From an uncultured cyanobacterium (lineage in GTDB: Bacteria; Cyanobacteriota; Cyanobacteriia; Cyanobacteriales; CAWCAG01), in assembly GCA_963803805.1 (NCBI GenBank), contig CAWDOD010000007.1:128001-192000 (forward strand): DNA of 64,000 nucleotides, written 5' to 3'. Under the pieces are notes generated by a model, which searched no databases, had not been told where the DNA came from, and was given only the letters and a program-made list of their open reading frames with translations. Shown here in pieces: positions 1 to 64,000 of this stretch (the first letter of the stretch is position 1; the number at the start of each line of letters is the position of its first letter). The position numbers were made by a program, and so were the translations under genes.

Positions 1-463
1 TGCTTACGGTTTAGACCTTTTGGCTGCTATCTTAGCTAGCGGTCGTTCCTCAAGATTAGTACGGGAGTTGCGGGAAGAAAAACGCCTCATCCAAGATATT
101 AGCTGTGATTTTTCTCTCCAGCAAGATTCCAGCCTCTTCACCATCAGCGCTTGGCTAGATCCAGAAAATTTAGAAGAAGTAGAAACTATTATCTGCGATC
201 GCTTGCACCAACTGCAAATAACTCCTGTTCAACCAGAAGAATTAAATCGCAGCAAGCGCCTACTATGCAATGATTTTGCCTTTTCCACGGAAACCCCAAG
301 TCAATTAGCGGGTTTATACGGTTACTACAACACTGTAGCCACAGCCGAGTTAGCCCTGATCTATCCCTTTGGTATCCAAAAAACAACTGAGTTAGATTTA
401 CTACGTATCGCCAATCAATATCTTTCACCAGAACGATATGCAGTTACAGTAGTAAATAATTGA
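1..463 (+). CDS. M16 family (pitrilysin/PqqL-like) zinc peptidase, C-terminal part (5' end outside window)
   Basis: Motif 'LASGRSSRLVRELREEK' is typical of the M16 C-terminal domain; lies directly upstream of a second M16 gene. Confidence 0.85.
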   Translation, partial: AYGLDLLAAILASGRSSRLVRELREEKRLIQDISCDFSLQQDSSLFTISAWLDPENLEEVETIICDRLHQLQITPVQPEELNRSKRLLCNDFAFSTETPSQLAGLYGYYNTVATAELALIYPFGIQKTTELDLLRIANQYLSPERYAVTVVNN

Positions 464-475
464 TAAAATTAATAA

Positions 476-1741
476 TTGATCATGGCCGTGGAGCAAACTC
501 AGAAAATTCATAGTAAAGTTTTAGCTAACGGTATCAAAATACTATTTGTCGAAAACCCTGCTGCGGATATTATTTCTGGCCGTATTTTTTTTAAAGATGC
601 TGGCATGAGGGAGATGTCCCGCGAAAAGGCAGGGCTAACTCATTTATTGGCCTCTGTCATCACCAAAGGAACTCAGGGGTTATCCTCAGCCCAAATAGCT
701 GAACGTATTGAATCTGTGGGGGCAAGTTTGGGCGCAGATGCAGCAGCAGATTACTTTTTAATCAGTCTTAAAACTGTTTCTCAAGACTTCCAGAATATTT
801 TTCAACTCGCCGGGGAAATTCTGCGCTCACCAACTTTTCCTCAAGAAGAGTTTGAATTAGAACAACATTTAACGATACAAGACATTCGTTCCCAGCAAGA
901 GCAACCTTTCAATGTCGCTTATAATCAACTACGGCAGTTGATGTATAAACAACATCCCTATGGAGTTTCTATCTTAGGTACACAAGAAACTGTTTCTAAA
1001 TTAACGCGCCAAGACTTGCAGGAATTTCACAAAACTTATTTCCACCCCAGTAAAATGGTAGTGAGTATTTCCGGTCGCTTGAAGCCGGAAGGGGCTTTCA
1101 AATTAGTGCAAGAAACCTTTGGAGATTGGCAACCTCCCTCAATTTCTGTTTCCAAGCAAGAAACCCCTAATATTAATTCCCAGCCAGAAGTTGGAACCAT
1201 AATCCAAGATACCCAACAAAGTATTGTTATCTTAGGCTATCTAGCTTCATCAGTTTATCAACCTGACTTTTTTGCCCTCAAACTTCTCAACACCTATTTA
1301 GGTAATGGTTTGTCAAGTCGTTTATTTGTAGAACTGCGAGAGAAGCGAGGCTTAGCCTATGATGTCTCTTCTTTCTATCCTACCAGAGTTGATAACTCTC
1401 AATTTGTAGTTTATATAGGAACAGCACCAGAAAATACGGAAATTGCCTTAACTGGCTTGCGCCAAGAAACAGAACGTTTATGCAACATTGAGTTAACACC
1501 AGAAGAATTACAAACAGCTAAAAATAAGCTTCTAGGTCAATATGCGTTAGGGAAACAAACCAACTCAGAAATAGCTCAAATTTATGGTTGGTATGAAACC
1601 CTCGATTTAGGAGTAGATTTTGATGTTCAGTTTCAAGAAGAAGTTTCTAGAGTAACACCTCAAGAAGCTCAAGAAGCTGCTTGTCGCTATTTCGGTGAAC
1701 CCTATGTATCTATAGTGGGGCCAGTGGGTGATCAGCAATAA
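476..1741 (+). CDS. M16 family peptidase, probably the non-catalytic partner subunit
   Basis: M16 motifs (LANGIKIL, GLSSRLFVELREKRGLAY); the HxxEH zinc motif is replaced by 'HLLAS'. Confidence 0.88.
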   Translation: MIMAVEQTQKIHSKVLANGIKILFVENPAADIISGRIFFKDAGMREMSREKAGLTHLLASVITKGTQGLSSAQIAERIESVGASLGADAAADYFLISLKTVSQDFQNIFQLAGEILRSPTFPQEEFELEQHLTIQDIRSQQEQPFNVAYNQLRQLMYKQHPYGVSILGTQETVSKLTRQDLQEFHKTYFHPSKMVVSISGRLKPEGAFKLVQETFGDWQPPSISVSKQETPNINSQPEVGTIIQDTQQSIVILGYLASSVYQPDFFALKLLNTYLGNGLSSRLFVELREKRGLAYDVSSFYPTRVDNSQFVVYIGTAPENTEIALTGLRQETERLCNIELTPEELQTAKNKLLGQYALGKQTNSEIAQIYGWYETLDLGVDFDVQFQEEVSRVTPQEAQEAACRYFGEPYVSIVGPVGDQQ

Positions 1742-1834
1742 TCGCTAATAACAGCTTATAACTACTTAAGCAAAATTAGAGTCAAGGGAACAGGGAAGGA
1801 ATTGATACCTTTGCCCTCTTCCCCTGTAACCTGA

Positions 1835-2152
1835 TTAGGTAGTTGCTTTTTGACTAACCCCCCCAGTAGATTTAGTTTGGGCAAATTTAGGAACCATCTC
1901 TTCTTCTTCTAAGGGTGCAAACTCAATATGATTGAGTAAGGTTGTCACAAAAGCAAAGACGAGGAAGGGTAGAGATAATACCAAAACAATTCCGACAGTG
2001 GCTAAGGCAAATATTTGGCGAGTGCTACTCCACAGGGCAAGAGTTGTTGCTAGGCTAATGAAAATGACGATTAACCAGACAATTATTTGTCCATAAACGT
2101 CGCCGAAGCTTAAGGTGCAGATCAAGCGGTACTTAGGAAATTCGTTGTCCAT
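1835..2152 (-). CDS. small conserved cyanobacterial membrane protein (2 TM)
   Basis: 105-aa ORF with two hydrophobic segments and 'CTLSFGDVYGQII' motif. Confidence 0.7.
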   Translation of the reverse strand: MDNEFPKYRLICTLSFGDVYGQIIVWLIVIFISLATTLALWSSTRQIFALATVGIVLVLSLPFLVFAFVTTLLNHIEFAPLEEEEMVPKFAQTKSTGGVSQKATT

Positions 2153-2261
2153 AGCTTAATTACTTAACTTTCTCTCTAATTTTGACACTAAGTTATTGAA
2201 GAGGTTTCTTGAGAATATCTAAAGGTTTTTTCAAAAAGTTGCTATGACATGACCAAAAAAA

Positions 2262-2348
2262 CGGAGAGGGAGGGATTCGAACCCTCGACACCCTTGCAGG
2301 TGTAGCAGTTTTCGAGACTGCCGCATTCAACCGCTCTGCCACCTCTCC
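2262..2348 (-). tRNA. trnS: tRNA-Ser (anticodon CGA), long variable arm, CCA not encoded
   Basis: Reverse complement GGAGAGGTGGCAGAGCGGTTGAATGCGGCAGTCT-CGA-AAACTGC...GGGTTCGAATCCCTCCCTCTCCG; acceptor stem, T-loop GTTCGAATC and discriminator G present. Confidence 0.96.
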
Positions 2349-2387
2349 AAAGATGTTAGGTTATTAATATATTACCTTGTCTTTCAA

Positions 2388-4691
2388 CTATAATCCTGAA
2401 GCATCGGCATCAACAATATCTAAATTGCTTTGAAATCCATCTTCAGGTATCCATTGAACAGCACCGTTGCGACTTGTCCAATATAACTGAGTTTGTTTTT
2501 TCTTTAGTTCTTCGGTGATTTCCGCTTCCAAAGTACTGGCAGAGGCGATCGCTACTTTAGGTTTTAAAAAACTTAGCCAGGTTTTTCTAAAACTGTCCCC
2601 ATTCCAGATGATCACTTGGGGGGCAGATTCTGGGGTAGAGGTAAGTTTTTGTAAGTACTGATTGATGGCTTCAATTTGAGTATTGAGTTTACTTTGTCCG
2701 AAAATTAACCATGTCTGGTTACGGATCTTGAGTTGCAAGGCGGGGGGATCGGCACTAATTAATTGCATTACTACTGAGGCAACCGCCGTAGGTTGTTTGA
2801 GGGGGAGAGGTTGTGAGGATGTTGAGGAGAGGTTTTTGGTGGCAGCTTCGGTATAAAAGAAGTTTTGGATTGGCATCTGGGCAAATATTTCTTGCCAACC
2901 GCTAGTTAAATCTGGTTGAAATTCTAAAGCAACTGCCCAATCTATTTTATTTATGCCTTCTTGTTGCAGAAAGGGTATGACTGTAAATAAAGCTGTATTA
3001 TCATTGCCGCTATTAATGAGGGTGACTTTACCTTGATCTTGAATTACTAAAACCTGCTCTTCATCTGCTGCTAAGACGGTAACTTGGAATAAGCCTACTT
3101 GTTTTTGGACTATGGGGATGGTGATAATCAAAGCTGCAAATAAGGCCGCTAGCCACCAACGACGCTGAAGCCATTTGCTATAAAAGACGAAAATGATCAC
3201 ACCGTAAAGTAGTAGTACAGAAGCTAAGGAAATGCTCCCTACTGCACGGGTACTTCCTGGTAAGTTGGTGAAAAACTCTACTATGGCAATGAGGAAGTGG
3301 ATTGGGTAATAAAGTAGGGAGGCAGCATAGGTTCCGGCAGTAGGTACAATTAAAGCAATTAAGGCGCTTATCATGCCCCCCAAACTAACTAAGGCAACTA
3401 TTGGGGCAGTAATAATATTAACGGCGATACTATAGGTGGCAACAATGTTGAAGTAATAAAGTTGCAGGGGTAAAACCCAGGGGAAAATTGCCAGGGGAAC
3501 AGTGATGATTGAAGCGATGGTTGGGGGTAGCCAATCTAGCTTTTTCAGGAGGGGAGGGAGGGTGACAATTAAACCCAAGGTAGCTAGGAAGCTTAATTGG
3601 AAACCAATATCAACAATCCAAGTTGGTTGCCATAACAACAGGAATATAGCAGCTAATAATAAGGAACCTAATTGTCTGACTTTTCTTTGGGTTAATAGGG
3701 CGATTAAAGCCCCAATACCCATGATAAAAGCCCGCATTACCGAGGGCTGACATCCCGTCAAACCGACGTAAATAAATAAGGTGGCTAGGGCAATGATAAA
3801 TCGTGTTCGCACCTTGAAAGGGTGAGTTAAACCTAAAACCACCCCCAAGATTAAGGAGACATGGAAGCCAGAAGCAGCTAAGACATGGGCTAATCCGGCT
3901 TTGATAAACAAGTCACTAATATCTTTGGGTAAATCAATTGCCCGTCTCCCCAAAACAATGGAACTAAGTAATAAACCTTCCGGGCTACCTAATGAAGCTA
4001 CTTGCGATTTATTAATACGTTGGCGTAATTGCCACAAACCCCAATTCTTTTCTTGGTTTACTTCCGGGAAAATAACCTGCTTACCATTAAAACCAGCGAA
4101 TATACCTTGACGGGCTAAGTAAGCTTGAAAATCAAATGCCCCTGGATTTAAAGGAGGTTGAGGGGTGTATAAAGTTCCAGTTATGTATAAAATTTGCTGG
4201 GGATGTATCCCCGTACCTTGGAGTAAAGGAACTGTTACATACAATTTCCCTTCTACCCCTCGATTCACTGCCTTCTTACCTTCCTTGCCCTCTACTTCAT
4301 TAACCCTTTGGGCAGCTAATAAAAACTGCGATCGCTGACTGCGAGTAGTACGAGGGGAGGTTAAGACTCTGCCTTGCACTGTAACCAACTGTTCTTTTTG
4401 GGGAACTAATTTGCTAACATCATTATTTGCTGGTTGCGGGATTCTCAGTTGTAAATAAATCACAGCAACAGCCGCAATTAAACCGGCCACAAGCCAAACC
4501 CCTTTTTTGGGGCCAGTTTTCCAAACTTTGGGTACAAGGGCTGTCATGACAATACCTAGTACCACAAACCCTAAACCTGCACCTCCTACAGTTAACCAAG
4601 AGTTAAACTGAGGAGCAAAGTTGATAGCTGCACTGATGAGGAGTCCAGTTATGTAAGCAAGGCAAATAATGGTAGTGCTTTTACGATTCAT
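2388..4691 (-). CDS. comEC: ComEC/Rec2 competence DNA-uptake channel
   Basis: 'NPGAFDFQAYL', 'GLAHVLAASGFHV', 'PSVMRA' and 'GFQLSFLAT' competence-domain motifs; ATG at 4691 preferred as start. Confidence 0.93.
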   Translation of the reverse strand: MNRKSTTIICLAYITGLLISAAINFAPQFNSWLTVGGAGLGFVVLGIVMTALVPKVWKTGPKKGVWLVAGLIAAVAVIYLQLRIPQPANNDVSKLVPQKEQLVTVQGRVLTSPRTTRSQRSQFLLAAQRVNEVEGKEGKKAVNRGVEGKLYVTVPLLQGTGIHPQQILYITGTLYTPQPPLNPGAFDFQAYLARQGIFAGFNGKQVIFPEVNQEKNWGLWQLRQRINKSQVASLGSPEGLLLSSIVLGRRAIDLPKDISDLFIKAGLAHVLAASGFHVSLILGVVLGLTHPFKVRTRFIIALATLFIYVGLTGCQPSVMRAFIMGIGALIALLTQRKVRQLGSLLLAAIFLLLWQPTWIVDIGFQLSFLATLGLIVTLPPLLKKLDWLPPTIASIITVPLAIFPWVLPLQLYYFNIVATYSIAVNIITAPIVALVSLGGMISALIALIVPTAGTYAASLLYYPIHFLIAIVEFFTNLPGSTRAVGSISLASVLLLYGVIIFVFYSKWLQRRWWLAALFAALIITIPIVQKQVGLFQVTVLAADEEQVLVIQDQGKVTLINSGNDNTALFTVIPFLQQEGINKIDWAVALEFQPDLTSGWQEIFAQMPIQNFFYTEAATKNLSSTSSQPLPLKQPTAVASVVMQLISADPPALQLKIRNQTWLIFGQSKLNTQIEAINQYLQKLTSTPESAPQVIIWNGDSFRKTWLSFLKPKVAIASASTLEAEITEELKKKQTQLYWTSRNGAVQWIPEDGFQSNLDIVDADASGL

Positions 4692-4782
4692 TTCATCAAT
4701 GATCAATGTACAGCTTGCTGTTGCCGTTAGGCATCAGTTTTTAATGATGTCTTCGGCAAGGGTAAACCATACAGTGTAAGGC

Positions 4783-4977
4783 TTGCTGTTAACAATTAGT
4801 GGTCAAATTTCACCTGTTATCTTTTACCAAGATCACCCTTTTCCCCTCCCTTCATTAATTTTTATCACCGCTTTTGGAGTAATGGGTTTAAGCTTACCTA
4901 AGTTTGGTCGAGTCAGCAAAATTCTTTATACAACAGTTGAATTTACACTAATTATTCTGGCAGGAAATTGCAGATGA
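4783..4977 (+). pseudogene. relic of the N-terminal membrane region of a cyanobacterial sensor histidine kinase
   Basis: 'HPF...IFITAFGVMGLSLPK...SKILYTTVEFTLIIL' resembles, from recall, the TM N-terminus of NarX-type cyanobacterial kinases; no kinase domain follows. Confidence 0.5.
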
Positions 4978-5126
4978 TTATGTTTCTCAAGCTTTGAAGT
5001 TAGGAGTGAGGGGCTATTTTCTCTAAAGATACTCCTTCTAAGGGATTAGCGATCGCCATTCGTTCTATTCAAAAACGAAAGGAAGCTGACCAAACCTGGA
5101 GAATCAACCTCCCCGCCACCCCAAAA

Positions 5127-5924
5127 TCAATAGGGCTTCTGACCTAAAAAATTACCAGGGGGATTGTAGTTGCAGACCCAAACTTCTCGACCATTACTCC
5201 TCGCCATAGCACAACCTACTTCCGTTGTTTTTGACCAAACAACTTGGGTATAGTGACCACAGACTTTACCAGAGGCGCAACTATTGGTGGCATAGTCATA
5301 ATCTTTAATTTCTTCTCCCCACATTTGTACTACTCTTTCAGGAGAGAGTTGCTGTCCCCAAGCAGAAGCAAGGTTTTCTCCGTAGGGAGAGTTGAAGCGA
5401 TGTTCTAAGTTATCTTGTTTAATTAGTTTATTGGCCCAAGCTTGGGCATAACCCGCTAGTTCATCAGACCAACTTAAAGGAGCAACGCCGTGATTTTGTC
5501 GCCATTGGTTGTGGGCATCTAACATTTGTTCAATACCTGCTGAAGAGGAAAGATCGTAGACATTGGTAGCAATACCTTCTGCTTGAGCTTCTTCTAAAGA
5601 TTTGATGCGATCTAATGTAACTCCTTGTTCTGTAATGCCGCTATCTAAATAGGCAACGGTATACTTCCAACCTCCTCTGGTATTGTACCCATAACCCATT
5701 AACCGGGCTTCTTGCCAACTACCATTTTGTAAGACATAGACAGGCTTGCCATCAAGGGGATAGGGGGGTTGTTGGGCAAGTAACATGGGCTTTGATGTGG
5801 CAGGATTTTGATTAGAGTTTCGTTGTGGCGCTCGCCCTTGGGCGGATAAATTATTGTTAAAGAGAGTAGCAACAAAGGCGATGGTGGCGATGGTAATTTG
5901 GGAGAATTGTTTTTTTGTCAGCAT
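5127..5924 (-). CDS. secreted CAP/SCP (PR-1-like) protein with an extra small N-terminal beta domain
   Basis: Signal peptide; 'LDAHNQWR', 'YGENLA', 'CGHYTQVVW', 'VGCA' and 'CNYNPPGN' CAP motifs. Confidence 0.92.
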   Translation of the reverse strand: MLTKKQFSQITIATIAFVATLFNNNLSAQGRAPQRNSNQNPATSKPMLLAQQPPYPLDGKPVYVLQNGSWQEARLMGYGYNTRGGWKYTVAYLDSGITEQGVTLDRIKSLEEAQAEGIATNVYDLSSSAGIEQMLDAHNQWRQNHGVAPLSWSDELAGYAQAWANKLIKQDNLEHRFNSPYGENLASAWGQQLSPERVVQMWGEEIKDYDYATNSCASGKVCGHYTQVVWSKTTEVGCAMARSNGREVWVCNYNPPGNFLGQKPY

Positions 5925-6053
5925 CTAGGATTCTTTAGTAATAATTTTTCCCTATTCAGTACAGATTAAATTTTAGGAACCTAGGTTCCTAAAATTTTTC
6001 TTATTGCTACTTTGTGGTTTTCTATAGAGTTTATTACTCCTTTATTAGTCGTA

Positions 6054-6162
6054 TAGTAATAGTCCTTAACTTCTTCTCCCCACATTTGTACCACTCTTTC
6101 CAGGGAGATTTGCTGCCCCAAAACTGAAGCGAGATTTTCTCCGTAGGGAGAGTCAAAGCGAT
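6054..6162 (-). pseudogene. fragment of a second CAP-domain gene
   Basis: Encodes 'RFDSPYGENLASVLGQQISLERVVQMWGEEVKDYYY', closely matching ~5293-5401 of the neighbouring gene. Confidence 0.85.
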
Positions 6163-6398
6163 AAAGAGTAAGCAATGCTGCTGCTTAACTTAAAGCTACC
6201 AACTTTGTCGAAATACCTTAACTCCCTTAGCTACAGAAGTTTGCAGATTATAAATTGCTATGAGTATGGCACAATAAGATACGTTAATTAAATATCACTT
6301 GTAACGAAATTTCATTAAATAACGAGCTTTCTAATCACTCACAACCTGGAAAGCCTAGCTTAAATTTTGTTTTTTGATGGGATAATACTATAACTAAT

Positions 6399-7481
6399 AT
6401 GACTGTAACTGCTCCAGCACCGCCAAAAACTCGTCGCGTCGTCTTCCCTTTCACAGCTATTGTTGGCCAAGAAGAAATGAAATTGGCTTTGTTATTGAAT
6501 GTGATTGACCCTAAAATTGGTGGGGTAATGATCATGGGCGATCGCGGCACAGGTAAATCCACTACCATTCGAGCCTTAGCAGATCTTTTACCAGAAATTG
6601 AGGTAGTAGCAGGAGATCCTTTTGGTAGTGACCCTCAAGATCCCGAATTAATGAGTGACCAAGTTAGGGAACAGGTAGAAAAACAACTTCCCTTAACCAC
6701 CGAAAGGAAGAAAGTGCAAATGATTGACCTTCCTTTAGGTGCTACCGAAGATTGAGTTTGCGGCACTATTGATATTGAAAAAGCTCTTTCAGAAGGGGTC
6801 AAAGCTTTTGAACCAGGACTTTTAGCTAAAGCAAATCGAGGTATACTTTATGTTGATGAAGTTAACCTCCTTGATGACCACTTAGTTGATGTACTTTTAG
6901 ACTCAGCCGCTAGTGGTTGGAATACCGTAGAAAGAGAAGGTATTTCGATTCGTCACCCAGCACGTTTTGTTCTGGTCGGTTCAGGCAACCCGGAAGAAGG
7001 AGAATTGCGTCCTCAATTACTTGATCGTTTTGGGATGCACGCCGAGATTCGTACAGTTAAAGAACCAGCCTTACGGGTACAAATTGTTGAACAAAGAGCA
7101 GAATTTGACCAAAACCCCCAAGAGTTTCTTATAAAATATCAAAATGACCAAGAAGAATTACAAACTAAACTAGTCCAAGCTAGGGAAAGTTTATCGCAAG
7201 TAGAAATGGACTACGAAATGCGAGTAAATATTTCCGAAGTTTGTTCAGAGTTAGATGTAGATGGACTACGAGGAGATATTGTTACCAACCGGGCAGCAAA
7301 AGCCCTCACCGCATATGAAGGACGTAAGCAAGTAACCGTTGACGATATTCGTAGAGTTATGACCCTTTGTCTACGCCATCGCTTACGTAAAGATCCCCTA
7401 GAATCTATTGATTCGGGTTATAAAGTACAGAAGGCCTTGAGTAGAGTCTTTGGTTTAGCTGAAGAATCAATAGATCAATGA
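6399..7481 (+). CDS. chlI: magnesium chelatase subunit I, interrupted by one in-frame TGA at 6753-6755
   Basis: One frame reads GDRGTGKST...[19 protein letters not shown]...[15 protein letters not shown]...[19 protein letters not shown]; the ORF track splits it into 6399-6755 and 7005-7481. Confidence 0.95.
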
Positions 7482-7649
7482 TTAATGATCAATGGAGTTC
7501 TTGGTTTAGCTGGAGAATCAATGATGCCTAACAGCAACGACAAGCTGAACAACGCTCAATTATGAGTTGTAGGGGCGACCAGTTTTCCAAGTATGCTTAA
7601 CAAACCAGAGTTAAAATTGGGTCGCCTGTCAGTTATTAATGATGAACCA

Positions 7650-8432
7650 ATGGCTGAACCGCTAATAGAATTAAAGGGAATTAGTAAATCTTTTGGCAGT
7701 AATGTCATTCTTGACAATATTGATTTGACTATTAATAGAGGAGAGGCACTGGTTATTATTGGTCCTTCTGGTACGGGTAAATCAACAATATTGAGAATAA
7801 TTGCTGGTTTGATGGCTCCCGATAGCGGTGAGATTTATGTTAAGGGTAAGCTTAGAAGAGGGTTAATTGAAGATAATCAAGATCCTCTTGGTATTAGTAT
7901 GGTTTTTCAGCAAGCAGCCTTATTTGACTCCTTAACTGTAGGGGAAAATGTTGGTTTCTTGCTTTACCAGCACTCTAATCTTCCTAAAGCCAAAATTCAG
8001 GATTTAGTAGAAGAAAAGCTTGAAATGGTAGGTCTAACGGGAATTAGCGATACTTTCCCCGCACAGCTTTCTGGAGGAATGCGTAAGCGAGTCAGCTTTG
8101 CTAGGGCAATTATGGCCAACCCAGAAGATGTCAATAGCAATCCTGAAATTATCCTCTATGATGAGCCTACAGCAGGTCTAGACCCCATTGCTTCTACTGT
8201 AATTGAAGATTTAGTACGTCAGCTTCAAGCTGTCTCTCAAGGGTGCGGTACTTATGTTATGGTGAGCCATCAACAAAGTACTATTCGCCGTACTGCTGAC
8301 CGGATTATCCTTTTGTTTCAAGGCAGTATCCAGTGGCAAGGAGAAGTGGAAGATATTGATAATACAGAGCATCCTGCCATTAGACAATTTTTTAGTGGTA
8401 GTCTCGATGGCCCGATCAAGGTAATTGATTAA
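7650..8432 (+). CDS. ABC transporter ATP-binding protein, MlaF/TGD3 type
   Basis: Walker A GPSGTGKS, LSGGMRKRV signature, 'YDEPTAGLDP'; next to an MCE gene. Confidence 0.9.
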   Translation: MAEPLIELKGISKSFGSNVILDNIDLTINRGEALVIIGPSGTGKSTILRIIAGLMAPDSGEIYVKGKLRRGLIEDNQDPLGISMVFQQAALFDSLTVGENVGFLLYQHSNLPKAKIQDLVEEKLEMVGLTGISDTFPAQLSGGMRKRVSFARAIMANPEDVNSNPEIILYDEPTAGLDPIASTVIEDLVRQLQAVSQGCGTYVMVSHQQSTIRRTADRIILLFQGSIQWQGEVEDIDNTEHPAIRQFFSGSLDGPIKVID

Positions 8433-8462
8433 TTACAATAATCCTAAAGTTGAGGAGAAAAA

Positions 8463-9890
8463 ATGCGCTCTCGAACTATGCGGGAAGGTTCTGTTGGTTT
8501 ATTAATCTTGGTAGCACTAGCTTTATTTGGTGGTCTGATTGTTTGGTTACGTGGTGTGGACTTTGGTAAAAGTAGCTATGATGTAACCATCAAATTTAAT
8601 GATGCTAATCGTTTAAAAGTAGGGGCCCCAGTACGTTATTTAGGAGTAGATATTGGTACAATCACCAGCATAGTACCCGTTAGTGATGGGGTTAATGCCA
8701 CGGTGGAGGTTACGGATGCTGATCTGAGAATTCCTACAGATGTAATTATTCTTGCTAATCAATCGGGGTTTATTGGTGAAACCTCTGTGGATATTAAACC
8801 CCTTAAGGATGACCTATCGTTACCTTTAAATAAGTCTACTCAGCCGACTAGCAAACAATGTGATTCTACTTTAATTATTTGTGAAGGCGATCGCATCCCT
8901 GGACAGATTGGTTCTAGTTTTGATGAATTGCTTTTAGCTAGTTTGCGTTTTGCAGAAATTTATAGTAGTGAAGAGTTTGTTGCTAACATTAATAACCTGA
9001 CCAAAAATGCTAATGCTGCTGCTTCTCAAGCTGCGGTTTTGAGTAAGGAATTAGCTTTACTTTCTCGCCAAGTACGTCAAGAATTAGGTGCTTTTACCGG
9101 GACTGCTAAATCTATTACCAGAGCAACAGACCAAACTTCTGCTCGTTTAGGAATTGCTATCGATAAACTATCTTTAAATGCTGATGTTACTAGTGCTGAA
9201 CTTGGTAATACTGCTCGTCAATACGGTTCAACGGCTGTGCGTCTTAATGAATTAGCAACTAATGTTAATAGTTTAGTAGTAGATAATCGTGGCAGCTTGG
9301 TAACAACCCTCAATAGTCTTGGTACAGTTAGCAATGAAATGCGTGGCTTAGTCGCTAACTTAAATTCTTCTTTGGATGCTAATAGTAGTAGAAGATTAAT
9401 TAACAACCTAGAAACTCTCACTGCTAATGCGGCTCAAGCATCAAATAATTTAGAAGCTTTGACAGCTAATGCAAGCAATTTAACAGCTAATTTAGAAAAT
9501 ATTACCAGTACTTTTAGCGAAGAAGAAAATTTACTTTTATTGCAACAAACCCTTGACTCCGCCAGGGTGACTTTTGAAAATGTCCAAAAGATTACTTCAG
9601 ATGTAGACGAACTTACTGGTGATCCTGAATTTCGTAATAACTTATTAAAGTTAGTCAATGGCTTAAGTAATTTAGTCTCTTCTACAGAAATATTAGAGCA
9701 ACAAATTGAAACAGCTAAAGTCTTAGATTCAGTTAATGTTGCCATTGAAAATTCAGAAGCAACTTTGGTGGATTTATCGGCTATTCCTCAAACCGATACT
9801 CAAACCTTCCCCCTCTACACTTCGAGGATTTCACGTTTTTTAACCAGTCAACAACAAGAAACTTTAAATAAAAGAACAATCAAAAAATAA
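8463..9890 (+). CDS. MCE/MlaD (TGD2/Ycf22-like) lipid-binding protein
   Basis: 'REGSVGLLIL' TM anchor, 'LKVGAPVRYLGVDIG' MCE motif, long helical tail. Confidence 0.9.
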   Translation: MRSRTMREGSVGLLILVALALFGGLIVWLRGVDFGKSSYDVTIKFNDANRLKVGAPVRYLGVDIGTITSIVPVSDGVNATVEVTDADLRIPTDVIILANQSGFIGETSVDIKPLKDDLSLPLNKSTQPTSKQCDSTLIICEGDRIPGQIGSSFDELLLASLRFAEIYSSEEFVANINNLTKNANAAASQAAVLSKELALLSRQVRQELGAFTGTAKSITRATDQTSARLGIAIDKLSLNADVTSAELGNTARQYGSTAVRLNELATNVNSLVVDNRGSLVTTLNSLGTVSNEMRGLVANLNSSLDANSSRRLINNLETLTANAAQASNNLEALTANASNLTANLENITSTFSEEENLLLLQQTLDSARVTFENVQKITSDVDELTGDPEFRNNLLKLVNGLSNLVSSTEILEQQIETAKVLDSVNVAIENSEATLVDLSAIPQTDTQTFPLYTSRISRFLTSQQQETLNKRTIKK

Positions 9891-9896
9891 GAGTAA

Positions 9897-10082
9897 TTAG
9901 ACTCCTACGGTTTCTAACCACTCAAAAATCATGTCTAATTGATTTAAACTAACCAATCCATACTGCCAAAGCACCATGGGTAAAGAGTCGGTACTTTGAT
10001 TGCTATGGCGTAAAGCAACATCAATAGAAGGTTCAGGAAGTGCTAGGTCATGGCGAAGGAAATCAATTAATTGGTTCAACAT
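9897..10082 (-). CDS. DUF2949-like small cyanobacterial protein
   Basis: 'LPMVLWQYGLVSLNQLDMIFEWL' motif. Confidence 0.8.
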   Translation of the reverse strand: MLNQLIDFLRHDLALPEPSIDVALRHSNQSTDSLPMVLWQYGLVSLNQLDMIFEWLETVGV

Positions 10083-10241
10083 AAAAAATACTCTCTTTTT
10101 TGTCCCCTGGGTAAATTATTTTTCTAACCCAAACTGATTATGACAAGCCCATATATGCGTACCAGTTTGCGTAATGTATACGCAATGTATAAATTAAAGG
10201 GAAGATAATTATTATTGATTTATTTAAGCTACTAATTAAAC

Positions 10242-10739
10242 ATGAACTTAAATATTCGCATTGGGAACGGTTATGATATTCACCGTTTGATAGAAGGAAG
10301 ACCTTTAATTTTAGGTGGTGTAGAGATTCCCCATAGTTTAGGATTGCTAGGTCATAGTGATGCTGATGCCCTTACCCATGCCATTATGGACGCAATGTTA
10401 GGGGCTTTAAGCCTGGGAGATATTGGTCATTATTTTCCCCCTAGTGACCCTAAATGGTCTGGGGCTAACAGTTTGATGTTGCTCAAACAAGTTAATCAAT
10501 TAATTACTGCCCAAGGTTGGCAAATTGGTAATATTGATTCTGTGATTGTGGCGGAACGTCCTAAACTCAAACCCCATATTAAAACTATGGGCGATCGCCT
10601 AGCCCAAACCTTAAATTTAGAACCTTCCCAAGTTGGCATTAAAGCGACAACAAACGAAAAGTTAGGCCCTGTGGGCAGGGAAGAAGGTATTTCTGCTTAT
10701 GCTGTGGTGTTGTTGGTAAAGGAGAACAACCCCAACTAA
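10242..10739 (+). CDS. ispF: 2-C-methyl-D-erythritol 2,4-cyclodiphosphate synthase
   Basis: 'RIGNGYDIH', '[11 protein letters not shown]', 'KATTNEKLG'. Confidence 0.97.
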
Positions 10740-10896
10740 TTAAGTAATTCTATTGTAGAAACTTTGTCCAAAATTACACTCAACAGAATTCCGAATCTTA
10801 CTGCGTTTTTGGTAGTAATGATCCTAATGCTTCTCCGGATCGATTTTATGCTCAGTAACATTAATCATCAACACAACATTTTCTAGGAGTTAGCTT

Positions 10897-11451
10897 ATGT
10901 TTAATCCCAAAAAACAAGTTGTAATTCCCCTACTTATGCTTGCCGCAACACAACTTCTATCGACTTTACCAACTAATGCTCAAACTCCCTTAACTGCACA
11001 ATCTAAACTAGCAATCAATGGCATTAATTCTGTTAGGGTAGGAATGACCATTACAGAGGCTGAAAAAGCTACTGGACAAAGGCTTTTGTCTCCTTATAAT
11101 TATGAAGATGACTTTTGTTATTACCGACAAGCAAGAGGTGGGCCTCAAGGGCTAAATTTCATGATTATTGAAGGACAAATCGCTAGGATAGATGTTTTTG
11201 GTCAAAGCGAGATAACTACTATTAGTGGCGCTAAAATAGGAGATACAGAAGAGAAAATCAAGTCTCTTTATGGCGACAAAATTAAAGTTAGTCCTCACCC
11301 ATATATAAAAGGACATTACTTAACTTATGTCCCACGTAGTGTAGAAGATAGCAACTATCGAGTCATTTTTGAAACTAATGAAAGAGGACGAGTAATTTCA
11401 TTTCGTTCAGGAAGACTACCTGAAGTTAGCTGGATTGAAGGTTGTTCTTAA
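10897..11451 (+). CDS. secreted hypothetical protein
   Basis: Signal peptide, AGGAG RBS, C-terminal 'EGCS' with a second Cys upstream. Confidence 0.75.
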   Translation: MFNPKKQVVIPLLMLAATQLLSTLPTNAQTPLTAQSKLAINGINSVRVGMTITEAEKATGQRLLSPYNYEDDFCYYRQARGGPQGLNFMIIEGQIARIDVFGQSEITTISGAKIGDTEEKIKSLYGDKIKVSPHPYIKGHYLTYVPRSVEDSNYRVIFETNERGRVISFRSGRLPEVSWIEGCS

Positions 11452-11523
11452 CCTTAAGTGATCAGAAAGAGTTAGCCCACCATGGGTAGATGCTCTGATT
11501 AAATTTTAATTACTTATTGTCAA

Positions 11524-12348
11524 TTAACCAACGCCTTCAGATGCTTTTTTGATTTTCTCCACCAACTCAGAAACTTCCTCCGGAGTTAACACAGGGCTTT
11601 CTGGGGTATCTATAGAAGGCCAAGCTTTGGTTAACTCACTGAGGGATTCTTGAACTGTTTCGGCTGCTTCAGGGGCAAGCCCTGAAAGTTGCTCATCTAC
11701 TGTTGCGAACAGTTGCTGGCTATAAAGTACAAATCCCCTAGAATCTTGATACTCAATTAGTTCAACAAATTTGCCATCAGCTAAGGAAGCTTCGTATTCT
11801 TCTGCGGCAACCGCTAGCATCCCGTTAATAGAATCTAAAACAAATTGAGGAGAACTTAATTGTTCTTGTGGAATAGCAGAGATTGCACCATTGATGGCCA
11901 TCATAGCAGCTTGGTATTTTTCCTCTAGTTCAGGGGCTTGGGGTGTTGTCTTAACCAAGTCATGAAGTTCATCTAGAGTTCCTTTAAATTCCTCAACCTT
12001 ACGTTCTTCTAATTCCCCTTCAATATCACCATAAATTTCTTCAACTGGATGCCCAATATGAGGTTCAGCCTCTTCAGGTTTATCTGCATCTAGTAACTCT
12101 TTAGCTACCATCATATGACCCTTCATCAACCCCAAAGAAATCATATAATTTACATCAGGGTTACTACTTGCAGCAGAGTCTTCTGAGCGTCCCTCTTCGC
12201 CTCCTTCACCTCCTTCACTAACAGTTTCTTCTATTTCCTCTGTTACTCCCCCATCTTCATCTCCTGGGGTATCAGCACCACCGCAAGCCGTTAAACCGAC
12301 AGCTAAGGTTGCAGCTAAGAACAGTTCTAAGGGTTTAAGTTGTTTCAT
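11524..12348 (-). CDS. acidic, His-containing lipoprotein, possible metal-binding partner of the oxidase
   Basis: Lipobox LTAC, 'EGGEGGEEG' linker, 'KGHM', 'HIGHPVEEIY', 'EYQDSRGF'. Confidence 0.7.
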   Translation of the reverse strand: MKQLKPLELFLAATLAVGLTACGGADTPGDEDGGVTEEIEETVSEGGEGGEEGRSEDSAASSNPDVNYMISLGLMKGHMMVAKELLDADKPEEAEPHIGHPVEEIYGDIEGELEERKVEEFKGTLDELHDLVKTTPQAPELEEKYQAAMMAINGAISAIPQEQLSSPQFVLDSINGMLAVAAEEYEASLADGKFVELIEYQDSRGFVLYSQQLFATVDEQLSGLAPEAAETVQESLSELTKAWPSIDTPESPVLTPEEVSELVEKIKKASEGVG

Positions 12349-12460
12349 AAATTTGAGATTCAAAAAATTTCAACAGGACTAATAATTAAATTATGATTAA
12401 TAGAATATATTGTCAATAAGATATTTTTTTTATTGCTTACTTACTGTTCCCCCTCAACAA

Positions 12461-13471
12461 TCAGCCATCCCGACTAATCACTTTAAACATCCCCATGCAA
12501 CCATGTTCTGCAATAACATCTTGATGGGGATGAAACATATATTTTCCTGGATAAGGATAGCTGAATTCTAGTATGTGTCGTTCTGCGGTTCCCATTGTAA
12601 TCACATCGGTTTCTTCATTGGGAATTAGGGATCGCCCTGTACGATAAACCTGAAAGAAATTAGCATGAATATGAAAAGTCACAGCAGGGTCAAACTCAAT
12701 CATATTTAGCACATAGAGACGCACAAGCTGGTTTTGGTAAATAGGAATAGGGTGGTCACGAAAATAGTTAGGAATGCCGTTGAAGGCATAAAGTTCATTC
12801 TTTTCATCATTATTAATATCGTATCCTCCCATAATCATCACCATTTCATCAGCCGGAGGACGACCTTCAGGAGGATCAATAATGAACATACCATAGAGTC
12901 CCTTAGCAATGTGGCGTGTCACCGGGGCTATGTGGCAGTGGTAAAGCTGTACACCGTAGGGTTCAGCCTCAAACTCATAAATAGCTGTTTTGCCATGACG
13001 AACAGGTTCAACCCCATCAGATTCTGCTGGGTGAATGCCGTGAAAGTGCATGGTATGAGAATGACCATCCTGGTTATTGAAAATTACCCGTATCCTTTCT
13101 CCAGCTTTAGCCCGAAAGGTTGGTCCTGGTACTCTACCATTAATATTCCAGCTTTTAAAAGGCAAAGCACTATTGAGATAAATGGTGCTATTGTTAGCAA
13201 CAGCTTGGAATTCTCTAATAGTTCGTCCTTTTTCTCGTTTTAAAGTCCCCCAATCAAACTCTCTGAGGATTTGGATAGGATTGACTCCGTTGCCAGCGCT
13301 GGATAACTTTTCAGGGATAGGGGGAATTCTGACACCAGAAGAACTAACACCGGAACTACGAAGATAGTTAAAAGCAGCTATTGTTCCCAATCCCCCAGCC
13401 CCTAACAGAGTCCATTGCAAAACCTGTCGGCGACTAAAGGGCTTTAACGACCAATGCTTGTCTAAGGTCAT
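12461..13471 (-). CDS. Tat-exported two-domain multicopper oxidase
   Basis: SRRQVL twin-Arg signal; HTMHFHG and YHCHIAPVTRHIAKGL in domain 1; FHIH and FHPH in domain 2. Confidence 0.9.
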   Translation of the reverse strand: MTLDKHWSLKPFSRRQVLQWTLLGAGGLGTIAAFNYLRSSGVSSSGVRIPPIPEKLSSAGNGVNPIQILREFDWGTLKREKGRTIREFQAVANNSTIYLNSALPFKSWNINGRVPGPTFRAKAGERIRVIFNNQDGHSHTMHFHGIHPAESDGVEPVRHGKTAIYEFEAEPYGVQLYHCHIAPVTRHIAKGLYGMFIIDPPEGRPPADEMVMIMGGYDINNDEKNELYAFNGIPNYFRDHPIPIYQNQLVRLYVLNMIEFDPAVTFHIHANFFQVYRTGRSLIPNEETDVITMGTAERHILEFSYPYPGKYMFHPHQDVIAEHGCMGMFKVISRDG

Positions 13472-13667
13472 AATTGTTAGGGAAAGTTCTCAATAAGCTA
13501 GTTCTAAAATGGAGTCTATACTTATTGAACATTAATGTCAAGAACTTCAACAATAACTCTAGGACTTACGTCGTGAAATGATAAATCATACCAAATCCGG
13601 TTAACAAAATGCCTCTATAACACTGAGAAAAAAGTCATTAAGAGAGAGCCAAGAAAAGACTTATCCA

Positions 13668-13799
13668 ACGTGAGTTCGACGAAAGCCGAAAATCAGTAAA
13701 CTCATTAAAGACTCAGAAGCTGTAAAGCCTATTGTTACGTGAGAAAAATCAGTCTCCAATCCAAAATCTAAAATCTAAAATCCAAAATCGAACTCACGT
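13668..13799. mobile_element. 132-bp MITE with IS982-type ends
   Basis: TIR ACGTGAGTTCGA...TCGAACTCACGT, identical to the IS at 53705-54716; flanked by 7-bp direct repeat TTATCCA (13661-13667, 13800-13806). Confidence 0.92.
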
Positions 13800-13900
13800 T
13801 TATCCAAAAGCGATAAGCTAGTCGCTAGTGGCTAGTTGCTAAAATCTTATACTTGGTGAGAATATTTTATTTATTAGGAGTTCTCTAAAGCCTAATGATT

Positions 13901-15352
13901 TTAGCTTTGCTTTTCTTGCCAACTTCCCTCTTGAAAGCGAAAATAACTTCCTAAAGTTTGCTTCAAAACGCGGATGGCTAAGGCTGGTTCTAACAAACTA
14001 TTAGGAGACTTAAGCATATGCATTACCTCAAATAACTTCAGACAAATATCAGGATTGGTCGTTGCTAACTCATCTACACCATCCATATAACCTTGCATTA
14101 AACAATCTTTGAAACTCTGGGACTTACCCTCCACCCCTGAATAACGGGCATCTTGAGTTATTGCCGTTAGCCAAGGCACAGCTACGACTTTACTTAGTTC
14201 TTTTTGGAAGCGGCGCTCTACCCCCATTAGCCCATCTTGTAAGCACTGGTCTAATGTTACAGCCCCCAGAGCAGAGACGGTTAAACCTTGGCCATAAATA
14301 GGACTGAAGGTACAAACAGCATCCCCAGTAACAATAAACCCTTCTGGTTGCTTAGGAAGTTGTTCATAGTAACGCCAACGGTTTCCAGAGGGGCGGTAAG
14401 TATAAATAGGAGAAAGGGGGTGGGCATTTTTCAATGTGTCGTAAATTATCGGGCTAGCTAGGTTCCTCAGAAACTCTAGAAAACCAACTTCATCTCCGGG
14501 GGGATAATCAGGAGCGATACTAAAAGTGCCAACTGTCCAGCGATCGCCTTCAATGGGATAAACGATACCTGCACGGTTGCGTTTTGGGGGAGAAGCTTGT
14601 AAATATAGGGCTTTCCAATCGGCTTGAAACTCAGCAGGAATTTGATAAATACGGCTAGCATAACCGGGATGAGCATTAACTATAGTTTCTTTAGGGGCTT
14701 GATAACCTAACGCTTCTAGCCACTGGGGGGCTTGGGAATTTCTGCCGCTAGCATCAACTACTAAATCAGCCTGGATTTCTTTTTGGTAGCTATTTTTTGA
14801 GGAGGTATGATTCTCTTTTTTGGAGACGCATTCGCGATCACGAATGCGGACTGACACCCCTGTTACTTTGCCATCATTTTGGGATAGTAAACCTGTAACA
14901 TAACCCCCTTCTACGAAGTTAACTAGCTTCAAAGCTAACAGACGTTTATGGAGATACCAATCTAATAAATCTCTACTTAAGGTGAGAATCTTGAAATCCG
15001 ACGGAAAGCGTACTGCCCAGCCAAAAGGCTTTAACCAAGCAATATCTGCTGTCATATCTAAAAGCTGAGCATCAGCAGCCATTAAATCCTCAGTAAAGCC
15101 ACCAAAAAGCTCTTCGAGAATAAGACGACCCCGCATTAGTAGAAAGTGGAGATGGGGTGATTGAGGTACTCCTGGCCGAAAAGCTGGTTTCTCCGGAAAG
15201 TAATCTTTTTCAATGATAGTTACTCTATCAAAGTGGTCAGCTAGTACTCGACCAGCTAGTAAGCCAGTAATACTGCCACCGATGACTAGGGCATGACTAC
15301 CAGTTGGAGAGTCCTGAAGCTGATCTGCAAAAGCTGAGTTTGAGGGCTGCAT
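13901..15352 (-). CDS. FAD-dependent monooxygenase/oxidoreductase
   Basis: 'ALVIGGSITGL' Rossmann motif, 'ADLVVDASGR', 'GDAVCTFSPIYGQG'. Confidence 0.88.
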   Translation of the reverse strand: MQPSNSAFADQLQDSPTGSHALVIGGSITGLLAGRVLADHFDRVTIIEKDYFPEKPAFRPGVPQSPHLHFLLMRGRLILEELFGGFTEDLMAADAQLLDMTADIAWLKPFGWAVRFPSDFKILTLSRDLLDWYLHKRLLALKLVNFVEGGYVTGLLSQNDGKVTGVSVRIRDRECVSKKENHTSSKNSYQKEIQADLVVDASGRNSQAPQWLEALGYQAPKETIVNAHPGYASRIYQIPAEFQADWKALYLQASPPKRNRAGIVYPIEGDRWTVGTFSIAPDYPPGDEVGFLEFLRNLASPIIYDTLKNAHPLSPIYTYRPSGNRWRYYEQLPKQPEGFIVTGDAVCTFSPIYGQGLTVSALGAVTLDQCLQDGLMGVERRFQKELSKVVAVPWLTAITQDARYSGVEGKSQSFKDCLMQGYMDGVDELATTNPDICLKLFEVMHMLKSPNSLLEPALAIRVLKQTLGSYFRFQEGSWQEKQS

Positions 15353-15634
15353 TGTTTGAAAAAATCCCTACTATAATGCTCCACCATCATAGTCAATTAG
15401 CTGGTTTATTTAGTACCCTAACTCTTAAATTTATTTTAAAACATATTGCTCTGTTGCTATAGCGATGTTGGCATTTCCATTTTCCTGTGGCTAATATAAA
15501 AGATATAGATATATTTTCTCTTGAAAGATAATTTTAAGTTATACATAAAATGGACGTTTAGCAAACGCGATCACAAATCTCCACCTTCGATAATAGATTT
15601 CTAGACAAATAACTAAAACTCCGAGCATAGCCTT

Positions 15635-16174
15635 ATGATGGCCATAGAAAAAAGCATTACTAATCAATCTCTTCAAGTTGTTTCCAGACAACTGCTGAAA
15701 AGATATGTAGCAGGAGAAAGGGATTTTCGCCAAGTGAACCTCAGCGGAGAAACCATGAGTTGGGCTTGTTTAAAAAATGCTGATTTACAGGAAGCTAATT
15801 TGGATGGGACAATTTTACAAGGGGCTAGTTTAAGCAAGGCTAACTTAAGAAGCACTAGTTTAAGGGGCATTAACTTAATGACTGCTGATTTAGCAGGTGC
15901 TAATTTAACCGATGCTAATTTAACTGATGCTAATTTACGAGAAGCCGATCTTCAAGGTGCTGATTTGACAGGGGCGAATATAACTGATGCAGATTTAACC
16001 GATGCTAATTTGAGAGGAACAAAAATGCCGGATGGTACAGTTATGTCTGCTGAACAATTAGTCAGTTTAAGTGGAGAAAGAAATAGGCAGTATGCAAAAT
16101 TTATGGTTTTGTTATTAAAACCCTTGAAAAAAGCGATCAAGAAAAAACCTAGAGAAAGTAAAACTGACAACTAG
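15635..16174 (+). CDS. pentapeptide repeat protein
   Basis: 'LLKRYVAGERDF' start and A(D/N)Lxx repeats. Confidence 0.9.
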   Translation: MMAIEKSITNQSLQVVSRQLLKRYVAGERDFRQVNLSGETMSWACLKNADLQEANLDGTILQGASLSKANLRSTSLRGINLMTADLAGANLTDANLTDANLREADLQGADLTGANITDADLTDANLRGTKMPDGTVMSAEQLVSLSGERNRQYAKFMVLLLKPLKKAIKKKPRESKTDN

Positions 16175-17575
16175 CTATTTTTTACCAATAAGCCAATAAG
16201 TAAACATTTCCCCTTTACCTTTAACTTTAATAAGTCCTCGTTTTTCAAAAAGATATTGCTCTTGCAAGCATTGATAAATAGTAGTAGTAACTTGAATTCG
16301 GTCAGGAAGTCCTTGAGATTCCATGCGACTAGCTACGTTGACAGTATCCCCCAAAGAATCGTAAATAAATTTGTTTTTACCAATTACTCCTGCTACTACA
16401 GGCCCTGTGTGAATACCAATACGAATTTTTAATTCTTGTCCTAATTGATTAGCTAAATACTTTATGGCAGTTTGCATCTCTAAGGCCAAATTAGCTATAG
16501 CTTCGACGCGATCGCTACGGTGCATAGGAACTCCTCCTACCACCATATAAGCATCACCAATGGTTTTAATTTTTTCTAAGCCGTGGCGATCACAAATAGT
16601 ATCAAATTCTGAGAAAATTACATTAAGCAACTCAACAAGTTTTCGAGGAGATACAGTTGCAGATAACTCGGTAAAACCAACCAAATCAGCGAAAAGAATT
16701 GTCCCATCCGCGAAGCCATCAGCAATATTAGTTTTACCTTCTTTTAATTGTTCAGCAATGGGTTTGGGTAAAATATTTAATAACAATCTTTCTGACTTTT
16801 CTTGTTCAACACGCAAAACAGCTTCAGTTTTTTTACGTTCAGCAATTTCTTGGGAAATACGCTCATACATTTGCTTAAATGCGCTGATAACTTCCCCCAA
16901 TTCATCGTTGCGTTGACAAGAAAGGGAAGAAAATTCTTGTTGAGAGTTTTGGCTAACTGTTTCTCCTAACTTTACTAAGTCATTACGGAGTTGCACAACC
17001 GGAGCAATTACTCTATCTCCTAAAACTATCATCGTAACAAGGGTAACAAAGCCAGAAATTAGTAAAACTAAGCCTGCTATGCGTAGAGTAAAAGCAGACA
17101 AATTGCTCTTAATAAAAGAAGTATCGTAGCGAATAATAACGGTATATTCTTGTTCTTGGTAAGGAGCATACCAAACCATATCATAACGATTACCGTCATT
17201 ACTACGGCGCTTTTTGACCATAGCCTGTTGTAATTCTTGATAGGTTAATTGAGGTGGTTCACCAAATACCTCAACTAATTGTCCTTGTTTATCATAAACA
17301 GCCACTCCTAAAAATAGAGAGTCTTGGGTAAAGTTTTCGAGTAACTTCAGAAAAGTTTCTTTATTCCCATCTACTTGGTAGGAATTGGTAATAGAGGTCA
17401 TTACCGCTTCAGAAATTGCTGATTGTTGGGCAAGTAAATCCTGTTCGCGCTTTTGATAGGAAGGAACAAGAATGATCGCCTCAATCACCACAATACTGGC
17501 AAATATCCAAAGAGAAACACGCCTTGATAACCTTGCTTTAAAAGAATTAAACAGCACTAGCAGCCTGGTTGACAT
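16175..17575 (-). CDS. membrane-bound class III adenylate/guanylate cyclase with periplasmic region and HAMP domain
   Basis: Two TM segments, 'RNDELGEV' HAMP, 'FADLVGFT', 'KTIGDAYM', 'GDTVNVASRME'. Confidence 0.92.
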   Translation of the reverse strand: MSTRLLVLFNSFKARLSRRVSLWIFASIVVIEAIILVPSYQKREQDLLAQQSAISEAVMTSITNSYQVDGNKETFLKLLENFTQDSLFLGVAVYDKQGQLVEVFGEPPQLTYQELQQAMVKKRRSNDGNRYDMVWYAPYQEQEYTVIIRYDTSFIKSNLSAFTLRIAGLVLLISGFVTLVTMIVLGDRVIAPVVQLRNDLVKLGETVSQNSQQEFSSLSCQRNDELGEVISAFKQMYERISQEIAERKKTEAVLRVEQEKSERLLLNILPKPIAEQLKEGKTNIADGFADGTILFADLVGFTELSATVSPRKLVELLNVIFSEFDTICDRHGLEKIKTIGDAYMVVGGVPMHRSDRVEAIANLALEMQTAIKYLANQLGQELKIRIGIHTGPVVAGVIGKNKFIYDSLGDTVNVASRMESQGLPDRIQVTTTIYQCLQEQYLFEKRGLIKVKGKGEMFTYWLIGKK

Positions 17576-18165
17576 GACCTTAATCCTTGATGTTTCGTGG
17601 GCAAGTTTCCAAGCAGTTAGATGGAGGGTGTCACCCCTCATTATAGATTAACTAACACTGGGGCTTGCAAATAAGGATTTAGCAACAGATCCCTATAGTC
17701 TTAATTTCCTATTTATTGGCGATTACATCCGGATATTTTAGTTATAGGGTGTGTTCTTTTAGATAATTCTTCATCTTGAGCTAAACTTTTTGATAGGAAC
17801 GTACTATTATCATGAATAATATGCTGCTAATAAATTTCTATTTGCCAATTTTAAAAATAGCAGCCGGTTTATTATTACTGGTGAAGGTGATTTTGTGACA
17901 AATGGTACGTTAAGTACTGAATAAATAGTTTAGGTAGCTTCTTTATGGTTTTCACCATGACAAAAGCAGCGATCGCGCAATTTAGTTTTTAACAAAAGTG
18001 AGGATTTTCTCCACAAGTCTATATTTTTCTTTTTTATTAGAGATGTCATAAGTATAGCTAAAAGGGATAGTTTTGCCATTTATCAATTTAATCATAACTC
18101 TATGACTATTTTTAGCAGTGATCCTAGAATATAACTCTACTTCAGCCATTTTAATATCTTGAAGG

Positions 18166-21100
18166 CTATGTTGTTCTTAATTGTTGCTGACAACGTTCGA
18201 GATAAATTTGTGTCACTTTATCCCCAGGATTTTTGACTAAACAGTCTCTAAACGTAGCAGCAGCTTCAGAAAACTTTTTAGCATTATAAAGAAAAATTCC
18301 CCTTTCAAAAGCAGATTTAGTAACTAGTTTTGCTTCTTTTATTTCTAAAGGTTCAGCATCAAATACTTCATAGACAGTAACAGCTTCTGTTTTACCTTTA
18401 ACTGTTACTTTATCTATAATACGAATGCTATAGTGATGGTGATTATTTAAAGCTTCAAAAGTATGCTGGGTAATCAATAAGGTTACTTGATAATCTTTAG
18501 TTAAAGCTTCTATACGAGATGCTAAATTAACTGCGTCACTAATCACCGTTCCTTCCATACGATTAGTTCCCCCCACAGTACCTAGCATTAATAAACCTGT
18601 ATTAATCCCAATGCCAATTTTGATAGGAGGGCGCTTGCCACCGCCACGAGTTTTGTTATATTCAGCGATAGTTTGTAACATAGCAATACCGGCTTTCACC
18701 GCATCATCAGCCGAACCGTCAAATAAGGCCATAATGGCATCGCCAATAAACTTATCAATGAAGCCATTATTATCAGCAATTACAGGTTCCATACGGCTGA
18801 GAAAAGCATTGATAAATCGAAAATTATCTTGAGGATTCATTATTTCTGAAAGAGAAGTAAAGGAACGAAGATCAGAAAATAAAACCGACATTTTCCTTTG
18901 TACGGCATCCCCTAACTTGACATCAGCGATACTTTTTTTATTTAATAATTGGAGAAATTGGCGAGGTACAAACCTTTCATTAGCTTTGTTTAATTGAGAG
19001 AGTTCTGCTGTAAATCTTTCTCTTTCTGCTTCAGCTTTCTTGCGTTCTGTGATATCTTGAAAAGCAGAAATTCCGTAAGCAATTTGTCCTGTTTCATCAA
19101 AAATGGGCGTACCCCAAGCTTCTAAGGGTATGGCTTTATTACCGCGGCGAACTTCAATATTATCGACGGTTTTGCTTTCACCTTTCAAAGCCCGTCTACT
19201 AGGTAAATTTTCTTGAGGATATAGCTCATCAGTACCAGTAGTATAAATTTTATAAGCATTGCTTTGCCGAGGGTTACTCTCATTAGGAACTACCCCTTGA
19301 CCTAATAACTCTTTAGCCCGATGATTACTATAATAAGGATTTCCTTTAGTATCAAATACTGCTACCCCCACAGGCATAGCTTCTAGGAATTGAGTTAAAC
19401 GGCTTTCGCTTTCTCTTACTTCTGAATAAAGTTTGGCATTGGTAATAGAAATTGCGGCTTGGGAAGATAAGAGTTTAATAATTTCTAAGCGATTAGCTGT
19501 AAAAGCTCCTGTGGTTAGATTATTTTCCAAATAAATAATACTAACTAATCTACTTTGATTAATTAAAGGAACACAAAGAATTGATTGGGGTTGATAATCT
19601 CTAATATAGGCATCATGAGTGAATTTCCCTTCGTAAGCAGGATCGTTTAAGACTAAATTTTCATGGGTACGGGCAACATAGTTGATAATTGAAACAGGAA
19701 CTTCTTGGGTTGTATTTTTAATTAAAACTGATTGCCATCTTTGCACTTTAGCAGACTCTATTGTCCCTACAGCTTCAATAAAAAGTTGACCTTTATTTTG
19801 TAAAATAAGAACCCCAACCTCTGCTCCAGCATTTTCTAGTAACATAGTCATAAGATTGGCAAGAAGCTTATCTAAAATAATTTCTCCAGCAATAGCTTGA
19901 GAGGATTTAATAACAGTTGCCAAATCTAAATACTGCCCATATTGATTACCGGTTTTTGAGTTGGTAAACTGAGTTGATTCTAGGGAATAATTTAGAGGTG
20001 TATAATTGCCTTGAAAAAGCTGAGGATATTGATTCTCTAGCTGATTTGCCTTAGCTTTTGCTCCCCAGCGAAGATAACAATAATGAGCATCTAATAAATA
20101 GGCACGGGCGATTTTCTTCTTTCCTCTACTTAAATAGAATTTCGCTGCCAACTCATTAGCAAGGGCTTCTTCATTAACATACTGAGTCTCTCTAGCTAAG
20201 GCGATCGCATTATCATAACTATCCATCGCTTCGGTAAAGTCACCAAGAAAACGATGTTTTTCAGCTTCAATGAGATAAAATTTATGTAAAAAATTAACCG
20301 GAGCGCAGTCAGCTAAAAATTTAATTACTTGCTGGTGATTTGCTATCTGATCAAGGACTTTTTCTTGTTCTTTTCCATCGCTAGCATTGGCAATAGCTAA
20401 CTTGATCAAAGCTGCATAAAAGTGAAAAATTGGTGTTAGCAAAGAGCCAACAGCTACATCTAAATCCTGTGTCGCAGCTTCTATATTATCCAGGGCTTTA
20501 GGTAGTTCTCCAAAGAGATAACAAAGTATACTGGTTTGTAAGTTAACTAAATAAACTGAACTTCTACTATTGACTTTGATATACCAGGGGAACCAAACCT
20601 CAACATCATAAGCTTCTCCAACCAGATAGCAAGGATTTTCTGCGTTTCCTGTTAAGTTAAGTGCTACTTGATAAAAAATAGAAATAGTTTGCCAATCTGA
20701 TTGTTGTTTGAGTTGGCTAATCATGTCGCGATAGGCAACTATTTCTGCTTGGAATTTAACTAAATCTTGTCCTAGAAAATAGTAATGTAAAGCGTAACTA
20801 CTTGCTCCGTGAGCAGCATACTCTATATCCCCAATTTCTAAACCTATTTGATAGGCATCCACAGAAAAATGTAAAGTTTCTCTTACAGAAGCACGAAAAT
20901 GTTTAACTAAGCTATTAACGATGTGAAAAGTTTTGGCTTGGACTTCTTTTGTCTCTAAGAAATCTAATAGATCTAAAGCAAGTTCTCCAAAGCGGTAACC
21001 ATTATCTACATCGTGAAAAATCGCACAAAGTATGCTGCCATAATAAGCATAAGCAGGGGCCGAAAGTGAAGTATTACCATACTCTAAAGAAAGCTTAACT

Positions 21101-23916
21101 TGCTCAAAAACGAACAAGGGTATCATAGCAGGAAAAGCAGAATAACTAGCAGTTATAGCACCAGAAATAATTCCCATAGCTGCTAACTTGTCATTAGCAT
21201 CCATGATAGGTAAATCAACTAATTCTTCAATGGCTTTTGTACCTAAAGCGATTTGAACTTCTCTTTGTCCTCTTTTAATATCTTCTTGAGTGGGCTGTTG
21301 AGGAAATTGTATACCTAGTTTTTCAAGGACAGATATAGCACTACCTAAAGCTTCTAAAGGTCGATTTTGAGCTATATAAGTTTGAATATCGCTCTCATAA
21401 ACTTTAATCTTGTCGAGTATATTTTTAGCTTCTTGAATAACTATATTGCCTAACTCCAGCCTTTGTTCAAAGTTGCCATTAAGATAAGCAACCTCTACTG
21501 CTATTTCATAAAGTGCTAAACTCAGGTCATATTCTTCTTGCCAACTATCTTGACTTAAAAGCCTAATACCAACTTCAAGATAGTCGAGAGCTAATTTGTA
21601 ATCAGCAGAAGCCTTAGCTTTACGCCCAGCTAGTAAATTAAGCTTAGCCAGCTCATTTTTTTGTTTTCTATCTTCAATAATAGCAACGCTAAAATTAAGC
21701 TGATTAACAATCTCAAAAATCTTTTCTTCTTGTTGTTGCCAAGATTTATTTTCTAGTAGTAGCTGTCCAATTTGCTTGTGTAGTTTCTGTTTTTCTAATT
21801 TAGAAGTTAAAGAATAAGCCGCTTGCTGAATTCTATCATGGATAAATTTGTAGTAAACTTTTTGTGTTAATTCTTCAACAATGTTCAATTCAATAGATTT
21901 GTAGTGATTATCTAAAGGGACAATCAAGTTTTCTACTAAGGCTTCGTGGAGTAAAGAAACTACTTTTTTGATAGATTGCCCTGATACTATAACTAAAGTT
22001 TCTACATCAAACTGATTACCAATACAAGCAGCTAACTTTAGCAGATACTGAGTTTCACTAGCGAGGTTTTGAATCTTATCTGCCATTAAATCAATAACGT
22101 TATCTGTGAAATTGCACTCTTGAATTTCTCTTAAACTCCAGTACCATTTACTTTGTTGATAGTCAAAGTAAAGCAAATTTTTGCTATAGAGAGATTGCAA
22201 AAATTCGTTCAAGAAGAAAGGATTACCATCAGTCTTGCGATGAATTAATTGGGCTAGAGGTTCTGCTGTAGAAAAATCACATTGAAGGGTGTCAGCAACT
22301 AACTGTTGGACATTATTTAAAGCTAAAGGTGCTAAGGTAAGATGATTAGTTTTAGCTCCCTCTTGAATAATTTCTTCTACTGTTAAAATTAAAGGGTGAG
22401 TCAAGTCAGTTTGGTTATCTCGGTAAGCTCCAATGAGTAAAAAGCCCCCTTTGTTCTCCTCTATAATAAGAGATTTAAGAAGCTTTAGCGAAGCGGGATC
22501 TGCCCAGTGTAAATTGTCTAAAAATAATACTAAAGGATGTTTAGGAGAAATAAAAACTCTGATAAACTTTTGAAAAATAATGTCGAAGCGTTGTTTTATT
22601 ACTTTAGGACTTAACTCGGTTTCAGACTGTTCTTGTCCCAAAATCAAATTTATTTCAGGAACAAATTGAGCCATAGCTGTAATAGCATTTCCTAAAACAT
22701 TACGTAACTTAGAGCGCCATCTACTTAAGCTTTCTTCGCTTTCAGTTAATATCTGTTCAATCAAACCCTTAAAAGCCTGGATTATGCCTGAATAGGGAAC
22801 ATTACTTTTTAACTTGTCAAACTTACCTCTCAAAAAATAACCGCGCTGACGAGTAATTGGTTTGTATATTTCTTGAACTAAAACTGATTTACCAATACCA
22901 GGATATCCTGAAACCAAAACCATCTCTGAAGAAGGGAAGGTACTAATTTCATTTCCTACTTTTCCTGAGACACGGTCAAATATAGTTAATAAAGTTTTGA
23001 TTTCTTCTTCTCGACCATAAAGTTTTTGTGAAATTTGGAATTTATCAGCAATATCTTGACTTGCCAATTCAAAATCTTCTACATCTCCTCTGGACTTGAA
23101 TTGTTGTAAACATTTTTCTAAGTCTGCTTTGATTCCCCTAGCACTTTGATAGCGATCTTCAGCATTTTTTTCCAAAAGTTTCATGACAATTCGAGAAACT
23201 ACTTGGGGAATCTTATTATTAACTTGATGGGGAGTTAGAGGTTTTTTGGCAATGTGAGCATGAACTAATTCTAGAGGATCTTCACTCTCAAAAGGTAGCT
23301 GATTAGTAAGTAATTTATAAAAGGCAACTCCCAAAGAATAAAAATCCGTTCTATAATCTAGGGAACGGTTCATGCGACCAGTTTGCTCTGGTGACATATA
23401 GGGTAGTGTACCTTCAAGAATTTGAGCATTTTTGATTGAAGCATTTTCTTTGGTAAGGATGGTAGAAATGCCAAAATCTATAAGCTTAACTTGACCAGTT
23501 TGATGATTAAAAACTATATTAGCTAAATTAATATCTTTATGAATAATATGGGCTGCATGAACTAAACTCAAAGCGTTGGTGACTGCAATTCCTAAAGAGA
23601 AAAACTCTTCTAGTCTAACTAGACATTCTTCTAGATATCTTTTTAAAGAAATACCACCAAAATCTTCAAACACAATCATGAGATATTGGTCACTACTTTC
23701 AAAGCTCAAAGCTTTAATTATTGCTGCTGATTTTAAAGAGCTACTAATTTTGTATTCTTGCTTATATCTGGCAATTTCTTCGATACTAGGATTGCTTTTA
23801 TTTAATACTTTGAGAACTACTTTCTGTCCATCTTGATCACGTTGTCCACGATAAACAAAAGACCTTTCAGATGAATATATTTCTTCAGTTATGTTATACC
23901 CTGGAATAGTAATCAT
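18166..23916 (-). CDS. multidomain Ser/Thr kinase - AAA/STAND-like ATPase - helical repeats - GAF - PAS - class III cyclase
   Basis: HKDIN/DFG/GTLPYMSPEQ kinase; GYPGIGKS Walker A; 'YLENNL' GAF; PAS; 'SDLRSFT', 'DKFIGDA', 'DAVNLASRIE' cyclase. Confidence 0.92.
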   Translation of the reverse strand: MITIPGYNITEEIYSSERSFVYRGQRDQDGQKVVLKVLNKSNPSIEEIARYKQEYKISSSLKSAAIIKALSFESSDQYLMIVFEDFGGISLKRYLEECLVRLEEFFSLGIAVTNALSLVHAAHIIHKDINLANIVFNHQTGQVKLIDFGISTILTKENASIKNAQILEGTLPYMSPEQTGRMNRSLDYRTDFYSLGVAFYKLLTNQLPFESEDPLELVHAHIAKKPLTPHQVNNKIPQVVSRIVMKLLEKNAEDRYQSARGIKADLEKCLQQFKSRGDVEDFELASQDIADKFQISQKLYGREEEIKTLLTIFDRVSGKVGNEISTFPSSEMVLVSGYPGIGKSVLVQEIYKPITRQRGYFLRGKFDKLKSNVPYSGIIQAFKGLIEQILTESEESLSRWRSKLRNVLGNAITAMAQFVPEINLILGQEQSETELSPKVIKQRFDIIFQKFIRVFISPKHPLVLFLDNLHWADPASLKLLKSLIIEENKGGFLLIGAYRDNQTDLTHPLILTVEEIIQEGAKTNHLTLAPLALNNVQQLVADTLQCDFSTAEPLAQLIHRKTDGNPFFLNEFLQSLYSKNLLYFDYQQSKWYWSLREIQECNFTDNVIDLMADKIQNLASETQYLLKLAACIGNQFDVETLVIVSGQSIKKVVSLLHEALVENLIVPLDNHYKSIELNIVEELTQKVYYKFIHDRIQQAAYSLTSKLEKQKLHKQIGQLLLENKSWQQQEEKIFEIVNQLNFSVAIIEDRKQKNELAKLNLLAGRKAKASADYKLALDYLEVGIRLLSQDSWQEEYDLSLALYEIAVEVAYLNGNFEQRLELGNIVIQEAKNILDKIKVYESDIQTYIAQNRPLEALGSAISVLEKLGIQFPQQPTQEDIKRGQREVQIALGTKAIEELVDLPIMDANDKLAAMGIISGAITASYSAFPAMIPLFVFEQVKLSLEYGNTSLSAPAYAYYGSILCAIFHDVDNGYRFGELALDLLDFLETKEVQAKTFHIVNSLVKHFRASVRETLHFSVDAYQIGLEIGDIEYAAHGASSYALHYYFLGQDLVKFQAEIVAYRDMISQLKQQSDWQTISIFYQVALNLTGNAENPCYLVGEAYDVEVWFPWYIKVNSRSSVYLVNLQTSILCYLFGELPKALDNIEAATQDLDVAVGSLLTPIFHFYAALIKLAIANASDGKEQEKVLDQIANHQQVIKFLADCAPVNFLHKFYLIEAEKHRFLGDFTEAMDSYDNAIALARETQYVNEEALANELAAKFYLSRGKKKIARAYLLDAHYCYLRWGAKAKANQLENQYPQLFQGNYTPLNYSLESTQFTNSKTGNQYGQYLDLATVIKSSQAIAGEIILDKLLANLMTMLLENAGAEVGVLILQNKGQLFIEAVGTIESAKVQRWQSVLIKNTTQEVPVSIINYVARTHENLVLNDPAYEGKFTHDAYIRDYQPQSILCVPLINQSRLVSIIYLENNLTTGAFTANRLEIIKLLSSQAAISITNAKLYSEVRESESRLTQFLEAMPVGVAVFDTKGNPYYSNHRAKELLGQGVVPNESNPRQSNAYKIYTTGTDELYPQENLPSRRALKGESKTVDNIEVRRGNKAIPLEAWGTPIFDETGQIAYGISAFQDITERKKAEAERERFTAELSQLNKANERFVPRQFLQLLNKKSIADVKLGDAVQRKMSVLFSDLRSFTSLSEIMNPQDNFRFINAFLSRMEPVIADNNGFIDKFIGDAIMALFDGSADDAVKAGIAMLQTIAEYNKTRGGGKRPPIKIGIGINTGLLMLGTVGGTNRMEGTVISDAVNLASRIEALTKDYQVTLLITQHTFEALNNHHHYSIRIIDKVTVKGKTEAVTVYEVFDAEPLEIKEAKLVTKSAFERGIFLYNAKKFSEAAATFRDCLVKNPGDKVTQIYLERCQQQLRTT

Positions 23917-24353
23917 TGGTTTAACGAATCTACATTTTGCTCAGTGAATCTAACGGAAAGAAATGGAATTTTGAAGCGCTGTAGACTGTGGGGCTTGCGG
24001 TAGGTTATAGTTAAGTGAATATTCTTCATTATGTGCAAATTCTAGGCTCTGTGGCAAATTAGCGACCCTAAAACTTACTTAGAAACATCCTTAAGGTATA
24101 ACTGTAGGGGAAAAACCTAAGCAAAAATGAAATTATTGTGATTCTCTCATACTATGAATATGAAGTTAAGCTACCTTAGCTAGCTAGTAAAGTTAGCATC
24201 ATAACGCACATTAGCGAACAAATTCCAACAACAAAATTACTCTTACCTAAAAAAATTTGTTCAGTTTTGAGGCTGATATTTTCCACTTTAATTGAGATTT
24301 CAGTATAGCTTTATACCCAAAGACTAGTTTTAAACCAGCAATAATGAAAATGA

Positions 24354-24392
24354 AGAAGCTGTCCTAATCACCGATTAGTTAGGACAGCTTCT
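24354..24392 (-). terminator. intrinsic terminator downstream of the GH57 gene
   Basis: 14-bp perfect stem AGAAGCTGTCCTAA/TTAGGACAGCTTCT followed by a T-rich tract on the minus strand. Confidence 0.75.
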
Positions 24393-24434
24393 AACTGGAA
24401 ATAGATTAAATTAAGTTCACACCGTAAACTCAAT

Positions 24435-27005
24435 CTACTTTAACCAAGCGCTCATATCTACTTCTAGTCTTTGTCCTAAATTAAACACCCAAGGGAGTTG
24501 GCGAGGATGCCAACGACAAATATCTTCGCCATTTGCTTCTAGGCAGCTAGGAATAATTTGCTGATGCAAACAACTAAAATATAGCTCTTGGACACGACTG
24601 ATATCCAAACCAAGATTAAGCTTTTTGCCTACCTCAATACTAAGTTCTAGAATTTGGATATCGTCTTTTAAACCAGTTGGCTGACGATTATACAAAATTT
24701 GCCAGAGCAAGCGTAGAATTAACTTCTCCAAAGTCTTTTTCGCTTCAGGAATTTGTAACTTACAACGCAGGCGCTTAGCTTCTGTGGCAATCACCTCTAA
24801 CTTGGTCAAATATTTTTGCCACTGCTGAGGTTCATCGGCACATTGTTCTAAGTTTCTCACTTCTAGTAAACAACGGTGAGAAAGAGCAATTTCTGCTGCT
24901 ACTTGCAACTCCTGGGGGACAGGTAAATCATCCCGTTGAAAGGCCATCAATATACCATAATTGTTGCGATAAACTTGGGTATAAAGCTGATCGAGACGGT
25001 TTTTGGTATCCTCTGTTAGCTGTTGCATAATCCGCTGTCTTTCTTCAGCGAACAACTCATCTAAACCAAAACATTTTTCCCCAAAAGCCCGGTTGAGAGT
25101 CAAAATTGTTTTAGCGGTACTTCCTTGCTCAAGGGTTTCCCAGAGTTCTTCTTTTAACTTACTATAGTTTCTTCTACCGCCAAAAGGTTGAATACAGCAA
25201 TGAAAATCCCAACCCCCTAAATGGAGGACAGCAAAAACTAAATGAACACTTTCCCAAGTGATTTGGGAAGTCAAACGTATTTGCCCCAAAGCGAGGGTAA
25301 GAGAGCCAATTTGCTGACGCTGATAATCGAGTTGCTGGGCATCATAACAGTAGATGTGGTGTTGCTGGGGATAGTCAGTAAATAGAGAACTAATAGCATA
25401 ATGTGCTGCAACCTGTTCAAATCCCACCTGGGCAGACACTACTAACTGGCGGTAAACCTCAGCACCATTACCAAACCCTTCTACATTACTTGGTGCTTTG
25501 GCTAAATGAGAGAGGAATTGCTTTTCTAACTGCACCCCCGTCACATCTCCTGCTAGCTCTATAGCGCGGGAAGCATAGCGCAGAATTTGTACCCCTTCAG
25601 GTCGGGATATCTCCTCAAAAAACCAACCACAACTAGTAAACATTAACAAAGAATGACGCTGCATTTCCAACAAGCGCAGGGCATCTATTTTTTCTGTAGC
25701 AGTAAGTTGATGAAGTTGATGGCGAGTAAAGAAATGGTTAACTTTCTCTGGGGAACGATCCAAAATAACTTGAATATATTCGTCCCTTGCTTGCCAGGGA
25801 TCAAGGAAAATTTCTCGTCCAGCATCACCATAAATCTTAACCAAGCGATCCCGTAACCAATTAAGGGCTTCTCTAAGGGGTCTACGCCACTGCTGATGCC
25901 AAACACCACCACCACCACAACCGCAGTCATTTTGCCAACGTTCAACCCCGTGGGAGCAACTCCAAGCCGTCACAGGCTTAAGTTCAACTTCCCAAGTTGG
26001 GGGAGCAATACTTAAATAGTGGGCAAAATTAGTTACTTGCCAATCTCGGTTAGGAAATTCCTGGGTAAAGGCGTAGGCAAGACATTTTTCTGTCCCTCCT
26101 TTGTGATGACCAAAAGTTTCCCCATCAGTAGCAACACTAATTAACTGTGAGGAGCGATGATCCCCACGCACTGCTTGCCCTAACCTTCTGGCTAAATGCT
26201 GGGAACTATTAAGCACTTCACTAAAACCCATATCCCCTGAGATGGGGCCATCGTAGAAGAAAATATCAATATATCTACCATCTTCAACAAAGCAGCGATA
26301 GGGACGGGTGGGATCAACTTGTCCTCCTCCTACCTCATGCCATCCTGTCTCAGGTTGCTCTGGGGTGGGGATCGTGCGGCAACGCTCTGCTTGGGTAGGA
26401 GCTAAAACAATAAACTCGATCCCCTCATCAATTAGCACCTCTAAGGTGGGATAATCTATTGCGGTTTCTGCTAGCCACATACCTTGGGGATCACGCTGGA
26501 AACGAGCGCGGAAGTCCTCTTTCCCCCAACGAATTTGGGTATATTTATCCTTTTCATTAGCTAAAGGCAGAATAATATGGTTATAAGCTTGGGCGATCGC
26601 ATTACCATAACCCAGGCGATCGCAACTTTTCCTGTCTGCATCCAGGATACGTTGATAAACTTCTAGGTCATAACGTTCTAACCACGACATCAAAGTAGGG
26701 CCAACATTAAAGCTCAAATACTCAAAGTTATTAACGATCTCAACAACTTCTCCCTGACTATTTAAAACCCTAGCAAAAGCATTGGGACGATAGCACTCAT
26801 GATAGATGCGTTCGTTCCAGTCATGGCAAGGATGGGCGCTAGCTTGCCTTTCAATGGCATCCAGATAAGGATTTTCGCGGGGAGGTTGATAAAAATGTCC
26901 GTGAACTGCGACATAAACTCCAGTGGCAGTTTTTTGGGGATCGCTAACGGCTTGGTTAGGCTCGGAAGGTTGCTCTGAACTGCTTTTAACAGCAAAAGAA
27001 GTCAT
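24435..27005 (-). CDS. glycoside hydrolase family 57 protein with DUF3536-like C-terminus
   Basis: 'HGHFYQPPRENP', 'GMWLAETA', 'TDGETFGHH', 'MFTSCGWFF'. Confidence 0.9.
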   Translation of the reverse strand: MTSFAVKSSSEQPSEPNQAVSDPQKTATGVYVAVHGHFYQPPRENPYLDAIERQASAHPCHDWNERIYHECYRPNAFARVLNSQGEVVEIVNNFEYLSFNVGPTLMSWLERYDLEVYQRILDADRKSCDRLGYGNAIAQAYNHIILPLANEKDKYTQIRWGKEDFRARFQRDPQGMWLAETAIDYPTLEVLIDEGIEFIVLAPTQAERCRTIPTPEQPETGWHEVGGGQVDPTRPYRCFVEDGRYIDIFFYDGPISGDMGFSEVLNSSQHLARRLGQAVRGDHRSSQLISVATDGETFGHHKGGTEKCLAYAFTQEFPNRDWQVTNFAHYLSIAPPTWEVELKPVTAWSCSHGVERWQNDCGCGGGGVWHQQWRRPLREALNWLRDRLVKIYGDAGREIFLDPWQARDEYIQVILDRSPEKVNHFFTRHQLHQLTATEKIDALRLLEMQRHSLLMFTSCGWFFEEISRPEGVQILRYASRAIELAGDVTGVQLEKQFLSHLAKAPSNVEGFGNGAEVYRQLVVSAQVGFEQVAAHYAISSLFTDYPQQHHIYCYDAQQLDYQRQQIGSLTLALGQIRLTSQITWESVHLVFAVLHLGGWDFHCCIQPFGGRRNYSKLKEELWETLEQGSTAKTILTLNRAFGEKCFGLDELFAEERQRIMQQLTEDTKNRLDQLYTQVYRNNYGILMAFQRDDLPVPQELQVAAEIALSHRCLLEVRNLEQCADEPQQWQKYLTKLEVIATEAKRLRCKLQIPEAKKTLEKLILRLLWQILYNRQPTGLKDDIQILELSIEVGKKLNLGLDISRVQELYFSCLHQQIIPSCLEANGEDICRWHPRQLPWVFNLGQRLEVDMSAWLK

Positions 27006-27326
27006 GAATTTACCAAATTAGGATAAATCGCTCATCTAAAATTCTCAGCCACTCCCAGGTCTGCAACTATTAAGAAGGGCTAGATAAATTTAAGATGTAG
27101 CGAAGAGGGAACGTACTGAAATCAACTTTTAACAACAGGACGCACAGCAAAATTCTTCGATGATGGAAAAACTTCAATAAAATACACAGTTTTTTCATTA
27201 AAACTTAATTTCAACTGAATGGGAAATTACCTTATGTTAATTTAATAATCTTTTTGCTTTTATTCTAGTTTTGTTAAAGATCACAAAGAACAATCTAAAA
27301 TAGGGTGACTCAATTTAGTTGTGCCA

Positions 27327-28421
27327 ATGTTCAACCAAAACACAATTTTTTTCCTTTTATTAGTCTTTATTCCTATCTCTATTGCTGCTCACTTTCAAGA
27401 TTGGGGGGCAGCAGTGGTTTTTATTACCGCAGGTATTGCCATCATTCCCCTAGCGGCTTTTATGGGGACAGCTACAGAAGAAATCGCTGTAGTAGTCGGT
27501 CCGAATTTAGGAGGACTATTAAATGCGACTTTTGGTAATGCTACAGAACTTATTTTGGCTTTTATTGCCCTCAATGCCGGACTAATTGAGGTAGTAAAAG
27601 CTACCATAACCGGCTCAATTATCAGTAACCTGTTATTGGTGATGGGTTTTTCTATGCTTTTAGGGGGTTTACGTTACAAAGAACAGAAGTTTGAACCTAC
27701 CACAGCCAGGTTAAATGCTTCAACTATGAACCTAGCAGTTATTGCCCTCCTTTTACCTACCGCAGTGCAGTATACATCCACCGGGATTGGGGAAGTAACC
27801 TTACAAAATCTCTCTATCGCAGTGGCAGTAGTCTTAATTGTGGTTTATGGCTTAACCCTCTTATTTTCTATGAAAACCCATTCCTACCTCTACGATGTTG
27901 GCGTAGCAGATTTCGAGGAAGAAGAGGGACAAGAAGAACATGAAGTTAATCTGGGATTGTGGATCGGGGTTCTTTTAGGAGTAACTCTTTTAGTTGCCGC
28001 AGAGTCTGAATTATTAGTAGAATCTTTAGAAGAAGCAACCTCGACATTAGGGTTAAGCGCCCTATTCACCGGCGTAATTGTCCTACCGATTATTGGTAAT
28101 GCCGCAGAACACGCCACTGCTGTCACCGTAGCTATTAAAAACAAAATGGATCTGTCTGTTTCGGTGGCAGTAGGTTCTAGTATGCAAATTGCCCTATTTG
28201 TGGCCCCGGTACTAGTAATTGCTGGTTGGTTTGTGGGACAACCAATGGATCTCGATTTTAATCCCTTTGAATTAGTCGCTGTAGCCGTATCTGTACTAAT
28301 TGCCAATTCTATTAGTTCTGACGGGGAATCTAATTGGTTAGAAGGAAGCTTACTTTTAGCTACCTATGCTGTAGTTGCCCTAGCCTTCTTCTTCCACCCA
28401 GTAGTTAAAGGACTAGGTTGA
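27327..28421 (+). CDS. cax: Ca2+/H+ antiporter (CAX)
   Basis: Alpha repeats 'FGNATELI' and 'IGNAAEH', acidic central loop. Confidence 0.93.
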   Translation: MFNQNTIFFLLLVFIPISIAAHFQDWGAAVVFITAGIAIIPLAAFMGTATEEIAVVVGPNLGGLLNATFGNATELILAFIALNAGLIEVVKATITGSIISNLLLVMGFSMLLGGLRYKEQKFEPTTARLNASTMNLAVIALLLPTAVQYTSTGIGEVTLQNLSIAVAVVLIVVYGLTLLFSMKTHSYLYDVGVADFEEEEGQEEHEVNLGLWIGVLLGVTLLVAAESELLVESLEEATSTLGLSALFTGVIVLPIIGNAAEHATAVTVAIKNKMDLSVSVAVGSSMQIALFVAPVLVIAGWFVGQPMDLDFNPFELVAVAVSVLIANSISSDGESNWLEGSLLLATYAVVALAFFFHPVVKGLG

Positions 28422-28522
28422 ACTCATGACCCTTATTAACCAAACGACAAGGTACATTTATTTCAATTAGCGATTAGCAAAAACCCAAGTCTCAAATTTT
28501 CTAACAAGGACTGCTATACAAA

Positions 28523-29359
28523 CTACTGATGGGTCATACCATCAGGCATAATTGCTCCAGTTAACACAGCACCTGTAAAGTTAGTCTCATTTAAGTTGGC
28601 ATCAATCAAAACTGCTCTACTAAGAATAGCTCCTTGAAGATTAGCCCAACAGAGTTTAGCCCTAGTCAGTTTTGCTCCTGTCAAATCTGCCCTTGGTAAA
28701 GAAGCCCAACTGAGACTAACTTCTCTGAGGGTAGCTTCACATAAAATAGCCTTAGCTAAATTGGCACAGCTCATTTGCGCTCGGCTAAGGTTTGCCCTGG
28801 TGGCATTTATTCCAGAAGCATTAACGCTATTAAAAATGCCATCTTCTAAGTTAGCTCCTTGTAAATTAGCACCCATGAGAAAGGAATTAGTTAAGTTAAT
28901 CCCCTGTAAATTAGCTTCTGCTAAATTGGCATTCATCAACTTAGCCCTACTCATAGAAACCCCCGTTAGTTTTGCTCTTTTCAAGGTGGCATCAATTAAG
29001 ACAACTTCATTCAAGACAGCATAGCTCAAATCTGCTGAAGTCAGATTCGCTCTCCTAAGATTAGAAGCTCTTAAGCTAGCATCCACTAATTTGGCTGCCG
29101 TCAGATTAGCCTCCTCTAGGTTGCTACTAATTAAATTAGCTTCAGTTAAATTGGCTTGCAAGCTTGCACCAAAAAGATTAGCTTCTCTAAAATTAGTTCT
29201 TACTAAAGAAGCACCGATTAAGTTAGCTCGACTTAAATTACTCTCCTTTAAATTAGCGCCACTTAGATCTGCTCCACCGAGAAAGACTCCTTCGAGATTC
29301 GTTTTCTGGAAATCTCGCTCTCCGGCAGCATAGCGATTTAGGAGTTCCTCAGCATCCAT
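28523..29359 (-). CDS. pentapeptide repeat protein
   Basis: 'ELLNRYAAGERDF' followed by long A(N/D)Lxx repeats and C-terminal 'AIMPDG'. Confidence 0.92.
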   Translation of the reverse strand: MDAEELLNRYAAGERDFQKTNLEGVFLGGADLSGANLKESNLSRANLIGASLVRTNFREANLFGASLQANLTEANLISSNLEEANLTAAKLVDASLRASNLRRANLTSADLSYAVLNEVVLIDATLKRAKLTGVSMSRAKLMNANLAEANLQGINLTNSFLMGANLQGANLEDGIFNSVNASGINATRANLSRAQMSCANLAKAILCEATLREVSLSWASLPRADLTGAKLTRAKLCWANLQGAILSRAVLIDANLNETNFTGAVLTGAIMPDGMTHQ

Positions 29360-29621
29360 ACGATTTTATCCTTGGTTCTACTTATCTGGTGCAACATAAT
29401 AATCTGCATAAAAAATTAAGTTGAAAGTATATTATGTCTAATCCAAAAACGACCTTTGAGCAAGGGCGCAAAACTTAAGCTTGCTGAAAATCAGGCATTT
29501 TTCTAGGTAATTGCTCTTTTGTGAAGAAAAATGTCGTCAGAGAATCAACCATGGTAACTTACTATCTCCTTGAGACAATAAAGAAATAGCGGTAGTAATC
29601 TTAAGAAAAAGGATAAATTCA

Positions 29622-31295
29622 ATGCCAGAAAATACTAGAAGTCAAGCTATAACTAAAGGGGTTCAACGCACTCCTAATCGTGCCATGTTAAGAGCTGTGG
29701 GGTTTGGCGACAAGGATTTTATCAAGCCCATTGTGGGAGTTGCCAACGGTTACAGCACTTTGACTCCTTGTAACATTGGTTTGAACGATTTAGCTCTTAA
29801 GGTAGAGTCCGAACTTAAAAAGGTCGATGCTATGCCTTTAATGTTTGGCACTATTACAATCAGCGATGGCATTTCCATGGGGACTGAAGGGATGAAATAT
29901 TCCCTGGTTTCTCGTGAAGTGATTGCCGACTCCATTGAAACTGTTTGTCAAGGTCAAAGTATGGATGGGGTTTTGGCTATTGGCGGCTGTGATAAAAATA
30001 TGCCTGGGGCCACTATTGCGATCGCCAGAATGAACATTCCCGCTATTTTCGTTTATGGCGGTACGATTAAGCCCGGACACTACAACGGCAAGGATTTAAC
30101 CGTTGTAAGTGCTTTTGAAGCCGTAGGACAGTATAGTGCTGGGAAAATTGATGAAAAAGAGTTAACAGAGATTGAACGCAATGCCTGTCCTGGCGCAGGC
30201 TCCTGTGGTGGGATGTTTACTGCCAATACCATGTCCTCTGCTCTAGAAGCTATGGGTTTGAGCTTGCCCTACTCTTCAACTATGGCTGCTGAAGATGCAG
30301 AAAAGGCTGAAAGTGCAGAAAAATCAGCTTTTGTTTTAGTAGAAGCTATTCGTAAGCAAATCCTCCCAAGTCAACTTATGACTCGCAAGGGCTTTGAAAA
30401 TGCTATCTCAGTAATTATGGCGGTAGGAGGTTCTACCAATGCAGTACTTCATTTACTGGCGATTGCCCATAGCATTGGTGTAGAACTTTCCCTAGATGAT
30501 TTTGAAGTTATTCGCGCCCGTGTCCCAGTCCTTTGTGATCTCAAACCTTCCGGTCAGTATGTCACCACAAATTTACACGCTTCAGGGGGGATTCCCCAAG
30601 TAATGAAAATGTTGTTGGTTCATGATTTATTACACGGAGATGCTTTAACAATCACAGGAGAAACTGTTGCTGAAGTTTTAGCTGATGTACCTGACAATCC
30701 TCCTCAAAACCAAGATGTTATTCGTCAGTGGGATAACCCCCTTTATAACCAAGGACATTTAGCGATTTTAAAAGGTAATTTAGCTACAGAAGGTGCTGTG
30801 GCTAAAATTAGTGGTGTCAAGAAACCCCAAATTTCTGGCCCGGCGAGGGTTTTTGAATCGGAAGAAGAGTGTTTAGAGGCTATCTTGGCAGGAAAAATTC
30901 AGCCGGGAGATATTATTGTTGTCCGTTACGAAGGGCCTAAAGGTGGTCCGGGAATGCGAGAAATGCTGGCTCCCACCTCAGCAATTATTGGTGCTGGCTT
31001 AGGAGATTCTGTGGGCTTAATCACTGATGGTAGATTCTCCGGTGGAACCTATGGCTTGGTTGTTGGTCATGTAGCCCCAGAAGCGGCTGTGGGGGGTAAT
31101 ATTGCCTTGGTCAGGGAAGGAGACGAAATCACCATTGATGCCCCTTCTCGGTCACTAAAACTCAATATCCCAGAAGCAGAACTTACCCGTCGCCGTGGCG
31201 AATGGCAACCCCCCCAAGCCAAATATACAACTGGAGTTTTGGCTAAATATGCCAAATTAGTCTCTTCTAGCAGCATTGGGGCTGTCACAGATTAA
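29622..31295 (+). CDS. ilvD: dihydroxy-acid dehydratase
   Basis: 'TPCN', 'GGCDKNMPG', '[12 protein letters not shown]', '[11 protein letters not shown]', 'TDGRFSGG'. Confidence 0.97.
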
Positions 31296-31300
31296 GAATT

Positions 31301-31332
31301 GCTAACAGCTAACGGCTAATGGCTAATGGCTA
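31301..31332. repeat. heptameric short tandem repeat (GCTAAYR)
   Basis: GCTAACA GCTAACG GCTAATG GCTAATG GCTA. Confidence 0.8.
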
Positions 31333-31378
31333 TTAGCCTTATTGAAGGAAAGTCTAGAGCCGATTTTTGATCTAAATT

Positions 31379-31834
31379 GTGAACGAAATATCTACAGAGC
31401 AAGGGGAGCAACAAAAAGCTTCACCCATTTCTTCTACTCAAAATTCTTTAGTTGAAGAAATAGAGGAGTTGGGACTAAATAAAATTGAGCGGCATATTTT
31501 TCTTTGTGCTGACCAAACTAAGCCTAAATGCTGCCCCAAAAAAAACAGCTTAGAAGCTTGGAATTATCTCAAAAAAAGATTAAAAGAATTAGGACTTGAG
31601 CAACCTACCGCAATCAAAAATCATTGTATTTTCCGTACTAAAGCTAATTGCTTGCGGGTATGCAGAGACGGACCAATTCTTTTAGTTTATCCTGATGGAG
31701 TTTGGTATCGTCATGCAACTCCAGAAGTCATAGAAAAAATCCTTCAAGAGCATATCCTTGGCAACACCATTGTTGAAGAATATGCCTTCTGTATTCATCC
31801 TTTAGAAGGTATCGCTAAAAAACGTAACATTTAG
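31379..31834 (+). CDS. thioredoxin-like [2Fe-2S] ferredoxin
   Basis: 'HIFLCADQTKPKCC', 'KANCLRVC', 'GPILLVYPDGVWY'. Confidence 0.88.
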   Translation: MNEISTEQGEQQKASPISSTQNSLVEEIEELGLNKIERHIFLCADQTKPKCCPKKNSLEAWNYLKKRLKELGLEQPTAIKNHCIFRTKANCLRVCRDGPILLVYPDGVWYRHATPEVIEKILQEHILGNTIVEEYAFCIHPLEGIAKKRNI

Positions 31835-32120
31835 TCAGTAACTATTGCTATCTTAGGGCGAAATCACTTAGATACTTTATGCCTCTCTAGATTTTTTCAT
31901 GGTTGAAATTAGCTCCAAAAGAGGGAAAATTGACACACTAATCTACTCAGTCTCTATTCCCCCATAGCGAATGTAGCTATTTACTTTAAACTCTATAGTT
32001 AGATAGGGAAAATCCTATCCGCAATCCATCACCCATGAAGCATGACAGCTATAATGGGTGTTTGCTTGTGATTATGCAAAAATAAACAACTGCCAAACCC
32101 GGCGTAAAGAGTGTCACGAA

Positions 32121-32768
32121 ATGAGAGAAAACGGTTCAAAAGACAGCAAAAAACTCTTACTAATCGACGATGACCCCAACTTAATCTTGCTAGTCAAAGA
32201 TTATTTGGAGTTTCGAGGCTATCAAGTCATCACTGCTGAAAATGGCAGAGAAGCACTAGATATTTTAGAACAGAAAATTCCTGACATGATTATTTGTGAT
32301 GTCATGATGCCAGAAATGGACGGTTATGCTCTAGTAGATCATGTCAGAAAGGATGCCCGTACTAATTGGATTCCCGTTCTTTTTCTTTCTGCTAAAGGGC
32401 AAAGTCAAGATCGGGTGAAAGGTTTAAATACTGGCGCTGATGTCTATATGGTGAAGCCCTTTGAACCAGAAGAATTAGTTGCTCAAGTAGAGTCTTCTCT
32501 GCGTTCAGCTAATCGTCTCATTCGCCGTACTCCTGGCGGTGTAGAAAATATTCAAAGAATCCAAGTTCCTGATAACGTAGAATTGACTCCCACTGAACTT
32601 AAAGTAGTTCAATTAGTCGCCCAGGGAATGGCCAATCGAGAAATTGCTGAACATCTCAATGTTAGTCAGCGAACCATTGAAAGCCACGTTTCCAATATGC
32701 TCAACAAAACCAGTCTGCATAACCGCACAGAACTAGCGCGGTGGGCGATTGAAAGTAATATGGCTTAA
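32121..32768 (+). CDS. NarL/LuxR-family response regulator (conserved cyanobacterial type)
   Basis: Receiver 'LIDDD..CDVMMP..KPF' plus LuxR HTH 'LTPTELKVVQLVAQGMANREIA'. Confidence 0.93.
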   Translation: MRENGSKDSKKLLLIDDDPNLILLVKDYLEFRGYQVITAENGREALDILEQKIPDMIICDVMMPEMDGYALVDHVRKDARTNWIPVLFLSAKGQSQDRVKGLNTGADVYMVKPFEPEELVAQVESSLRSANRLIRRTPGGVENIQRIQVPDNVELTPTELKVVQLVAQGMANREIAEHLNVSQRTIESHVSNMLNKTSLHNRTELARWAIESNMA

Positions 32769-32883
32769 TAATAGGGGACTGGTATTTAAAAGAAAAGTTT
32801 AACAATTTGACCTGGGGCATAAATTAAAGAATCAAAGTGCATTTGAGTAAAATTATTTTGCCAGTTCCCAACCATAAATCACC

Positions 32884-33342
32884 ATGAAGAATACCAGCAA
32901 GTTAGGGGAGTTAGGAGAAGAAATTGTTGCTCAATGGTTAATTTCCCAAAGATGGAGCGTTTTGCACCAACGCTGGCGCTGTCGTTGGGGGGAGGTTGAT
33001 CTTATTGCCAAAACACCAAGACTAGATTACCTTGTTTTCATTGAAGTAAAAACCCGAAGTCTTGGTAATTGGGATCAAGATGGTATTTTAGCTATGACCC
33101 CTAGAAAACAAGCTAAGATTTGGCAAACAGCAGAATTGTTTATTTCCCAATCTCCTCATTTAGCTCAGTTTCGGTGTCGCTTCGATTTAGCTTTGGTCAG
33201 AAGTGAAAAACTCCAGCTTGCTAACCCTCTAGCTGAAAATCTTGATGAACAAAAAATTAAATTAGGTCAACCAATATCTTTAGCAGGATACCAATTGACC
33301 TTAATACAATATATTCGTGATGCTTTTGGCGATTTAAGCTAA
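32884..33342 (+). CDS. YraN/UPF0102 family nuclease-like protein
   Basis: 'GELGEEIV', 'WGEVDLIA', 'FIEVKTR', 'CRFDL'. Confidence 0.9.
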   Translation: MKNTSKLGELGEEIVAQWLISQRWSVLHQRWRCRWGEVDLIAKTPRLDYLVFIEVKTRSLGNWDQDGILAMTPRKQAKIWQTAELFISQSPHLAQFRCRFDLALVRSEKLQLANPLAENLDEQKIKLGQPISLAGYQLTLIQYIRDAFGDLS

Positions 33343-33343
33343 T

Positions 33344-33733
33344 TTATGCTAAAGTCTCTGGACAATAGCCTAAACCTTTGGTAAATTGCTGGCGAAAAGC
33401 TTCAATATCAGTTCTATCTGGTCTGCCATGGGAAACCACAGCTACTTGGTAGCGGCGCATAACTTCTACCGGGGATTGTCCAGTTTCTAAGCTCCAAAGC
33501 ACCATTTGTAGGCGAATCTCCGGTTCATAGGGGATGCCTAACTCATTGAGATAAGCTTGAAAGTTTTTCTCTTGGTACGGTGAAAGAGGTTCATTGAGTT
33601 TGATTTTGATAACCCAGCCATCAATTTGATGAACCACGGTGATGAAACCGACGGAAATATGAGTCGCTTGACGTAAGTACTCGGCAATTCTGACGGTCAG
33701 GCTAGCGTTTGCTAAGAAATAGAGGTAATCCAT
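33344..33733 (-). CDS. conserved cyanobacterial hypothetical protein
   Basis: 129-aa ORF, GAGGG RBS, 'MDYLYFLANASLT...LGYCPETLA'. Confidence 0.75.
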   Translation of the reverse strand: MDYLYFLANASLTVRIAEYLRQATHISVGFITVVHQIDGWVIKIKLNEPLSPYQEKNFQAYLNELGIPYEPEIRLQMVLWSLETGQSPVEVMRRYQVAVVSHGRPDRTDIEAFRQQFTKGLGYCPETLA

Positions 33734-33925
33734 AAATTGCCCCTCTGCTTGAAGTGTTTGTGGATGCTAACTATAGTGTCGCGAAGTTTGGTTACATTTG
33801 GCTAGGGGAAAAGCACCCGATGTATCATGGGGAGGTTTACCCAAATAAAAGGGAGTGGGGAGCAGTTTCTGTTTAGTATTGTAGGTCTTAGGTATGAGAA
33901 AGCTTTACGGTAAATTGGATTTGGT

Positions 33926-35299
33926 ATGAAGGAAATTTTTAGTGGTCAACCAATTCAAGTAATTGGGGGTGGCTTAGCAGGAACTGAAGCAGCTTGGCAA
34001 ATTGCCCAGGCGGGAGTGCCGGTAATTCTCCAGGAAATGCGTCCTCTACAAACTAGCCCAGCCCATCATACCAAAGAACTTGCGGAGTTGGTTTGTAGCA
34101 ACTCTTTTGGCGCAAAACAGAGCGATCGCGCCGCAGGTTTGTTACATGAAGAGTTACGGCGTTTGGGTTCAATTATTATTGCTAAAGCTGATGAGCATTA
34201 TGTCCCCGCGGGGGGGGCTTTGGCGGTAGATCGGGGAGTGTTTAGTAGTGAATTAACCCAAACCTTGGCAAATCATCCTTTAATTGAGTTACGCCGGGGG
34301 GAGGTTAAGAAAATACCGACGCAAGGAGTTACGGTTTTAACCACAGGGCCTTTAACTAGTGAGGCTTTAACCGAAGACTTGCTGCAATTTACGGGGATGG
34401 AGTATTTCAGCTTTTTTGATGCTGCTAGCCCTATTGTGGTGGGGGATTCTATTAATCGAGAAACTGCTTTTCTGGCTTCGCGATACGACAAGGGAGAAGC
34501 CGCTTATTTAAACTGTCCCATGAACCAGGAACAGTATCTTCAGTTTCGCCAAGCCCTTTGTGAAGCGCAACAAGCAGAAGTTAAGGACTTTGAGCGGGAA
34601 AGTGCTACTTTTTTTGAAGGTTGTTTACCCATTGAAGAATTAGCTAAGCGGGGGGAAGATACCATGCGCTATGGCCCCCTTAAACCCGTAGGGTTATTTG
34701 ATGCTCGTTTAGGAGATTTCCGGGAAAATAAAGATAAACGTCCCTACGGGGTGGTACAGTTGCGTCAGGAAGACAAACAAGGACAGTTATGGAATTTAGT
34801 TGGTTTCCAAACTAACTTACGTTGGGGGGAACAGAAGCGGGTTTTCCGGACTATTCCTGGTTTGGAAGCAGCAGAATTTGTTCGCATGGGGGTAATGCAC
34901 CGCAATACCTTTATCAATGCTCCTCAATTGCTACATCCTAGCTTGCAATTCAAAACCCGCCCTACCTTACTAGCAGCAGGACAGTTGGTGGGGACTGAAG
35001 GTTATACCGCAGCGACAGCAGGTGGTTGGTTAGCAGGAACAAATGCTGCTAGGTTGGTTTTGGGTTTAGAACCTCTAGTTGCACCAAAAACGACGATGAT
35101 GGGTTCTCTATTTGAATTTATTAGTTCTGCTTCTCCTAAACATTTTCAACCAATGCCCCCCAATTTTGGGATTATTCCTGCTTTGGAAAAGCGTATTCGT
35201 AGTAAAAAAGAGCGTTACGGAGCATATCGCGATCGCGCTTTAGCTGCTATTACTCAACGAGAAAGTTGGTTGACAACCAAAGCCCCTGTAAGTGCTTGA
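33926..35299 (+). CDS. trmFO: folate/FAD-dependent tRNA m5U54 methyltransferase
   Basis: '[12 protein letters not shown]', 'ELVCSNS', 'GVMHRNTF', 'GTEGY'. Confidence 0.96.
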
Positions 35300-35430
35300 T
35301 TTCCTTGTTCACGCGATATGCTAAGATTTTATCTGATAAATAAATTCATGATAGAAAAATTATATTTATTGGGTTATGGCTAAAAACTTCTGTCTGTTTG
35401 TGTTTAACCCAGCTTACAAGCTAAACTTTA

Positions 35431-36318
35431 ATGACCAATCGTTTTCGCAGCGCTGTTAAAAACAAAAAATTTCTGATTACTGCTGAGGTGACACCTCCGA
35501 AGGGAAGCAACCCAGAAAGAATGTTAGCAATGGCAAGGATTCTTAAGGGAAAGGTTCATGCTGTAAATATCACTGATGGCAGTCGCGCCGTACTAAGGAT
35601 GTCTTCTGTGGCGGCTTCGGCAATTTTGTTACAACAGGGAATTGAACCCATTTGTCAAATAGCTTGTCGCGATCGCAATTGTATTGGTTTGCAAGCCGAT
35701 TTGATGGGCGCTTATGCTCTCGGTATTCGTAATATACTAGCTTTAACAGGAGATCCGGTCAAAGCGGGGGATTACCCAAAAGCTAAGTCTGTATTTGATC
35801 TTGAGGCGGTACGTTTACTTAAGGTTATTAGCAAACTTAATAGTGGTGTCGATAGTAATGACAAACCCCTTCCTGATGCAGCCACAAATTTATTTCCCGG
35901 TGCAGCAATAGATCCACAAATGAAATTGTCAGCAATTCAGCGTCGCTTTGAACATAAATTAGCAGCCGGGGCGCAATTTTTCCAAAGTCAGTTAATTAGT
36001 GATTTTGATAAGTTAGAAAAGTTTATGTCTCAAGCGGCTGTGGGTATAGAACAACCTATCTTAGCAGGAATTTTTTTACTAAAGTCGGCAAAAAATGCTA
36101 ACTTCATTAATCGCTACGTTCCTGGGGTAGATATTCCCCAAGAAACCATTGAACGTTTAGGGGCAGCTAAAGAACCCCTCACCGAAGGTATGAAAATTGC
36201 CGCAGAACAAGTAAGCTTAGCTAAAGATTTATGCCAGGGGGTACATATGATGGCAGTTAAGCGAGAAGATTTAATTCCCGAAATTCTGGAGATGGCAGGG
36301 GTTAGTTTGGAAAATTAG
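35431..36318 (+). CDS. metF: methylenetetrahydrofolate reductase
   Basis: 'AEVTPPKG', 'NITDGSRA', 'CRDRN', 'LTGDP', 'FFQSQ'. Confidence 0.9.
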   Translation: MTNRFRSAVKNKKFLITAEVTPPKGSNPERMLAMARILKGKVHAVNITDGSRAVLRMSSVAASAILLQQGIEPICQIACRDRNCIGLQADLMGAYALGIRNILALTGDPVKAGDYPKAKSVFDLEAVRLLKVISKLNSGVDSNDKPLPDAATNLFPGAAIDPQMKLSAIQRRFEHKLAAGAQFFQSQLISDFDKLEKFMSQAAVGIEQPILAGIFLLKSAKNANFINRYVPGVDIPQETIERLGAAKEPLTEGMKIAAEQVSLAKDLCQGVHMMAVKREDLIPEILEMAGVSLEN

Positions 36319-36952
36319 TAGCTAAGGTGACGCTCAATTTCTGGGCGATGGCCTCTAACCAGTTTTCATCTTGTTTGGTATAGCTACGGGGAGCATTTGC
36401 CCCCAATATCATTGCCCCTTGGCCTCCTAAAGGTTGACAAATTACTCCTTGTGTGTTCTCTGGCAAGTAGGTAAACTCGATTTTCCCTGGGTATAAATCC
36501 AACCTAACCAAATAAACTGGTTTTTGGCTATCTAAAACCCTGGTGAGAATTTTTCCTGGTTTAACATCAGGGTTACTGCTCAAAATGCCTCTACGTAGCA
36601 AAACTTCCTCTTTGTACCAAACCACAAGCGATCGCGTGGCAGTATTGGTTAAAATCAAATGGCTTGCCCAAGCTAATTCTGTTTTAACTTCTTCAGGTAA
36701 ATCGGGCTTCATTTCAAAGCCTTCAACCCCGATCAACTCCACAGCATCAGGGGATCGCGGTTGTACTCGCTGCCAAAGCAAGCCTGTTAAAATTAGTACG
36801 GCACTGAGGATAACCCCCAAAACATCGGAACGAGACTGGCTAGAAGTGAGTTGTGGTGTCACTAAACGATTAATTAATAATAATATTCCTCCCAATCCAC
36901 CAACAAACAGAGGAAGCAATCTTAAAATGCGGTTGGGATCTTTGTTTGTCAT
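36302..36952 (-). CDS. cofactor assembly of complex C subunit B (CCB2/CCB4-type, cytochrome b6f heme ci pathway)
   Basis: Two N-terminal TMs, 'QSRSDVLG', 'ELAWASHLIL', 'LPENTQGVICQP'. Confidence 0.8.
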   Translation of the reverse strand: MTNKDPNRILRLLPLFVGGLGGILLLINRLVTPQLTSSQSRSDVLGVILSAVLILTGLLWQRVQPRSPDAVELIGVEGFEMKPDLPEEVKTELAWASHLILTNTATRSLVVWYKEEVLLRRGILSSNPDVKPGKILTRVLDSQKPVYLVRLDLYPGKIEFTYLPENTQGVICQPLGGQGAMILGANAPRSYTKQDENWLEAIAQKLSVTLATNFPN

Positions 36953-37095
36953 TAAACTAGTTCTGCTTGATAATAACCTGCTTTCAACTCAAATATTATA
37001 GTTCCATCATCAGAAGCCTTTATGGGGTGAGGCTGATTATTTATGTATAAATGCCAAGCAGGATAGTAATAAGTTCTTACTCTAATTGTTTTCTC
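36952..37095 (-). pseudogene. 3' relic of a paralogue of the membrane protein at 41686-43395
   Basis: 'IRVRTYYYPAWHLYIN...DDGTIIFEL..G...ELV' aligns with 'LKVRTYYYPAWSLYVD...PDGTMGINL..G...ELK'. Confidence 0.8.
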
Positions 37096-37102
37096 TATAC
37101 CT

Positions 37103-38059
37103 ATGCCTAACAAGACAACCCCAATAGAACTTTCTATCATCATTCCTATTTATAATGAGGAAGACAATCTTGATTATTTATTTGAACGACTCGAATTAGT
37201 ATTAGAAAACATTGATACTAATTATGAGATTATTTGTATTAATGATGGGAGTCAAGATAACACTCTGCAACATTTAAAGAAACATAATCAACGTAATCCT
37301 AAAATTAAAGTAGTAAATTTTTCTCGTAATTTCGGTAAAGAAGTTGCCCTCAGTGCAGGATTGGATTATAGCAGTGGGGCAGCAGCGATTCCCATTGATG
37401 CAGATTTACAAGATCCTCCAGAGTTAATTGGGGAATTAGTAACAAAATGGCGAGAAGGTTATGATGTAGTTTATGCTACCCGTCGTGTTAGAGAAGAGGG
37501 TTGGGTAAAAAACTTCACTGCTTCAGGTTTTTATCGGATAATTGGTAAAATTAGCAAAACTCAAATTCCTGCTAATACCGGAGACTTCCGCTTAATAGAT
37601 CGGCGAGTGATAGAAGCTTTAAAAAAAATGCCAGAAAGAAATCGCTTTATGAAAGGTATGTTTGCTTGGGTAGGATTTAAGCAAACTTCTGTCTTATTTG
37701 ATCGCCCTCAACGTCACAAAGGAACAACTTCTTGGAATTATTGGAAGCTATGGAATTTTGCTCTTGATGGGATTACATCTTTTAGTTCTGCCCCTTTAAA
37801 AATCTGGACTTATGTAGGCCTATTTATTTCTTCTCTTGCCTTTTTGTATGCTTCATTACTCATTATTCGTACCATTATTCGTGGCTATATTGACGTACCA
37901 GGTTATGCTTCAACTTTAGTCATGATTCTCTTTTTTGGTGGTATTCAACTAATTACTTTAGGGGTGATTGGTGAATATTTAGGTCGCGTTTACGAAGAGG
38001 TTAAAGCCCGTCCCCTCTATTTTGTTAGGGAATCCTATGGTTTTGAAGAAGAAAACTAA
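37103..38059 (+). CDS. GT2 polyprenyl-phosphate glycosyltransferase (GtrB/DPM-like)
   Basis: 'SIIIPIYNEE', 'NDGSQD', 'SRNFGKE', 'DADLQDPP', two C-terminal TMs. Confidence 0.93.
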   Translation: MPNKTTPIELSIIIPIYNEEDNLDYLFERLELVLENIDTNYEIICINDGSQDNTLQHLKKHNQRNPKIKVVNFSRNFGKEVALSAGLDYSSGAAAIPIDADLQDPPELIGELVTKWREGYDVVYATRRVREEGWVKNFTASGFYRIIGKISKTQIPANTGDFRLIDRRVIEALKKMPERNRFMKGMFAWVGFKQTSVLFDRPQRHKGTTSWNYWKLWNFALDGITSFSSAPLKIWTYVGLFISSLAFLYASLLIIRTIIRGYIDVPGYASTLVMILFFGGIQLITLGVIGEYLGRVYEEVKARPLYFVRESYGFEEEN

Positions 38060-38110
38060 GGTGTTGAAACCAAACAAAAATTATAGCTTCGTATTAGTGA
38101 GAAGATTGTT

Positions 38111-38785
38111 TTGAAATTAAAAACCAGCCTGGTAATTTTAATTATCCTTTGCATCATTGCTACAGCATTAGGAATTGTTCTTTTAGGAGGAATAGATGAA
38201 ACACAAATTCAAGCTTGGTTAGAAGCCGCAGGAATTTGGGCCCCAATTATTTATATAATTCTTTATACCGTCGGAACTCTATTAATTTTGCCCTCTACTC
38301 CCTTAAATTTAAGTGGGGGAGCTATTTTTGGACTTTGGGAAGGTACTTTATGGACAACCATCGCCGCCGTAGTTGCTGCAATAGTTTCTTTTACCTTTAC
38401 TCGTACCATTGGCAGAGAATTTGTCGCCCGTAAGTTAGCCGGGAAGTGGGAAGCCATTGACGGGGAGATGCGTCAAGGGGGCTTATTCTATATGTTCGCC
38501 ATCCGCTTGTTACCCCTGATACCCTATGGCATTGTTAATTTTGCTGCTGGTTTAACTTCAATTCGTTTTCGGGATTATATAATAGGAACTCTACTGGGAA
38601 CTGTTCCAGGAATTTTGCCTTTTGTGATGATGGGTTCTGGTTTACAGTCTTTGAAGCAGGGAGATATTCTGCCTTTGATGTTTGCTTTTACCTTAACAGG
38701 AATGCTAGTAGCCTGTGCCACCTGGTATCGCCGCCGTCGTCAGTCTCCCAGTCAGGAATTGGAGGAGAGGGAGTCTAACAAGTAA
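38111..38785 (+). CDS. TVP38/TMEM64 (DedA superfamily) membrane protein
   Basis: 'GGAIFGLWEG', 'IRLLPLIPYGIVNFAAGL', 'GTLLGTVPG'. Confidence 0.88.
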   Translation: MKLKTSLVILIILCIIATALGIVLLGGIDETQIQAWLEAAGIWAPIIYIILYTVGTLLILPSTPLNLSGGAIFGLWEGTLWTTIAAVVAAIVSFTFTRTIGREFVARKLAGKWEAIDGEMRQGGLFYMFAIRLLPLIPYGIVNFAAGLTSIRFRDYIIGTLLGTVPGILPFVMMGSGLQSLKQGDILPLMFAFTLTGMLVACATWYRRRRQSPSQELEERESNK

Positions 38786-38808
38786 TTAATAATTAATAAT
38801 TGATAATT
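38783..38808. repeat. heptameric short tandem repeat (TAATTRA)
   Basis: TAATTAA TAATTAA TAATTGA TAATT. Confidence 0.7.
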
Positions 38809-38944
38809 ACCTTAAAAAACTAACAGCTAATATCTTAAAAGATTTGACAAACGAATAGAAGTTTAAGTTGTCAAAATCAGGTAATAGGTAATGGGTGTTT
38901 AATAATAAATGGTCAATATTTAATGATAAATGATAAATGGTATT

Positions 38945-41021
38945 ATGTACAATCCTTTACATCATAAATACCGTCCTCAAACCTTTGCTGAATTGGTTGG
39001 GCAAGAGACGATCGCAACTACTTTAACCAATGCAATCTTAACCCAAAGAATCGCCCCTGCTTACCTGTTTACAGGACGAAGAGGTACAGGAAAAACTTCT
39101 TCAGCGCGGATTTTTGCTAAATCCCTCAACTGCATAGCTAATCAAGAACCTAACCCAACTCCCTGTGGACAGTGTGAAGTATGTAGACAAATTGCTGATG
39201 GTTCAGCTTTGGATGTCATTGAAATTGATGCGGCGAGTAATACAGGGGTTGACAATATTCGTGATATTATCGAGCGATCGCAATTTGCTCCGGTTCGTTG
39301 CCGCTACAAAATTTATATCATTGATGAGGTTCATATGCTCAGCACCGCAGCCTTTAATGCCTTGCTGAAAACTTTAGAAGAACCTCCTGGGCGAGTAGTT
39401 TTTGTACTAGCTACAACTGATCCTCAAAGGGTGCTTTCGACAATTATTTCTCGTTGTCAACGTTTCGATTTCCGCCGCATTGCTTTAGAGGCGATGGTAA
39501 GTCATTTAGAAAAGATTGCTATCAACGAGAATATTAACATTAACCCAGAAGCAATTACCATTGTCGGGCAAATTGCCAATGGAGGTTTAAGGGATGCTGA
39601 AAGTCTTTTAAATCAGTTGAGTTTATTAATCGGAGAAATTACTGTTGAAAAAGTTTGGGATTTAGTTGGTGTTGTTCCTGAACAAGATTTATTTAACTTA
39701 CTCCAAACTATTAATTCCGATCAACCAGAAGCTGTTATTAAGCAATGCCGTTACTTATTAGATCGAGGTAGAGAACCATTGGTAGTTCTGCAAAATTTAG
39801 CTGGATTTTATCTTAATCTCTTAATCGCTAAAACTTCCCCCCATAGTTCAGAAATGGTGGCGGTTACTGCTCCTACTTGGCAAGCTTTATGTACCGAAGC
39901 ACAACATTGGGATGTCCACAAGATTTTACGAGGACAGCAGCATTTAAAAGACAGCGAGGTACAAATAAAAAATACAACTCAACCCCGTCTTTGGCTAGAA
40001 GTAACTTTGTTGGGTTTGTTACCTTCAGCGATGGCAACACCAACAAATACAAATAATCCACAACTAATAAATAATCGTCCTGCAATTACTAATACGCAAC
40101 AAACAAATACAAATAAATCACCCGCTAATCAACAAATTAATACTCAGCAAACAAATACAAATACTCAGCAAACAAATACGAATAAACTACCCGCTAATCA
40201 ACAAACTTATACTTCACAACTAGCCCCTGAAGAGCCAGCTTCTATTCCTCAAACAACTTCTCTACCAACAACTAATAATTCAGCAGACTTGCCAGAAATT
40301 TGGCATAAAATAATTAAATGTCTAGTACCGACAACACAATCTTTATTGAAAGACCACTGTAACTTAGTTAGTTTAACTGCTTCTTCGGCGATTATAACTG
40401 CTAAAAACCAAACTTTACTAGATATTGCCAAAGGCAGAAAAGATGGTATAGAAAAAGCCTTTCAACAAGTTTATAATCAGCAAGTAACTGTTCGTTTTCA
40501 AATAGGTAATAACGTAACTTCTCAAGGGAGAGAAAATTTTTCGCAAACCCCTCCCAAAGCTGTAGAAAAGCCACCGCAACACCCCCTAGGCAATCCTAAT
40601 TTAACTAGAGAGACAGATAACTTAGCTCAAACAGTTTTGCCTAGTAATGAAGAAGGTAAAAGAGGTAGAAAAAGCTCCTCCGCAACAACCTTCTCCCCTT
40701 GAAATTAATCCTCCTACTGTTGTTAAAGAAGAAACTCTTGTAGATGAAAATATCCCTCCCTCAGAAATTAAAAGTGCAACCTCTACTCTTATTAAAGAAG
40801 AAACACCAACTAAGGAAAATATTTCTAGCTCATACTTAACTGATTTTCCTGAAATTAATACAGGAATAACCAAAGAAAAAGTTGCTAAGGCGGCCAAAAA
40901 CTTAGCAGATTTTTTCTCAGGAGAGGTTATTGAACTCAGGGATGAGTTAATATTTGAAGAGATAGAATTTTCTCAAACTTCATTGGATCAAGATTTAGAA
41001 GATGACTATGACGACTTTTAA
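38945..41021 (+). CDS. dnaX: DNA polymerase III subunit gamma/tau, with a +1 frame break between 40626 and 40699
   Basis: 'HKYRPQTF', 'GTGKTS', zinc-site Cys residues, 'IIDEVHML', 'SRCQRF'; C-terminal 'AAKNLADFFSGEVI' lies in the +1 ORF 40647-41021. Confidence 0.92.
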
Positions 41022-41086
41022 ATTGATTTATCTCTCAATCAACTCAGCTAAAACATCAAATATTTAACTACAATTATTTAACTACA

Positions 41087-41629
41087 ATGAAACAGCTACT
41101 TACCAAAGTCATTCTCGTAACGATTCTATTTTCCTTCTCCTTTAGCAATAATGTATTTGCTCAAGAAAGCAATAACTTCGATAACTTGATTACTCAATGT
41201 CTTCAACTACAAGGGCAAGAATCTCTTAGGGCTTGCGAAGAGGCGATCGCAATTTATCCCCATGATCCTCTGTCTTGGTATGGTAAGAGTCAAATTCTCT
41301 CAAAGTTAGGTAAACAAGAAGAATATCAAGCAGCGGAAACCCGGCTACAGCTTATTTTAAAATATCATCAATTTGTGGGAGTTATCTTTGATGAAAGATT
41401 GCAATTAAAAGCTCTTTTGCAAGATGGCAATGCTTTGTCTCAACTAGACGAAGTAATTGAACAAGGGGAAATTGAAGGACAAACCCTTGAAGAAGAAGAA
41501 ATTGCTTCTTTACGCCAACGTCGAGAGCAAATCGTTCAATTTAGAGATAATCCTAGTTTAATTGAGCAAAAAGTTAAATCAACAATTACGGAATTGAGAA
41601 AGAGTTATTTAGAAACAATTGAAAGTTGA
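41087..41629 (+). CDS. secreted protein with a single TPR-like motif
   Basis: Signal peptide 'VFA-QE', 'ACEEAIAIYPHDPLSWYGKS'. Confidence 0.7.
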   Translation: MKQLLTKVILVTILFSFSFSNNVFAQESNNFDNLITQCLQLQGQESLRACEEAIAIYPHDPLSWYGKSQILSKLGKQEEYQAAETRLQLILKYHQFVGVIFDERLQLKALLQDGNALSQLDEVIEQGEIEGQTLEEEEIASLRQRREQIVQFRDNPSLIEQKVKSTITELRKSYLETIES

Positions 41630-41685
41630 ATGTATTTGCCATAAAAAAAAGCTCTTTTCCTGTCAATAAACTTTGTCTATCTCCC

Positions 41686-43395
41686 CTATTCTCTCAAATT
41701 ACTGAACCGAAGACTAATAAAGCTAAAAGCAATGAAAATGAAAATGCTTAAAATACTAAGTAAGATACCTGCTTTAAAAACTTTCGTTTTTTGATATTTT
41801 AACTCTACTAAATGTGAACCTGATTCTAGATTTATACCCATAGTTCCATCTGGCAAAACCTCAATATTCTCAGGCTTATCATCAACATACAAACTCCAGG
41901 CTGGGTAGTAGTAAGTCCTAACTTTAAGTAAAGATTTTTCTTCTACATTGACTTGAATTAATCTTTGATAGCTAGCCCATTGGCTAATTTGAAAATCCCC
42001 TTCACCCTCAACAAAACTAACTTTAGGTTGGGCTATTTTTGGATAAGGAGCATGATTACCATCTTCTAATAAAGGAACATACTCAGGTACATCAACTAAT
42101 TTTTCTGTGTAGGGATCATAAAGTGCTGTTTCAATCCATTCACGTAGAGGAATTTTTCCCTCTCCTGGGCTATTGATGGCAGGAAATCTACGAGTCATTT
42201 CGTAACCAAAATGGAAGTTAGCAAAAATGATTGTCAGGATTAATACTACAGGAAAAAGTGTGTAACGTAAGCGAAGATTCAAAATCCCTTTTACCGCTAA
42301 GCCACATAGGGCAGCTTCTCCAAAATAGAATAGAAAGCCAAGTCTCCAAGAAGTTTGTACTCGTTGTAAAGTTTCACTTAAGCTCCAAACTGGCCAAGAC
42401 CATTCGCTAATAAAAAATAATACTATTAAGATATAAATTAGCCAAAACCAGGTTTGCTTAGCTATGTCTTTATTTTTAGAAGAAACAATTAAACAAATTA
42501 TGACAAAAGCAGTAATTGCTAATAATTGCTTAAAAATAATATCAGATAGCCCGCCACTAAGCATTTGGGAAATATCAAGCATTTTTTCTTGAAATGTTCC
42601 CCTAGAAGTTTTCATATACTCAACATTAACCCAAGACTTCTCTAATGTTGCTGGTAAAAGGTATAAAGAAACTAAGCCAAAACCAATGGCTGTAGTTAAA
42701 CCAGTTAAGATAATAGACTGCCAATTCTTGTTTCTAGTAATAAAGCCTAAATACACAAACCAAGCTATTGTATAAAGCAGTAGACTAGGAACATGAGTTA
42801 GGGCTAATATAGACCAGAAAATGCAAAGAGGAATTCTCCACTTTGCTTCATGAATAGCCCTATTTGTTAAGTAAAGCCCTAAAGGGATTAAAGGTGCAGA
42901 AAATAAAAAAGCCAGAGTTCCCCCGTTAAGAAGAGCAAAGATTCCAGGGCAAGTCATGTAACACAAAGCCCCGATAAAAGAAGGAATTTGCTCCCATTGA
43001 TGACGAGCAAAAATATAAAACGTCAAACCAGATAAGAAAATGGCGCTCGAAAAAAGAATAGCCAAGGTTTGATCAATATTTAAGCCCAAAAGTTTTAAGG
43101 CTGAACCCAGGTAATAAACCAGAGGCGGATAGAAAACAAAGGTAGGGCTACCGTAACCATAATTTGTACCAGCAAGCCAGCGAGGATACCAGATGCCCTC
43201 ACCTAGTTGACTAGAGAAATGCTGAATCCAGGTAATATGCCATCTAAAATCACCTAAACCGCTAATTCCATAGCGTATCATGCGGAGATTGATGAGGATG
43301 GTTGCTAATATTAAACCTATAATGAGGATAGCTTCAATTAAGTAGGTTTTACGGATTGAGTATTGTTGGAATAGAGTTAGTAAATTAGAGTTCAT
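41686..43395 (-). CDS. polytopic membrane protein, YfhO/GT-C-like (annotated family 'PTPS-related membrane protein')
   Basis: About 12 TMs, 'WYPRWL..NYGYGSPTFVFYPPL', C-terminal 'YYPAW'. Confidence 0.8.
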   Translation of the reverse strand: MNSNLLTLFQQYSIRKTYLIEAILIIGLILATILINLRMIRYGISGLGDFRWHITWIQHFSSQLGEGIWYPRWLAGTNYGYGSPTFVFYPPLVYYLGSALKLLGLNIDQTLAILFSSAIFLSGLTFYIFARHQWEQIPSFIGALCYMTCPGIFALLNGGTLAFLFSAPLIPLGLYLTNRAIHEAKWRIPLCIFWSILALTHVPSLLLYTIAWFVYLGFITRNKNWQSIILTGLTTAIGFGLVSLYLLPATLEKSWVNVEYMKTSRGTFQEKMLDISQMLSGGLSDIIFKQLLAITAFVIICLIVSSKNKDIAKQTWFWLIYILIVLFFISEWSWPVWSLSETLQRVQTSWRLGFLFYFGEAALCGLAVKGILNLRLRYTLFPVVLILTIIFANFHFGYEMTRRFPAINSPGEGKIPLREWIETALYDPYTEKLVDVPEYVPLLEDGNHAPYPKIAQPKVSFVEGEGDFQISQWASYQRLIQVNVEEKSLLKVRTYYYPAWSLYVDDKPENIEVLPDGTMGINLESGSHLVELKYQKTKVFKAGILLSILSIFIFIAFSFISLRFSNLRE

Positions 43396-43552
43396 AGAAG
43401 TAAACTTTCTTCGTTCCTGCCATGAGAATTAGGAAGATGATTCAAAAAAATTCTAGCTACATTTTCGGTTTATCTACGTTTTAAAATTATAAAATTAATT
43501 CAGCTTAGCACCATCGTAGTGCCTTGTTTTACTATCAATCTAGTGAAATTGT

Positions 43553-44164
43553 TCACTCTGTCATTTCCAATAGTCCTTTATAAAAAACTTGAAAACTCGG
43601 AGAACTATTATTTTGAGGCATCATGAATTGAGAAATTTCTCTAGCTGCTTTAACTTTTTCTAAACCACCTTTATGGTAACCAGCCTTTTGTAAAACTCGC
43701 TCCAAGGCTTCCCAAGTTCCACCTGTGATTTCATCAGGTTTTCTGAAGTTAGCTTGTTGTCCTAAATGAGGAGAAACTTTAGAATAAGCAGAAACAATAG
43801 CGTTAACATCACCAAAGAACCAAGCTTCAAGTTCTTCTATAGCAATTCTATTTAATAATTGAAATGTCTTCAAGTCTTTACTTGTTGATTTAGTAATAAA
43901 TCCTGCTTCTGTCGCAATATTTTCTAATTTACTTTTTAATTCTTGACAACTTTGCCCATCTCTATTTATGAGAATAATGATTCTATAATATTCAGGAATC
44001 CAAGCTTTATAACCTTTTAAGCGATTAGGCAACTTAGTAAGTAAATCATACTTCCCTCGAAAATTGTGAATTTTATAAGTTATTTTTGGATTTAATATTT
44101 TAGGTAAAAGTTGCCCCAAGCATTCTTTCGCAGAAAATTCTTCGACTAAAAATTCAAGATGCAC
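43553..44164 (-). CDS. DUF4276-like / TOPRIM-like protein
   Basis: N-terminal 'FLVEEFS' acidic motif, 'INRD', 'IAIEELEAWF', 'SPSFQ'; directly downstream of an ABC-type ATPase. Confidence 0.75.
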   Translation of the reverse strand: MHLEFLVEEFSAKECLGQLLPKILNPKITYKIHNFRGKYDLLTKLPNRLKGYKAWIPEYYRIIILINRDGQSCQELKSKLENIATEAGFITKSTSKDLKTFQLLNRIAIEELEAWFFGDVNAIVSAYSKVSPHLGQQANFRKPDEITGGTWEALERVLQKAGYHKGGLEKVKAAREISQFMMPQNNSSPSFQVFYKGLLEMTE

Positions 44165-44196
44165 TTTTTGCTTTTTCCTCTTCTTTGATATTTCAA

Positions 44197-45384
44197 TTAA
44201 CTACTAGGATTACCAACATCAAAATAATCTTCCATCCATAATTGACCTAACAAAGCACCGTTTTGGATGAATTCTTTAATTCCTGACATCTCTGAAGTTT
44301 TCTTAGCTTGAGTAAAACCCTTTTCATCGCGGTAAAGTACCCAAACTTCCTCTGGTTGCAAACCATCAACAAAAAACGGAGAATGGGTTGTTACCATCAA
44401 TTGTGTATTAGCTGAAGCCGCACGACATTCTTCTGCTAATTCAAGTAATAAGCGAGGATGAAGATGATTTTCTGGCTCTTCTATTCCCACTAGTTGCGGA
44501 GGATATGGATCGTATAATAAAGTTAAATAAGCTAACATTTTTAATGTTCCATCAGAAGCAAACTTTGCTAAGATTGGACTTAAAAAAGGTGCATCTTTAA
44601 TTTGTAGTAAAAGTTGGCCGTTAGGCATTATAGATGCTTCAACTTTTTCAAGTTTAGGAATGCGACGCGAAAGAGTTTGGAGGATTTCTTGTAATCGCTC
44701 AGAATGATCTTCTTTGAGATATTGAATTACATTAGGTAAATTATCTCCTGTGGGGGATAACCTTTCTTGCGCTCCGGCTTCAGGTTGAGTACGAGTTTGA
44801 TCTGCGGTTAAATAGGATAAATACCAACCTGTAATGAAGCGACGTAAAGCGCTAACCCTTGGATGTTTAGCGAATTGCCCCAAGGTACTTACTGCTAGAA
44901 ATTCTGGTGATTCTAATTGTTCAGAAATACGCTCATCTTCTTGATCCGGTTCTTCACCACTGATAACTTTTCCTTCCCCTTCTTTAAAATCCAAAAAGCG
45001 AAAAGGCTTTCCTGTTTTACCCCGTCGCCAATGTAACCATTCTTCGGCAACATGAGGACGATTATTACGTTCATCAATGGCTAAATGATAGGTAATTAAA
45101 GGTGATTTTGCTCTTTCTCTATATTTTAATTCAATAATAATACAACCTTCTTCTCCTCTAGTTCTTAACTCTCTAAATCTTCCTCGTCTATCCCACGCTT
45201 TTTTTAGACCAAAAGTAAAACATTCAGAGAGAAAAGCAAAGACATCAAAGATAGTCGATTTTCCGCTTCCGTTAGGACCAAGAAATACAGTCAAAGGAGT
45301 TATTTTCTTTAACTCAAGATTATGCAAAGCACGGTAATTTTGTACGTGTAAGTATTCAATTCTAGGGATAGATAATTTAGCCAT
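44197..45384 (-). CDS. AAA_21/AbiEii-like soluble ABC ATPase
   Basis: Walker [10 protein letters not shown], signature 'ASDGT', Walker B '[10 protein letters not shown]', H-loop 'TTHSP'. Confidence 0.9.
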
Positions 45385-45441
45385 AACTTTAAGTCTTTTA
45401 TAGGTTTAATTGGCTTTTTGCCCTGATGCAATTTCAACCCT

Positions 45442-46884
45442 TTACTTAGTAGTTTCTACTCGCTGAGTCAACAGTGCAGCAATAAATAGAAATCCTCCAC
45501 CAATAACCACTGCAATCAGGCGATTATCATGGAGGAGATTTTCCATTACCCAACCGAAACCTAAAGAAACCAAGATTTCTGGTAAGACAATAAAAAAGTT
45601 AAAAATGCCCATATAAATACCGCTACGTTCTGGGGGTAAGCAACCAACTAACATTGCATAAGGCATTGCTAAAATACTTGACCAAGCAATACCAACACCA
45701 AGCATTGGTAATAGTAACCAATACTGATTATCAATAAAAGCTAAAGAGATTAAACCCACCGCACCACACATTAAACAAATTCCGTGAGTCACCTTACGAT
45801 CTGTCACCTTTGCTAAACGGGGTAACAGAAAAGAACAACCCATACAAACAAAGTTATAAGCAGCAATACAAACTCCCGCCCATTCAATTCCCTCTGCATA
45901 AAGGGTATCAGCTTGGCTAGGTGCAGCGAAGATATTACGGGCTACAGCAGGAGGAAAATAGAGAAAAAAGCAATACATCCCTAACCAAGTAAAGCACTGT
46001 ACCCAAGCGAGTTGAGCCATTTTTGGGGGCATATCTTGCCAAGCAGAAATTATATCTTGGAAAGTATCTAAAAATCCGTTCCGCTTATTTTGTTCTTTTT
46101 GGAAGGCCCGCATATTTTCTGGCGGATGTTCCTTTGTCGTTAATACCGTCCAGAGAACACTTCCTAAGAAGACTGCACCCCCAGCATAAAAGGATAACTC
46201 TACTGTTAAAGGAATAGCTTTCTCGGCGCTACTAGTACCAGAAATCTCAAAAACATGGTTCAAAATCCAAGGTAAAGAGGAAGCAGAAACCGTCCCCAAA
46301 CCGATAAACAGACTTTGCATAGCGAAGCCTTTAGTACGCTGGTTTGCGGGTAACAAGTCCCCCACAAAGGCGCGGAAGGGTTCCATACTGACATTAGCGG
46401 AGGTGTCTAATAGCCAAAGTAGTCCGGCTGCCATCCATAATGTGGAAGAGTGGGGCATTAAAACTAAAGCCAGGGAACTAAAAATTGCTCCGAATAAAAA
46501 ATAAGGTCTGCGCCTACCCAAAGGGCCCCAGGTATTATCACTCATACTCCCCACAATGGGCTGAATAACCAAACCTGTTATAGGGCCTGCAATCCAAAGG
46601 ATCGGGATTTGGTGTGCCTCTGCCCCAAGCTGTTCAAAAATGGCACTCATATTGGCCATTTGCAAGCCCCAACCAAATTGAATGCCAAGGAAGCCAAAAC
46701 TCATATTCCAAAGCTGCCAAAAGTTTAGCTTGGTATCTTCTGTTGCTAATTCAGGGGTTTTTTCTGAGTCTTCTAAAAGATTAAGGTTTCCTTCAATCTC
46801 AGTAGTGAGAGTATTTACCTGGTTTAAGATTGGTTCAACGATTTGGCTAACGGACTTCTCGTTCAGTTGTTCTTCGCTGGGCAT
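45442..46884 (-). CDS. MFS sugar transporter (maltose/sucrose GPH-like)
   Basis: 'WNMSFGFLGIQFGW', 'GRRRPY', 'MEPFRAFVGD', 'GIYMGIFNFFIVLP'. Confidence 0.88.
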   Translation of the reverse strand: MPSEEQLNEKSVSQIVEPILNQVNTLTTEIEGNLNLLEDSEKTPELATEDTKLNFWQLWNMSFGFLGIQFGWGLQMANMSAIFEQLGAEAHQIPILWIAGPITGLVIQPIVGSMSDNTWGPLGRRRPYFLFGAIFSSLALVLMPHSSTLWMAAGLLWLLDTSANVSMEPFRAFVGDLLPANQRTKGFAMQSLFIGLGTVSASSLPWILNHVFEISGTSSAEKAIPLTVELSFYAGGAVFLGSVLWTVLTTKEHPPENMRAFQKEQNKRNGFLDTFQDIISAWQDMPPKMAQLAWVQCFTWLGMYCFFLYFPPAVARNIFAAPSQADTLYAEGIEWAGVCIAAYNFVCMGCSFLLPRLAKVTDRKVTHGICLMCGAVGLISLAFIDNQYWLLLPMLGVGIAWSSILAMPYAMLVGCLPPERSGIYMGIFNFFIVLPEILVSLGFGWVMENLLHDNRLIAVVIGGGFLFIAALLTQRVETTK

Positions 46885-47225
46885 ATGCTAAGGTGATGAG
46901 CTACTAAATATTTATAGGTTGCCTTGTTTAGAGCAGTTGACAAGGTTCGTTGTAGTTGTTGTGCTGAGAAGCTTTGAGGTTGATTGCCAAACAACAATTG
47001 TCCTCCGTTGAGATGCACCCTTTCTTGTCAGGACTCATAGGTTGTTAGTAAATTAGGAAATATGTTACCTATTATTACATTCAATTCTCAAAGACTCGCG
47101 TACTCAGCCTCTTTAAATATCTGTCTCTTGAAATATCTGTAGCCGAGAGCAAGGACAGACGATTGAATTGATTAAAATAGGCTCTAACTTTTTCCTACTA
47201 CCCACTCCCTTCTCAATTGATAAAT

Positions 47226-49079
47226 ATGCCAGAATCGACTTCCTTACGCGATCGCTACTTACAACTAATCGACGATATTGTTGATATTACCTTGCAAGGA
47301 AAAATCCGCTCCAAAGAGCAAGTATATAGAATGCTTGTCAAAGGAATTAGTGGCGGTACGGGGGAAATTTTTGAACGTTGTTTGCAAGAGCGTTTAGAAG
47401 CCACAGAAGCCCAGTTAGAGGTTAAGCTAAAGGCTACCCGCGTTATGAGGGCTTTACAGACGATTCAGGGGCAGTGGGAACGGTGGCAAAAGGAAAATCA
47501 AGACCAAGAAGGAGTAAATGCTGCTGTTAAGCAAATTGCCTCAGCAGAAAGTCAGACGCGGTTACAGGAATTGTTAGCCGTAGTTGATCCTAATCGCAAT
47601 CAGGTTTTATCTCCAGAACAACTAAAGCACTTAGCTAAGAATTTGCGACAGGAAGGAGAATCTGAGGTTGAAAGCAGTACAGGGAGAGAATTACAGCAAA
47701 TAGCTATAGGAATTGAGCGAGGTTTACAGAGTTTTTCTAGCTTAGAAGGGCATTTAATTAGTTGGATATATGAACAGAATCGAAGTCAGTTAGGGTTAGG
47801 GGATTTTCCCCAACAACGAGGCCCGTGGGCTTTTTGGAGTCAGAAAGTTACTAGCCCCTTACCCCAAAAGTTGTTTACCACCCTTGCCCACCAAAAATCC
47901 TTGGAAGAATTAACTCCTCAATTAAGGGAAGCGGATTTAGCAGCTTGGGTAGAATTAGCTTTAATGTTGCAATATGTGCAACGGGGTTTAGTTACTTGGT
48001 TTGATAAGCAACCCTATGATGGGAAAGCTGGTAAAAAGATATCTATTTCTACTCTGCTTACCTTTGCTTGGGTTTGGGCGCAATTATCCCAAGGTTTCGA
48101 TTATGGGGGAGATTTTATCTTTGCTCGTGCTTCATTTCAAATGATGTTGCAAATTTTGCGTAGCTTTTCTCAACGAGAAGATTTTCCTTTATATGGGGGA
48201 ATGTTTGCTTCTTTTCAAGGTAGTTATCTACAAGAAACTATCAACTACTTAGACCAACCCCTAAAACAAGTAGAAAAGACTCAAGAAAAAGCACGCATCT
48301 TAACTTTACTCGGCTATTCTACTGCAACTATGGGACGCTATGATAAAGCAGTTGAATTTTATCAAGAAGCCTTAGAAATTGCTCGTCAAGCTAAAGATAG
48401 TCCTTGTGAGGTTGCTAACCTGAATCATCTTAGTCGCACCTACGTAATCAAGCAAAATTATAGCGAAGCAATTAATTATAGCCAACGGGCTTTAATTATG
48501 GCTCGTCAAACAGGGGATCGCTTAGGAGAAGCTAATGCTTTAGCTAATTTGGGCTATAGTGAAGTCTTCTCGGCCAGACAAATTGAACGCCTTGAACCAG
48601 AGGTTTATGAAACTGCCATTAATTATTTAGAACAGGGTTTAGCCCAATCAGAAAAATTAGGCGACCACCAAAGTCAGGCTCTTTGTTTTAATAGTTTGGG
48701 TATTGCCTATGTGGTTTTAGAAAAACCTGCTACAGCAATTAGTTATTTAGAAAGAGGTATTCAAACCGCCCAAGTTTCTGGTGATTTATATTTACAAGGA
48801 CTTAATTTCACTTATTTAGCCGAAGCCCATCATAGTTTACAAGATGCAGGAAATGCTATTTATACAGGCTGTCTTGCTATGTACCTTTTAGAGCAAATTT
48901 CTTCACGGGAATGGCGACAAGCAGCAGGATTAATGACTATTTTACAAGGACATTTAGGAGAAGAAGTTTTTACTGAAAAGTTGGCACAACAACGCTCTAA
49001 AATTATTCCCATAATTGGGGTTGATGGTTATGATTATTTACCAGATTTATTGGTGAAATATAAAGAAGATAGAGACTAG
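47226..49079 (+). CDS. TPR-repeat protein
   Basis: C-terminal TPRs ('A..FYQEALEIARQ', 'GDRLGEANALANLG'). Confidence 0.85.
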   Translation: MPESTSLRDRYLQLIDDIVDITLQGKIRSKEQVYRMLVKGISGGTGEIFERCLQERLEATEAQLEVKLKATRVMRALQTIQGQWERWQKENQDQEGVNAAVKQIASAESQTRLQELLAVVDPNRNQVLSPEQLKHLAKNLRQEGESEVESSTGRELQQIAIGIERGLQSFSSLEGHLISWIYEQNRSQLGLGDFPQQRGPWAFWSQKVTSPLPQKLFTTLAHQKSLEELTPQLREADLAAWVELALMLQYVQRGLVTWFDKQPYDGKAGKKISISTLLTFAWVWAQLSQGFDYGGDFIFARASFQMMLQILRSFSQREDFPLYGGMFASFQGSYLQETINYLDQPLKQVEKTQEKARILTLLGYSTATMGRYDKAVEFYQEALEIARQAKDSPCEVANLNHLSRTYVIKQNYSEAINYSQRALIMARQTGDRLGEANALANLGYSEVFSARQIERLEPEVYETAINYLEQGLAQSEKLGDHQSQALCFNSLGIAYVVLEKPATAISYLERGIQTAQVSGDLYLQGLNFTYLAEAHHSLQDAGNAIYTGCLAMYLLEQISSREWRQAAGLMTILQGHLGEEVFTEKLAQQRSKIIPIIGVDGYDYLPDLLVKYKEDRD

Positions 49080-49307
49080 AATTAAGTAACAAGTAAGCAG
49101 AAAAAAAGAAAATCGAAGCCCAAGGTATTTCAGACTCTCAAAAAATCATTTCTCAAGGTTGAACGGAGGAAATTTTAAAACTAAAATCTATTGAAGCAAC
49201 TCAAAAGTTAGCCGAATGTCAAAATAGTAAAGTTATTATTGTTGGTGGTGGAGAAAATGATTTGCAATTAACTTTACCAGAATAATAGTTACTTAGTAGT
49301 AATAAAG

Positions 49308-50018
49308 ATGGCTGATATCATTGACTATAAAATTTACGGCGACTCCTTGCAATTAGTAGAAATTGAACTTGATCCTGGTGAAGGAGTTCAAGCAGAAGTG
49401 GGTACTATGACCTATATGGAAGATGGTATCCAAATGCAAACCTCCACAGGCGGGGGTTTGTTCTCTGGTTTTAAACGGATGATTACTGGAGAAAGTTTCT
49501 TTATTACTACCTTCGCTAATGGAGGGAGAGGTAAAGCCAGGGTGGGTTTTTCTGCCACTTGTCCAGGGCAAATTATTCCCCTTGATTTAGGTAGGTTGGG
49601 AGGAAGATTTTTGTGTCAAAAAGATGCTTTTCTTTGTGCTGCTAACGGCACAGATATTAACGTTGCTTTTACTAAGCGTCTTGGTACAGGTTTCTTTGGT
49701 GGTGAAGGTTTTATCTTACAAGAATTAAGGGGAGATGGCTTGGCATTTGTCCATGCTGGGGGGGCAATTATTGAAAAGAATCTTGTCCCAGGACAATCTT
49801 TACGGGTAGATACTGGTTGTTTAGTGGCTTTTGCACCTTCTGTTAACTACGATATTCAATTTGTCGGTGGTTTTCGCAATGCTTTATTTGGGGGAGAAGG
49901 TTTGTTTTTAGCTAGGCTACAAGGGCCAGGTACTGTTTATTTACAAAGTTTACCTTTCTCACGCTTAGCAGAAAGAATTACCTCAACAATGACTATTCCT
50001 ACTGTTAGTAATGAGTAG
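49308..50018 (+). CDS. AIM24/TIGR00266 family protein
   Basis: 'TGESFF', '[10 protein letters not shown]', 'LFGGEGLF', 'LQSLPFSRL'. Confidence 0.9.
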
Positions 50019-50074
50019 GGAGATGGGGGAAAGCAATAAGTAAAGAACATACTGTTTACTTTCCCTCTGACTCA

Positions 50075-50995
50075 TTAATTCCGATGATTATCCTCAATAT
50101 GAACCCTCGTATTTGCCCACATCAACTTCTCCCTAATAATTTGATAAAAAGAATAATTTTCCCGTAAAACAATAAAGTGACTGCGACAATCTGCCATACG
50201 TACTGCAACCCTTTGTCCCGGCAAAATTCTGGTTGCTAAAGCCCCATCTGTCCAGAGAGTATTATTAAGTTCATAACTTCCTAATGGCCAAATATCGACA
50301 ACACAACCGGGGGGAAGGACTAAGGTACGACTAGAAAGACTGAGAGGACAAATAGGTGTTACTGCGATCGCCTCCATACCAGAATGGAGAATTGGACCAT
50401 TAGCAGAAACAGTATATCCTGTAGAACCTGTTGGAGTAGAAACAATCAAGCCATCGCCGTGATATTGATCAACAATTTCTCCATCTACTTCCATCTCTAA
50501 AATTGAAGTGTGCATTCTATCAATACTTGCGGGTTTAACGCACATTTCATTAAGGGCTAAGAAGCGATCGCTAACAGGTTCGAGGTTGTGGCGATTGCCT
50601 TCAAATATCTGTGCTTGTAGCATCATACGGCGTTGTACCGCATAGAGGTCTTTTTTTAAACGAGTCCAAACTTCTTCTGTATCTTTAAATAATTCAAAAG
50701 ATTCTGAGAGAAACCCTAAATGCCCTCCCACATTGACCCCTAAAATAGGAATACCTTCCGGGGCTAAATGTCTTGCCGCAGAAAGGATTGTCCCATCTCC
50801 ACCCAAAACTACTGCCAGGTCAATTTTGCTACTAGAAGAAGCAAGAAATACTGGGTAAGGATTATCTTGAACACCGCTTGGTCCTAATAAAACGTGGCAT
50901 TGACGTTGTTCCAACTGACGAGCGCATTTTTCAGCCCAAGAGCGACTTTGAGAGTCTCCTGCTTTATGGGCAATAATAACTTGTTTGAGCTGCAC
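50075..50995 (-). CDS. nadK: NAD+ kinase
   Basis: 'LGGDGT', 'GHLGFL', 'LNE', 'GDGLIVSTPTGSTGY'. Confidence 0.95.
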   Translation of the reverse strand: MQLKQVIIAHKAGDSQSRSWAEKCARQLEQRQCHVLLGPSGVQDNPYPVFLASSSSKIDLAVVLGGDGTILSAARHLAPEGIPILGVNVGGHLGFLSESFELFKDTEEVWTRLKKDLYAVQRRMMLQAQIFEGNRHNLEPVSDRFLALNEMCVKPASIDRMHTSILEMEVDGEIVDQYHGDGLIVSTPTGSTGYTVSANGPILHSGMEAIAVTPICPLSLSSRTLVLPPGCVVDIWPLGSYELNNTLWTDGALATRILPGQRVAVRMADCRSHFIVLRENYSFYQIIREKLMWANTRVHIEDNHRN

Positions 50996-51053
50996 AGTAG
51001 CTCCTTTTGAAGGTAATTATCCATTATCCATTATTAATTACTAAAAACCGTTT

Positions 51054-51698
51054 CTATGTTTCAAGCTCAATACTCTGAATACTTTTTTCAAAATCTGGCA
51101 ACCGCTGCTCAAATTCTTCAGCAGTGGTAGAGTAAGTGACTAACCAAAAAGTTTCGCCATCTTGTAAGACATAAAATAATTGTTTAATTTGCGTACCATT
51201 CTTCTGTGCCTCAGCTAAGATTCGTCCTGCTTTATGTCCATCAATAGCAGTTATTCTTTCTTCTTGAATTTCGTATGCTGGGGTAATTTGTTCTTTAGCA
51301 ATTTCTAGGTAATCTTGTACGGTAAGTTCTTCATCTAACTTCTCTGGACGAACATTGATACTTGTAACTCCCTGTCTAGGGGTTGAGCGAGTATCAAACG
51401 CTAAAAGAGCTACTGCCCCAGGGTTTTGTTTGAGGAGTTCAAGGTTATTTTGAGAATCAGGGGCGACGGTTTTCAGTTGTTCTTCTAAGACATTAATATC
51501 GGTACTAGGATTACCCCCTTCAAAGCTAGGAGGTAAGTTTAAAGTAATACCTTCACCTTGAACTTTTTTCCAATTTGTTTGCGTCCTTTGGTCAGAGGAG
51601 TTAACTTCCTGTTGTTTCGTCACCTCCGCCTCACCACAAGCGAAAATGCTACCACTCAAAAACAAAAAGATGAAAGCAGACTGAATTCTAAACATCAT
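51054..51698 (-). CDS. lipoprotein, PsbP/DcrB-like fold
   Basis: Lipobox 'IFAC', C-terminal 'FEKSIQSI'. Confidence 0.65.
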   Translation of the reverse strand: MMFRIQSAFIFLFLSGSIFACGEAEVTKQQEVNSSDQRTQTNWKKVQGEGITLNLPPSFEGGNPSTDINVLEEQLKTVAPDSQNNLELLKQNPGAVALLAFDTRSTPRQGVTSINVRPEKLDEELTVQDYLEIAKEQITPAYEIQEERITAIDGHKAGRILAEAQKNGTQIKQLFYVLQDGETFWLVTYSTTAEEFEQRLPDFEKSIQSIELET

Positions 51699-52049
51699 TA
51701 GATGAAGGTTTCCTAACTATGTTCTTAAGTCTATACGAACTTATACTGATAGGATACCCAGTTACTGACTATTTTGCATAAATAATATCCGTATCTTGCA
51801 TCAAAGAATACTTAGGCTAACTTACTAATAAACCCCTGACCTCTGAATTGACACACCACTAGGTAAACAGAGACGGCGGGGAAGCAGTAAGCAGCAAGTT
51901 TTGAACATACTTAATACCTAACGGCAACGCTTCGCGCTCACAAACCGTCTTCGCTGCGGAGAACCCTGTTTCCCTATTTCCTAGTTTGATAATATGTAGT
52001 TTAAAGGCACATCTTAATAAATGTGTTCATAAAAAATTGACAGGTAGAG

Positions 52050-53564
52050 ATGACTAAGGGGAAAAGTAAAATAGCAACTCAATCCTGGCAACCGGTGGAT
52101 CGGCTATCGGTAATACTCATCTCGATCCTCAGTGTAACTATTGCCATCTTGCTTTTGGTTGTTAGTCCAGTCGGACCAAAAGTTAGGGATTTTAGTTGGC
52201 AAGAACAGACAATTGGCGCAGAAGATAGGGCTTTTATTGTCACTTTTAATAGCCCTATGAAACGCGAGAGTGTGGAGAATAATCTTAAAATAGCTCCACC
52301 TTTACCCGGCAAAATTAGCTGGTCTGGCCGCCGCTTAGCCTATACCTTAGAAAATCCTGCTACCTATGGTCTTGATTATGAAGTAACGATCAAAGGCGCT
52401 AGAGAAAAAATTGGGAGCAAAGATAGTCAAGGAAAAGCCTTGCAACCATTCACTGGGCAATTCAAGAGTAGAAATCGTGCTTTTGCTTATATTGGTGTCG
52501 AAGGAGAAGAGAAAGGTAAGTTAATTCTCTATAATCTTACGGGCCGCCAACAAAGTATTCTTACTCCTGGTGACTTGATAGTTACAGATTTCCAGCCCTA
52601 TCCCCAAGGAGATCGCATTTTATTTGCTGCTGAAGAGTCAAAAGATTGGTCTAAAGGATTGAATAAGCAACAACTCTATTCTGTGGCTACGGGCATACAA
52701 TCTCAAGATGGAGAAGAATTAGCCCCAGGAGAAAACTTGCAAGTGGTTTTGGATAGTAAGAATTATCAAAACTTGCAATTTGCTATTTCTCAAGATGGGG
52801 AAATAGTTATTGTTAAAAGATTGAGTTGGCGTAATAAAAGTGATCAAGATTTATGGGTGATTAAAGGGGAACAAGAAGCAAAACCTTTGAAGCAAGAATT
52901 AACTGGGGATTTCGTCATTACTCCTGATAGTCAAGCAGTGGTTGTTCCCACCGGAAAAGATGGTAAAGGTGTGGGGGTTATACCTTTAGAAGCTGAGACT
53001 GAAACTATTGAATTTTTACCTAAATTTGGTCAAGTATTGAGTTTTGCGAGCGATGGCACAGCCGCAGCGATGGTAGATTTTAATAGCGATGATCCAGAAT
53101 TGCGTTATGCGCGATCGCTGTTTTTAGTCACTAACCAAGGGCTACAAAAAAAACTCCTTGATGTCAAGGGTTCTTTGATTGATTGTGCTTTCGATGCTAA
53201 CCGCAAAAATCTCTATTGTCTCCTCAGTGAGTTGAAAGAAGAGGAAGGATATCAAGAACAACCTTACTTAGCCAAGTTTGATTTAGAAGATACCGAAAAT
53301 CCTACGGTTACGCCCCTAGCTTTGTTGCCAGAACAACTAGATGTACAAATGAGTTTAGCCCCCGATGGCTTAGGAATTTTGGTAGATCAGGTTATACCCA
53401 CAGAAACAGATTCTCCTGAAGCATTGAGAAGCGATTCTGGGCAACCGATAGCTACCAGTCGCCTTTGGTTATTGTTGCTTCCTACTCCAGGGGCTGAATC
53501 CCCTAAACCTCCTGCTTTAGAAGAGTTGCCTTTACCAGGTTTCAAGCCCCAGTGGATGCCTTGA
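52050..53564 (+). CDS. membrane-anchored Ig-like (Big_5) plus TolB-like beta-propeller protein
   Basis: N-terminal TM, 'FNSPM..ESVE', 'WSGRRL', repeated '(S/T)PDG'-type blades. Confidence 0.7.
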   Translation: MTKGKSKIATQSWQPVDRLSVILISILSVTIAILLLVVSPVGPKVRDFSWQEQTIGAEDRAFIVTFNSPMKRESVENNLKIAPPLPGKISWSGRRLAYTLENPATYGLDYEVTIKGAREKIGSKDSQGKALQPFTGQFKSRNRAFAYIGVEGEEKGKLILYNLTGRQQSILTPGDLIVTDFQPYPQGDRILFAAEESKDWSKGLNKQQLYSVATGIQSQDGEELAPGENLQVVLDSKNYQNLQFAISQDGEIVIVKRLSWRNKSDQDLWVIKGEQEAKPLKQELTGDFVITPDSQAVVVPTGKDGKGVGVIPLEAETETIEFLPKFGQVLSFASDGTAAAMVDFNSDDPELRYARSLFLVTNQGLQKKLLDVKGSLIDCAFDANRKNLYCLLSELKEEEGYQEQPYLAKFDLEDTENPTVTPLALLPEQLDVQMSLAPDGLGILVDQVIPTETDSPEALRSDSGQPIATSRLWLLLLPTPGAESPKPPALEELPLPGFKPQWMP

Positions 53565-53704
53565 CATTGAACATTAAACATTGTTGGCGTTAGCCTTGCC
53601 ACTAGGCTGCATTAAATATTTTTTCTATTCAAAAGCTAACAGCTATAGGCGTTTCGCGCAGCGTTGCCGCAGGCTAGCCTTGTCGTAAGACTAAGCTAAA
53701 ATCA

Positions 53705-54716
53705 ACGTGAGTTCGACGGAGGAAAAAGAGAGAAAAGAAAAGCATCAGAGGTATGCTGAAAATGAATCTTAATCAGAATCTGATGCTATGTCCAATATTG
53801 TATCTCGTCTCGATATCACCCAAATATTCTGTCAGGTAGATGACTTTTATCAAAGGTTTGAGAGGCATTGGCAACAACAGCCAATGTTAACAGCAACTTG
53901 TGGAGAGCGTCTATGTCGCTCCCGCCTAAGCCTAAGCGAAGTGATGACCATTGTCATTGCCTTTCATGGTTCGGGATTTCGCACTTTTAAAGAATTTTAC
54001 ACTCTACAAGTCTTGCCTTACTGGAAGAAAGCTTTTCCCAACTTGGTCAGTTACACTCGATTCGTAGAGCTAATGCCGTGGAGCTTAATGCTTCTTTGCT
54101 GTTTTCTACATACTCTTCGAGGAGAAATTACCGGCATCAGCTTTATTGATTCTACCCCCATTGAGGTCTGCCACCCGAATCGCTCCAAAAGCCACCGTGT
54201 TTTTGAAGGTTTGGTAGGTTGGGGCAAAAATGCTATGGGATGGCATTATGGCTTCAAGCTACATCTAATTATTAATGACAAAGGTGAGCTGCTTGCTTTC
54301 AAACTTACAGAGGGTAATACTGATGACCGTAACCCTGTGCCAGATATGGCTGATGGCTTGATTGGTAAGTTATTTGGCGACCGAGGTTATATTTCTCAGG
54401 ATTTGTTTGAGAAACTCTATGAACAAAGACTACAACTGATTACACACCGCAAGAAAAATATGAAGCCGAAGTTAATGCGTCTTCAGGATAAGATTCTCCT
54501 ACGTAAGCGTTCTCTGATTGAGACTGTTAATGACCAGCTCAAGAATATCTGTCAGATTCAGCATTCAAGACACCGTAGCGTTTGGAATTTTTTGGTTAAT
54601 CTCTTAGCTGGTCTAATCGCTTATACTTTCTTGCCCAAAAAGCCTTCCCTTGACCTTGACCCCAAAGGCCTAGCTGAACTTCCTTCTGCTGTTTTTTAAC
54701 TTCATCGAACTCACGT
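53705..54716 (+). mobile_element. complete IS982-family insertion sequence (1012 bp)
   Basis: TIR ACGTGAGTTCGA/TCGAACTCACGT; 8-bp target duplication TAAAATCA (53697-53704, 54717-54724). Confidence 0.95.
53788..54699 (+). CDS. IS982-family DDE transposase
   Basis: 'IFCQVDDF', 'FIDSTPI', 'GWHYGFKLH', 'GDRGYIS', 'RSLIETVN'. Confidence 0.93.
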   Translation: MSNIVSRLDITQIFCQVDDFYQRFERHWQQQPMLTATCGERLCRSRLSLSEVMTIVIAFHGSGFRTFKEFYTLQVLPYWKKAFPNLVSYTRFVELMPWSLMLLCCFLHTLRGEITGISFIDSTPIEVCHPNRSKSHRVFEGLVGWGKNAMGWHYGFKLHLIINDKGELLAFKLTEGNTDDRNPVPDMADGLIGKLFGDRGYISQDLFEKLYEQRLQLITHRKKNMKPKLMRLQDKILLRKRSLIETVNDQLKNICQIQHSRHRSVWNFLVNLLAGLIAYTFLPKKPSLDLDPKGLAELPSAVF

Positions 54717-54895
54717 TAAAATCAGAAAATTTTGAATACTTCATTAATTGGAATACTTTTTAATTGGAATACTTTTACTGTTTACTGTATTCGCTTGGTG
54801 GGTATTTTTTTTTGGGCTTTTGATTGGCTGTAAGCGGAATCAGCTTAATTGAGGTTGTATAAACACTTAAACCACAAAGTATAACCACACAAAAT

Positions 54896-55933
54896 ATGCT
54901 GATAGCAAAGTCAACTAGTAAGACTGTTTTAATACTGAGTATATTAATACTTACCGCTTGTGCAGGAGAAGCAAATCAAGGGACTAAATCTGAGTTAGAA
55001 AAATCTTTCCAAGAATTGTGTCTCCAAAAAGCCAACTTATCAACCGAAGTAAGTAAGACTATAGATGCACTACTAGAAGAAGCCGGGACAACTGATTGTG
55101 AAGCAGCTAACGCAGAGTTGTTAAGTCGCACACAGCTTAGCCTCTTTGATAAGGAAATTACAGATATTAGCCCAATAGCTGGGTTTACCAATCTAGAGGG
55201 ACTTATCTTAGACAAAAATCAGGTCAAGGATATTACTCCTTTAACCAAACTGACTAACTTAGATTCTCTTACCCTCGCCAGCAACCAAATCGTAGATATT
55301 ACCCCTCTAGCTGGACTGACTAATCTAGAAGGCCTTGCTCTTAACAATAACCAAATCGTAGATGTTACTCCTCTAGCTGGACTCACCAATCTAGAGATTC
55401 TTACTCTCAACGATAACCAAATCAACGATCTTACCCCTCTAATCGGACTCACAAATCTAGAAGACATTACCCTAGACAACAACCAAATCAGTGATGTTGC
55501 TTCTCTAGCTGGACTGACTAATCTAGACGGCCTTACTCTATATAACAACCAAATTACTGATGTTACTCCTCTAGCTAAACTTACAAAATTACAGTACCTT
55601 GACCTCCACAAAAACCAAATTACTGATATTACCCCGATAGCCAAACTTACACAACTAGACTCCCTTAGCCTGGACAACAACCAAATTGTCGATGTTACTC
55701 CTTTAGCTGGACTTACAAATTTACAGTACCTTACCCTCACGGACAACCAAATCGCTGATGTTACCTCAATAGCGAGACTCACCAATTTAGACTCCCTTTA
55801 CCTCAGCGACAATCAAATCACAACAGTCGATTCTCTATCAGGATTAACAAAGCTAAGTTGGCTTGCTCTTGAGGGAAATCCTCTTACACAAGAAACTTGC
55901 CCAGTAGATGAATCTATTTGTCATTTTGATTGA
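54896..55933 (+). CDS. internalin-like leucine-rich-repeat lipoprotein
   Basis: Lipobox LTAC, Cys cap 'FQELC...TTDC', 22-aa LRRs 'LTNLxxLxLxxNQIxDxTPL'. Confidence 0.92.
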   Translation: MLIAKSTSKTVLILSILILTACAGEANQGTKSELEKSFQELCLQKANLSTEVSKTIDALLEEAGTTDCEAANAELLSRTQLSLFDKEITDISPIAGFTNLEGLILDKNQVKDITPLTKLTNLDSLTLASNQIVDITPLAGLTNLEGLALNNNQIVDVTPLAGLTNLEILTLNDNQINDLTPLIGLTNLEDITLDNNQISDVASLAGLTNLDGLTLYNNQITDVTPLAKLTKLQYLDLHKNQITDITPIAKLTQLDSLSLDNNQIVDVTPLAGLTNLQYLTLTDNQIADVTSIARLTNLDSLYLSDNQITTVDSLSGLTKLSWLALEGNPLTQETCPVDESICHFD

Positions 55934-56007
55934 TCATGAGCGGAATTAGCTTGATGGAAACTGTAGAAATACTTACACGATGAAGCAATAACCGCAAACA
56001 TACACTA

Positions 56008-57396
56008 ATGGCAAAATTAACTAACAATCCCGTTTTAATACTAGGTACATTAATACTCACCGCTTGGGAAACTCAGGCAACTTATGCGGTTGGACTTAGT
56101 TTAGAAAGCTCTTTTCAGGAGTGGTGTTTGCAAAAAGATGAACTATCAACAGCAGCAAGGAAGACTGTAGATGCACTACTAGAAGAAGCTGGGACAACTG
56201 ATTGTGAAGCGGCTAACAACGAATTATCTCGCCGTAGCGAACTCTTCCTTAATCTCCAAGAAATCACAGATGTTGCCCCCATAGCGGGACTCATCAATCT
56301 AGAGTACCTTTCTTTAGCAGGCAACAAAATCACTGATGTTACACCTTTAGCCAAACTCACCAACCTCTCATCACTTGACCTAAGCGATAACCAAATTACA
56401 GATGCTACTCCTTTAGCGATACTCACGAATCTTAAGGGTCTTGGCCTCAGCGATAACCAAATTAGTGATCTCAGTTTTTTAATACCACTTACCAAGCTGA
56501 GTGGTATTAACCTTGAGCGTAACCAAATTAGTGATCTCACTTCTTTGAGTGGACTAATTAATTTAGAGGGGCTTGATTTAAGGGATAATCAAATCTCAGA
56601 TATTAATTCTTTGAGGGGGCTGACTAAACTAGGATTCCTCAACCTCGATAACAACCAAATAACTGATATCACTTCTCTGGGTGGGCTAACTAATTTAGAG
56701 ATACTTTCCCTGCGCTTCAACGAAATAACTGAGATTAATTCTCTGAGCGGACTGAATAATCTAGAGATGCTTTCCCTGGGCTTTAATGAAATAACTGAGA
56801 TTAATTCTCTGAGCGGACTGACTAATCTAAAGTCTCTTGACATAGACAAAAATCAAATCGTAGATGTTACTCCTTTAAGAGGACTGAATGATTTAGAGTC
56901 CCTTACTCTAAGCGAGCATAAAATCACTGGTGTTGTTCCTGATTTGAGTTCTCTAGCGGCACTTCCTAATCTGCGATCGCTTGACCTAACTGGTAGCCAA
57001 ATTAACGATCTTACTACTCTGTCTGGACTCACTAACTTGAAATCTCTTTACCTCTGGGAAAACCAAATCGCTGATGTTACCCCTCTGTCTGGACTCACTA
57101 ATTTAACAAGCCTTTACCTGGGCAACAACCAAATCGCTGATGTTACCCCTCTGTCTAGACTCACTAATTTAAGAATACTTTTCCTGAACAACAACCAAAT
57201 CACTGATGTTACCCCTCTGTCTGGACTCACTAACTTAGAATTTCTTTATCTCTACAATAACCAAATCACAACGGTTAGTTCTCTATCACCATTAACTAAC
57301 TTAACCAAACTCCATCTCAATGAAAACCCCCTCCTACAGGAAACTTGCCCAGTAGAGCAATCAGCTTGTACTTTTGGCTCAATCTCAGCAGAATAA
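56008..57396 (+). CDS. internalin-like leucine-rich-repeat protein, paralogue of the upstream gene
   Basis: Same cap ('DALLEEAGTTDCEAAN') and C-terminal 'ETCPV..S.C.F'; more LRRs. Confidence 0.92.
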   Translation: MAKLTNNPVLILGTLILTAWETQATYAVGLSLESSFQEWCLQKDELSTAARKTVDALLEEAGTTDCEAANNELSRRSELFLNLQEITDVAPIAGLINLEYLSLAGNKITDVTPLAKLTNLSSLDLSDNQITDATPLAILTNLKGLGLSDNQISDLSFLIPLTKLSGINLERNQISDLTSLSGLINLEGLDLRDNQISDINSLRGLTKLGFLNLDNNQITDITSLGGLTNLEILSLRFNEITEINSLSGLNNLEMLSLGFNEITEINSLSGLTNLKSLDIDKNQIVDVTPLRGLNDLESLTLSEHKITGVVPDLSSLAALPNLRSLDLTGSQINDLTTLSGLTNLKSLYLWENQIADVTPLSGLTNLTSLYLGNNQIADVTPLSRLTNLRILFLNNNQITDVTPLSGLTNLEFLYLYNNQITTVSSLSPLTNLTKLHLNENPLLQETCPVEQSACTFGSISAE

Positions 57397-57460
57397 GCGC
57401 AATAGAAAAGAGCATCCCACAGTGATGCAACCAAGTAAAAATCACACCAGCAATACTAAT

Positions 57461-57720
57461 CCTTCTAAACAACGGTGATAAGGAAAATTCTCCTAAGCAA
57501 TCAGCGTTTCTTGTTGTCATCACACTATCGCTTAATTCAAAGGCCGCATCATGAGCTTTTCCTAGCATTTGATAGGTTTCTTGACGAAACTTTCTCAATC
57601 GTTCATATTTCATGGTAGGGAGATTTATGTATTTAGATTCCTCTGAATCATTTTCTCCCTCTTTTCCCTTTTTTCTCTACTGTTTTCCCTTCTCTTCCTT
57701 TTCGTTAGTCTAAACTACAG
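57461..57720 (-). mobile_element. truncated transposon left end with transposase N-terminus (IS701/IS4-like cyanobacterial family, from recall)
   Basis: 'LRKFRQETYQMLGKAHDAAFELSDSV...FSLSPLFRR' then abrupt loss of similarity; purine-rich leader; putative end CTGTAGTTTAGACTAA. Confidence 0.7.
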
Positions 57721-58943
57721 TTATCAGTAATCCTCTGCATTGCTTCTTCTACATTTTCCCGACTATTAAACGCAGAGATGCGGAAATAACCTTCCCCCGC
57801 AGCCCCAAACCCTGAACCAGGAGTCCCTACTACATAGCAAGTTTGCAACAACTTATCAAAGAAGTCCCAACTAGAAAGTCCTTGGGGAGTTTTGAGCCAA
57901 ATATAAGGTGCGTGTACACCACCATAAACACTAATTCCGGCTGCGGTTAGTTTTTCGCGGATGATTTTGGCATTTTCTAAATAGAAGCTAATCAACTCTT
58001 TGATTTGTTGTTGTCCTGCTTCGGAATAAACTGCTTCTGCCCCCCTTTGGATAATGTAGGATACGCCATTAAATTTGGTTGCTTGACGGCGATTCCACAG
58101 CTTCCATAACTCCACATCAGAACCGTCAGAGGCTTTGGCAGTTAAACCTTTGGGTACAACAGTAAAGGCACAGCGAGTTCCTGTGAAACCAGCATTTTTA
58201 GAAAAAGAACGAAATTCGATCGCACAATCCCTTGCCCCGATAATTTCGTATATAGAATGGGGAATTTCTGGATCGGTTATGTAAGCTTCGTAAGCGGCAT
58301 CAAAAAGAATTAAAGAGTTATTGCTTTTGGCATAATCTACCCAAGCTTTGAGGTTTTCTTTAGAAGCCACAACTCCTGTGGGATTGTTGGGGAAACAAAG
58401 GTAAATTAAATCAACTTTTTGCTTGGGAATTTCCGCCGTAAAATCATTCTCAGCAGTGATAGGTAAATAAACTAAACCCTCGTATTCCCCCTGCTCGTTA
58501 GCAGCACCTGTATGTCCTGCCATGACGTTAGTATCAACATAAACCGGATAAACAGGGTCTGTAACAGCGATGGTATTATCATTACCGAAGATATCAAGGA
58601 TGTTGCCTGTATCACACTTAGCACCATCAGAAATAAAGATTTCCGAAGCATCAACTTCACAACCCCGCGCCTGGAAGTCAGTGGCAGCAATTTTCTCCCT
58701 TAACCAAAGATAGCCTTGTTCTGGGCCATACCCTTGAAAAGTTTCGCGATCGCCCATTTCCTGAGTTGCTGCAATGATTGCACTCCGGCAAGCTTCTGGT
58801 AAAGGTTCTGTGACATCACCAATACCAAGTTTAATTAAAGGTGCATCAGGATGAGCTTCAGCAAAGTTGCTAACCCGTCGTCCAATTTCCGGGAAAAGGT
58901 AGCCAGCTTTAAGCTTGAGGTAATTATCGTTAATAGTTGTCAT
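57705..58943 (-). CDS. dapL: LL-diaminopimelate aminotransferase
   Basis: 'AGYLFPEI', 'LGIGDVT', 'GYGPEQG', '[13 protein letters not shown]'. Confidence 0.96.
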
Positions 58944-59213
58944 AATTAATTTCTACACACGCCATAAAACAGCTTATACCATAAGATCTGGTGGTCACGC
59001 TTTCCCACTTACCGTAACCTACATTATTTGCCAGAAATTGAAAAAATGCCTTTTTCGACGTAAATACCTATGCAAAATGCAAGATTAAGTTTTGTGACAA
59101 TTGCCTAGAAGTTGCGTAAAACATAGCAATCTCACCAGAGAACCAGATGAAGGTGAGTAATTCACTTGAATAACCTATGAATAACCTAGAAGTTCTTACA
59201 TATTCTGGCCAGG

Positions 59214-59852
59214 GTGATGAATGAACTAGATGAGTCCTTGAAAGAGCTAGCTAAAAAAGCGCAGGGTTATCCTGTAGGGAGCAAAGAGCGCAATCGAGTT
59301 TTGCATCAGTTATGGAACAAAATACAGCAAAATTCCCATAAACTTTGCCGTCCTTTCCGAGGGCAGTTTATCAACTATCAACAAATTTATGTTGAAGCAG
59401 TGTATAAGTTGCTAGCTTATGTTTGTCAAAATATAGATCAGTATGATCCTGACAAAGGAGAACTTTTACAATGGGCAGCTAATCATAAACGTATGAAAGG
59501 CTTTTTTGAGAAAGCTTATCGGGAGATGAAGCCGATTGGAAATGCTAATTTGCCGAGGAAAACTTTACAAGATTTAGCAGAATTAAAAGAATCTAGTAAT
59601 AAGCCGGGGAAACTAGCTTCTGAGCAAATTATTGCTTATGTAGCTGAAGATCCTGATGGAATATTTAAGAGTAAATCTCTAAATGGCAATGAGGAGGCCA
59701 ACTTTAAGATGATTTTTACTAAATATCATCAAGGCTACTCGTTTCAAGAAATTGCCCAACAATTGCAGGAAAAATATTCCACTGTACATAGTTTTTATCA
59801 CCGCAACTTGAGTTATTTTGCGGAAACAATTAAAGCATATTTAAGTAATTAG
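59214..59852 (+). CDS. divergent sigma-70 family (ECF-like) factor
   Basis: Region-2-like 'YVEAV..L..YVCQNIDQYDPDKG.LLQW' and region-4 HTH 'GYSFQEIAQQLQEKYSTVHSFYHR'. Confidence 0.75.
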   Translation: MMNELDESLKELAKKAQGYPVGSKERNRVLHQLWNKIQQNSHKLCRPFRGQFINYQQIYVEAVYKLLAYVCQNIDQYDPDKGELLQWAANHKRMKGFFEKAYREMKPIGNANLPRKTLQDLAELKESSNKPGKLASEQIIAYVAEDPDGIFKSKSLNGNEEANFKMIFTKYHQGYSFQEIAQQLQEKYSTVHSFYHRNLSYFAETIKAYLSN

Positions 59853-59867
59853 TTAGGAGGTTGAAAA

Positions 59868-60818
59868 ATGCTAAGAGAATCGAATTCTTCTGGTGTAATT
59901 ATATCTTTAGGTGCAAAAGCACATCAGCTTGCTGAGGCATTTTCTCAGCAACAAGCTCAAAGTCACAAGACAAAACAAGTTTATCTTAATACTTTAGCAG
60001 TTTATGCTGTCAATATTTATCTAGAAGGGATGGGGATTACTACTGATTTGAAGTCTAGCTATAGCTGGAATGCTGTTATGCAAACTATGGCTAACGTAGC
60101 AGATTTAGTAATACCGGAACGAGGTAGATTGGAATGTCGTTACTTGTTACCTGACCAAGAATCTTGTTATGTTCCCTCAGAGGTTTGGCTAGAGAGAACT
60201 GGTTATGTTGTAGTTAAGCTAGACCAAGATTTAAGTGAGGCGAGGTTATTAGGTTTTACCATTAAAGTAGAAGAAGAATATTTAGCCCTTACAAACTTAT
60301 TACCATTAGAAGATTTATTAGATAGACTAATTGGAAAACAAGAGAAATTGCAGTCATCTCCTATTCAGCTTAGTAACTGGCTTGATAATCTTTTTACTAA
60401 AGGCTGGCAATCTTTACAAGAATACTTACAGAGTCAAAATTATGAGCCTGGTTTCAATTTTAGAAGCCCTGCTTTAATCACTTCTAAGCCAAAAACAGGA
60501 AAAACCAACTTAGCCGAAGGAATCAAATTAATCAAATTTGAAAAAGCAGAGCAACAAGTTGCTTTAGTGGTGGGTGCAGACTTAAAAACTCAGTTAGAAT
60601 CTACTATTTCAGTTAAGGTTTTTCCTTTGGGTAGCAGTACTTATCTTCCCCAAGATTTACAATTACTAATTTTAAGTGAAACGGGGGAACCAGTAGTACA
60701 AACTAAAGCGAAAGCCACCAAACAAATTGAAGTAGAGTTTAGTGGAGAAAAGGGAGAACAATTTAGGGTTAAAGTTGTTTTGGATGATTTTAGTATTACT
60801 GAAACATTTTCAATTTAA
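59868..60818 (+). CDS. DUF1822-like protein
   Basis: 'QVYLNTLAVYAV', 'VADL', 'GRLECR', 'GYVVV', 'LLGF', C-terminal 'GEQFRVKV..SITETF'; AGGAGG RBS. Confidence 0.85.
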   Translation: MLRESNSSGVIISLGAKAHQLAEAFSQQQAQSHKTKQVYLNTLAVYAVNIYLEGMGITTDLKSSYSWNAVMQTMANVADLVIPERGRLECRYLLPDQESCYVPSEVWLERTGYVVVKLDQDLSEARLLGFTIKVEEEYLALTNLLPLEDLLDRLIGKQEKLQSSPIQLSNWLDNLFTKGWQSLQEYLQSQNYEPGFNFRSPALITSKPKTGKTNLAEGIKLIKFEKAEQQVALVVGADLKTQLESTISVKVFPLGSSTYLPQDLQLLILSETGEPVVQTKAKATKQIEVEFSGEKGEQFRVKVVLDDFSITETFSI

Positions 60819-60851
60819 TTCTAGGTTGCAAGTATTAGGGTAAAGTGCATT

Positions 60852-63198
60852 ATGGGTAGATTAGTAATTTTAAAGTTAGATGGCAATTTGCATTCAATAG
60901 GTTTTCGAGTAACCTTAGAAGTAGAATCAAGAAGGTCATCGTTTTGGGGACTTACAAGGAAATTTACCTGCTAATCCAGAATTAGTAGAAAAGTTACAGG
61001 AGCATTGGTTAGAAAATTATCGTAAAATTGGTTCCCCGGCACGTATTAAAGTTAAGAAAGTTACTTATAGTGGTTCTGTTAATAAGTTGGTTGAAGAGTC
61101 AGGTAAACAACTTAAAAAAAGTTTGAACCAATGGCTTGCTTCACCGGAATTCAGTGAAATCAACAACTATTTACGCACAGTATTAAGCCCCAGTGAAGTA
61201 ATTCGTTTCTTAATTCGTACTGATGATACAAATGTTTTGAAACTTCCCTGGGAAGAGTGGCAATTCTTTGTAGATTATCCCAAAGCAGAAGTCGGCTACG
61301 GGGGAACTAAGTTTAGTAAACCACAACAGGTTGTTACAAAAAAAAAGCCAGCTAAGGTTCGTATCTTGGCAATCTTGGGACATAGTGAAGGTATTAACCT
61401 CGAAGCAGATGAACGGCTGTTGCGGAGTTTGCCAGGGGCTGATGAACCTGTATTTTTAGTACAACCGAAACGTAAAGATATTAATGATAGTTTGTGGGAA
61501 CAACCTTGGGATATTATATTTTTTGCCGGACATAGTATTACCGAAAATGACGAGGGAAAGATTTATCTTAATGATGAGGAAAGTTTAACCATTGATGAAT
61601 TGTGGCACGCTTTAAGAAAAGCAGTCAACAATGGCTTAAAATTAGCTATATTCAACTCCTGCGACGGTTTAGGCTTAGCTAAACGCCTAGATGACATTAA
61701 CATTCCGCAAATGATTGTTATGCGGGAGTTAGTACCAGACAAAGTTGCCCAACAATTTCTTAAATACTTCCTCAGCGCCTTTTCTGGTGGCAAACCCTTT
61801 TATTTAGCAGCAAGGGAAGCGAGGGAACAGTTGCATTGGTTAGAAGAGGAGTTTCCTTGTGCTACTTGGTTGCCAGTGATTTTTCAAAATGTCGGTGAAG
61901 CCGCTTTGACTTGGGAAGAGTTAAAGGGAGCTAAGAAGCCTAAATCAGCTTTGCAGGATCTTTCTTGGCGACGGGGTTTGCAAATGGTATTGCTAACCAG
62001 TTTGGTGGTTACTAGTTGTGTGGTGGGGTTGCGATCGCAGTCTGTTTTTAAGCCATTGGAGTTGAAAGCGTTTGATCACCTGATGCAGCAAAGGAAAGAT
62101 CAAGGGTCTGATCCTCGTATTTTAGTTGTAGAAATAACGGATGCAGATCAAAGGCTTCCGGAACAAAAAGGTAAAAAGCAAGGTTCCTCTATTTCTGACT
62201 TTGCACTAGAGAAACTTTTAGACAAGCTAGAATCATATCAACCACGAGTAATAGGTTTAACGCTATTTCGCGATCCTCCTGACTACGCACCAGAATTACC
62301 AGAACTTAAAGAACGTTTTCAAAAAAGCAAAGTCCTTTACGGAATTTGCAATGTAGATGAATTAGGAGATGGAGAAAGAGGATTTTTGCCTCCTCCAACC
62401 TTACCAGAAAAGCGTCTAGGTTTTACTAATGGTATAGGTGATGACGACAATGTAATCCGCCGCTCTATCCTGTTTATGGATACACCTGCAACGTCAGTTT
62501 GCCCAACATCTTTTTCTATTACCCTTAAGCTAGTAGAAGCATATTTGGAACAAGAAAGTATTCCGCATCCAGTAATTAAGCTGCCGAAACACTCTAACGA
62601 TAGTTTGTATATAGGCAATGTGCTAATTCCTAATTTACGCTACAATCCAGGAATTTATGGAAATAGCGATGATGATAATTGGGGATATAAATCAATTATT
62701 AATTATCGGTCTTATCGTTCTGTTTTGGAAATAGCAGACAAAGTTAGCTTAGAAGATATTTTAAGAGACAAAGTTATCTCGTCAAAAATAAAAAACAAGA
62801 TAATTTTGATCGGTTCAAATAAGAGCTTACCTGATAACAAACACCAGACCCCTTATAACCAGAAAATACCTGGTGTAATTCTTCAAGCACAAATGGTTAG
62901 TCAGCTTCTCAGTAGGGTTCTTGATGACCGACCTCTAATTGTTTTCTGGCCTCCCTGGCTGAATTTTATCTGGATTGCTGCTTGGTCTTTTTTAGGAGGT
63001 ATTTTAACCTGGTGTTTACGTTCCCAGTTTAATTTGTTAGTAGCAGTAATTATATCTTTAGCTTCTTTATATGGGGCTTGTTTGTATTTATTAACTCAAG
63101 GTTTTTGGATTCCCTTAATTCCTTCAGTTTTGACTTTATTTGGTACTGCTGCTGTAGTGCTTTCAATCATCAATTTGAAAAAATCTCGTTCAATATGA
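60852..63198 (+). CDS. CHAT (caspase-like) protease - TM - CHASE2 sensor - 3 TM protein; +1 frame break at ~60925-60971
   Basis: 'MGRLVILKLDG' start at 60852; 'LPWE', 'FFAGHS' (His 61531), 'FNSCDG' (Cys 61660); CHASE2 'LELKAFD..DPRILVVEI', 'PGVILQAQMVSQL'. Confidence 0.88.
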
Positions 63199-63950
63199 TA
63201 TTCAACAATTTGTTTGGCAAGTTTTTAAGCTTTCATTTAGTAGTTACCTTTCTACTAATCAACACAAATATTGTAGAAGCAAGAGTGTTAAAACCTCAAT
63301 TAACTAAACCTTCCTATGAATTGAATTGGTGGGAACATTTTCTTCTTACTGAGGATACAGGACAAGGAACATCAAAAGGACATCCTATAAATACAGGTAC
63401 TCGTACTCCTTGTGATTATAAACGATATCTAGAACCTTTAGTACTAATAGAACCACACTCTAAGACAACCGAATGGCGTTGGGGTTTCACTCGCAATGAA
63501 TACCCGACTTTTTGGGCTTACATTCCTTATCAAGCAGACATGATCAAGAAGATCACCTTTTCTTTGCGGGATGAACAAGAGAACATCATCTATGAAACAA
63601 ACCTAAACAAACCAGAAACCACAGGCATCATTAGCTTCACTCTGCCTAACACTGCAAAGCTACTTCCTAAAGGAGAATGGTATAAATGGTATTTATTTGT
63701 CGAAGCCAGTTGTAAACCTCAACAAACTGCTGAAATGTATGAAACTAGTGCTTGGATACAAAGAAGCGATGACCCTCAAATTCCCGAAACTGAGTTTGTT
63801 TACGATCGCCTGACAGACATCGCTAACCTTGCAGAAAGTCCCCAGAAGCCACAGCAATGGCAAACATTACTTGAATCACTAGGGTTAGACGAATATACTA
63901 ACGAACCAATTATTGTAGACTGCTGTCAACCACTAGAGGAACAAGAGTGA
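63195..63950 (+). CDS. secreted DUF928-like protein
   Basis: ATG overlaps the upstream TGA (ATGA); signal peptide; 'GTR..C', 'T..EYPTFWAYIPY', 'YKWY', 'W..LLESLGL'. Confidence 0.82.
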   Translation: MIFNNLFGKFLSFHLVVTFLLINTNIVEARVLKPQLTKPSYELNWWEHFLLTEDTGQGTSKGHPINTGTRTPCDYKRYLEPLVLIEPHSKTTEWRWGFTRNEYPTFWAYIPYQADMIKKITFSLRDEQENIIYETNLNKPETTGIISFTLPNTAKLLPKGEWYKWYLFVEASCKPQQTAEMYETSAWIQRSDDPQIPETEFVYDRLTDIANLAESPQKPQQWQTLLESLGLDEYTNEPIIVDCCQPLEEQE

Positions 63951-64000
63951 CAAACAGATTGGGTTGTATTGACACCATTTTCATACATCCGCCTCTAAAG

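Follow-up and report, generated by a model that had tools for sequence, protein, structure and literature searches.

An in-frame TGA in the cyanobacterial magnesium-chelatase gene chlI probably reflects a motif-linked consensus miscall at GATCGAG sites

The window analysed here, a 64-kb stretch (64,000 nt) of a cyanobacterial genome designated G000 (5.3 Mb in 11 contigs, 97.4% complete), carries chlI, which encodes the ATPase subunit I of Mg-chelatase, on its plus strand. Translation of positions 6399-7481 in one frame gave 359 sense codons, an internal TGA at codon 119 and a terminal TGA as codon 361, and the letters around the internal stop are GAA GAT TGA GTT TGC GGC. This result bore out the preliminary description of the locus, which had reported a single in-frame TGA at a conserved arginine with the rest of the 360-residue frame intact. 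The features of the locus are as follows.

6399..7481, plus strand: chlI frame (Mg-chelatase ATPase subunit I), 360 codons and a terminal TGA, with one interruption at codon 119
6399..6752, plus strand: codons 1-118, called as a 118-aa ORF and containing GDRGTGKS, which we take, from the Walker A motif, to be the P-loop
6750..6756, plus strand: heptamer GATTGAG, the recurrent context of the interruptions; presumed true sequence GATCGAG, which includes a GATC site
6753..6755, plus strand: in-frame TGA at the invariant Arg of GATEDRVCG, from translation and comparison with homologues
6756..7478, plus strand: codons 120-360, comprising the remainder of the AAA+ module plus the lid domain, without a start of their own

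When the stop was read as X, Pfam placed Mg_chelatase at residues 136-205 and AAA_lid_2 at residues 285-343, and the read-through protein aligned end to end with solved ChlI proteins (E = 6.8e-192 for 8osf and 2.8e-191 for 6l8d). Its nearest database proteins are 95-97% identical, one of them being named as a Spirulinaceae MAG protein. The similarity to the family therefore extends over the full length, including the AAA+ module and the lid domain, and the frame as assembled departs from an uninterrupted one by the single TGA at codon 119, which we judge to be an assembly error. Like ChlI of Synechocystis and other cyanobacteria (6l8d, 8osf; BchI, 1g8p), the G000 protein is full-length and single-copy, with chlD elsewhere, whereas the gene as assembled stops after residue 118. 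After this stop, the first in-frame ATG, GTG or TTG lies at 7005, 83 codons on, opening an ORF at 7005..7481. Because no in-frame start occurs over these 83 codons, the 118-residue P-loop piece is the sole product that could be made; chlI as written is non-working, the lid and the remainder of the AAA+ module being lost.

The interrupted codon falls at a position that the preliminary description had taken to be normally arginine, and comparison with homologues upheld this. TEDRVCG was present in all 120 full-length ChlI homologues among the matches listed, and short ChlI fragments carried R at the position of the stop in 119 of 120 cases and S in one (again among the matches listed). In the solved ChlI 8osf the aligned residue is also R, and the GATEDRVCG block is identical apart from the stop. 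The codon was read in 6 of 12 relative loci, the other six being minus-strand loci that were left out, and all six encode Arg (CGG, CGA, AGA, CGA, AGG and CGC); the same-genus genome G001 has CGG. Moreover, chlI was free of internal stops in 30 of the 30 relatives searched.

An intact copy was sought in G000 itself and in public collections. The preliminary description had proposed complementation by a second chlI, which the genome search did not support: no second chlI was found in G000, and the only matches, at 43% identity, were to chlD elsewhere in the genome. The 41-base stretch just past the stop had no exact match in the collections of genome contigs or of metagenome contigs; since both scans returned zero, no independent assembly of the strain was found. 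Among proteins, none was close enough to be a same-strain copy carrying Arg, the best full-length matches reaching 97% for ChlI and 92% for PyrR, the product of another interrupted gene described below. ChlI fragments over residues 80-165 did not exceed 81% where coverage was full, or 90% where the alignment was partial, and no fragment ending at ...TED was present among the 120 matches listed.

The whole of G000 was searched for stop codons that lie in frame between two coding-like segments, coding character being scored by dicodons with the long ORFs of this genome as the training set. Of the 729 pairs of segments at least 60 codons long, chlI came third, and it had the longest start-codon-free stretch among the best 70 of the 729. 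Candidates were checked by Pfam, with stops read as X, and by their orthologues in G001 and in a further relative, G002. For the first batch, 20 more candidates were taken on the strength of their score and a late start, blind to sequence context. Two of them were plainly interrupted: in a PP2C phosphatase the domain ends abruptly at the stop, and in a solute-binding protein the domain extends across it. In the PP2C phosphatase the stop lies in TCC GAT TGA GTA, and eight of these bases, GATTGAGT, are identical to those in chlI. For the second batch, every in-frame GAT-TGA with an open frame on both sides was listed, and seven of those followed by G were scanned; the high-scoring cases almost all continue with G. 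In this batch, a Pfam domain runs across the stop in two cases, a PyrR-type phosphoribosyltransferase (VLVD-X-GHRQLPI) and a GT2 glycosyltransferase, and coding-like tails follow the stop in three more, a DRTGG/AAA_26 protein, a sulfotransferase and an FAD-dependent protein. Altogether, at least nine interrupted genes were verified in G000, seven of them in GAT-TGA-G, as listed below with the corresponding residues in the two relatives.

chlI, window 6753-6755, plus strand: codon 119, GAT-TGA-G
L016, C2:1009481-1011793, minus strand: PP2C phosphatase, residue 472, GAT-TGA-G; Arg in G001 (GAT CGA GTA), Arg in G002
L035, C10:464489-465028, minus strand: pyrR, residue 136, GAT-TGA-G; Arg in G001 (AGA), Arg in G002 (CGT)
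L039, C2:1061547-1062557, plus strand: GT2 glycosyltransferase, residue 155, GAT-TGA-G; the same TGA in G001, Arg in G002 (53%-identical homologue)
L034, C10:83927-85027, minus strand: DRTGG/AAA_26 protein, residue 326, GAT-TGA-G; Arg in G001 (CGT), Tyr in G002
L038, C4:120463-121389, minus strand: sulfotransferase, residue 282, GAT-TGA-G; Arg in G001, Arg in G002
L037, C6:269759-270910, plus strand: FAD-dependent protein, residue 323, GAT-TGA-G; Leu in G001 (CTA), Met in G002
L017, C2:1337113-1338438, plus strand: solute-binding protein, residue 346, TGA off the motif; TGG in G001 and G002
L014, C4:8905-10290, minus strand: large unnamed protein, residue 335, TAA off the motif; CAA in G001

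The orthologues of the PyrR, PP2C, DRTGG, sulfotransferase and FAD proteins in G001 and G002 read through without a stop, and at least one relative has Arg at six of the seven GAT-TGA-G sites. In a genome with AT-rich codon usage, many transversion routes lead to a stop codon. Even so, a C>T or G>A change could account for each of the nine interruptions, and a transversion need not be invoked for any of them. For chlI, PP2C, the solute-binding protein and L014, a relative's codon points to such a transition; the other five are compatible with one but unproven, and for pyrR, with AGA in G001, the origin may also have been A>T.

The remaining candidates were of several kinds. By Pfam, L015, L018-L020, L022, L025, L027, L029-L033, L036 and L040 were judged to be ordinary neighbouring genes and were rejected as interrupted genes. 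The Pfam scan gave no family spanning the stop in L021, L023, L024 or L026, and L028 had no match in G001 or G002. The nine verified cases are counted exclusive of TGA candidates with a late start or none (C1 minus strand, 31212; C11 minus strand, 762809; C2 plus strand, 965658; C3 minus strand, 506335; C2 minus strand, 659393). At L015 (G000:C9:234043-235713), the segment before a DUF819 gene covers only positions 187-313 of the 316 in the glycosyl hydrolase family 3 N-terminal profile, and the glycosyl hydrolase gene may be truncated or shifted upstream.

The specificity of the heptamer was then evaluated against ordinary gene ends. TGA is the end of 547 of 2499 long coding-like segments, and GATTGAG is the second commonest 7-mer context among these 547, with 17 occurrences against about 7.5 expected from the GAT-TGA and TGA-G frequencies. 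By comparison, it is the context of seven of the eight verified TGA interruptions, against at most 17 of the 547 TGA contexts overall. The second batch was picked by the motif; in the motif-blind batch, the motif was present in two of four confirmed interruptions. The likeness among the seven sites is confined to the heptamer, and no longer motif was found around them: GAT is preceded by A, T, A, T, C, A and G in turn, and the bases past the heptamer vary. The clustering in a motif that is characteristic of methylation-linked nanopore error was thus observed, seven of the nine interruptions lying in GATTGAG, whose presumed true form GATCGAG has GATC inside it. Only a subset of the sites is affected, about 104 in-frame GAT-CGA-G sites in coding-like segments being unchanged against seven GAT-TGA-G interruptions. 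Counts of GATCGAG (229 in G000, 198 in G001 and 275 in G002) gave no depletion in G000, in a test without power for an effect this small; because GATCGAG is not depleted in G000, the effect is small and invisible in such counts.

We also evaluated recoding and gene decay. Over the whole of G000, aragorn called 46 tRNAs, of which none has a UCA anticodon or is a tRNA-Sec. The 86 nt around and after the UGA gave no hairpin signal, folding at a minimum free energy of -12.4 kcal/mol (z = +1.46), with 191 of 200 shuffles at least as stable. Both hallmarks of selenocysteine recoding, a tRNA-Sec and a hairpin directly past the UGA, are thus missing from these searches. In addition, GAT-TGA-G is used at ordinary gene ends without avoidance, about 10 of the 17 being apparently ordinary against 7.5 expected; the two of these that were checked are L036 and L040. 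The preliminary description had excluded a global reassignment of TGA, and this exclusion held, since chlI itself ends in TGA, as do 547 of the 2499 segments, and the verified in-frame TGAs number only eight, at positions of Arg, Trp and Leu/Met. It had also raised readthrough or U-to-C editing, which found no support in the tRNA set, in structure past the UGA or in the use of GAT-TGA-G at gene ends. Compared codon by codon with its G001 counterpart, chlI differs at 42 synonymous and 10 non-synonymous codons after the stop, and at 16 and 3 such codons before it. As judged from these differences, constraint downstream of the stop does not appear relaxed, although a very recent event would leave no such sign.

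The type of assembly was judged from its contiguity. Two rRNA operons of 5.37 kb, 99.96% identical, lie 22 kb apart in the same orientation on one contig (C10:131299 and C10:153110). Short-read metagenome assemblies almost never resolve near-identical rRNA operons within one contig. On account of these two operons and of the 11 contigs for 5.3 Mb, we infer that G000 is a long-read assembly; its source was probably a metagenome. Two D12-class (Dam-like) adenine methylases are among the products of G000, and HIP1 (GCGATCGC) is present in 2648 copies. In other respects the sequence is of good base-level quality: over the 64 kb of the window, Pfam matched 41 of 51 ORFs, mostly over complete profiles, and chlI was the only gene seen split across neighbouring ORFs. 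Elsewhere in the window (38930-41018, plus strand), the end of dnaX (590 aa) overlaps by 52 bases with a following 124-aa ORF in another frame, for which Pfam gave no match; this ORF may be a small gene of the ordinary kind or else the tail of dnaX in a shifted frame. Outside the window, aragorn called an odd tRNA with a two-base anticodon at G000:C7:50411-50487, abutting a tRNA-Met, which is probably a false call.

Position 6753 was examined in four public runs (X1-X4), for which assembled contigs were used. X1 contained 77% of the sampled words of positions 5500-8500, and the three others, from the same study, contained 9%. Every contig reads C at 6753, with a depth of 21/21 over three contigs in X1, 8.73/8.73 in X2, 12.5/12.5 in X3 and 27.2/27.2 in X4. 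In X2-X4, the one contig at 6753 in each belongs to a relative about 7% divergent from the window (92 differences in 1279 bases); the nearest natural sequence thus reads GAT CGA GTT. X1 has contigs with no difference from the window at 5771-6217, 6391-6611 and 8168-8456; because of these identical contigs, the window's strain or a very near one is present in X1. At 6824, 6827 and 6854, synonymous third-position differences between the strains, X1 lacks the window's letters, and the contig over these positions has a depth of 16.4, close to the sum of both strains. Small bubbles in X1 therefore seem to have been resolved toward the more abundant relative, with the variants of the window's strain dropped. 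Since a T in the window's strain could have been dropped likewise, the C at 6753 in the contigs supports an artefact without proving it. The preliminary description had named C at 6753 in the raw reads as the observation that would overturn its reading of the stop; all contigs of the four runs agree on C, an outcome that is not decisive given that contigs may drop window-strain variants.

The same runs gave two further observations on the neighbourhood of chlI. A short minus-strand ORF at 5981-6175 repeats part of the CAP-domain gene at 5127-5924 (...SPYGENLAS...VVQMWGEE...) and, from its sequence, looks like a partial duplicate of that gene; the related strain seen in the public runs has 200 different bases in place of the 320 at 5867-6188. 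In the spacer past chlI, depth rises to 35-255x at positions 7516-7551, where very short contigs from each of the four runs accumulate, while the surroundings stand at about 10-30x; this suggests a short repeat common to many places or organisms.

Among the stops in GAT-TGA-G, that of the GT2 gene is common to G000 and G001. It lies in a block of about 2 kb that is 99.9% identical between the two genomes, with flanks 75-94% identical, and within the frame the two copies differ at two bases; because of these differences, they are separate sequences. The shared stop fits equally well an error recurring in the same local sequence or a real pseudogene that was exchanged. If the stop is real, the change from GATCGAG to GATTGAG would be a true mutational hot spot. 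The block itself (L048, G001:C1:292629-296639 against G000:C2:1061000-1064200) stands out from the compared loci, which are otherwise about 87-92% alike, and may reflect either a recent exchange or a mix-up in binning or assembly.

Taken together, these results make it probable that the TGA in chlI is a methylation-linked consensus miscall at a GATC-containing site, of the kind described for nanopore assemblies, and involves no real biology. The T at 6753 would then be absent from the DNA of the organism, and the true gene would read GAT CGA GTT and encode a normal, functional ChlI. According to this model, DNA methylation at or next to GATC would disturb the nanopore signal on one strand so that C is called as T, and the consensus would tip at some sites, reading T for C at a minority of GATCGAG sites; wherever GAT-CGA-G in frame is misread as GAT-TGA-G, an Arg codon would become TGA. 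The nanopore platform, methylation as the cause and C as the true base are what we infer from this pattern, and GATCGAG would be methylated in G000. Passages of two reports describe consensus errors that methylation induces at particular motifs in bacterial assemblies from Oxford Nanopore R10.4.1 data (PMC11610573, PMC11610603); in one of them, the error-prone sites are dominated by C2T and G2A, are strand-specific and caused by methylation, and have GATC among their motifs (PMC11610603). Orphan methylases for GATC and CGATCG are carried by cyanobacteria, according to a further report (PMC4390886). The interruptions in G000 match the R10.4.1 descriptions because they comprise transitions only, share a motif holding GATC and affect a subset of its sites, in a long-read assembly of a genome with Dam-like methylases. 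As described in those passages, R10.4.1 errors can also recur at the same site in related sequence, and the stops of G000 may be alike in this respect. The cases differ in that the passages name RACG/CGTY, GATC, CCWGG and other motifs, GATCGAG not being among those named there. The defining sign of such errors is strand-specific ambiguity among reads; the analysis of G000 covered its assembled sequence. A base-call error had been the first of the explanations offered in the preliminary description; it is favoured here, in the altered form of a motif-linked class of error, GATCGAG read as GATTGAG, and not of a random event.

An isolated sequencing or assembly error with no link to the motif would suit a single-base substitution in a gene that is otherwise clean, and the relative in the same samples does have C at this position. 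We nevertheless regard it as very unlikely, since six other genes carry a stop in the same heptamer and orthologues read through five of these six stops. Identity of the flanks by chance is itself very improbable, with GATTGAG at no more than 17 of the 547 TGA contexts and yet at seven of the eight verified TGA interruptions. Still harder to credit is that the T is real and that UGA in GAU-UGA-G is decoded as Arg, by near-cognate reading or a dedicated factor, or is restored by U>C editing of the RNA, so that full-length ChlI is made. The context is identical in all seven cases, relatives have Arg at six of the seven sites, and chlI resembles selenocysteine and other UGA-recoded genes in having an in-frame UGA within a conserved enzyme. 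However, the chlI position is Arg and not Cys or Sec, neither a UCA-anticodon tRNA nor a tRNA-Sec was called, and the region past the UGA shows no hairpin and folds no better than its shuffles. Moreover, GAT-TGA-G gene ends are not avoided, with about ten apparently ordinary ones (two of them checked) against the 7.5 expected; the closest relatives write CGA or CGG, so that, GT2 apart, the state is not conserved; and relatives have Leu or Met at the FAD site. Were such decoding true, chlI and pyrR would be expressed via a context-dependent stop, and the shared GT2 TGA would be the first hint of its inheritance.

A real nonsense allele is the alternative that retains some weight, although we consider it unlikely. 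It would arise from a C>T hot spot, for example by deamination of a methylated cytosine in GATCGAG, and would be present in the population or in the majority of the copies of a polyploid chromosome, with intact copies or cells supplying ChlI. All nine changes fit the deamination type, the X1 contigs are compatible with T in the window's strain, and GT2 has the same TGA in G001 on a copy differing at two nearby bases, so that at least one such stop may be inherited. Because of this shared GT2 stop, of Leu and Met at the FAD site and of the unconfirmed platform, we keep this reading at its low but real weight. Against it, chlI is single-copy here and intact in 30 of 30 relatives, nothing past codon 118 could be made in the absence of an in-frame start for 83 codons, and constraint on the gene does not appear relaxed. 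None of the four runs has a contig bearing T, and the alleles would have to be fixed in genes such as chlI and pyrR. Furthermore, with seven stops in one heptamer and just two others in 4.4 Mb of coding-like sequence, the hot spot would have to be far stronger than the rest of the genome. An ordinary nonsense pseudogene resembles chlI in having one in-frame stop at a CGA-type codon, whereas chlI has no other lesion, is constrained downstream, single-copy and universally intact in relatives, and shares its context with six further genes. The heteroallelic nonsense allele put forward in the preliminary description keeps a low probability, but it leaves seven stops in one heptamer unexplained.

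A methylation-linked miscall thus being the preferred explanation, the organism very probably has a normal chlI. G000 serves as the genome of its species in the reference collection, yet no fewer than nine of its stops are false or doubtful, and seven of these share a single heptamer. Gene callers will list chlI, pyrR and others as pseudogenes or split genes, and screens for recoding or gene loss will be misled. If methylation is the cause, the heptamer marks the context of a methylated site in an uncultured cyanobacterium.

Follow-up and report, generated by a model that had tools for sequence, protein, structure and literature searches.

The four-gene operon described here, which lies in a window of 64,000 nucleotides from an uncultured cyanobacterium (GCA_963803805.1, CAWDOD010000007.1:128001-192000), is a copy of a signalling cassette found widely in cyanobacteria. 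It encodes a sigma-like protein, a DUF1822 protein, a CHAT-CHASE2 receptor and a DUF928 protein. Taken as a whole, the cassette is best explained as protease-gated sigma signalling, a tentative reading to which we give slightly less than an even chance; it builds on what is observed of the anatomy and conservation of the cassette, of a natural sigma-DUF1822 fusion, of a DUF928-CHASE2 pairing and of a shared upstream element, and it adds a proposed binding of sigma to DUF1822, a proposed cleavage, a proposed reader of the element and a proposed signal.

The cassette was already catalogued computationally in 2021, in section 9 of Kaur, Iyer, Burroughs and Aravind (eLife 2021; PMC8195603), so that the statement in a preliminary description of this DNA that the module lacked a functional description was wrong. 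That section describes EACC2 + caspase + CHASE2 proteins beside genes for an ECF sigma factor and for DUF1822, there called a TPR protein, and proposes a protease-dependent activation that feeds a transcriptional response. A literature search found no bench test of the cassette.

Organization and conservation of the operon

Reading of the ORFs in the window gives four co-oriented genes on the + strand, with gaps of 15 nt (genes 1-2) and 33 nt (gene 2 to ATG 60852) and an ATGA overlap at 63195-63198 (genes 3-4), an arrangement that agrees with the preliminary description. The features are as follows.

59090..59153, +: four-box promoter-like element 5' of the sigma-like gene (from 74 upstream regions, by dyad search, alignment and PWM), with boxes A (59090-59101), B (59112-59123), C (59138-59143) and D (59146-59153, degenerate here)
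59214..59852, +: gene 1, divergent sigma-70/ECF-like protein, 212 aa, start GTG 59214 or ATG 59217 (sub-threshold Sigma70_r4_2 and ECF matches)
59868..60818, +: gene 2, DUF1822 protein, 316 aa (Pfam E 4e-65; 85-sequence alignment)
60852..60924, +: 5' end of gene 3, 24 codons read in the ATG frame, onset of the conserved EACC2-like N-terminal domain (agrees with intact orthologues at their N-termini)
60925..60926, +: frameshift site, one A more than in the same-genus genome G081 (pairwise DNA alignment)
60927..63198, +: gene 3, remainder, with the rest of the N-terminal domain, CHAT/caspase, TM, CHASE2 and C-terminal TM block (Pfam, hydropathy); His codon 61531-61533, Cys codon 61660-61662, TM 61975-62034, CHASE2 about 62011-63003, C-terminal TM block about 62938-63180
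63195..63950, +: gene 4, secreted DUF928 protein (predicted), 251 aa, ATGA overlap with gene 3 (Pfam E 2e-28; signal-like N-terminus, conserved Cys pair)

The Pfam gathering score is passed by DUF1822 (PF08852, 220.7 bits), CHASE2 (PF05226, 178) and DUF928 (PF06051, 100). Compared with the congener G081, dN/dS is 0.12, 0.14, 0.14 and 0.34 for genes 1, 2, 3 and 4 respectively.

Co-occurrence, the check proposed in the preliminary description, was followed in 80 cyanobacterial loci fetched with the DUF1822 protein of this operon and scored by HMMs from the paralogues of this genome; these are the loci most similar to this DUF1822, and the counts therefore describe only this subfamily. A sigma-like gene lies upstream of DUF1822 in 68/70 loci with enough flank, and a caspase gene downstream in 61/70 (with CHASE2 in 55/70). 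DUF928 is adjacent in 42/52 loci, and a canonical TPR-CHAT or two-partner-secretion (TPS)/ShlB gene is found in the flank of 30/43. The order of the genes is kept across cyanobacterial orders. Sigma and DUF1822 occur without a caspase gene in 9/70 loci, so the protease is not obligatory.

The neighbourhood of Kaur et al. has the same constant N-terminal domain, caspase and variable C-terminus (CHASE2 with TM helices is named in section 9) and the same neighbouring ECF-type sigma and DUF1822 genes, which the related loci here also have (sigma-like gene in 68/70, caspase gene in 61/70). It differs in that DUF928 has no occurrence in the main text (full-text count), that the section 9 passages mention neither a sigma-DUF1822 fusion nor a shared upstream element, and that the window copy is frameshifted. 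What goes beyond those passages is the natural sigma-DUF1822 fusions, the pairing of DUF928 with CHASE2 receptors, and a shared four-box element located 5' of the sigma gene as well as of nearby TPR-CHAT, two-partner-secretion and further exoprotein genes.

Gene 3 carries a one-base insertion in this copy

The preliminary description treated gene 3 as unbroken and overlooked a frameshift. In the window sequence the frame of ATG 60852 ends at a stop at 60972-60974, and the frame that encodes CHAT-CHASE2 opens no earlier than 60925 (757 codons, with TTG 61087 as its first start); the shift falls 73 nt past the ATG. The orthologue in G081 is an intact single ORF of 781 aa with one A fewer at window 60925/60926, reading GATC where the window has GAATC (pairwise DNA alignment). 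The extra A is the sole lesion: the remaining 756 codons are open and 87% identical to the congener with a dN/dS of 0.14, which implies that the insertion either arose very recently or is an error of the assembly, and hence that the cassette has only just been inactivated or is mis-assembled at this position.

We lean slightly towards an assembly error, with the gene intact in the organism, the alternative being a genuine and very recent pseudogene. Besides the otherwise undamaged, conserved remainder and the GATC of the congener, this is favoured by the MAG-like character of the assembly (11 contigs) and by the contig depth of about 5 in the sole public run that contains the stretch. The contigs of that run, however, leave 60783-61004 uncovered and therefore confirm neither reading of the extra A, and splits also affect further CHAT genes of this genome, perhaps a sign of genuine decay in an expanded family.

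The sigma-like protein and DUF1822

Presented earlier as a sigma-like factor, gene 1 reaches none of the curated sigma thresholds. It stays below the Pfam cut-off for the region 4 HTH (Sigma70_r4_2, 19.4 bits vs 25.7) and below that of NCBIfam TIGR02937 (17.2 bits vs 42.9). Within the gene 1 family Sigma70_r4_2 is matched at E <= 0.01 by 29/74 members (best 3.4e-7), Sigma70_r2 by 4/74 and Sigma70_ECF by 2/74, and the best matches of the family profile in the PDB are ECF sigma factors, reached at no better than E 0.09-0.5. We take gene 1 to encode a very divergent ECF-like sigma factor, with putative RNA polymerase core binding and promoter recognition.

The alignment of 85 DUF1822 sequences resolves an N-terminal domain, a conserved helix motif that ends in an invariant Arg (residue 199), a variable linker and a C-terminal domain. 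The linker placed at residues 155-215 in the preliminary description is variable at about 155-165 and 200-215, but the conserved helix motif lies between these parts and the region is not a single linker. DUF1822, put forward there as a candidate anti-sigma factor, has none of the anti-sigma features looked for; hydropathy gives no TM segment, searches of Pfam (E <= 0.1), NCBIfam and PDB sequences bring up no anti-sigma family, and no PDB relative is found by sequence.

All seven DUF1822 genes examined in this genome have a co-directional ORF of 211-322 aa upstream; five of these ORFs align well and two at only 17-20% identity. In two natural fusion proteins (692 and 696 aa, 59% identical over their whole length) the N-termini match the sigma-family profile (E 1e-24 and 2.5e-21) and the C-termini match DUF1822 (E 3e-77 and 4e-75). 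Two protein clusters are the only ones in which this fusion turned up, and neither 400 sampled genomes of the class nor a metagenome scan yielded it. Further DUF1822 fusions bear sensor modules, NACHT and GAF. At the level of sequence, the sigma-like protein and DUF1822 are supported as a fixed pair.

A receptor with a caspase-like protease domain

Gene 3 matches CHAT (Pfam E 3e-11, 43.6 bits vs cut-off 24) and CHASE2 (Pfam E 3e-52). The motifs FAGHS and FNSCDG are present and their His and Cys are invariant in 59/59 aligned family members, which bears out the intact dyad noted in the preliminary description. By its score and its catalytic His and Cys, the CHAT domain is assigned to the CHAT/caspase-like clan CD peptidases. 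Contrary to what had been thought, the protease does not begin the protein but follows a conserved domain of about 165 aa. This region, about 165-175 aa across 46 aligned proteins in which it is conserved, is common to paralogues with differing C-termini (CHASE2 or TPR) and is followed by the CHAT domain. Profile comparison links it to neither DUF1822 nor the sigma family, and from the description given in section 9 of Kaur et al. we infer that it is their EACC2 domain.

Hydropathy places one TM segment past the protease, followed by CHASE2 and a C-terminal hydrophobic block that fits three helices (two segments above threshold, the third judged by eye). No output domain lies C-terminal to the CHASE2/TM block. 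The layout is that given in the preliminary description, the third terminal helix by eye only, and by this predicted topology the protease domain is cytoplasmic.

DUF928 accompanies CHASE2 receptors

Gene 4 opens with a hydrophobic signal-like segment, in keeping with the secretion proposed for its product, and retains two conserved Cys. In this genome DUF928 adjoins 5/11 CHASE2 genes (three CHAT-CHASE2 and two cyclases). Across 21 other genomes, a listed CHASE2 lies within 3 kb of 77 of the 141 DUF928 genes listed, where chance would give about 1%. This supports a general genomic association of DUF928 with CHASE2 receptors, whatever their output, and the pairing fits the role of CHASE2 ligand or co-receptor that had been suggested for it. 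The sole literature instance that we found is a single Nostoc punctiforme neighbourhood, in a passage of PMC5587647.

A four-box element shared with neighbouring genes

When this genome is left out of the training of the PWM, the element in the window scores 22.6 bits. Boxes A and B, with at most three mismatches, precede 33/74 sigma genes, and the A-B arrangement is missing at 35/69 sigma loci, about half. With a PWM again trained without it, this genome has nine sites of at least 22 bits vs 1, 0, 0 and 1 in four simulated genomes. The nine include both motif-bearing sigma genes and the TPR-CHAT gene adjoining the operon (83 nt 5' of its start), and G081 retains the sites at the sigma and TPR-CHAT genes. 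In the 80 loci, 43 sites of at least 20 bits precede no sigma gene: six lie 5' of TPS genes, 31 lie 5' of further ORFs (encoding subtilase, RTX, lectin and PAS-AraC proteins, among others) and six lack an ORF within range. Boxes C and D, which are outside the PWM, follow 11/36 non-sigma sites vs 44/5000 random segments, a pattern that was defined post hoc.

The upstream half of the element resembles a direct repeat, which we take to be of the type bound by OmpR-family regulators, and for this reason the element may not be read by this sigma factor. It could instead be a housekeeping-type promoter joined to a site for a response regulator or other factor that co-regulates the cassette and exoprotein genes. 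A similar half-site one helical turn upstream of box A would suit such an arrangement, as would the reading of boxes A and B as weak -35 and -10 hexamers with 17-nt spacing, the long-form sigma loci in which box A stands just 3-4 nt before B while B, C and D are constant, and the PAS-AraC, response-regulator-AraC and histidine-kinase genes that are divergent in several Nostocales loci. A simple sigma-70 consensus scan, however, gives no site at the element, and the sites cluster around sigma cassettes: flanks totalling 1.3 Mb hold 43 non-sigma sites, vs nine of at least 22 bits in the whole 5.3-Mb genome, four of them at cassette loci. Autoregulation is usual for ECF sigma factors. On balance we regard a promoter independent of this sigma factor as somewhat unlikely, though a serious competitor.

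Proposed mechanism and alternatives

In the protease-gated model, DUF1822 would hold or control sigma as its dedicated partner, and the periplasmic CHASE2 of the gene 3 receptor would work with the secreted DUF928 protein as input, the cytoplasmic side of the receptor comprising the constant N-terminal domain and a presumably active caspase-like CHAT protease. A signal at CHASE2/DUF928 would activate the protease, which would cut itself and release the N-terminal domain, or would cut DUF1822, for which the candidate site lies between the invariant Arg199 and the start of the variable linker. Cleavage would alter the DUF1822-sigma complex and free sigma, which would then read the four-box promoter at its own operon and at neighbouring genes. 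The neighbour target here would be the convergent TPR-CHAT gene just past the end of the window; elsewhere the targets would be two-partner-secretion, subtilase and RTX-type exoprotein genes.

Proteolytic gating may be lacking altogether, if sigma and DUF1822 are a self-contained pair and CHAT-CHASE2 and DUF928 are mere regulon members that act on other substrates, for example in the TPR-CHAT and two-partner-secretion pathway of the neighbouring genes. Sigma and DUF1822 do stand without a caspase gene in the 9/70 loci mentioned above and at locus L014 in this genome, one upstream element lies ahead of all four genes with no internal promoter that stands out, and TPR-CHAT, TPS and ShlB genes recur beside the cassette. 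We nevertheless consider this improbable; the caspase gene comes directly after DUF1822 in 61/70 loci whatever its C-terminal domain (CHASE2 or TPR here), a pattern typical of a functional partner and not of cargo, and the protease domain is cytoplasmic by predicted topology, whereas TPS substrates are exported. A similarly low probability attaches to a conflict or programmed-cell-death cassette, as proposed in section 9 of PMC8195603, in which a variable C-terminal sensor would trigger EACC2-caspase autoproteolysis and a sigma-dependent transcriptional response in a counter-invader or suicide system, with the caspase perhaps as death effector. CHAT (39 matches), STAND and TPR proteins abound in this genome, DUF1822 is found fused to a NACHT NTPase, and Uma2 nuclease-like genes (weak PADLOC PDC-S03 match) adjoin several copies. 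Yet none of the four proteins matches a PADLOC model at E <= 0.001, a periplasmic sensor (CHASE2 with a secreted partner) suits an extracellular cue better than an intracellular invader, and the element-bearing genes code mainly for exoproteins and regulators rather than evident toxins. The presence of several paralogous cassettes in one genome, kept under purifying selection, suits ordinary signalling equally well.

Gating of sigma by a protease has parallels. In the type III-E CRISPR Craspase, the TPR-CHAT protease Csx29 reportedly cleaves Csx30, which is said to hold a sigma factor. Both systems couple a CHAT-family protease genetically to sigma via an intermediate protein, with proteolysis as the proposed switch; the Craspase trigger is target RNA, whereas here it would be the periplasmic CHASE2/DUF928 sensor. 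We know of no relationship between DUF1822 and Csx30. A type III-E module combines Cas7-11/gRAMP, Csx29, Csx30 and Csx31 genes; no Cas family at all is present by Pfam among the scanned ORFs of the 16-kb locus around the cassette (L009), a scan that stops short of the upstream ORFs of the window. In the sigma-E/RseA system an ECF sigma factor is held by a membrane anti-sigma factor and released by regulated proteolysis via DegS and RseP. There too an envelope signal reaches sigma activity through proteolysis of a partner, as would be the case here, and the sigma operon regulates itself. The partner here (DUF1822) is instead predicted to be soluble, with no anti-sigma family in its search results, and proteolysis would fall to a cytoplasmic caspase-type domain that is part of the receptor, not to a site-1/site-2 protease.

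CHASE2 receptors include cyclases, histidine kinases and Ser/Thr kinases (Zhulin et al., 2003, as cited in a passage of PMC8195603), and a passage of PMC2853523 notes caspase-CHASE2 fusions in Trichodesmium. Gene 3 shares the periplasmic sensor domain and the membrane topology of these receptors, but its cytoplasmic module is a protease that lies N-terminal to the sensor. CHASE2-cyclase, CHASE2-kinase and CHASE2-histidine-kinase genes are also carried by this genome.

Anatomy of the cassette

The cassette consists of four genes, all on the + strand of 59214-63950.

Genes of the cassette (window coordinates)
59214-59852, +, gene 1, sigma-like protein, 212 aa
59868-60818, +, gene 2, DUF1822 protein, 316 aa (Pfam E 4e-65)
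end at 63198, +, gene 3, CHAT-CHASE2 frame (Pfam CHASE2 E 3e-52; CHAT E 3e-11, above threshold)
63195-63950, +, gene 4, DUF928 protein (Pfam E 2e-28), 251 aa from an ATG that overlaps the gene 3 stop (ATGA)

The preliminary description of four co-oriented genes with an ATGA overlap between genes 3 and 4 is accurate, as are its intergenic gaps of 15 and 33 nt, given a gene 3 start at ATG 60852; it is incomplete in that it overlooked a single-base frameshift in gene 3. The CHAT (caspase) domain ascribed to the gene 3 receptor is present but is not N-terminal, a conserved domain of ~165-175 aa being placed before it. This domain has no significant relative among PDB sequences, and its candidature as a homotypic relative of DUF1822 or of the sigma-like protein was rejected (hhalign probability 0.2%). 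The His/Cys dyad (His of FAGHS, Cys of FNSCDG), reported as intact, is invariant in 59/59 aligned proteins. CHAT is followed, as described, by one TM segment and then CHASE2 (Pfam). No further domain lies at the C-terminus, where the three TM helices of the earlier account correspond to a hydrophobic block long enough for three helices.

In the alignment of DUF1822 proteins a conserved N-terminal part (residues 1 to ~135) is followed by a short variable stretch (~155-165), a conserved helix motif whose last residue is an invariant arginine (residue 199), a length-variable linker (200-215), which carries a HEAT insertion in one paralogue, and a conserved C-terminal part. The single linker proposed for residues ~155-215 is therefore variable at its two ends but interrupted by the conserved helix motif. 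A comparison of DUF1822 with PDB sequences gives no significant relative (best E 0.79), and no TM segment was found in DUF1822 or in gene 1. The gene 4 product starts with a signal-like segment and contains two conserved cysteines. The leader region has no match in Rfam, and a simple search of the operon for sigma-70 promoters and terminators gave nothing exceeding chance.

A single-base frameshift in the receptor gene

The frame that starts at ATG 60852 closes at a stop at 60972-60974, and the CHAT-CHASE2 frame is open from 60925 only (757 codons, with TTG 61087 as its first start codon). The N-terminal motif of the short frame also opens the paralogues and orthologues, which then continue as the long frame does. 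At the corresponding locus of a same-genus genome (DNA identity 85%) gene 3 is a single ORF of 781 aa, 33 nt past DUF1822, and pairwise alignment places exactly one additional A in the window, at 60925/60926 (GAATC vs GATC in the congener). Since the 756 codons past the shift are otherwise undamaged, with 87% protein identity to the congener and a dN/dS of 0.14, the lesion is either very recent or an assembly error. Genes 1, 2 and 4 are likewise under purifying selection (dN/dS vs the congener 0.12, 0.14 and 0.34). The contigs of the sole public DNA run with this stretch have a depth of ~5 and leave 60783-61004 uncovered, with breaks on either side that may be due to low depth or strain variation; no RNA run is listed among the public data for the stretch. 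Two other CHAT genes of this genome seem split, with adjacent frames or a stop within the match (contigs C7:100478-101351 and C2:1359663-1360188), so broken members or local assembly errors are not rare in its expanded CHAT family.

Gene 1 as a probable divergent sigma-like factor

Against curated thresholds gene 1 falls short, scoring 19.4 bits for Sigma70_r4_2 (Pfam cut-off 25.7) and 17.2 for sigma70-ECF (NCBIfam cut-off 42.9). Across its family, Sigma70_r4_2 is matched at E <= 0.01 by 29/74 members (best 3.4e-7), Sigma70_r2 by 4/74 and Sigma70_ECF by 2/74, and 6 of the 11 PDB matches to the family profile are ECF sigma factors (SigH, SigK, SigW, SigE; E 0.09-0.5). From these profile matches, gene 1 is probably a very divergent sigma-70/ECF-like protein that works as such.

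Conservation of gene order

The window's own genome holds 8 matches to DUF1822, 11 to CHASE2, 10 to DUF928 and 39 to CHAT. Two more cassettes with the same four families lie on contigs C3 and C9; in the latter, a 2492-aa two-partner secretion (TPS) protein and a TPR-CHAT gene intervene between DUF1822 and the receptor. Two further cassettes encode a caspase-TPR protein instead of caspase-CHASE2, and one consists of the sigma-like gene and DUF1822 only.

The co-occurrence of the four families, which the preliminary description had put forward as a check, was borne out in 80 related loci from other cyanobacteria. These were queried with three DUF1822 paralogues, scored with HMMs built from the paralogues of the window's genome, and were chosen from 572 confirmed matches as those most like the window's DUF1822, so that the counts describe its subfamily and not every DUF1822 gene. 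A sigma-like gene lies upstream of DUF1822 at 68/70 loci with sufficient upstream DNA, a caspase gene lies downstream at 61/70 (with CHASE2 in 55), and DUF928 directly follows the receptor at 42/52. The flank contains a canonical TPR-CHAT or TPS/ShlB gene at 30/43 loci. Just past the window lie two convergent genes, encoding Uma2 and an 888-aa TPR-CHAT protein, and a gene for a ShlB-type transporter, an arrangement shared by the congener. Many filamentous and colonial cyanobacteria encode the DUF1822, DUF928 and EACC2 (constant N-terminal domain) families, and multiple copies in a single genome are frequent.

Uma2-family genes (putative restriction endonuclease fold) recur beside four DUF1822 cassettes of the window's genome, and the one adjoining the window's cassette gives a weak PADLOC match to PDC-S03.

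Uma2 genes near DUF1822 cassettes (coordinates within each locus)
L009 (16-kb locus around the window's cassette), 8999-9784, -
L010, 10583-11167, -
L012, 8594-9421, -
L015, 5376-6059, -

Upstream of the cassette, two ORFs (54896-55933 and 56008-57396, both +; by eye) encode paralogous leucine-rich-repeat proteins whose signal-like N-termini resemble each other. A 303-aa ORF that looks transposase-like by eye (53788-54699, +) stands just before this pair, and an ORF that looks aminotransferase-like by eye (57705-58943, -) between the pair and the cassette.

A natural sigma-DUF1822 fusion

A sigma-like protein and DUF1822 are joined in two proteins, 692 and 696 aa long, which come from different sources and are represented on three contigs. 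Their first ~340 residues match a sigma-family profile (E 1e-24 and 2.5e-21) and the remaining part matches DUF1822 (E 3e-77 and 4e-75). The lead came from an ESM Atlas search with a homologue, which yielded feature matches only, at 0.84, and was then confirmed by HMMs. The fusion is rare: there is none in 400 sampled genomes of the class, where only read-through matches of separate genes were obtained, and none in a metagenome scan. Its retention in two sequences that have diverged to 59% identity end to end argues that the sigma-like protein and DUF1822 act together physically, and it points to this protein pair for binding tests. NACHT or GAF modules occur in further DUF1822 fusions, which suggests that DUF1822 may be the arrival point of sensory input.

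DUF928 accompanies CHASE2

DUF928 is adjacent to 5 of the 11 CHASE2 genes in the window's genome (caspase receptors in three cases, adenylate cyclases in two). Among 21 other cyanobacterial genomes, a listed CHASE2 domain lies within 3 kb for 77/141 listed DUF928 genes, and DUF928 lies within 3 kb for 73/140 listed CHASE2 domains, where ~1% is expected by chance; a further 158 CHASE2 and 17 DUF928 matches are unlisted, which makes these counts minimum values. DUF928 thus accompanies CHASE2 regardless of output type, and the pairing offers a candidate partner for the CHASE2 sensor domain. In the phylum, DUF928 is present in 22/81 sampled genomes, every one in the window's class.

At two loci of the window's genome DUF928 adjoins a prolyl-oligopeptidase (Peptidase_S9) gene with no caspase receptor alongside. 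At L017, DUF928 (4279-5061) adjoins the peptidase gene at 1262-3184 (-); at L019, two DUF928 genes (16256-16891 and 17131-17943) are followed by the peptidase gene at 17962-19899. Locus L024, a CHASE2-cyclase, is preceded by a FecR-domain gene in place of DUF928.

Proposed mechanism and relation to earlier work

DUF928 and CHASE2 would together form a periplasmic sensor that activates the cytoplasmic caspase, which would then cleave itself or DUF1822. The candidate site in DUF1822 is after the invariant Arg199, at the edge of the variable linker; cleavage would release or activate the sigma-like factor, which would drive its own operon together with exoprotein genes nearby. We place this chain, taken whole, a little short of an even chance. 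Three results count against it: DUF1822 matched no anti-sigma family in Pfam, NCBIfam or PDB (by sequence), no caspase gene is present at 9/70 loci, and the receptor N-terminal domain lacks profile similarity to DUF1822 or the sigma-like protein.

The preliminary description, which had proposed much of this scheme, was a reasonable interpretation and is partly supported by the gene order, the fusion and the DUF928-CHASE2 pairing. Its statement that the module has no functional description does not hold, and the proposal was already in print in 2021. Kaur, Iyer, Burroughs and Aravind (eLife 2021; PMC8195603) catalogued proteins that combine EACC2 and a caspase with variable C-termini, naming CHASE2 with TM helices among them, with genes for an ECF-type sigma factor and a DUF1822 protein as neighbours, and proposed stimulus-induced activation of the autopeptidase with a sigma factor as the final step. 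DUF928 has zero occurrences in the accessible main text of that paper (PMC8195603). A caspase-CHASE2 fusion was listed for Trichodesmium already in 2010 (PMC2853523), and the accessible text of another study mentions a CHASE2-DUF928 neighbourhood once, in Nostoc punctiforme (PMC5587647). A full-text literature search turned up no experimental work on the module or on the DUF1822, DUF928 or EACC2 families. The cassette adds one more member to a system that has been catalogued computationally; because of this, and because gene 3 is frameshifted, the window's copy in particular is of lower value. What is added here is the sigma-DUF1822 fusion, the general DUF928-CHASE2 pairing and a candidate regulon element.

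Kaur et al. (2021) read the system as one of conflict, which seems to us unlikely for this cassette; none of its four proteins is matched by PADLOC. A broader reading, which we consider rather doubtful, is that of a new trans-envelope pathway in which a receptor-fused caspase switched by CHASE2 and secreted DUF928 would cut itself or DUF1822, the latter past the invariant Arg, a dedicated and highly divergent sigma factor thus released would use a private four-box promoter to express secreted proteins (TPR-CHAT, TPS, subtilase, RTX-type), and DUF928 would be the periplasmic co-receptor for all CHASE2 output classes.

In classical ECF pathways proteolysis is carried out by site-1 and site-2 proteases. 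If the protease of the cassette gates the sigma-like factor, a caspase-type enzyme would take their role, and the system would be a non-CRISPR parallel of the Craspase-sigma link.

A shared four-box upstream element

A dyad search ahead of the sigma genes gave a motif of two boxes, A and B, whose starts lie 22 nt apart; it is present with <=3 mismatches ahead of 33/74 sigma genes, mostly ~85-125 nt from the start. Boxes C and D lie ~14 and ~25 nt past box B, outside the PWM.

Element sites in the window and elsewhere in its genome
59090-59123, +, boxes A-B in the window (dyad search)
59090-59153, +, four-box element A-D in the window (whole element ~65-75 nt across sites)
C7:195549, -, element site
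C6:217792, - / 217869, +, element sites
C10:160992, +, element site
C7:207557, +, element site
C2:906111, -, element site
C9:144339, -, element site

With a PWM derived from other genomes only, the window's genome has 9 sites at >=22 bits vs 1, 0, 0 and 1 in four simulated genomes. They stand ahead of the window's sigma gene, the TPR-CHAT gene adjoining the window's cassette (83 nt from its start), a paralogous sigma gene on contig C6 and its divergent TPR neighbour, a Na/H-exchanger operon whose last gene is a TPS, and genes for a GT4 glycosyltransferase, an RTX protein of 2513 aa and a DUF3172 protein; one is doubtful. The congener retains the sites ahead of its sigma and TPR-CHAT genes. The 80 loci (1.3 Mb) contain 79 sites at >=20 bits, 36 of them ahead of sigma genes, a count that is circular because the PWM was derived from these, with 6 ahead of TPS genes, 31 ahead of other ORFs and 6 without an ORF in range. 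Among the other ORFs are regulators (PAS-AraC, histidine kinase), subtilase-DUF4114, RTX, lectin and VWA proteins, and a conserved small protein of 85 aa. Boxes C-D, a pattern defined post hoc, follow 19/32 sigma sites and 11/36 other sites vs 44/5000 random segments.

We read the element as the putative promoter of a small regulon around the cassette, which would most simply be read by the cassette's sigma; its spacing and AAC-like and CGT-like cores are, we presume, reminiscent of ECF promoters. The rival reading, a regulator site, draws on a similar half-site one helical turn upstream of box A and on the long-form sigma loci, where box A lies directly beside box B while boxes B to D are constant. 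An NtcA-type site was rejected for box A by eye, the palindromic half being absent, and a search for a second distinct motif in sigma loci without boxes A-B gave only a variant arrangement retaining box B. Read as a promoter, the shared element predicts the output genes of the cassette.

Boxes C and D fall within the presumed leader and could be an operator or RNA element. A conserved small protein of ~80-85 aa is encoded behind a second element copy, divergently from the sigma gene, in loci of Coleofasciculaceae, Aerosakkonema and Argonema (L027 8716-8970, -; L034 8701-8949, -; also L026, L028, L031, L032, L038 and L040); the two members scanned have no Pfam match.
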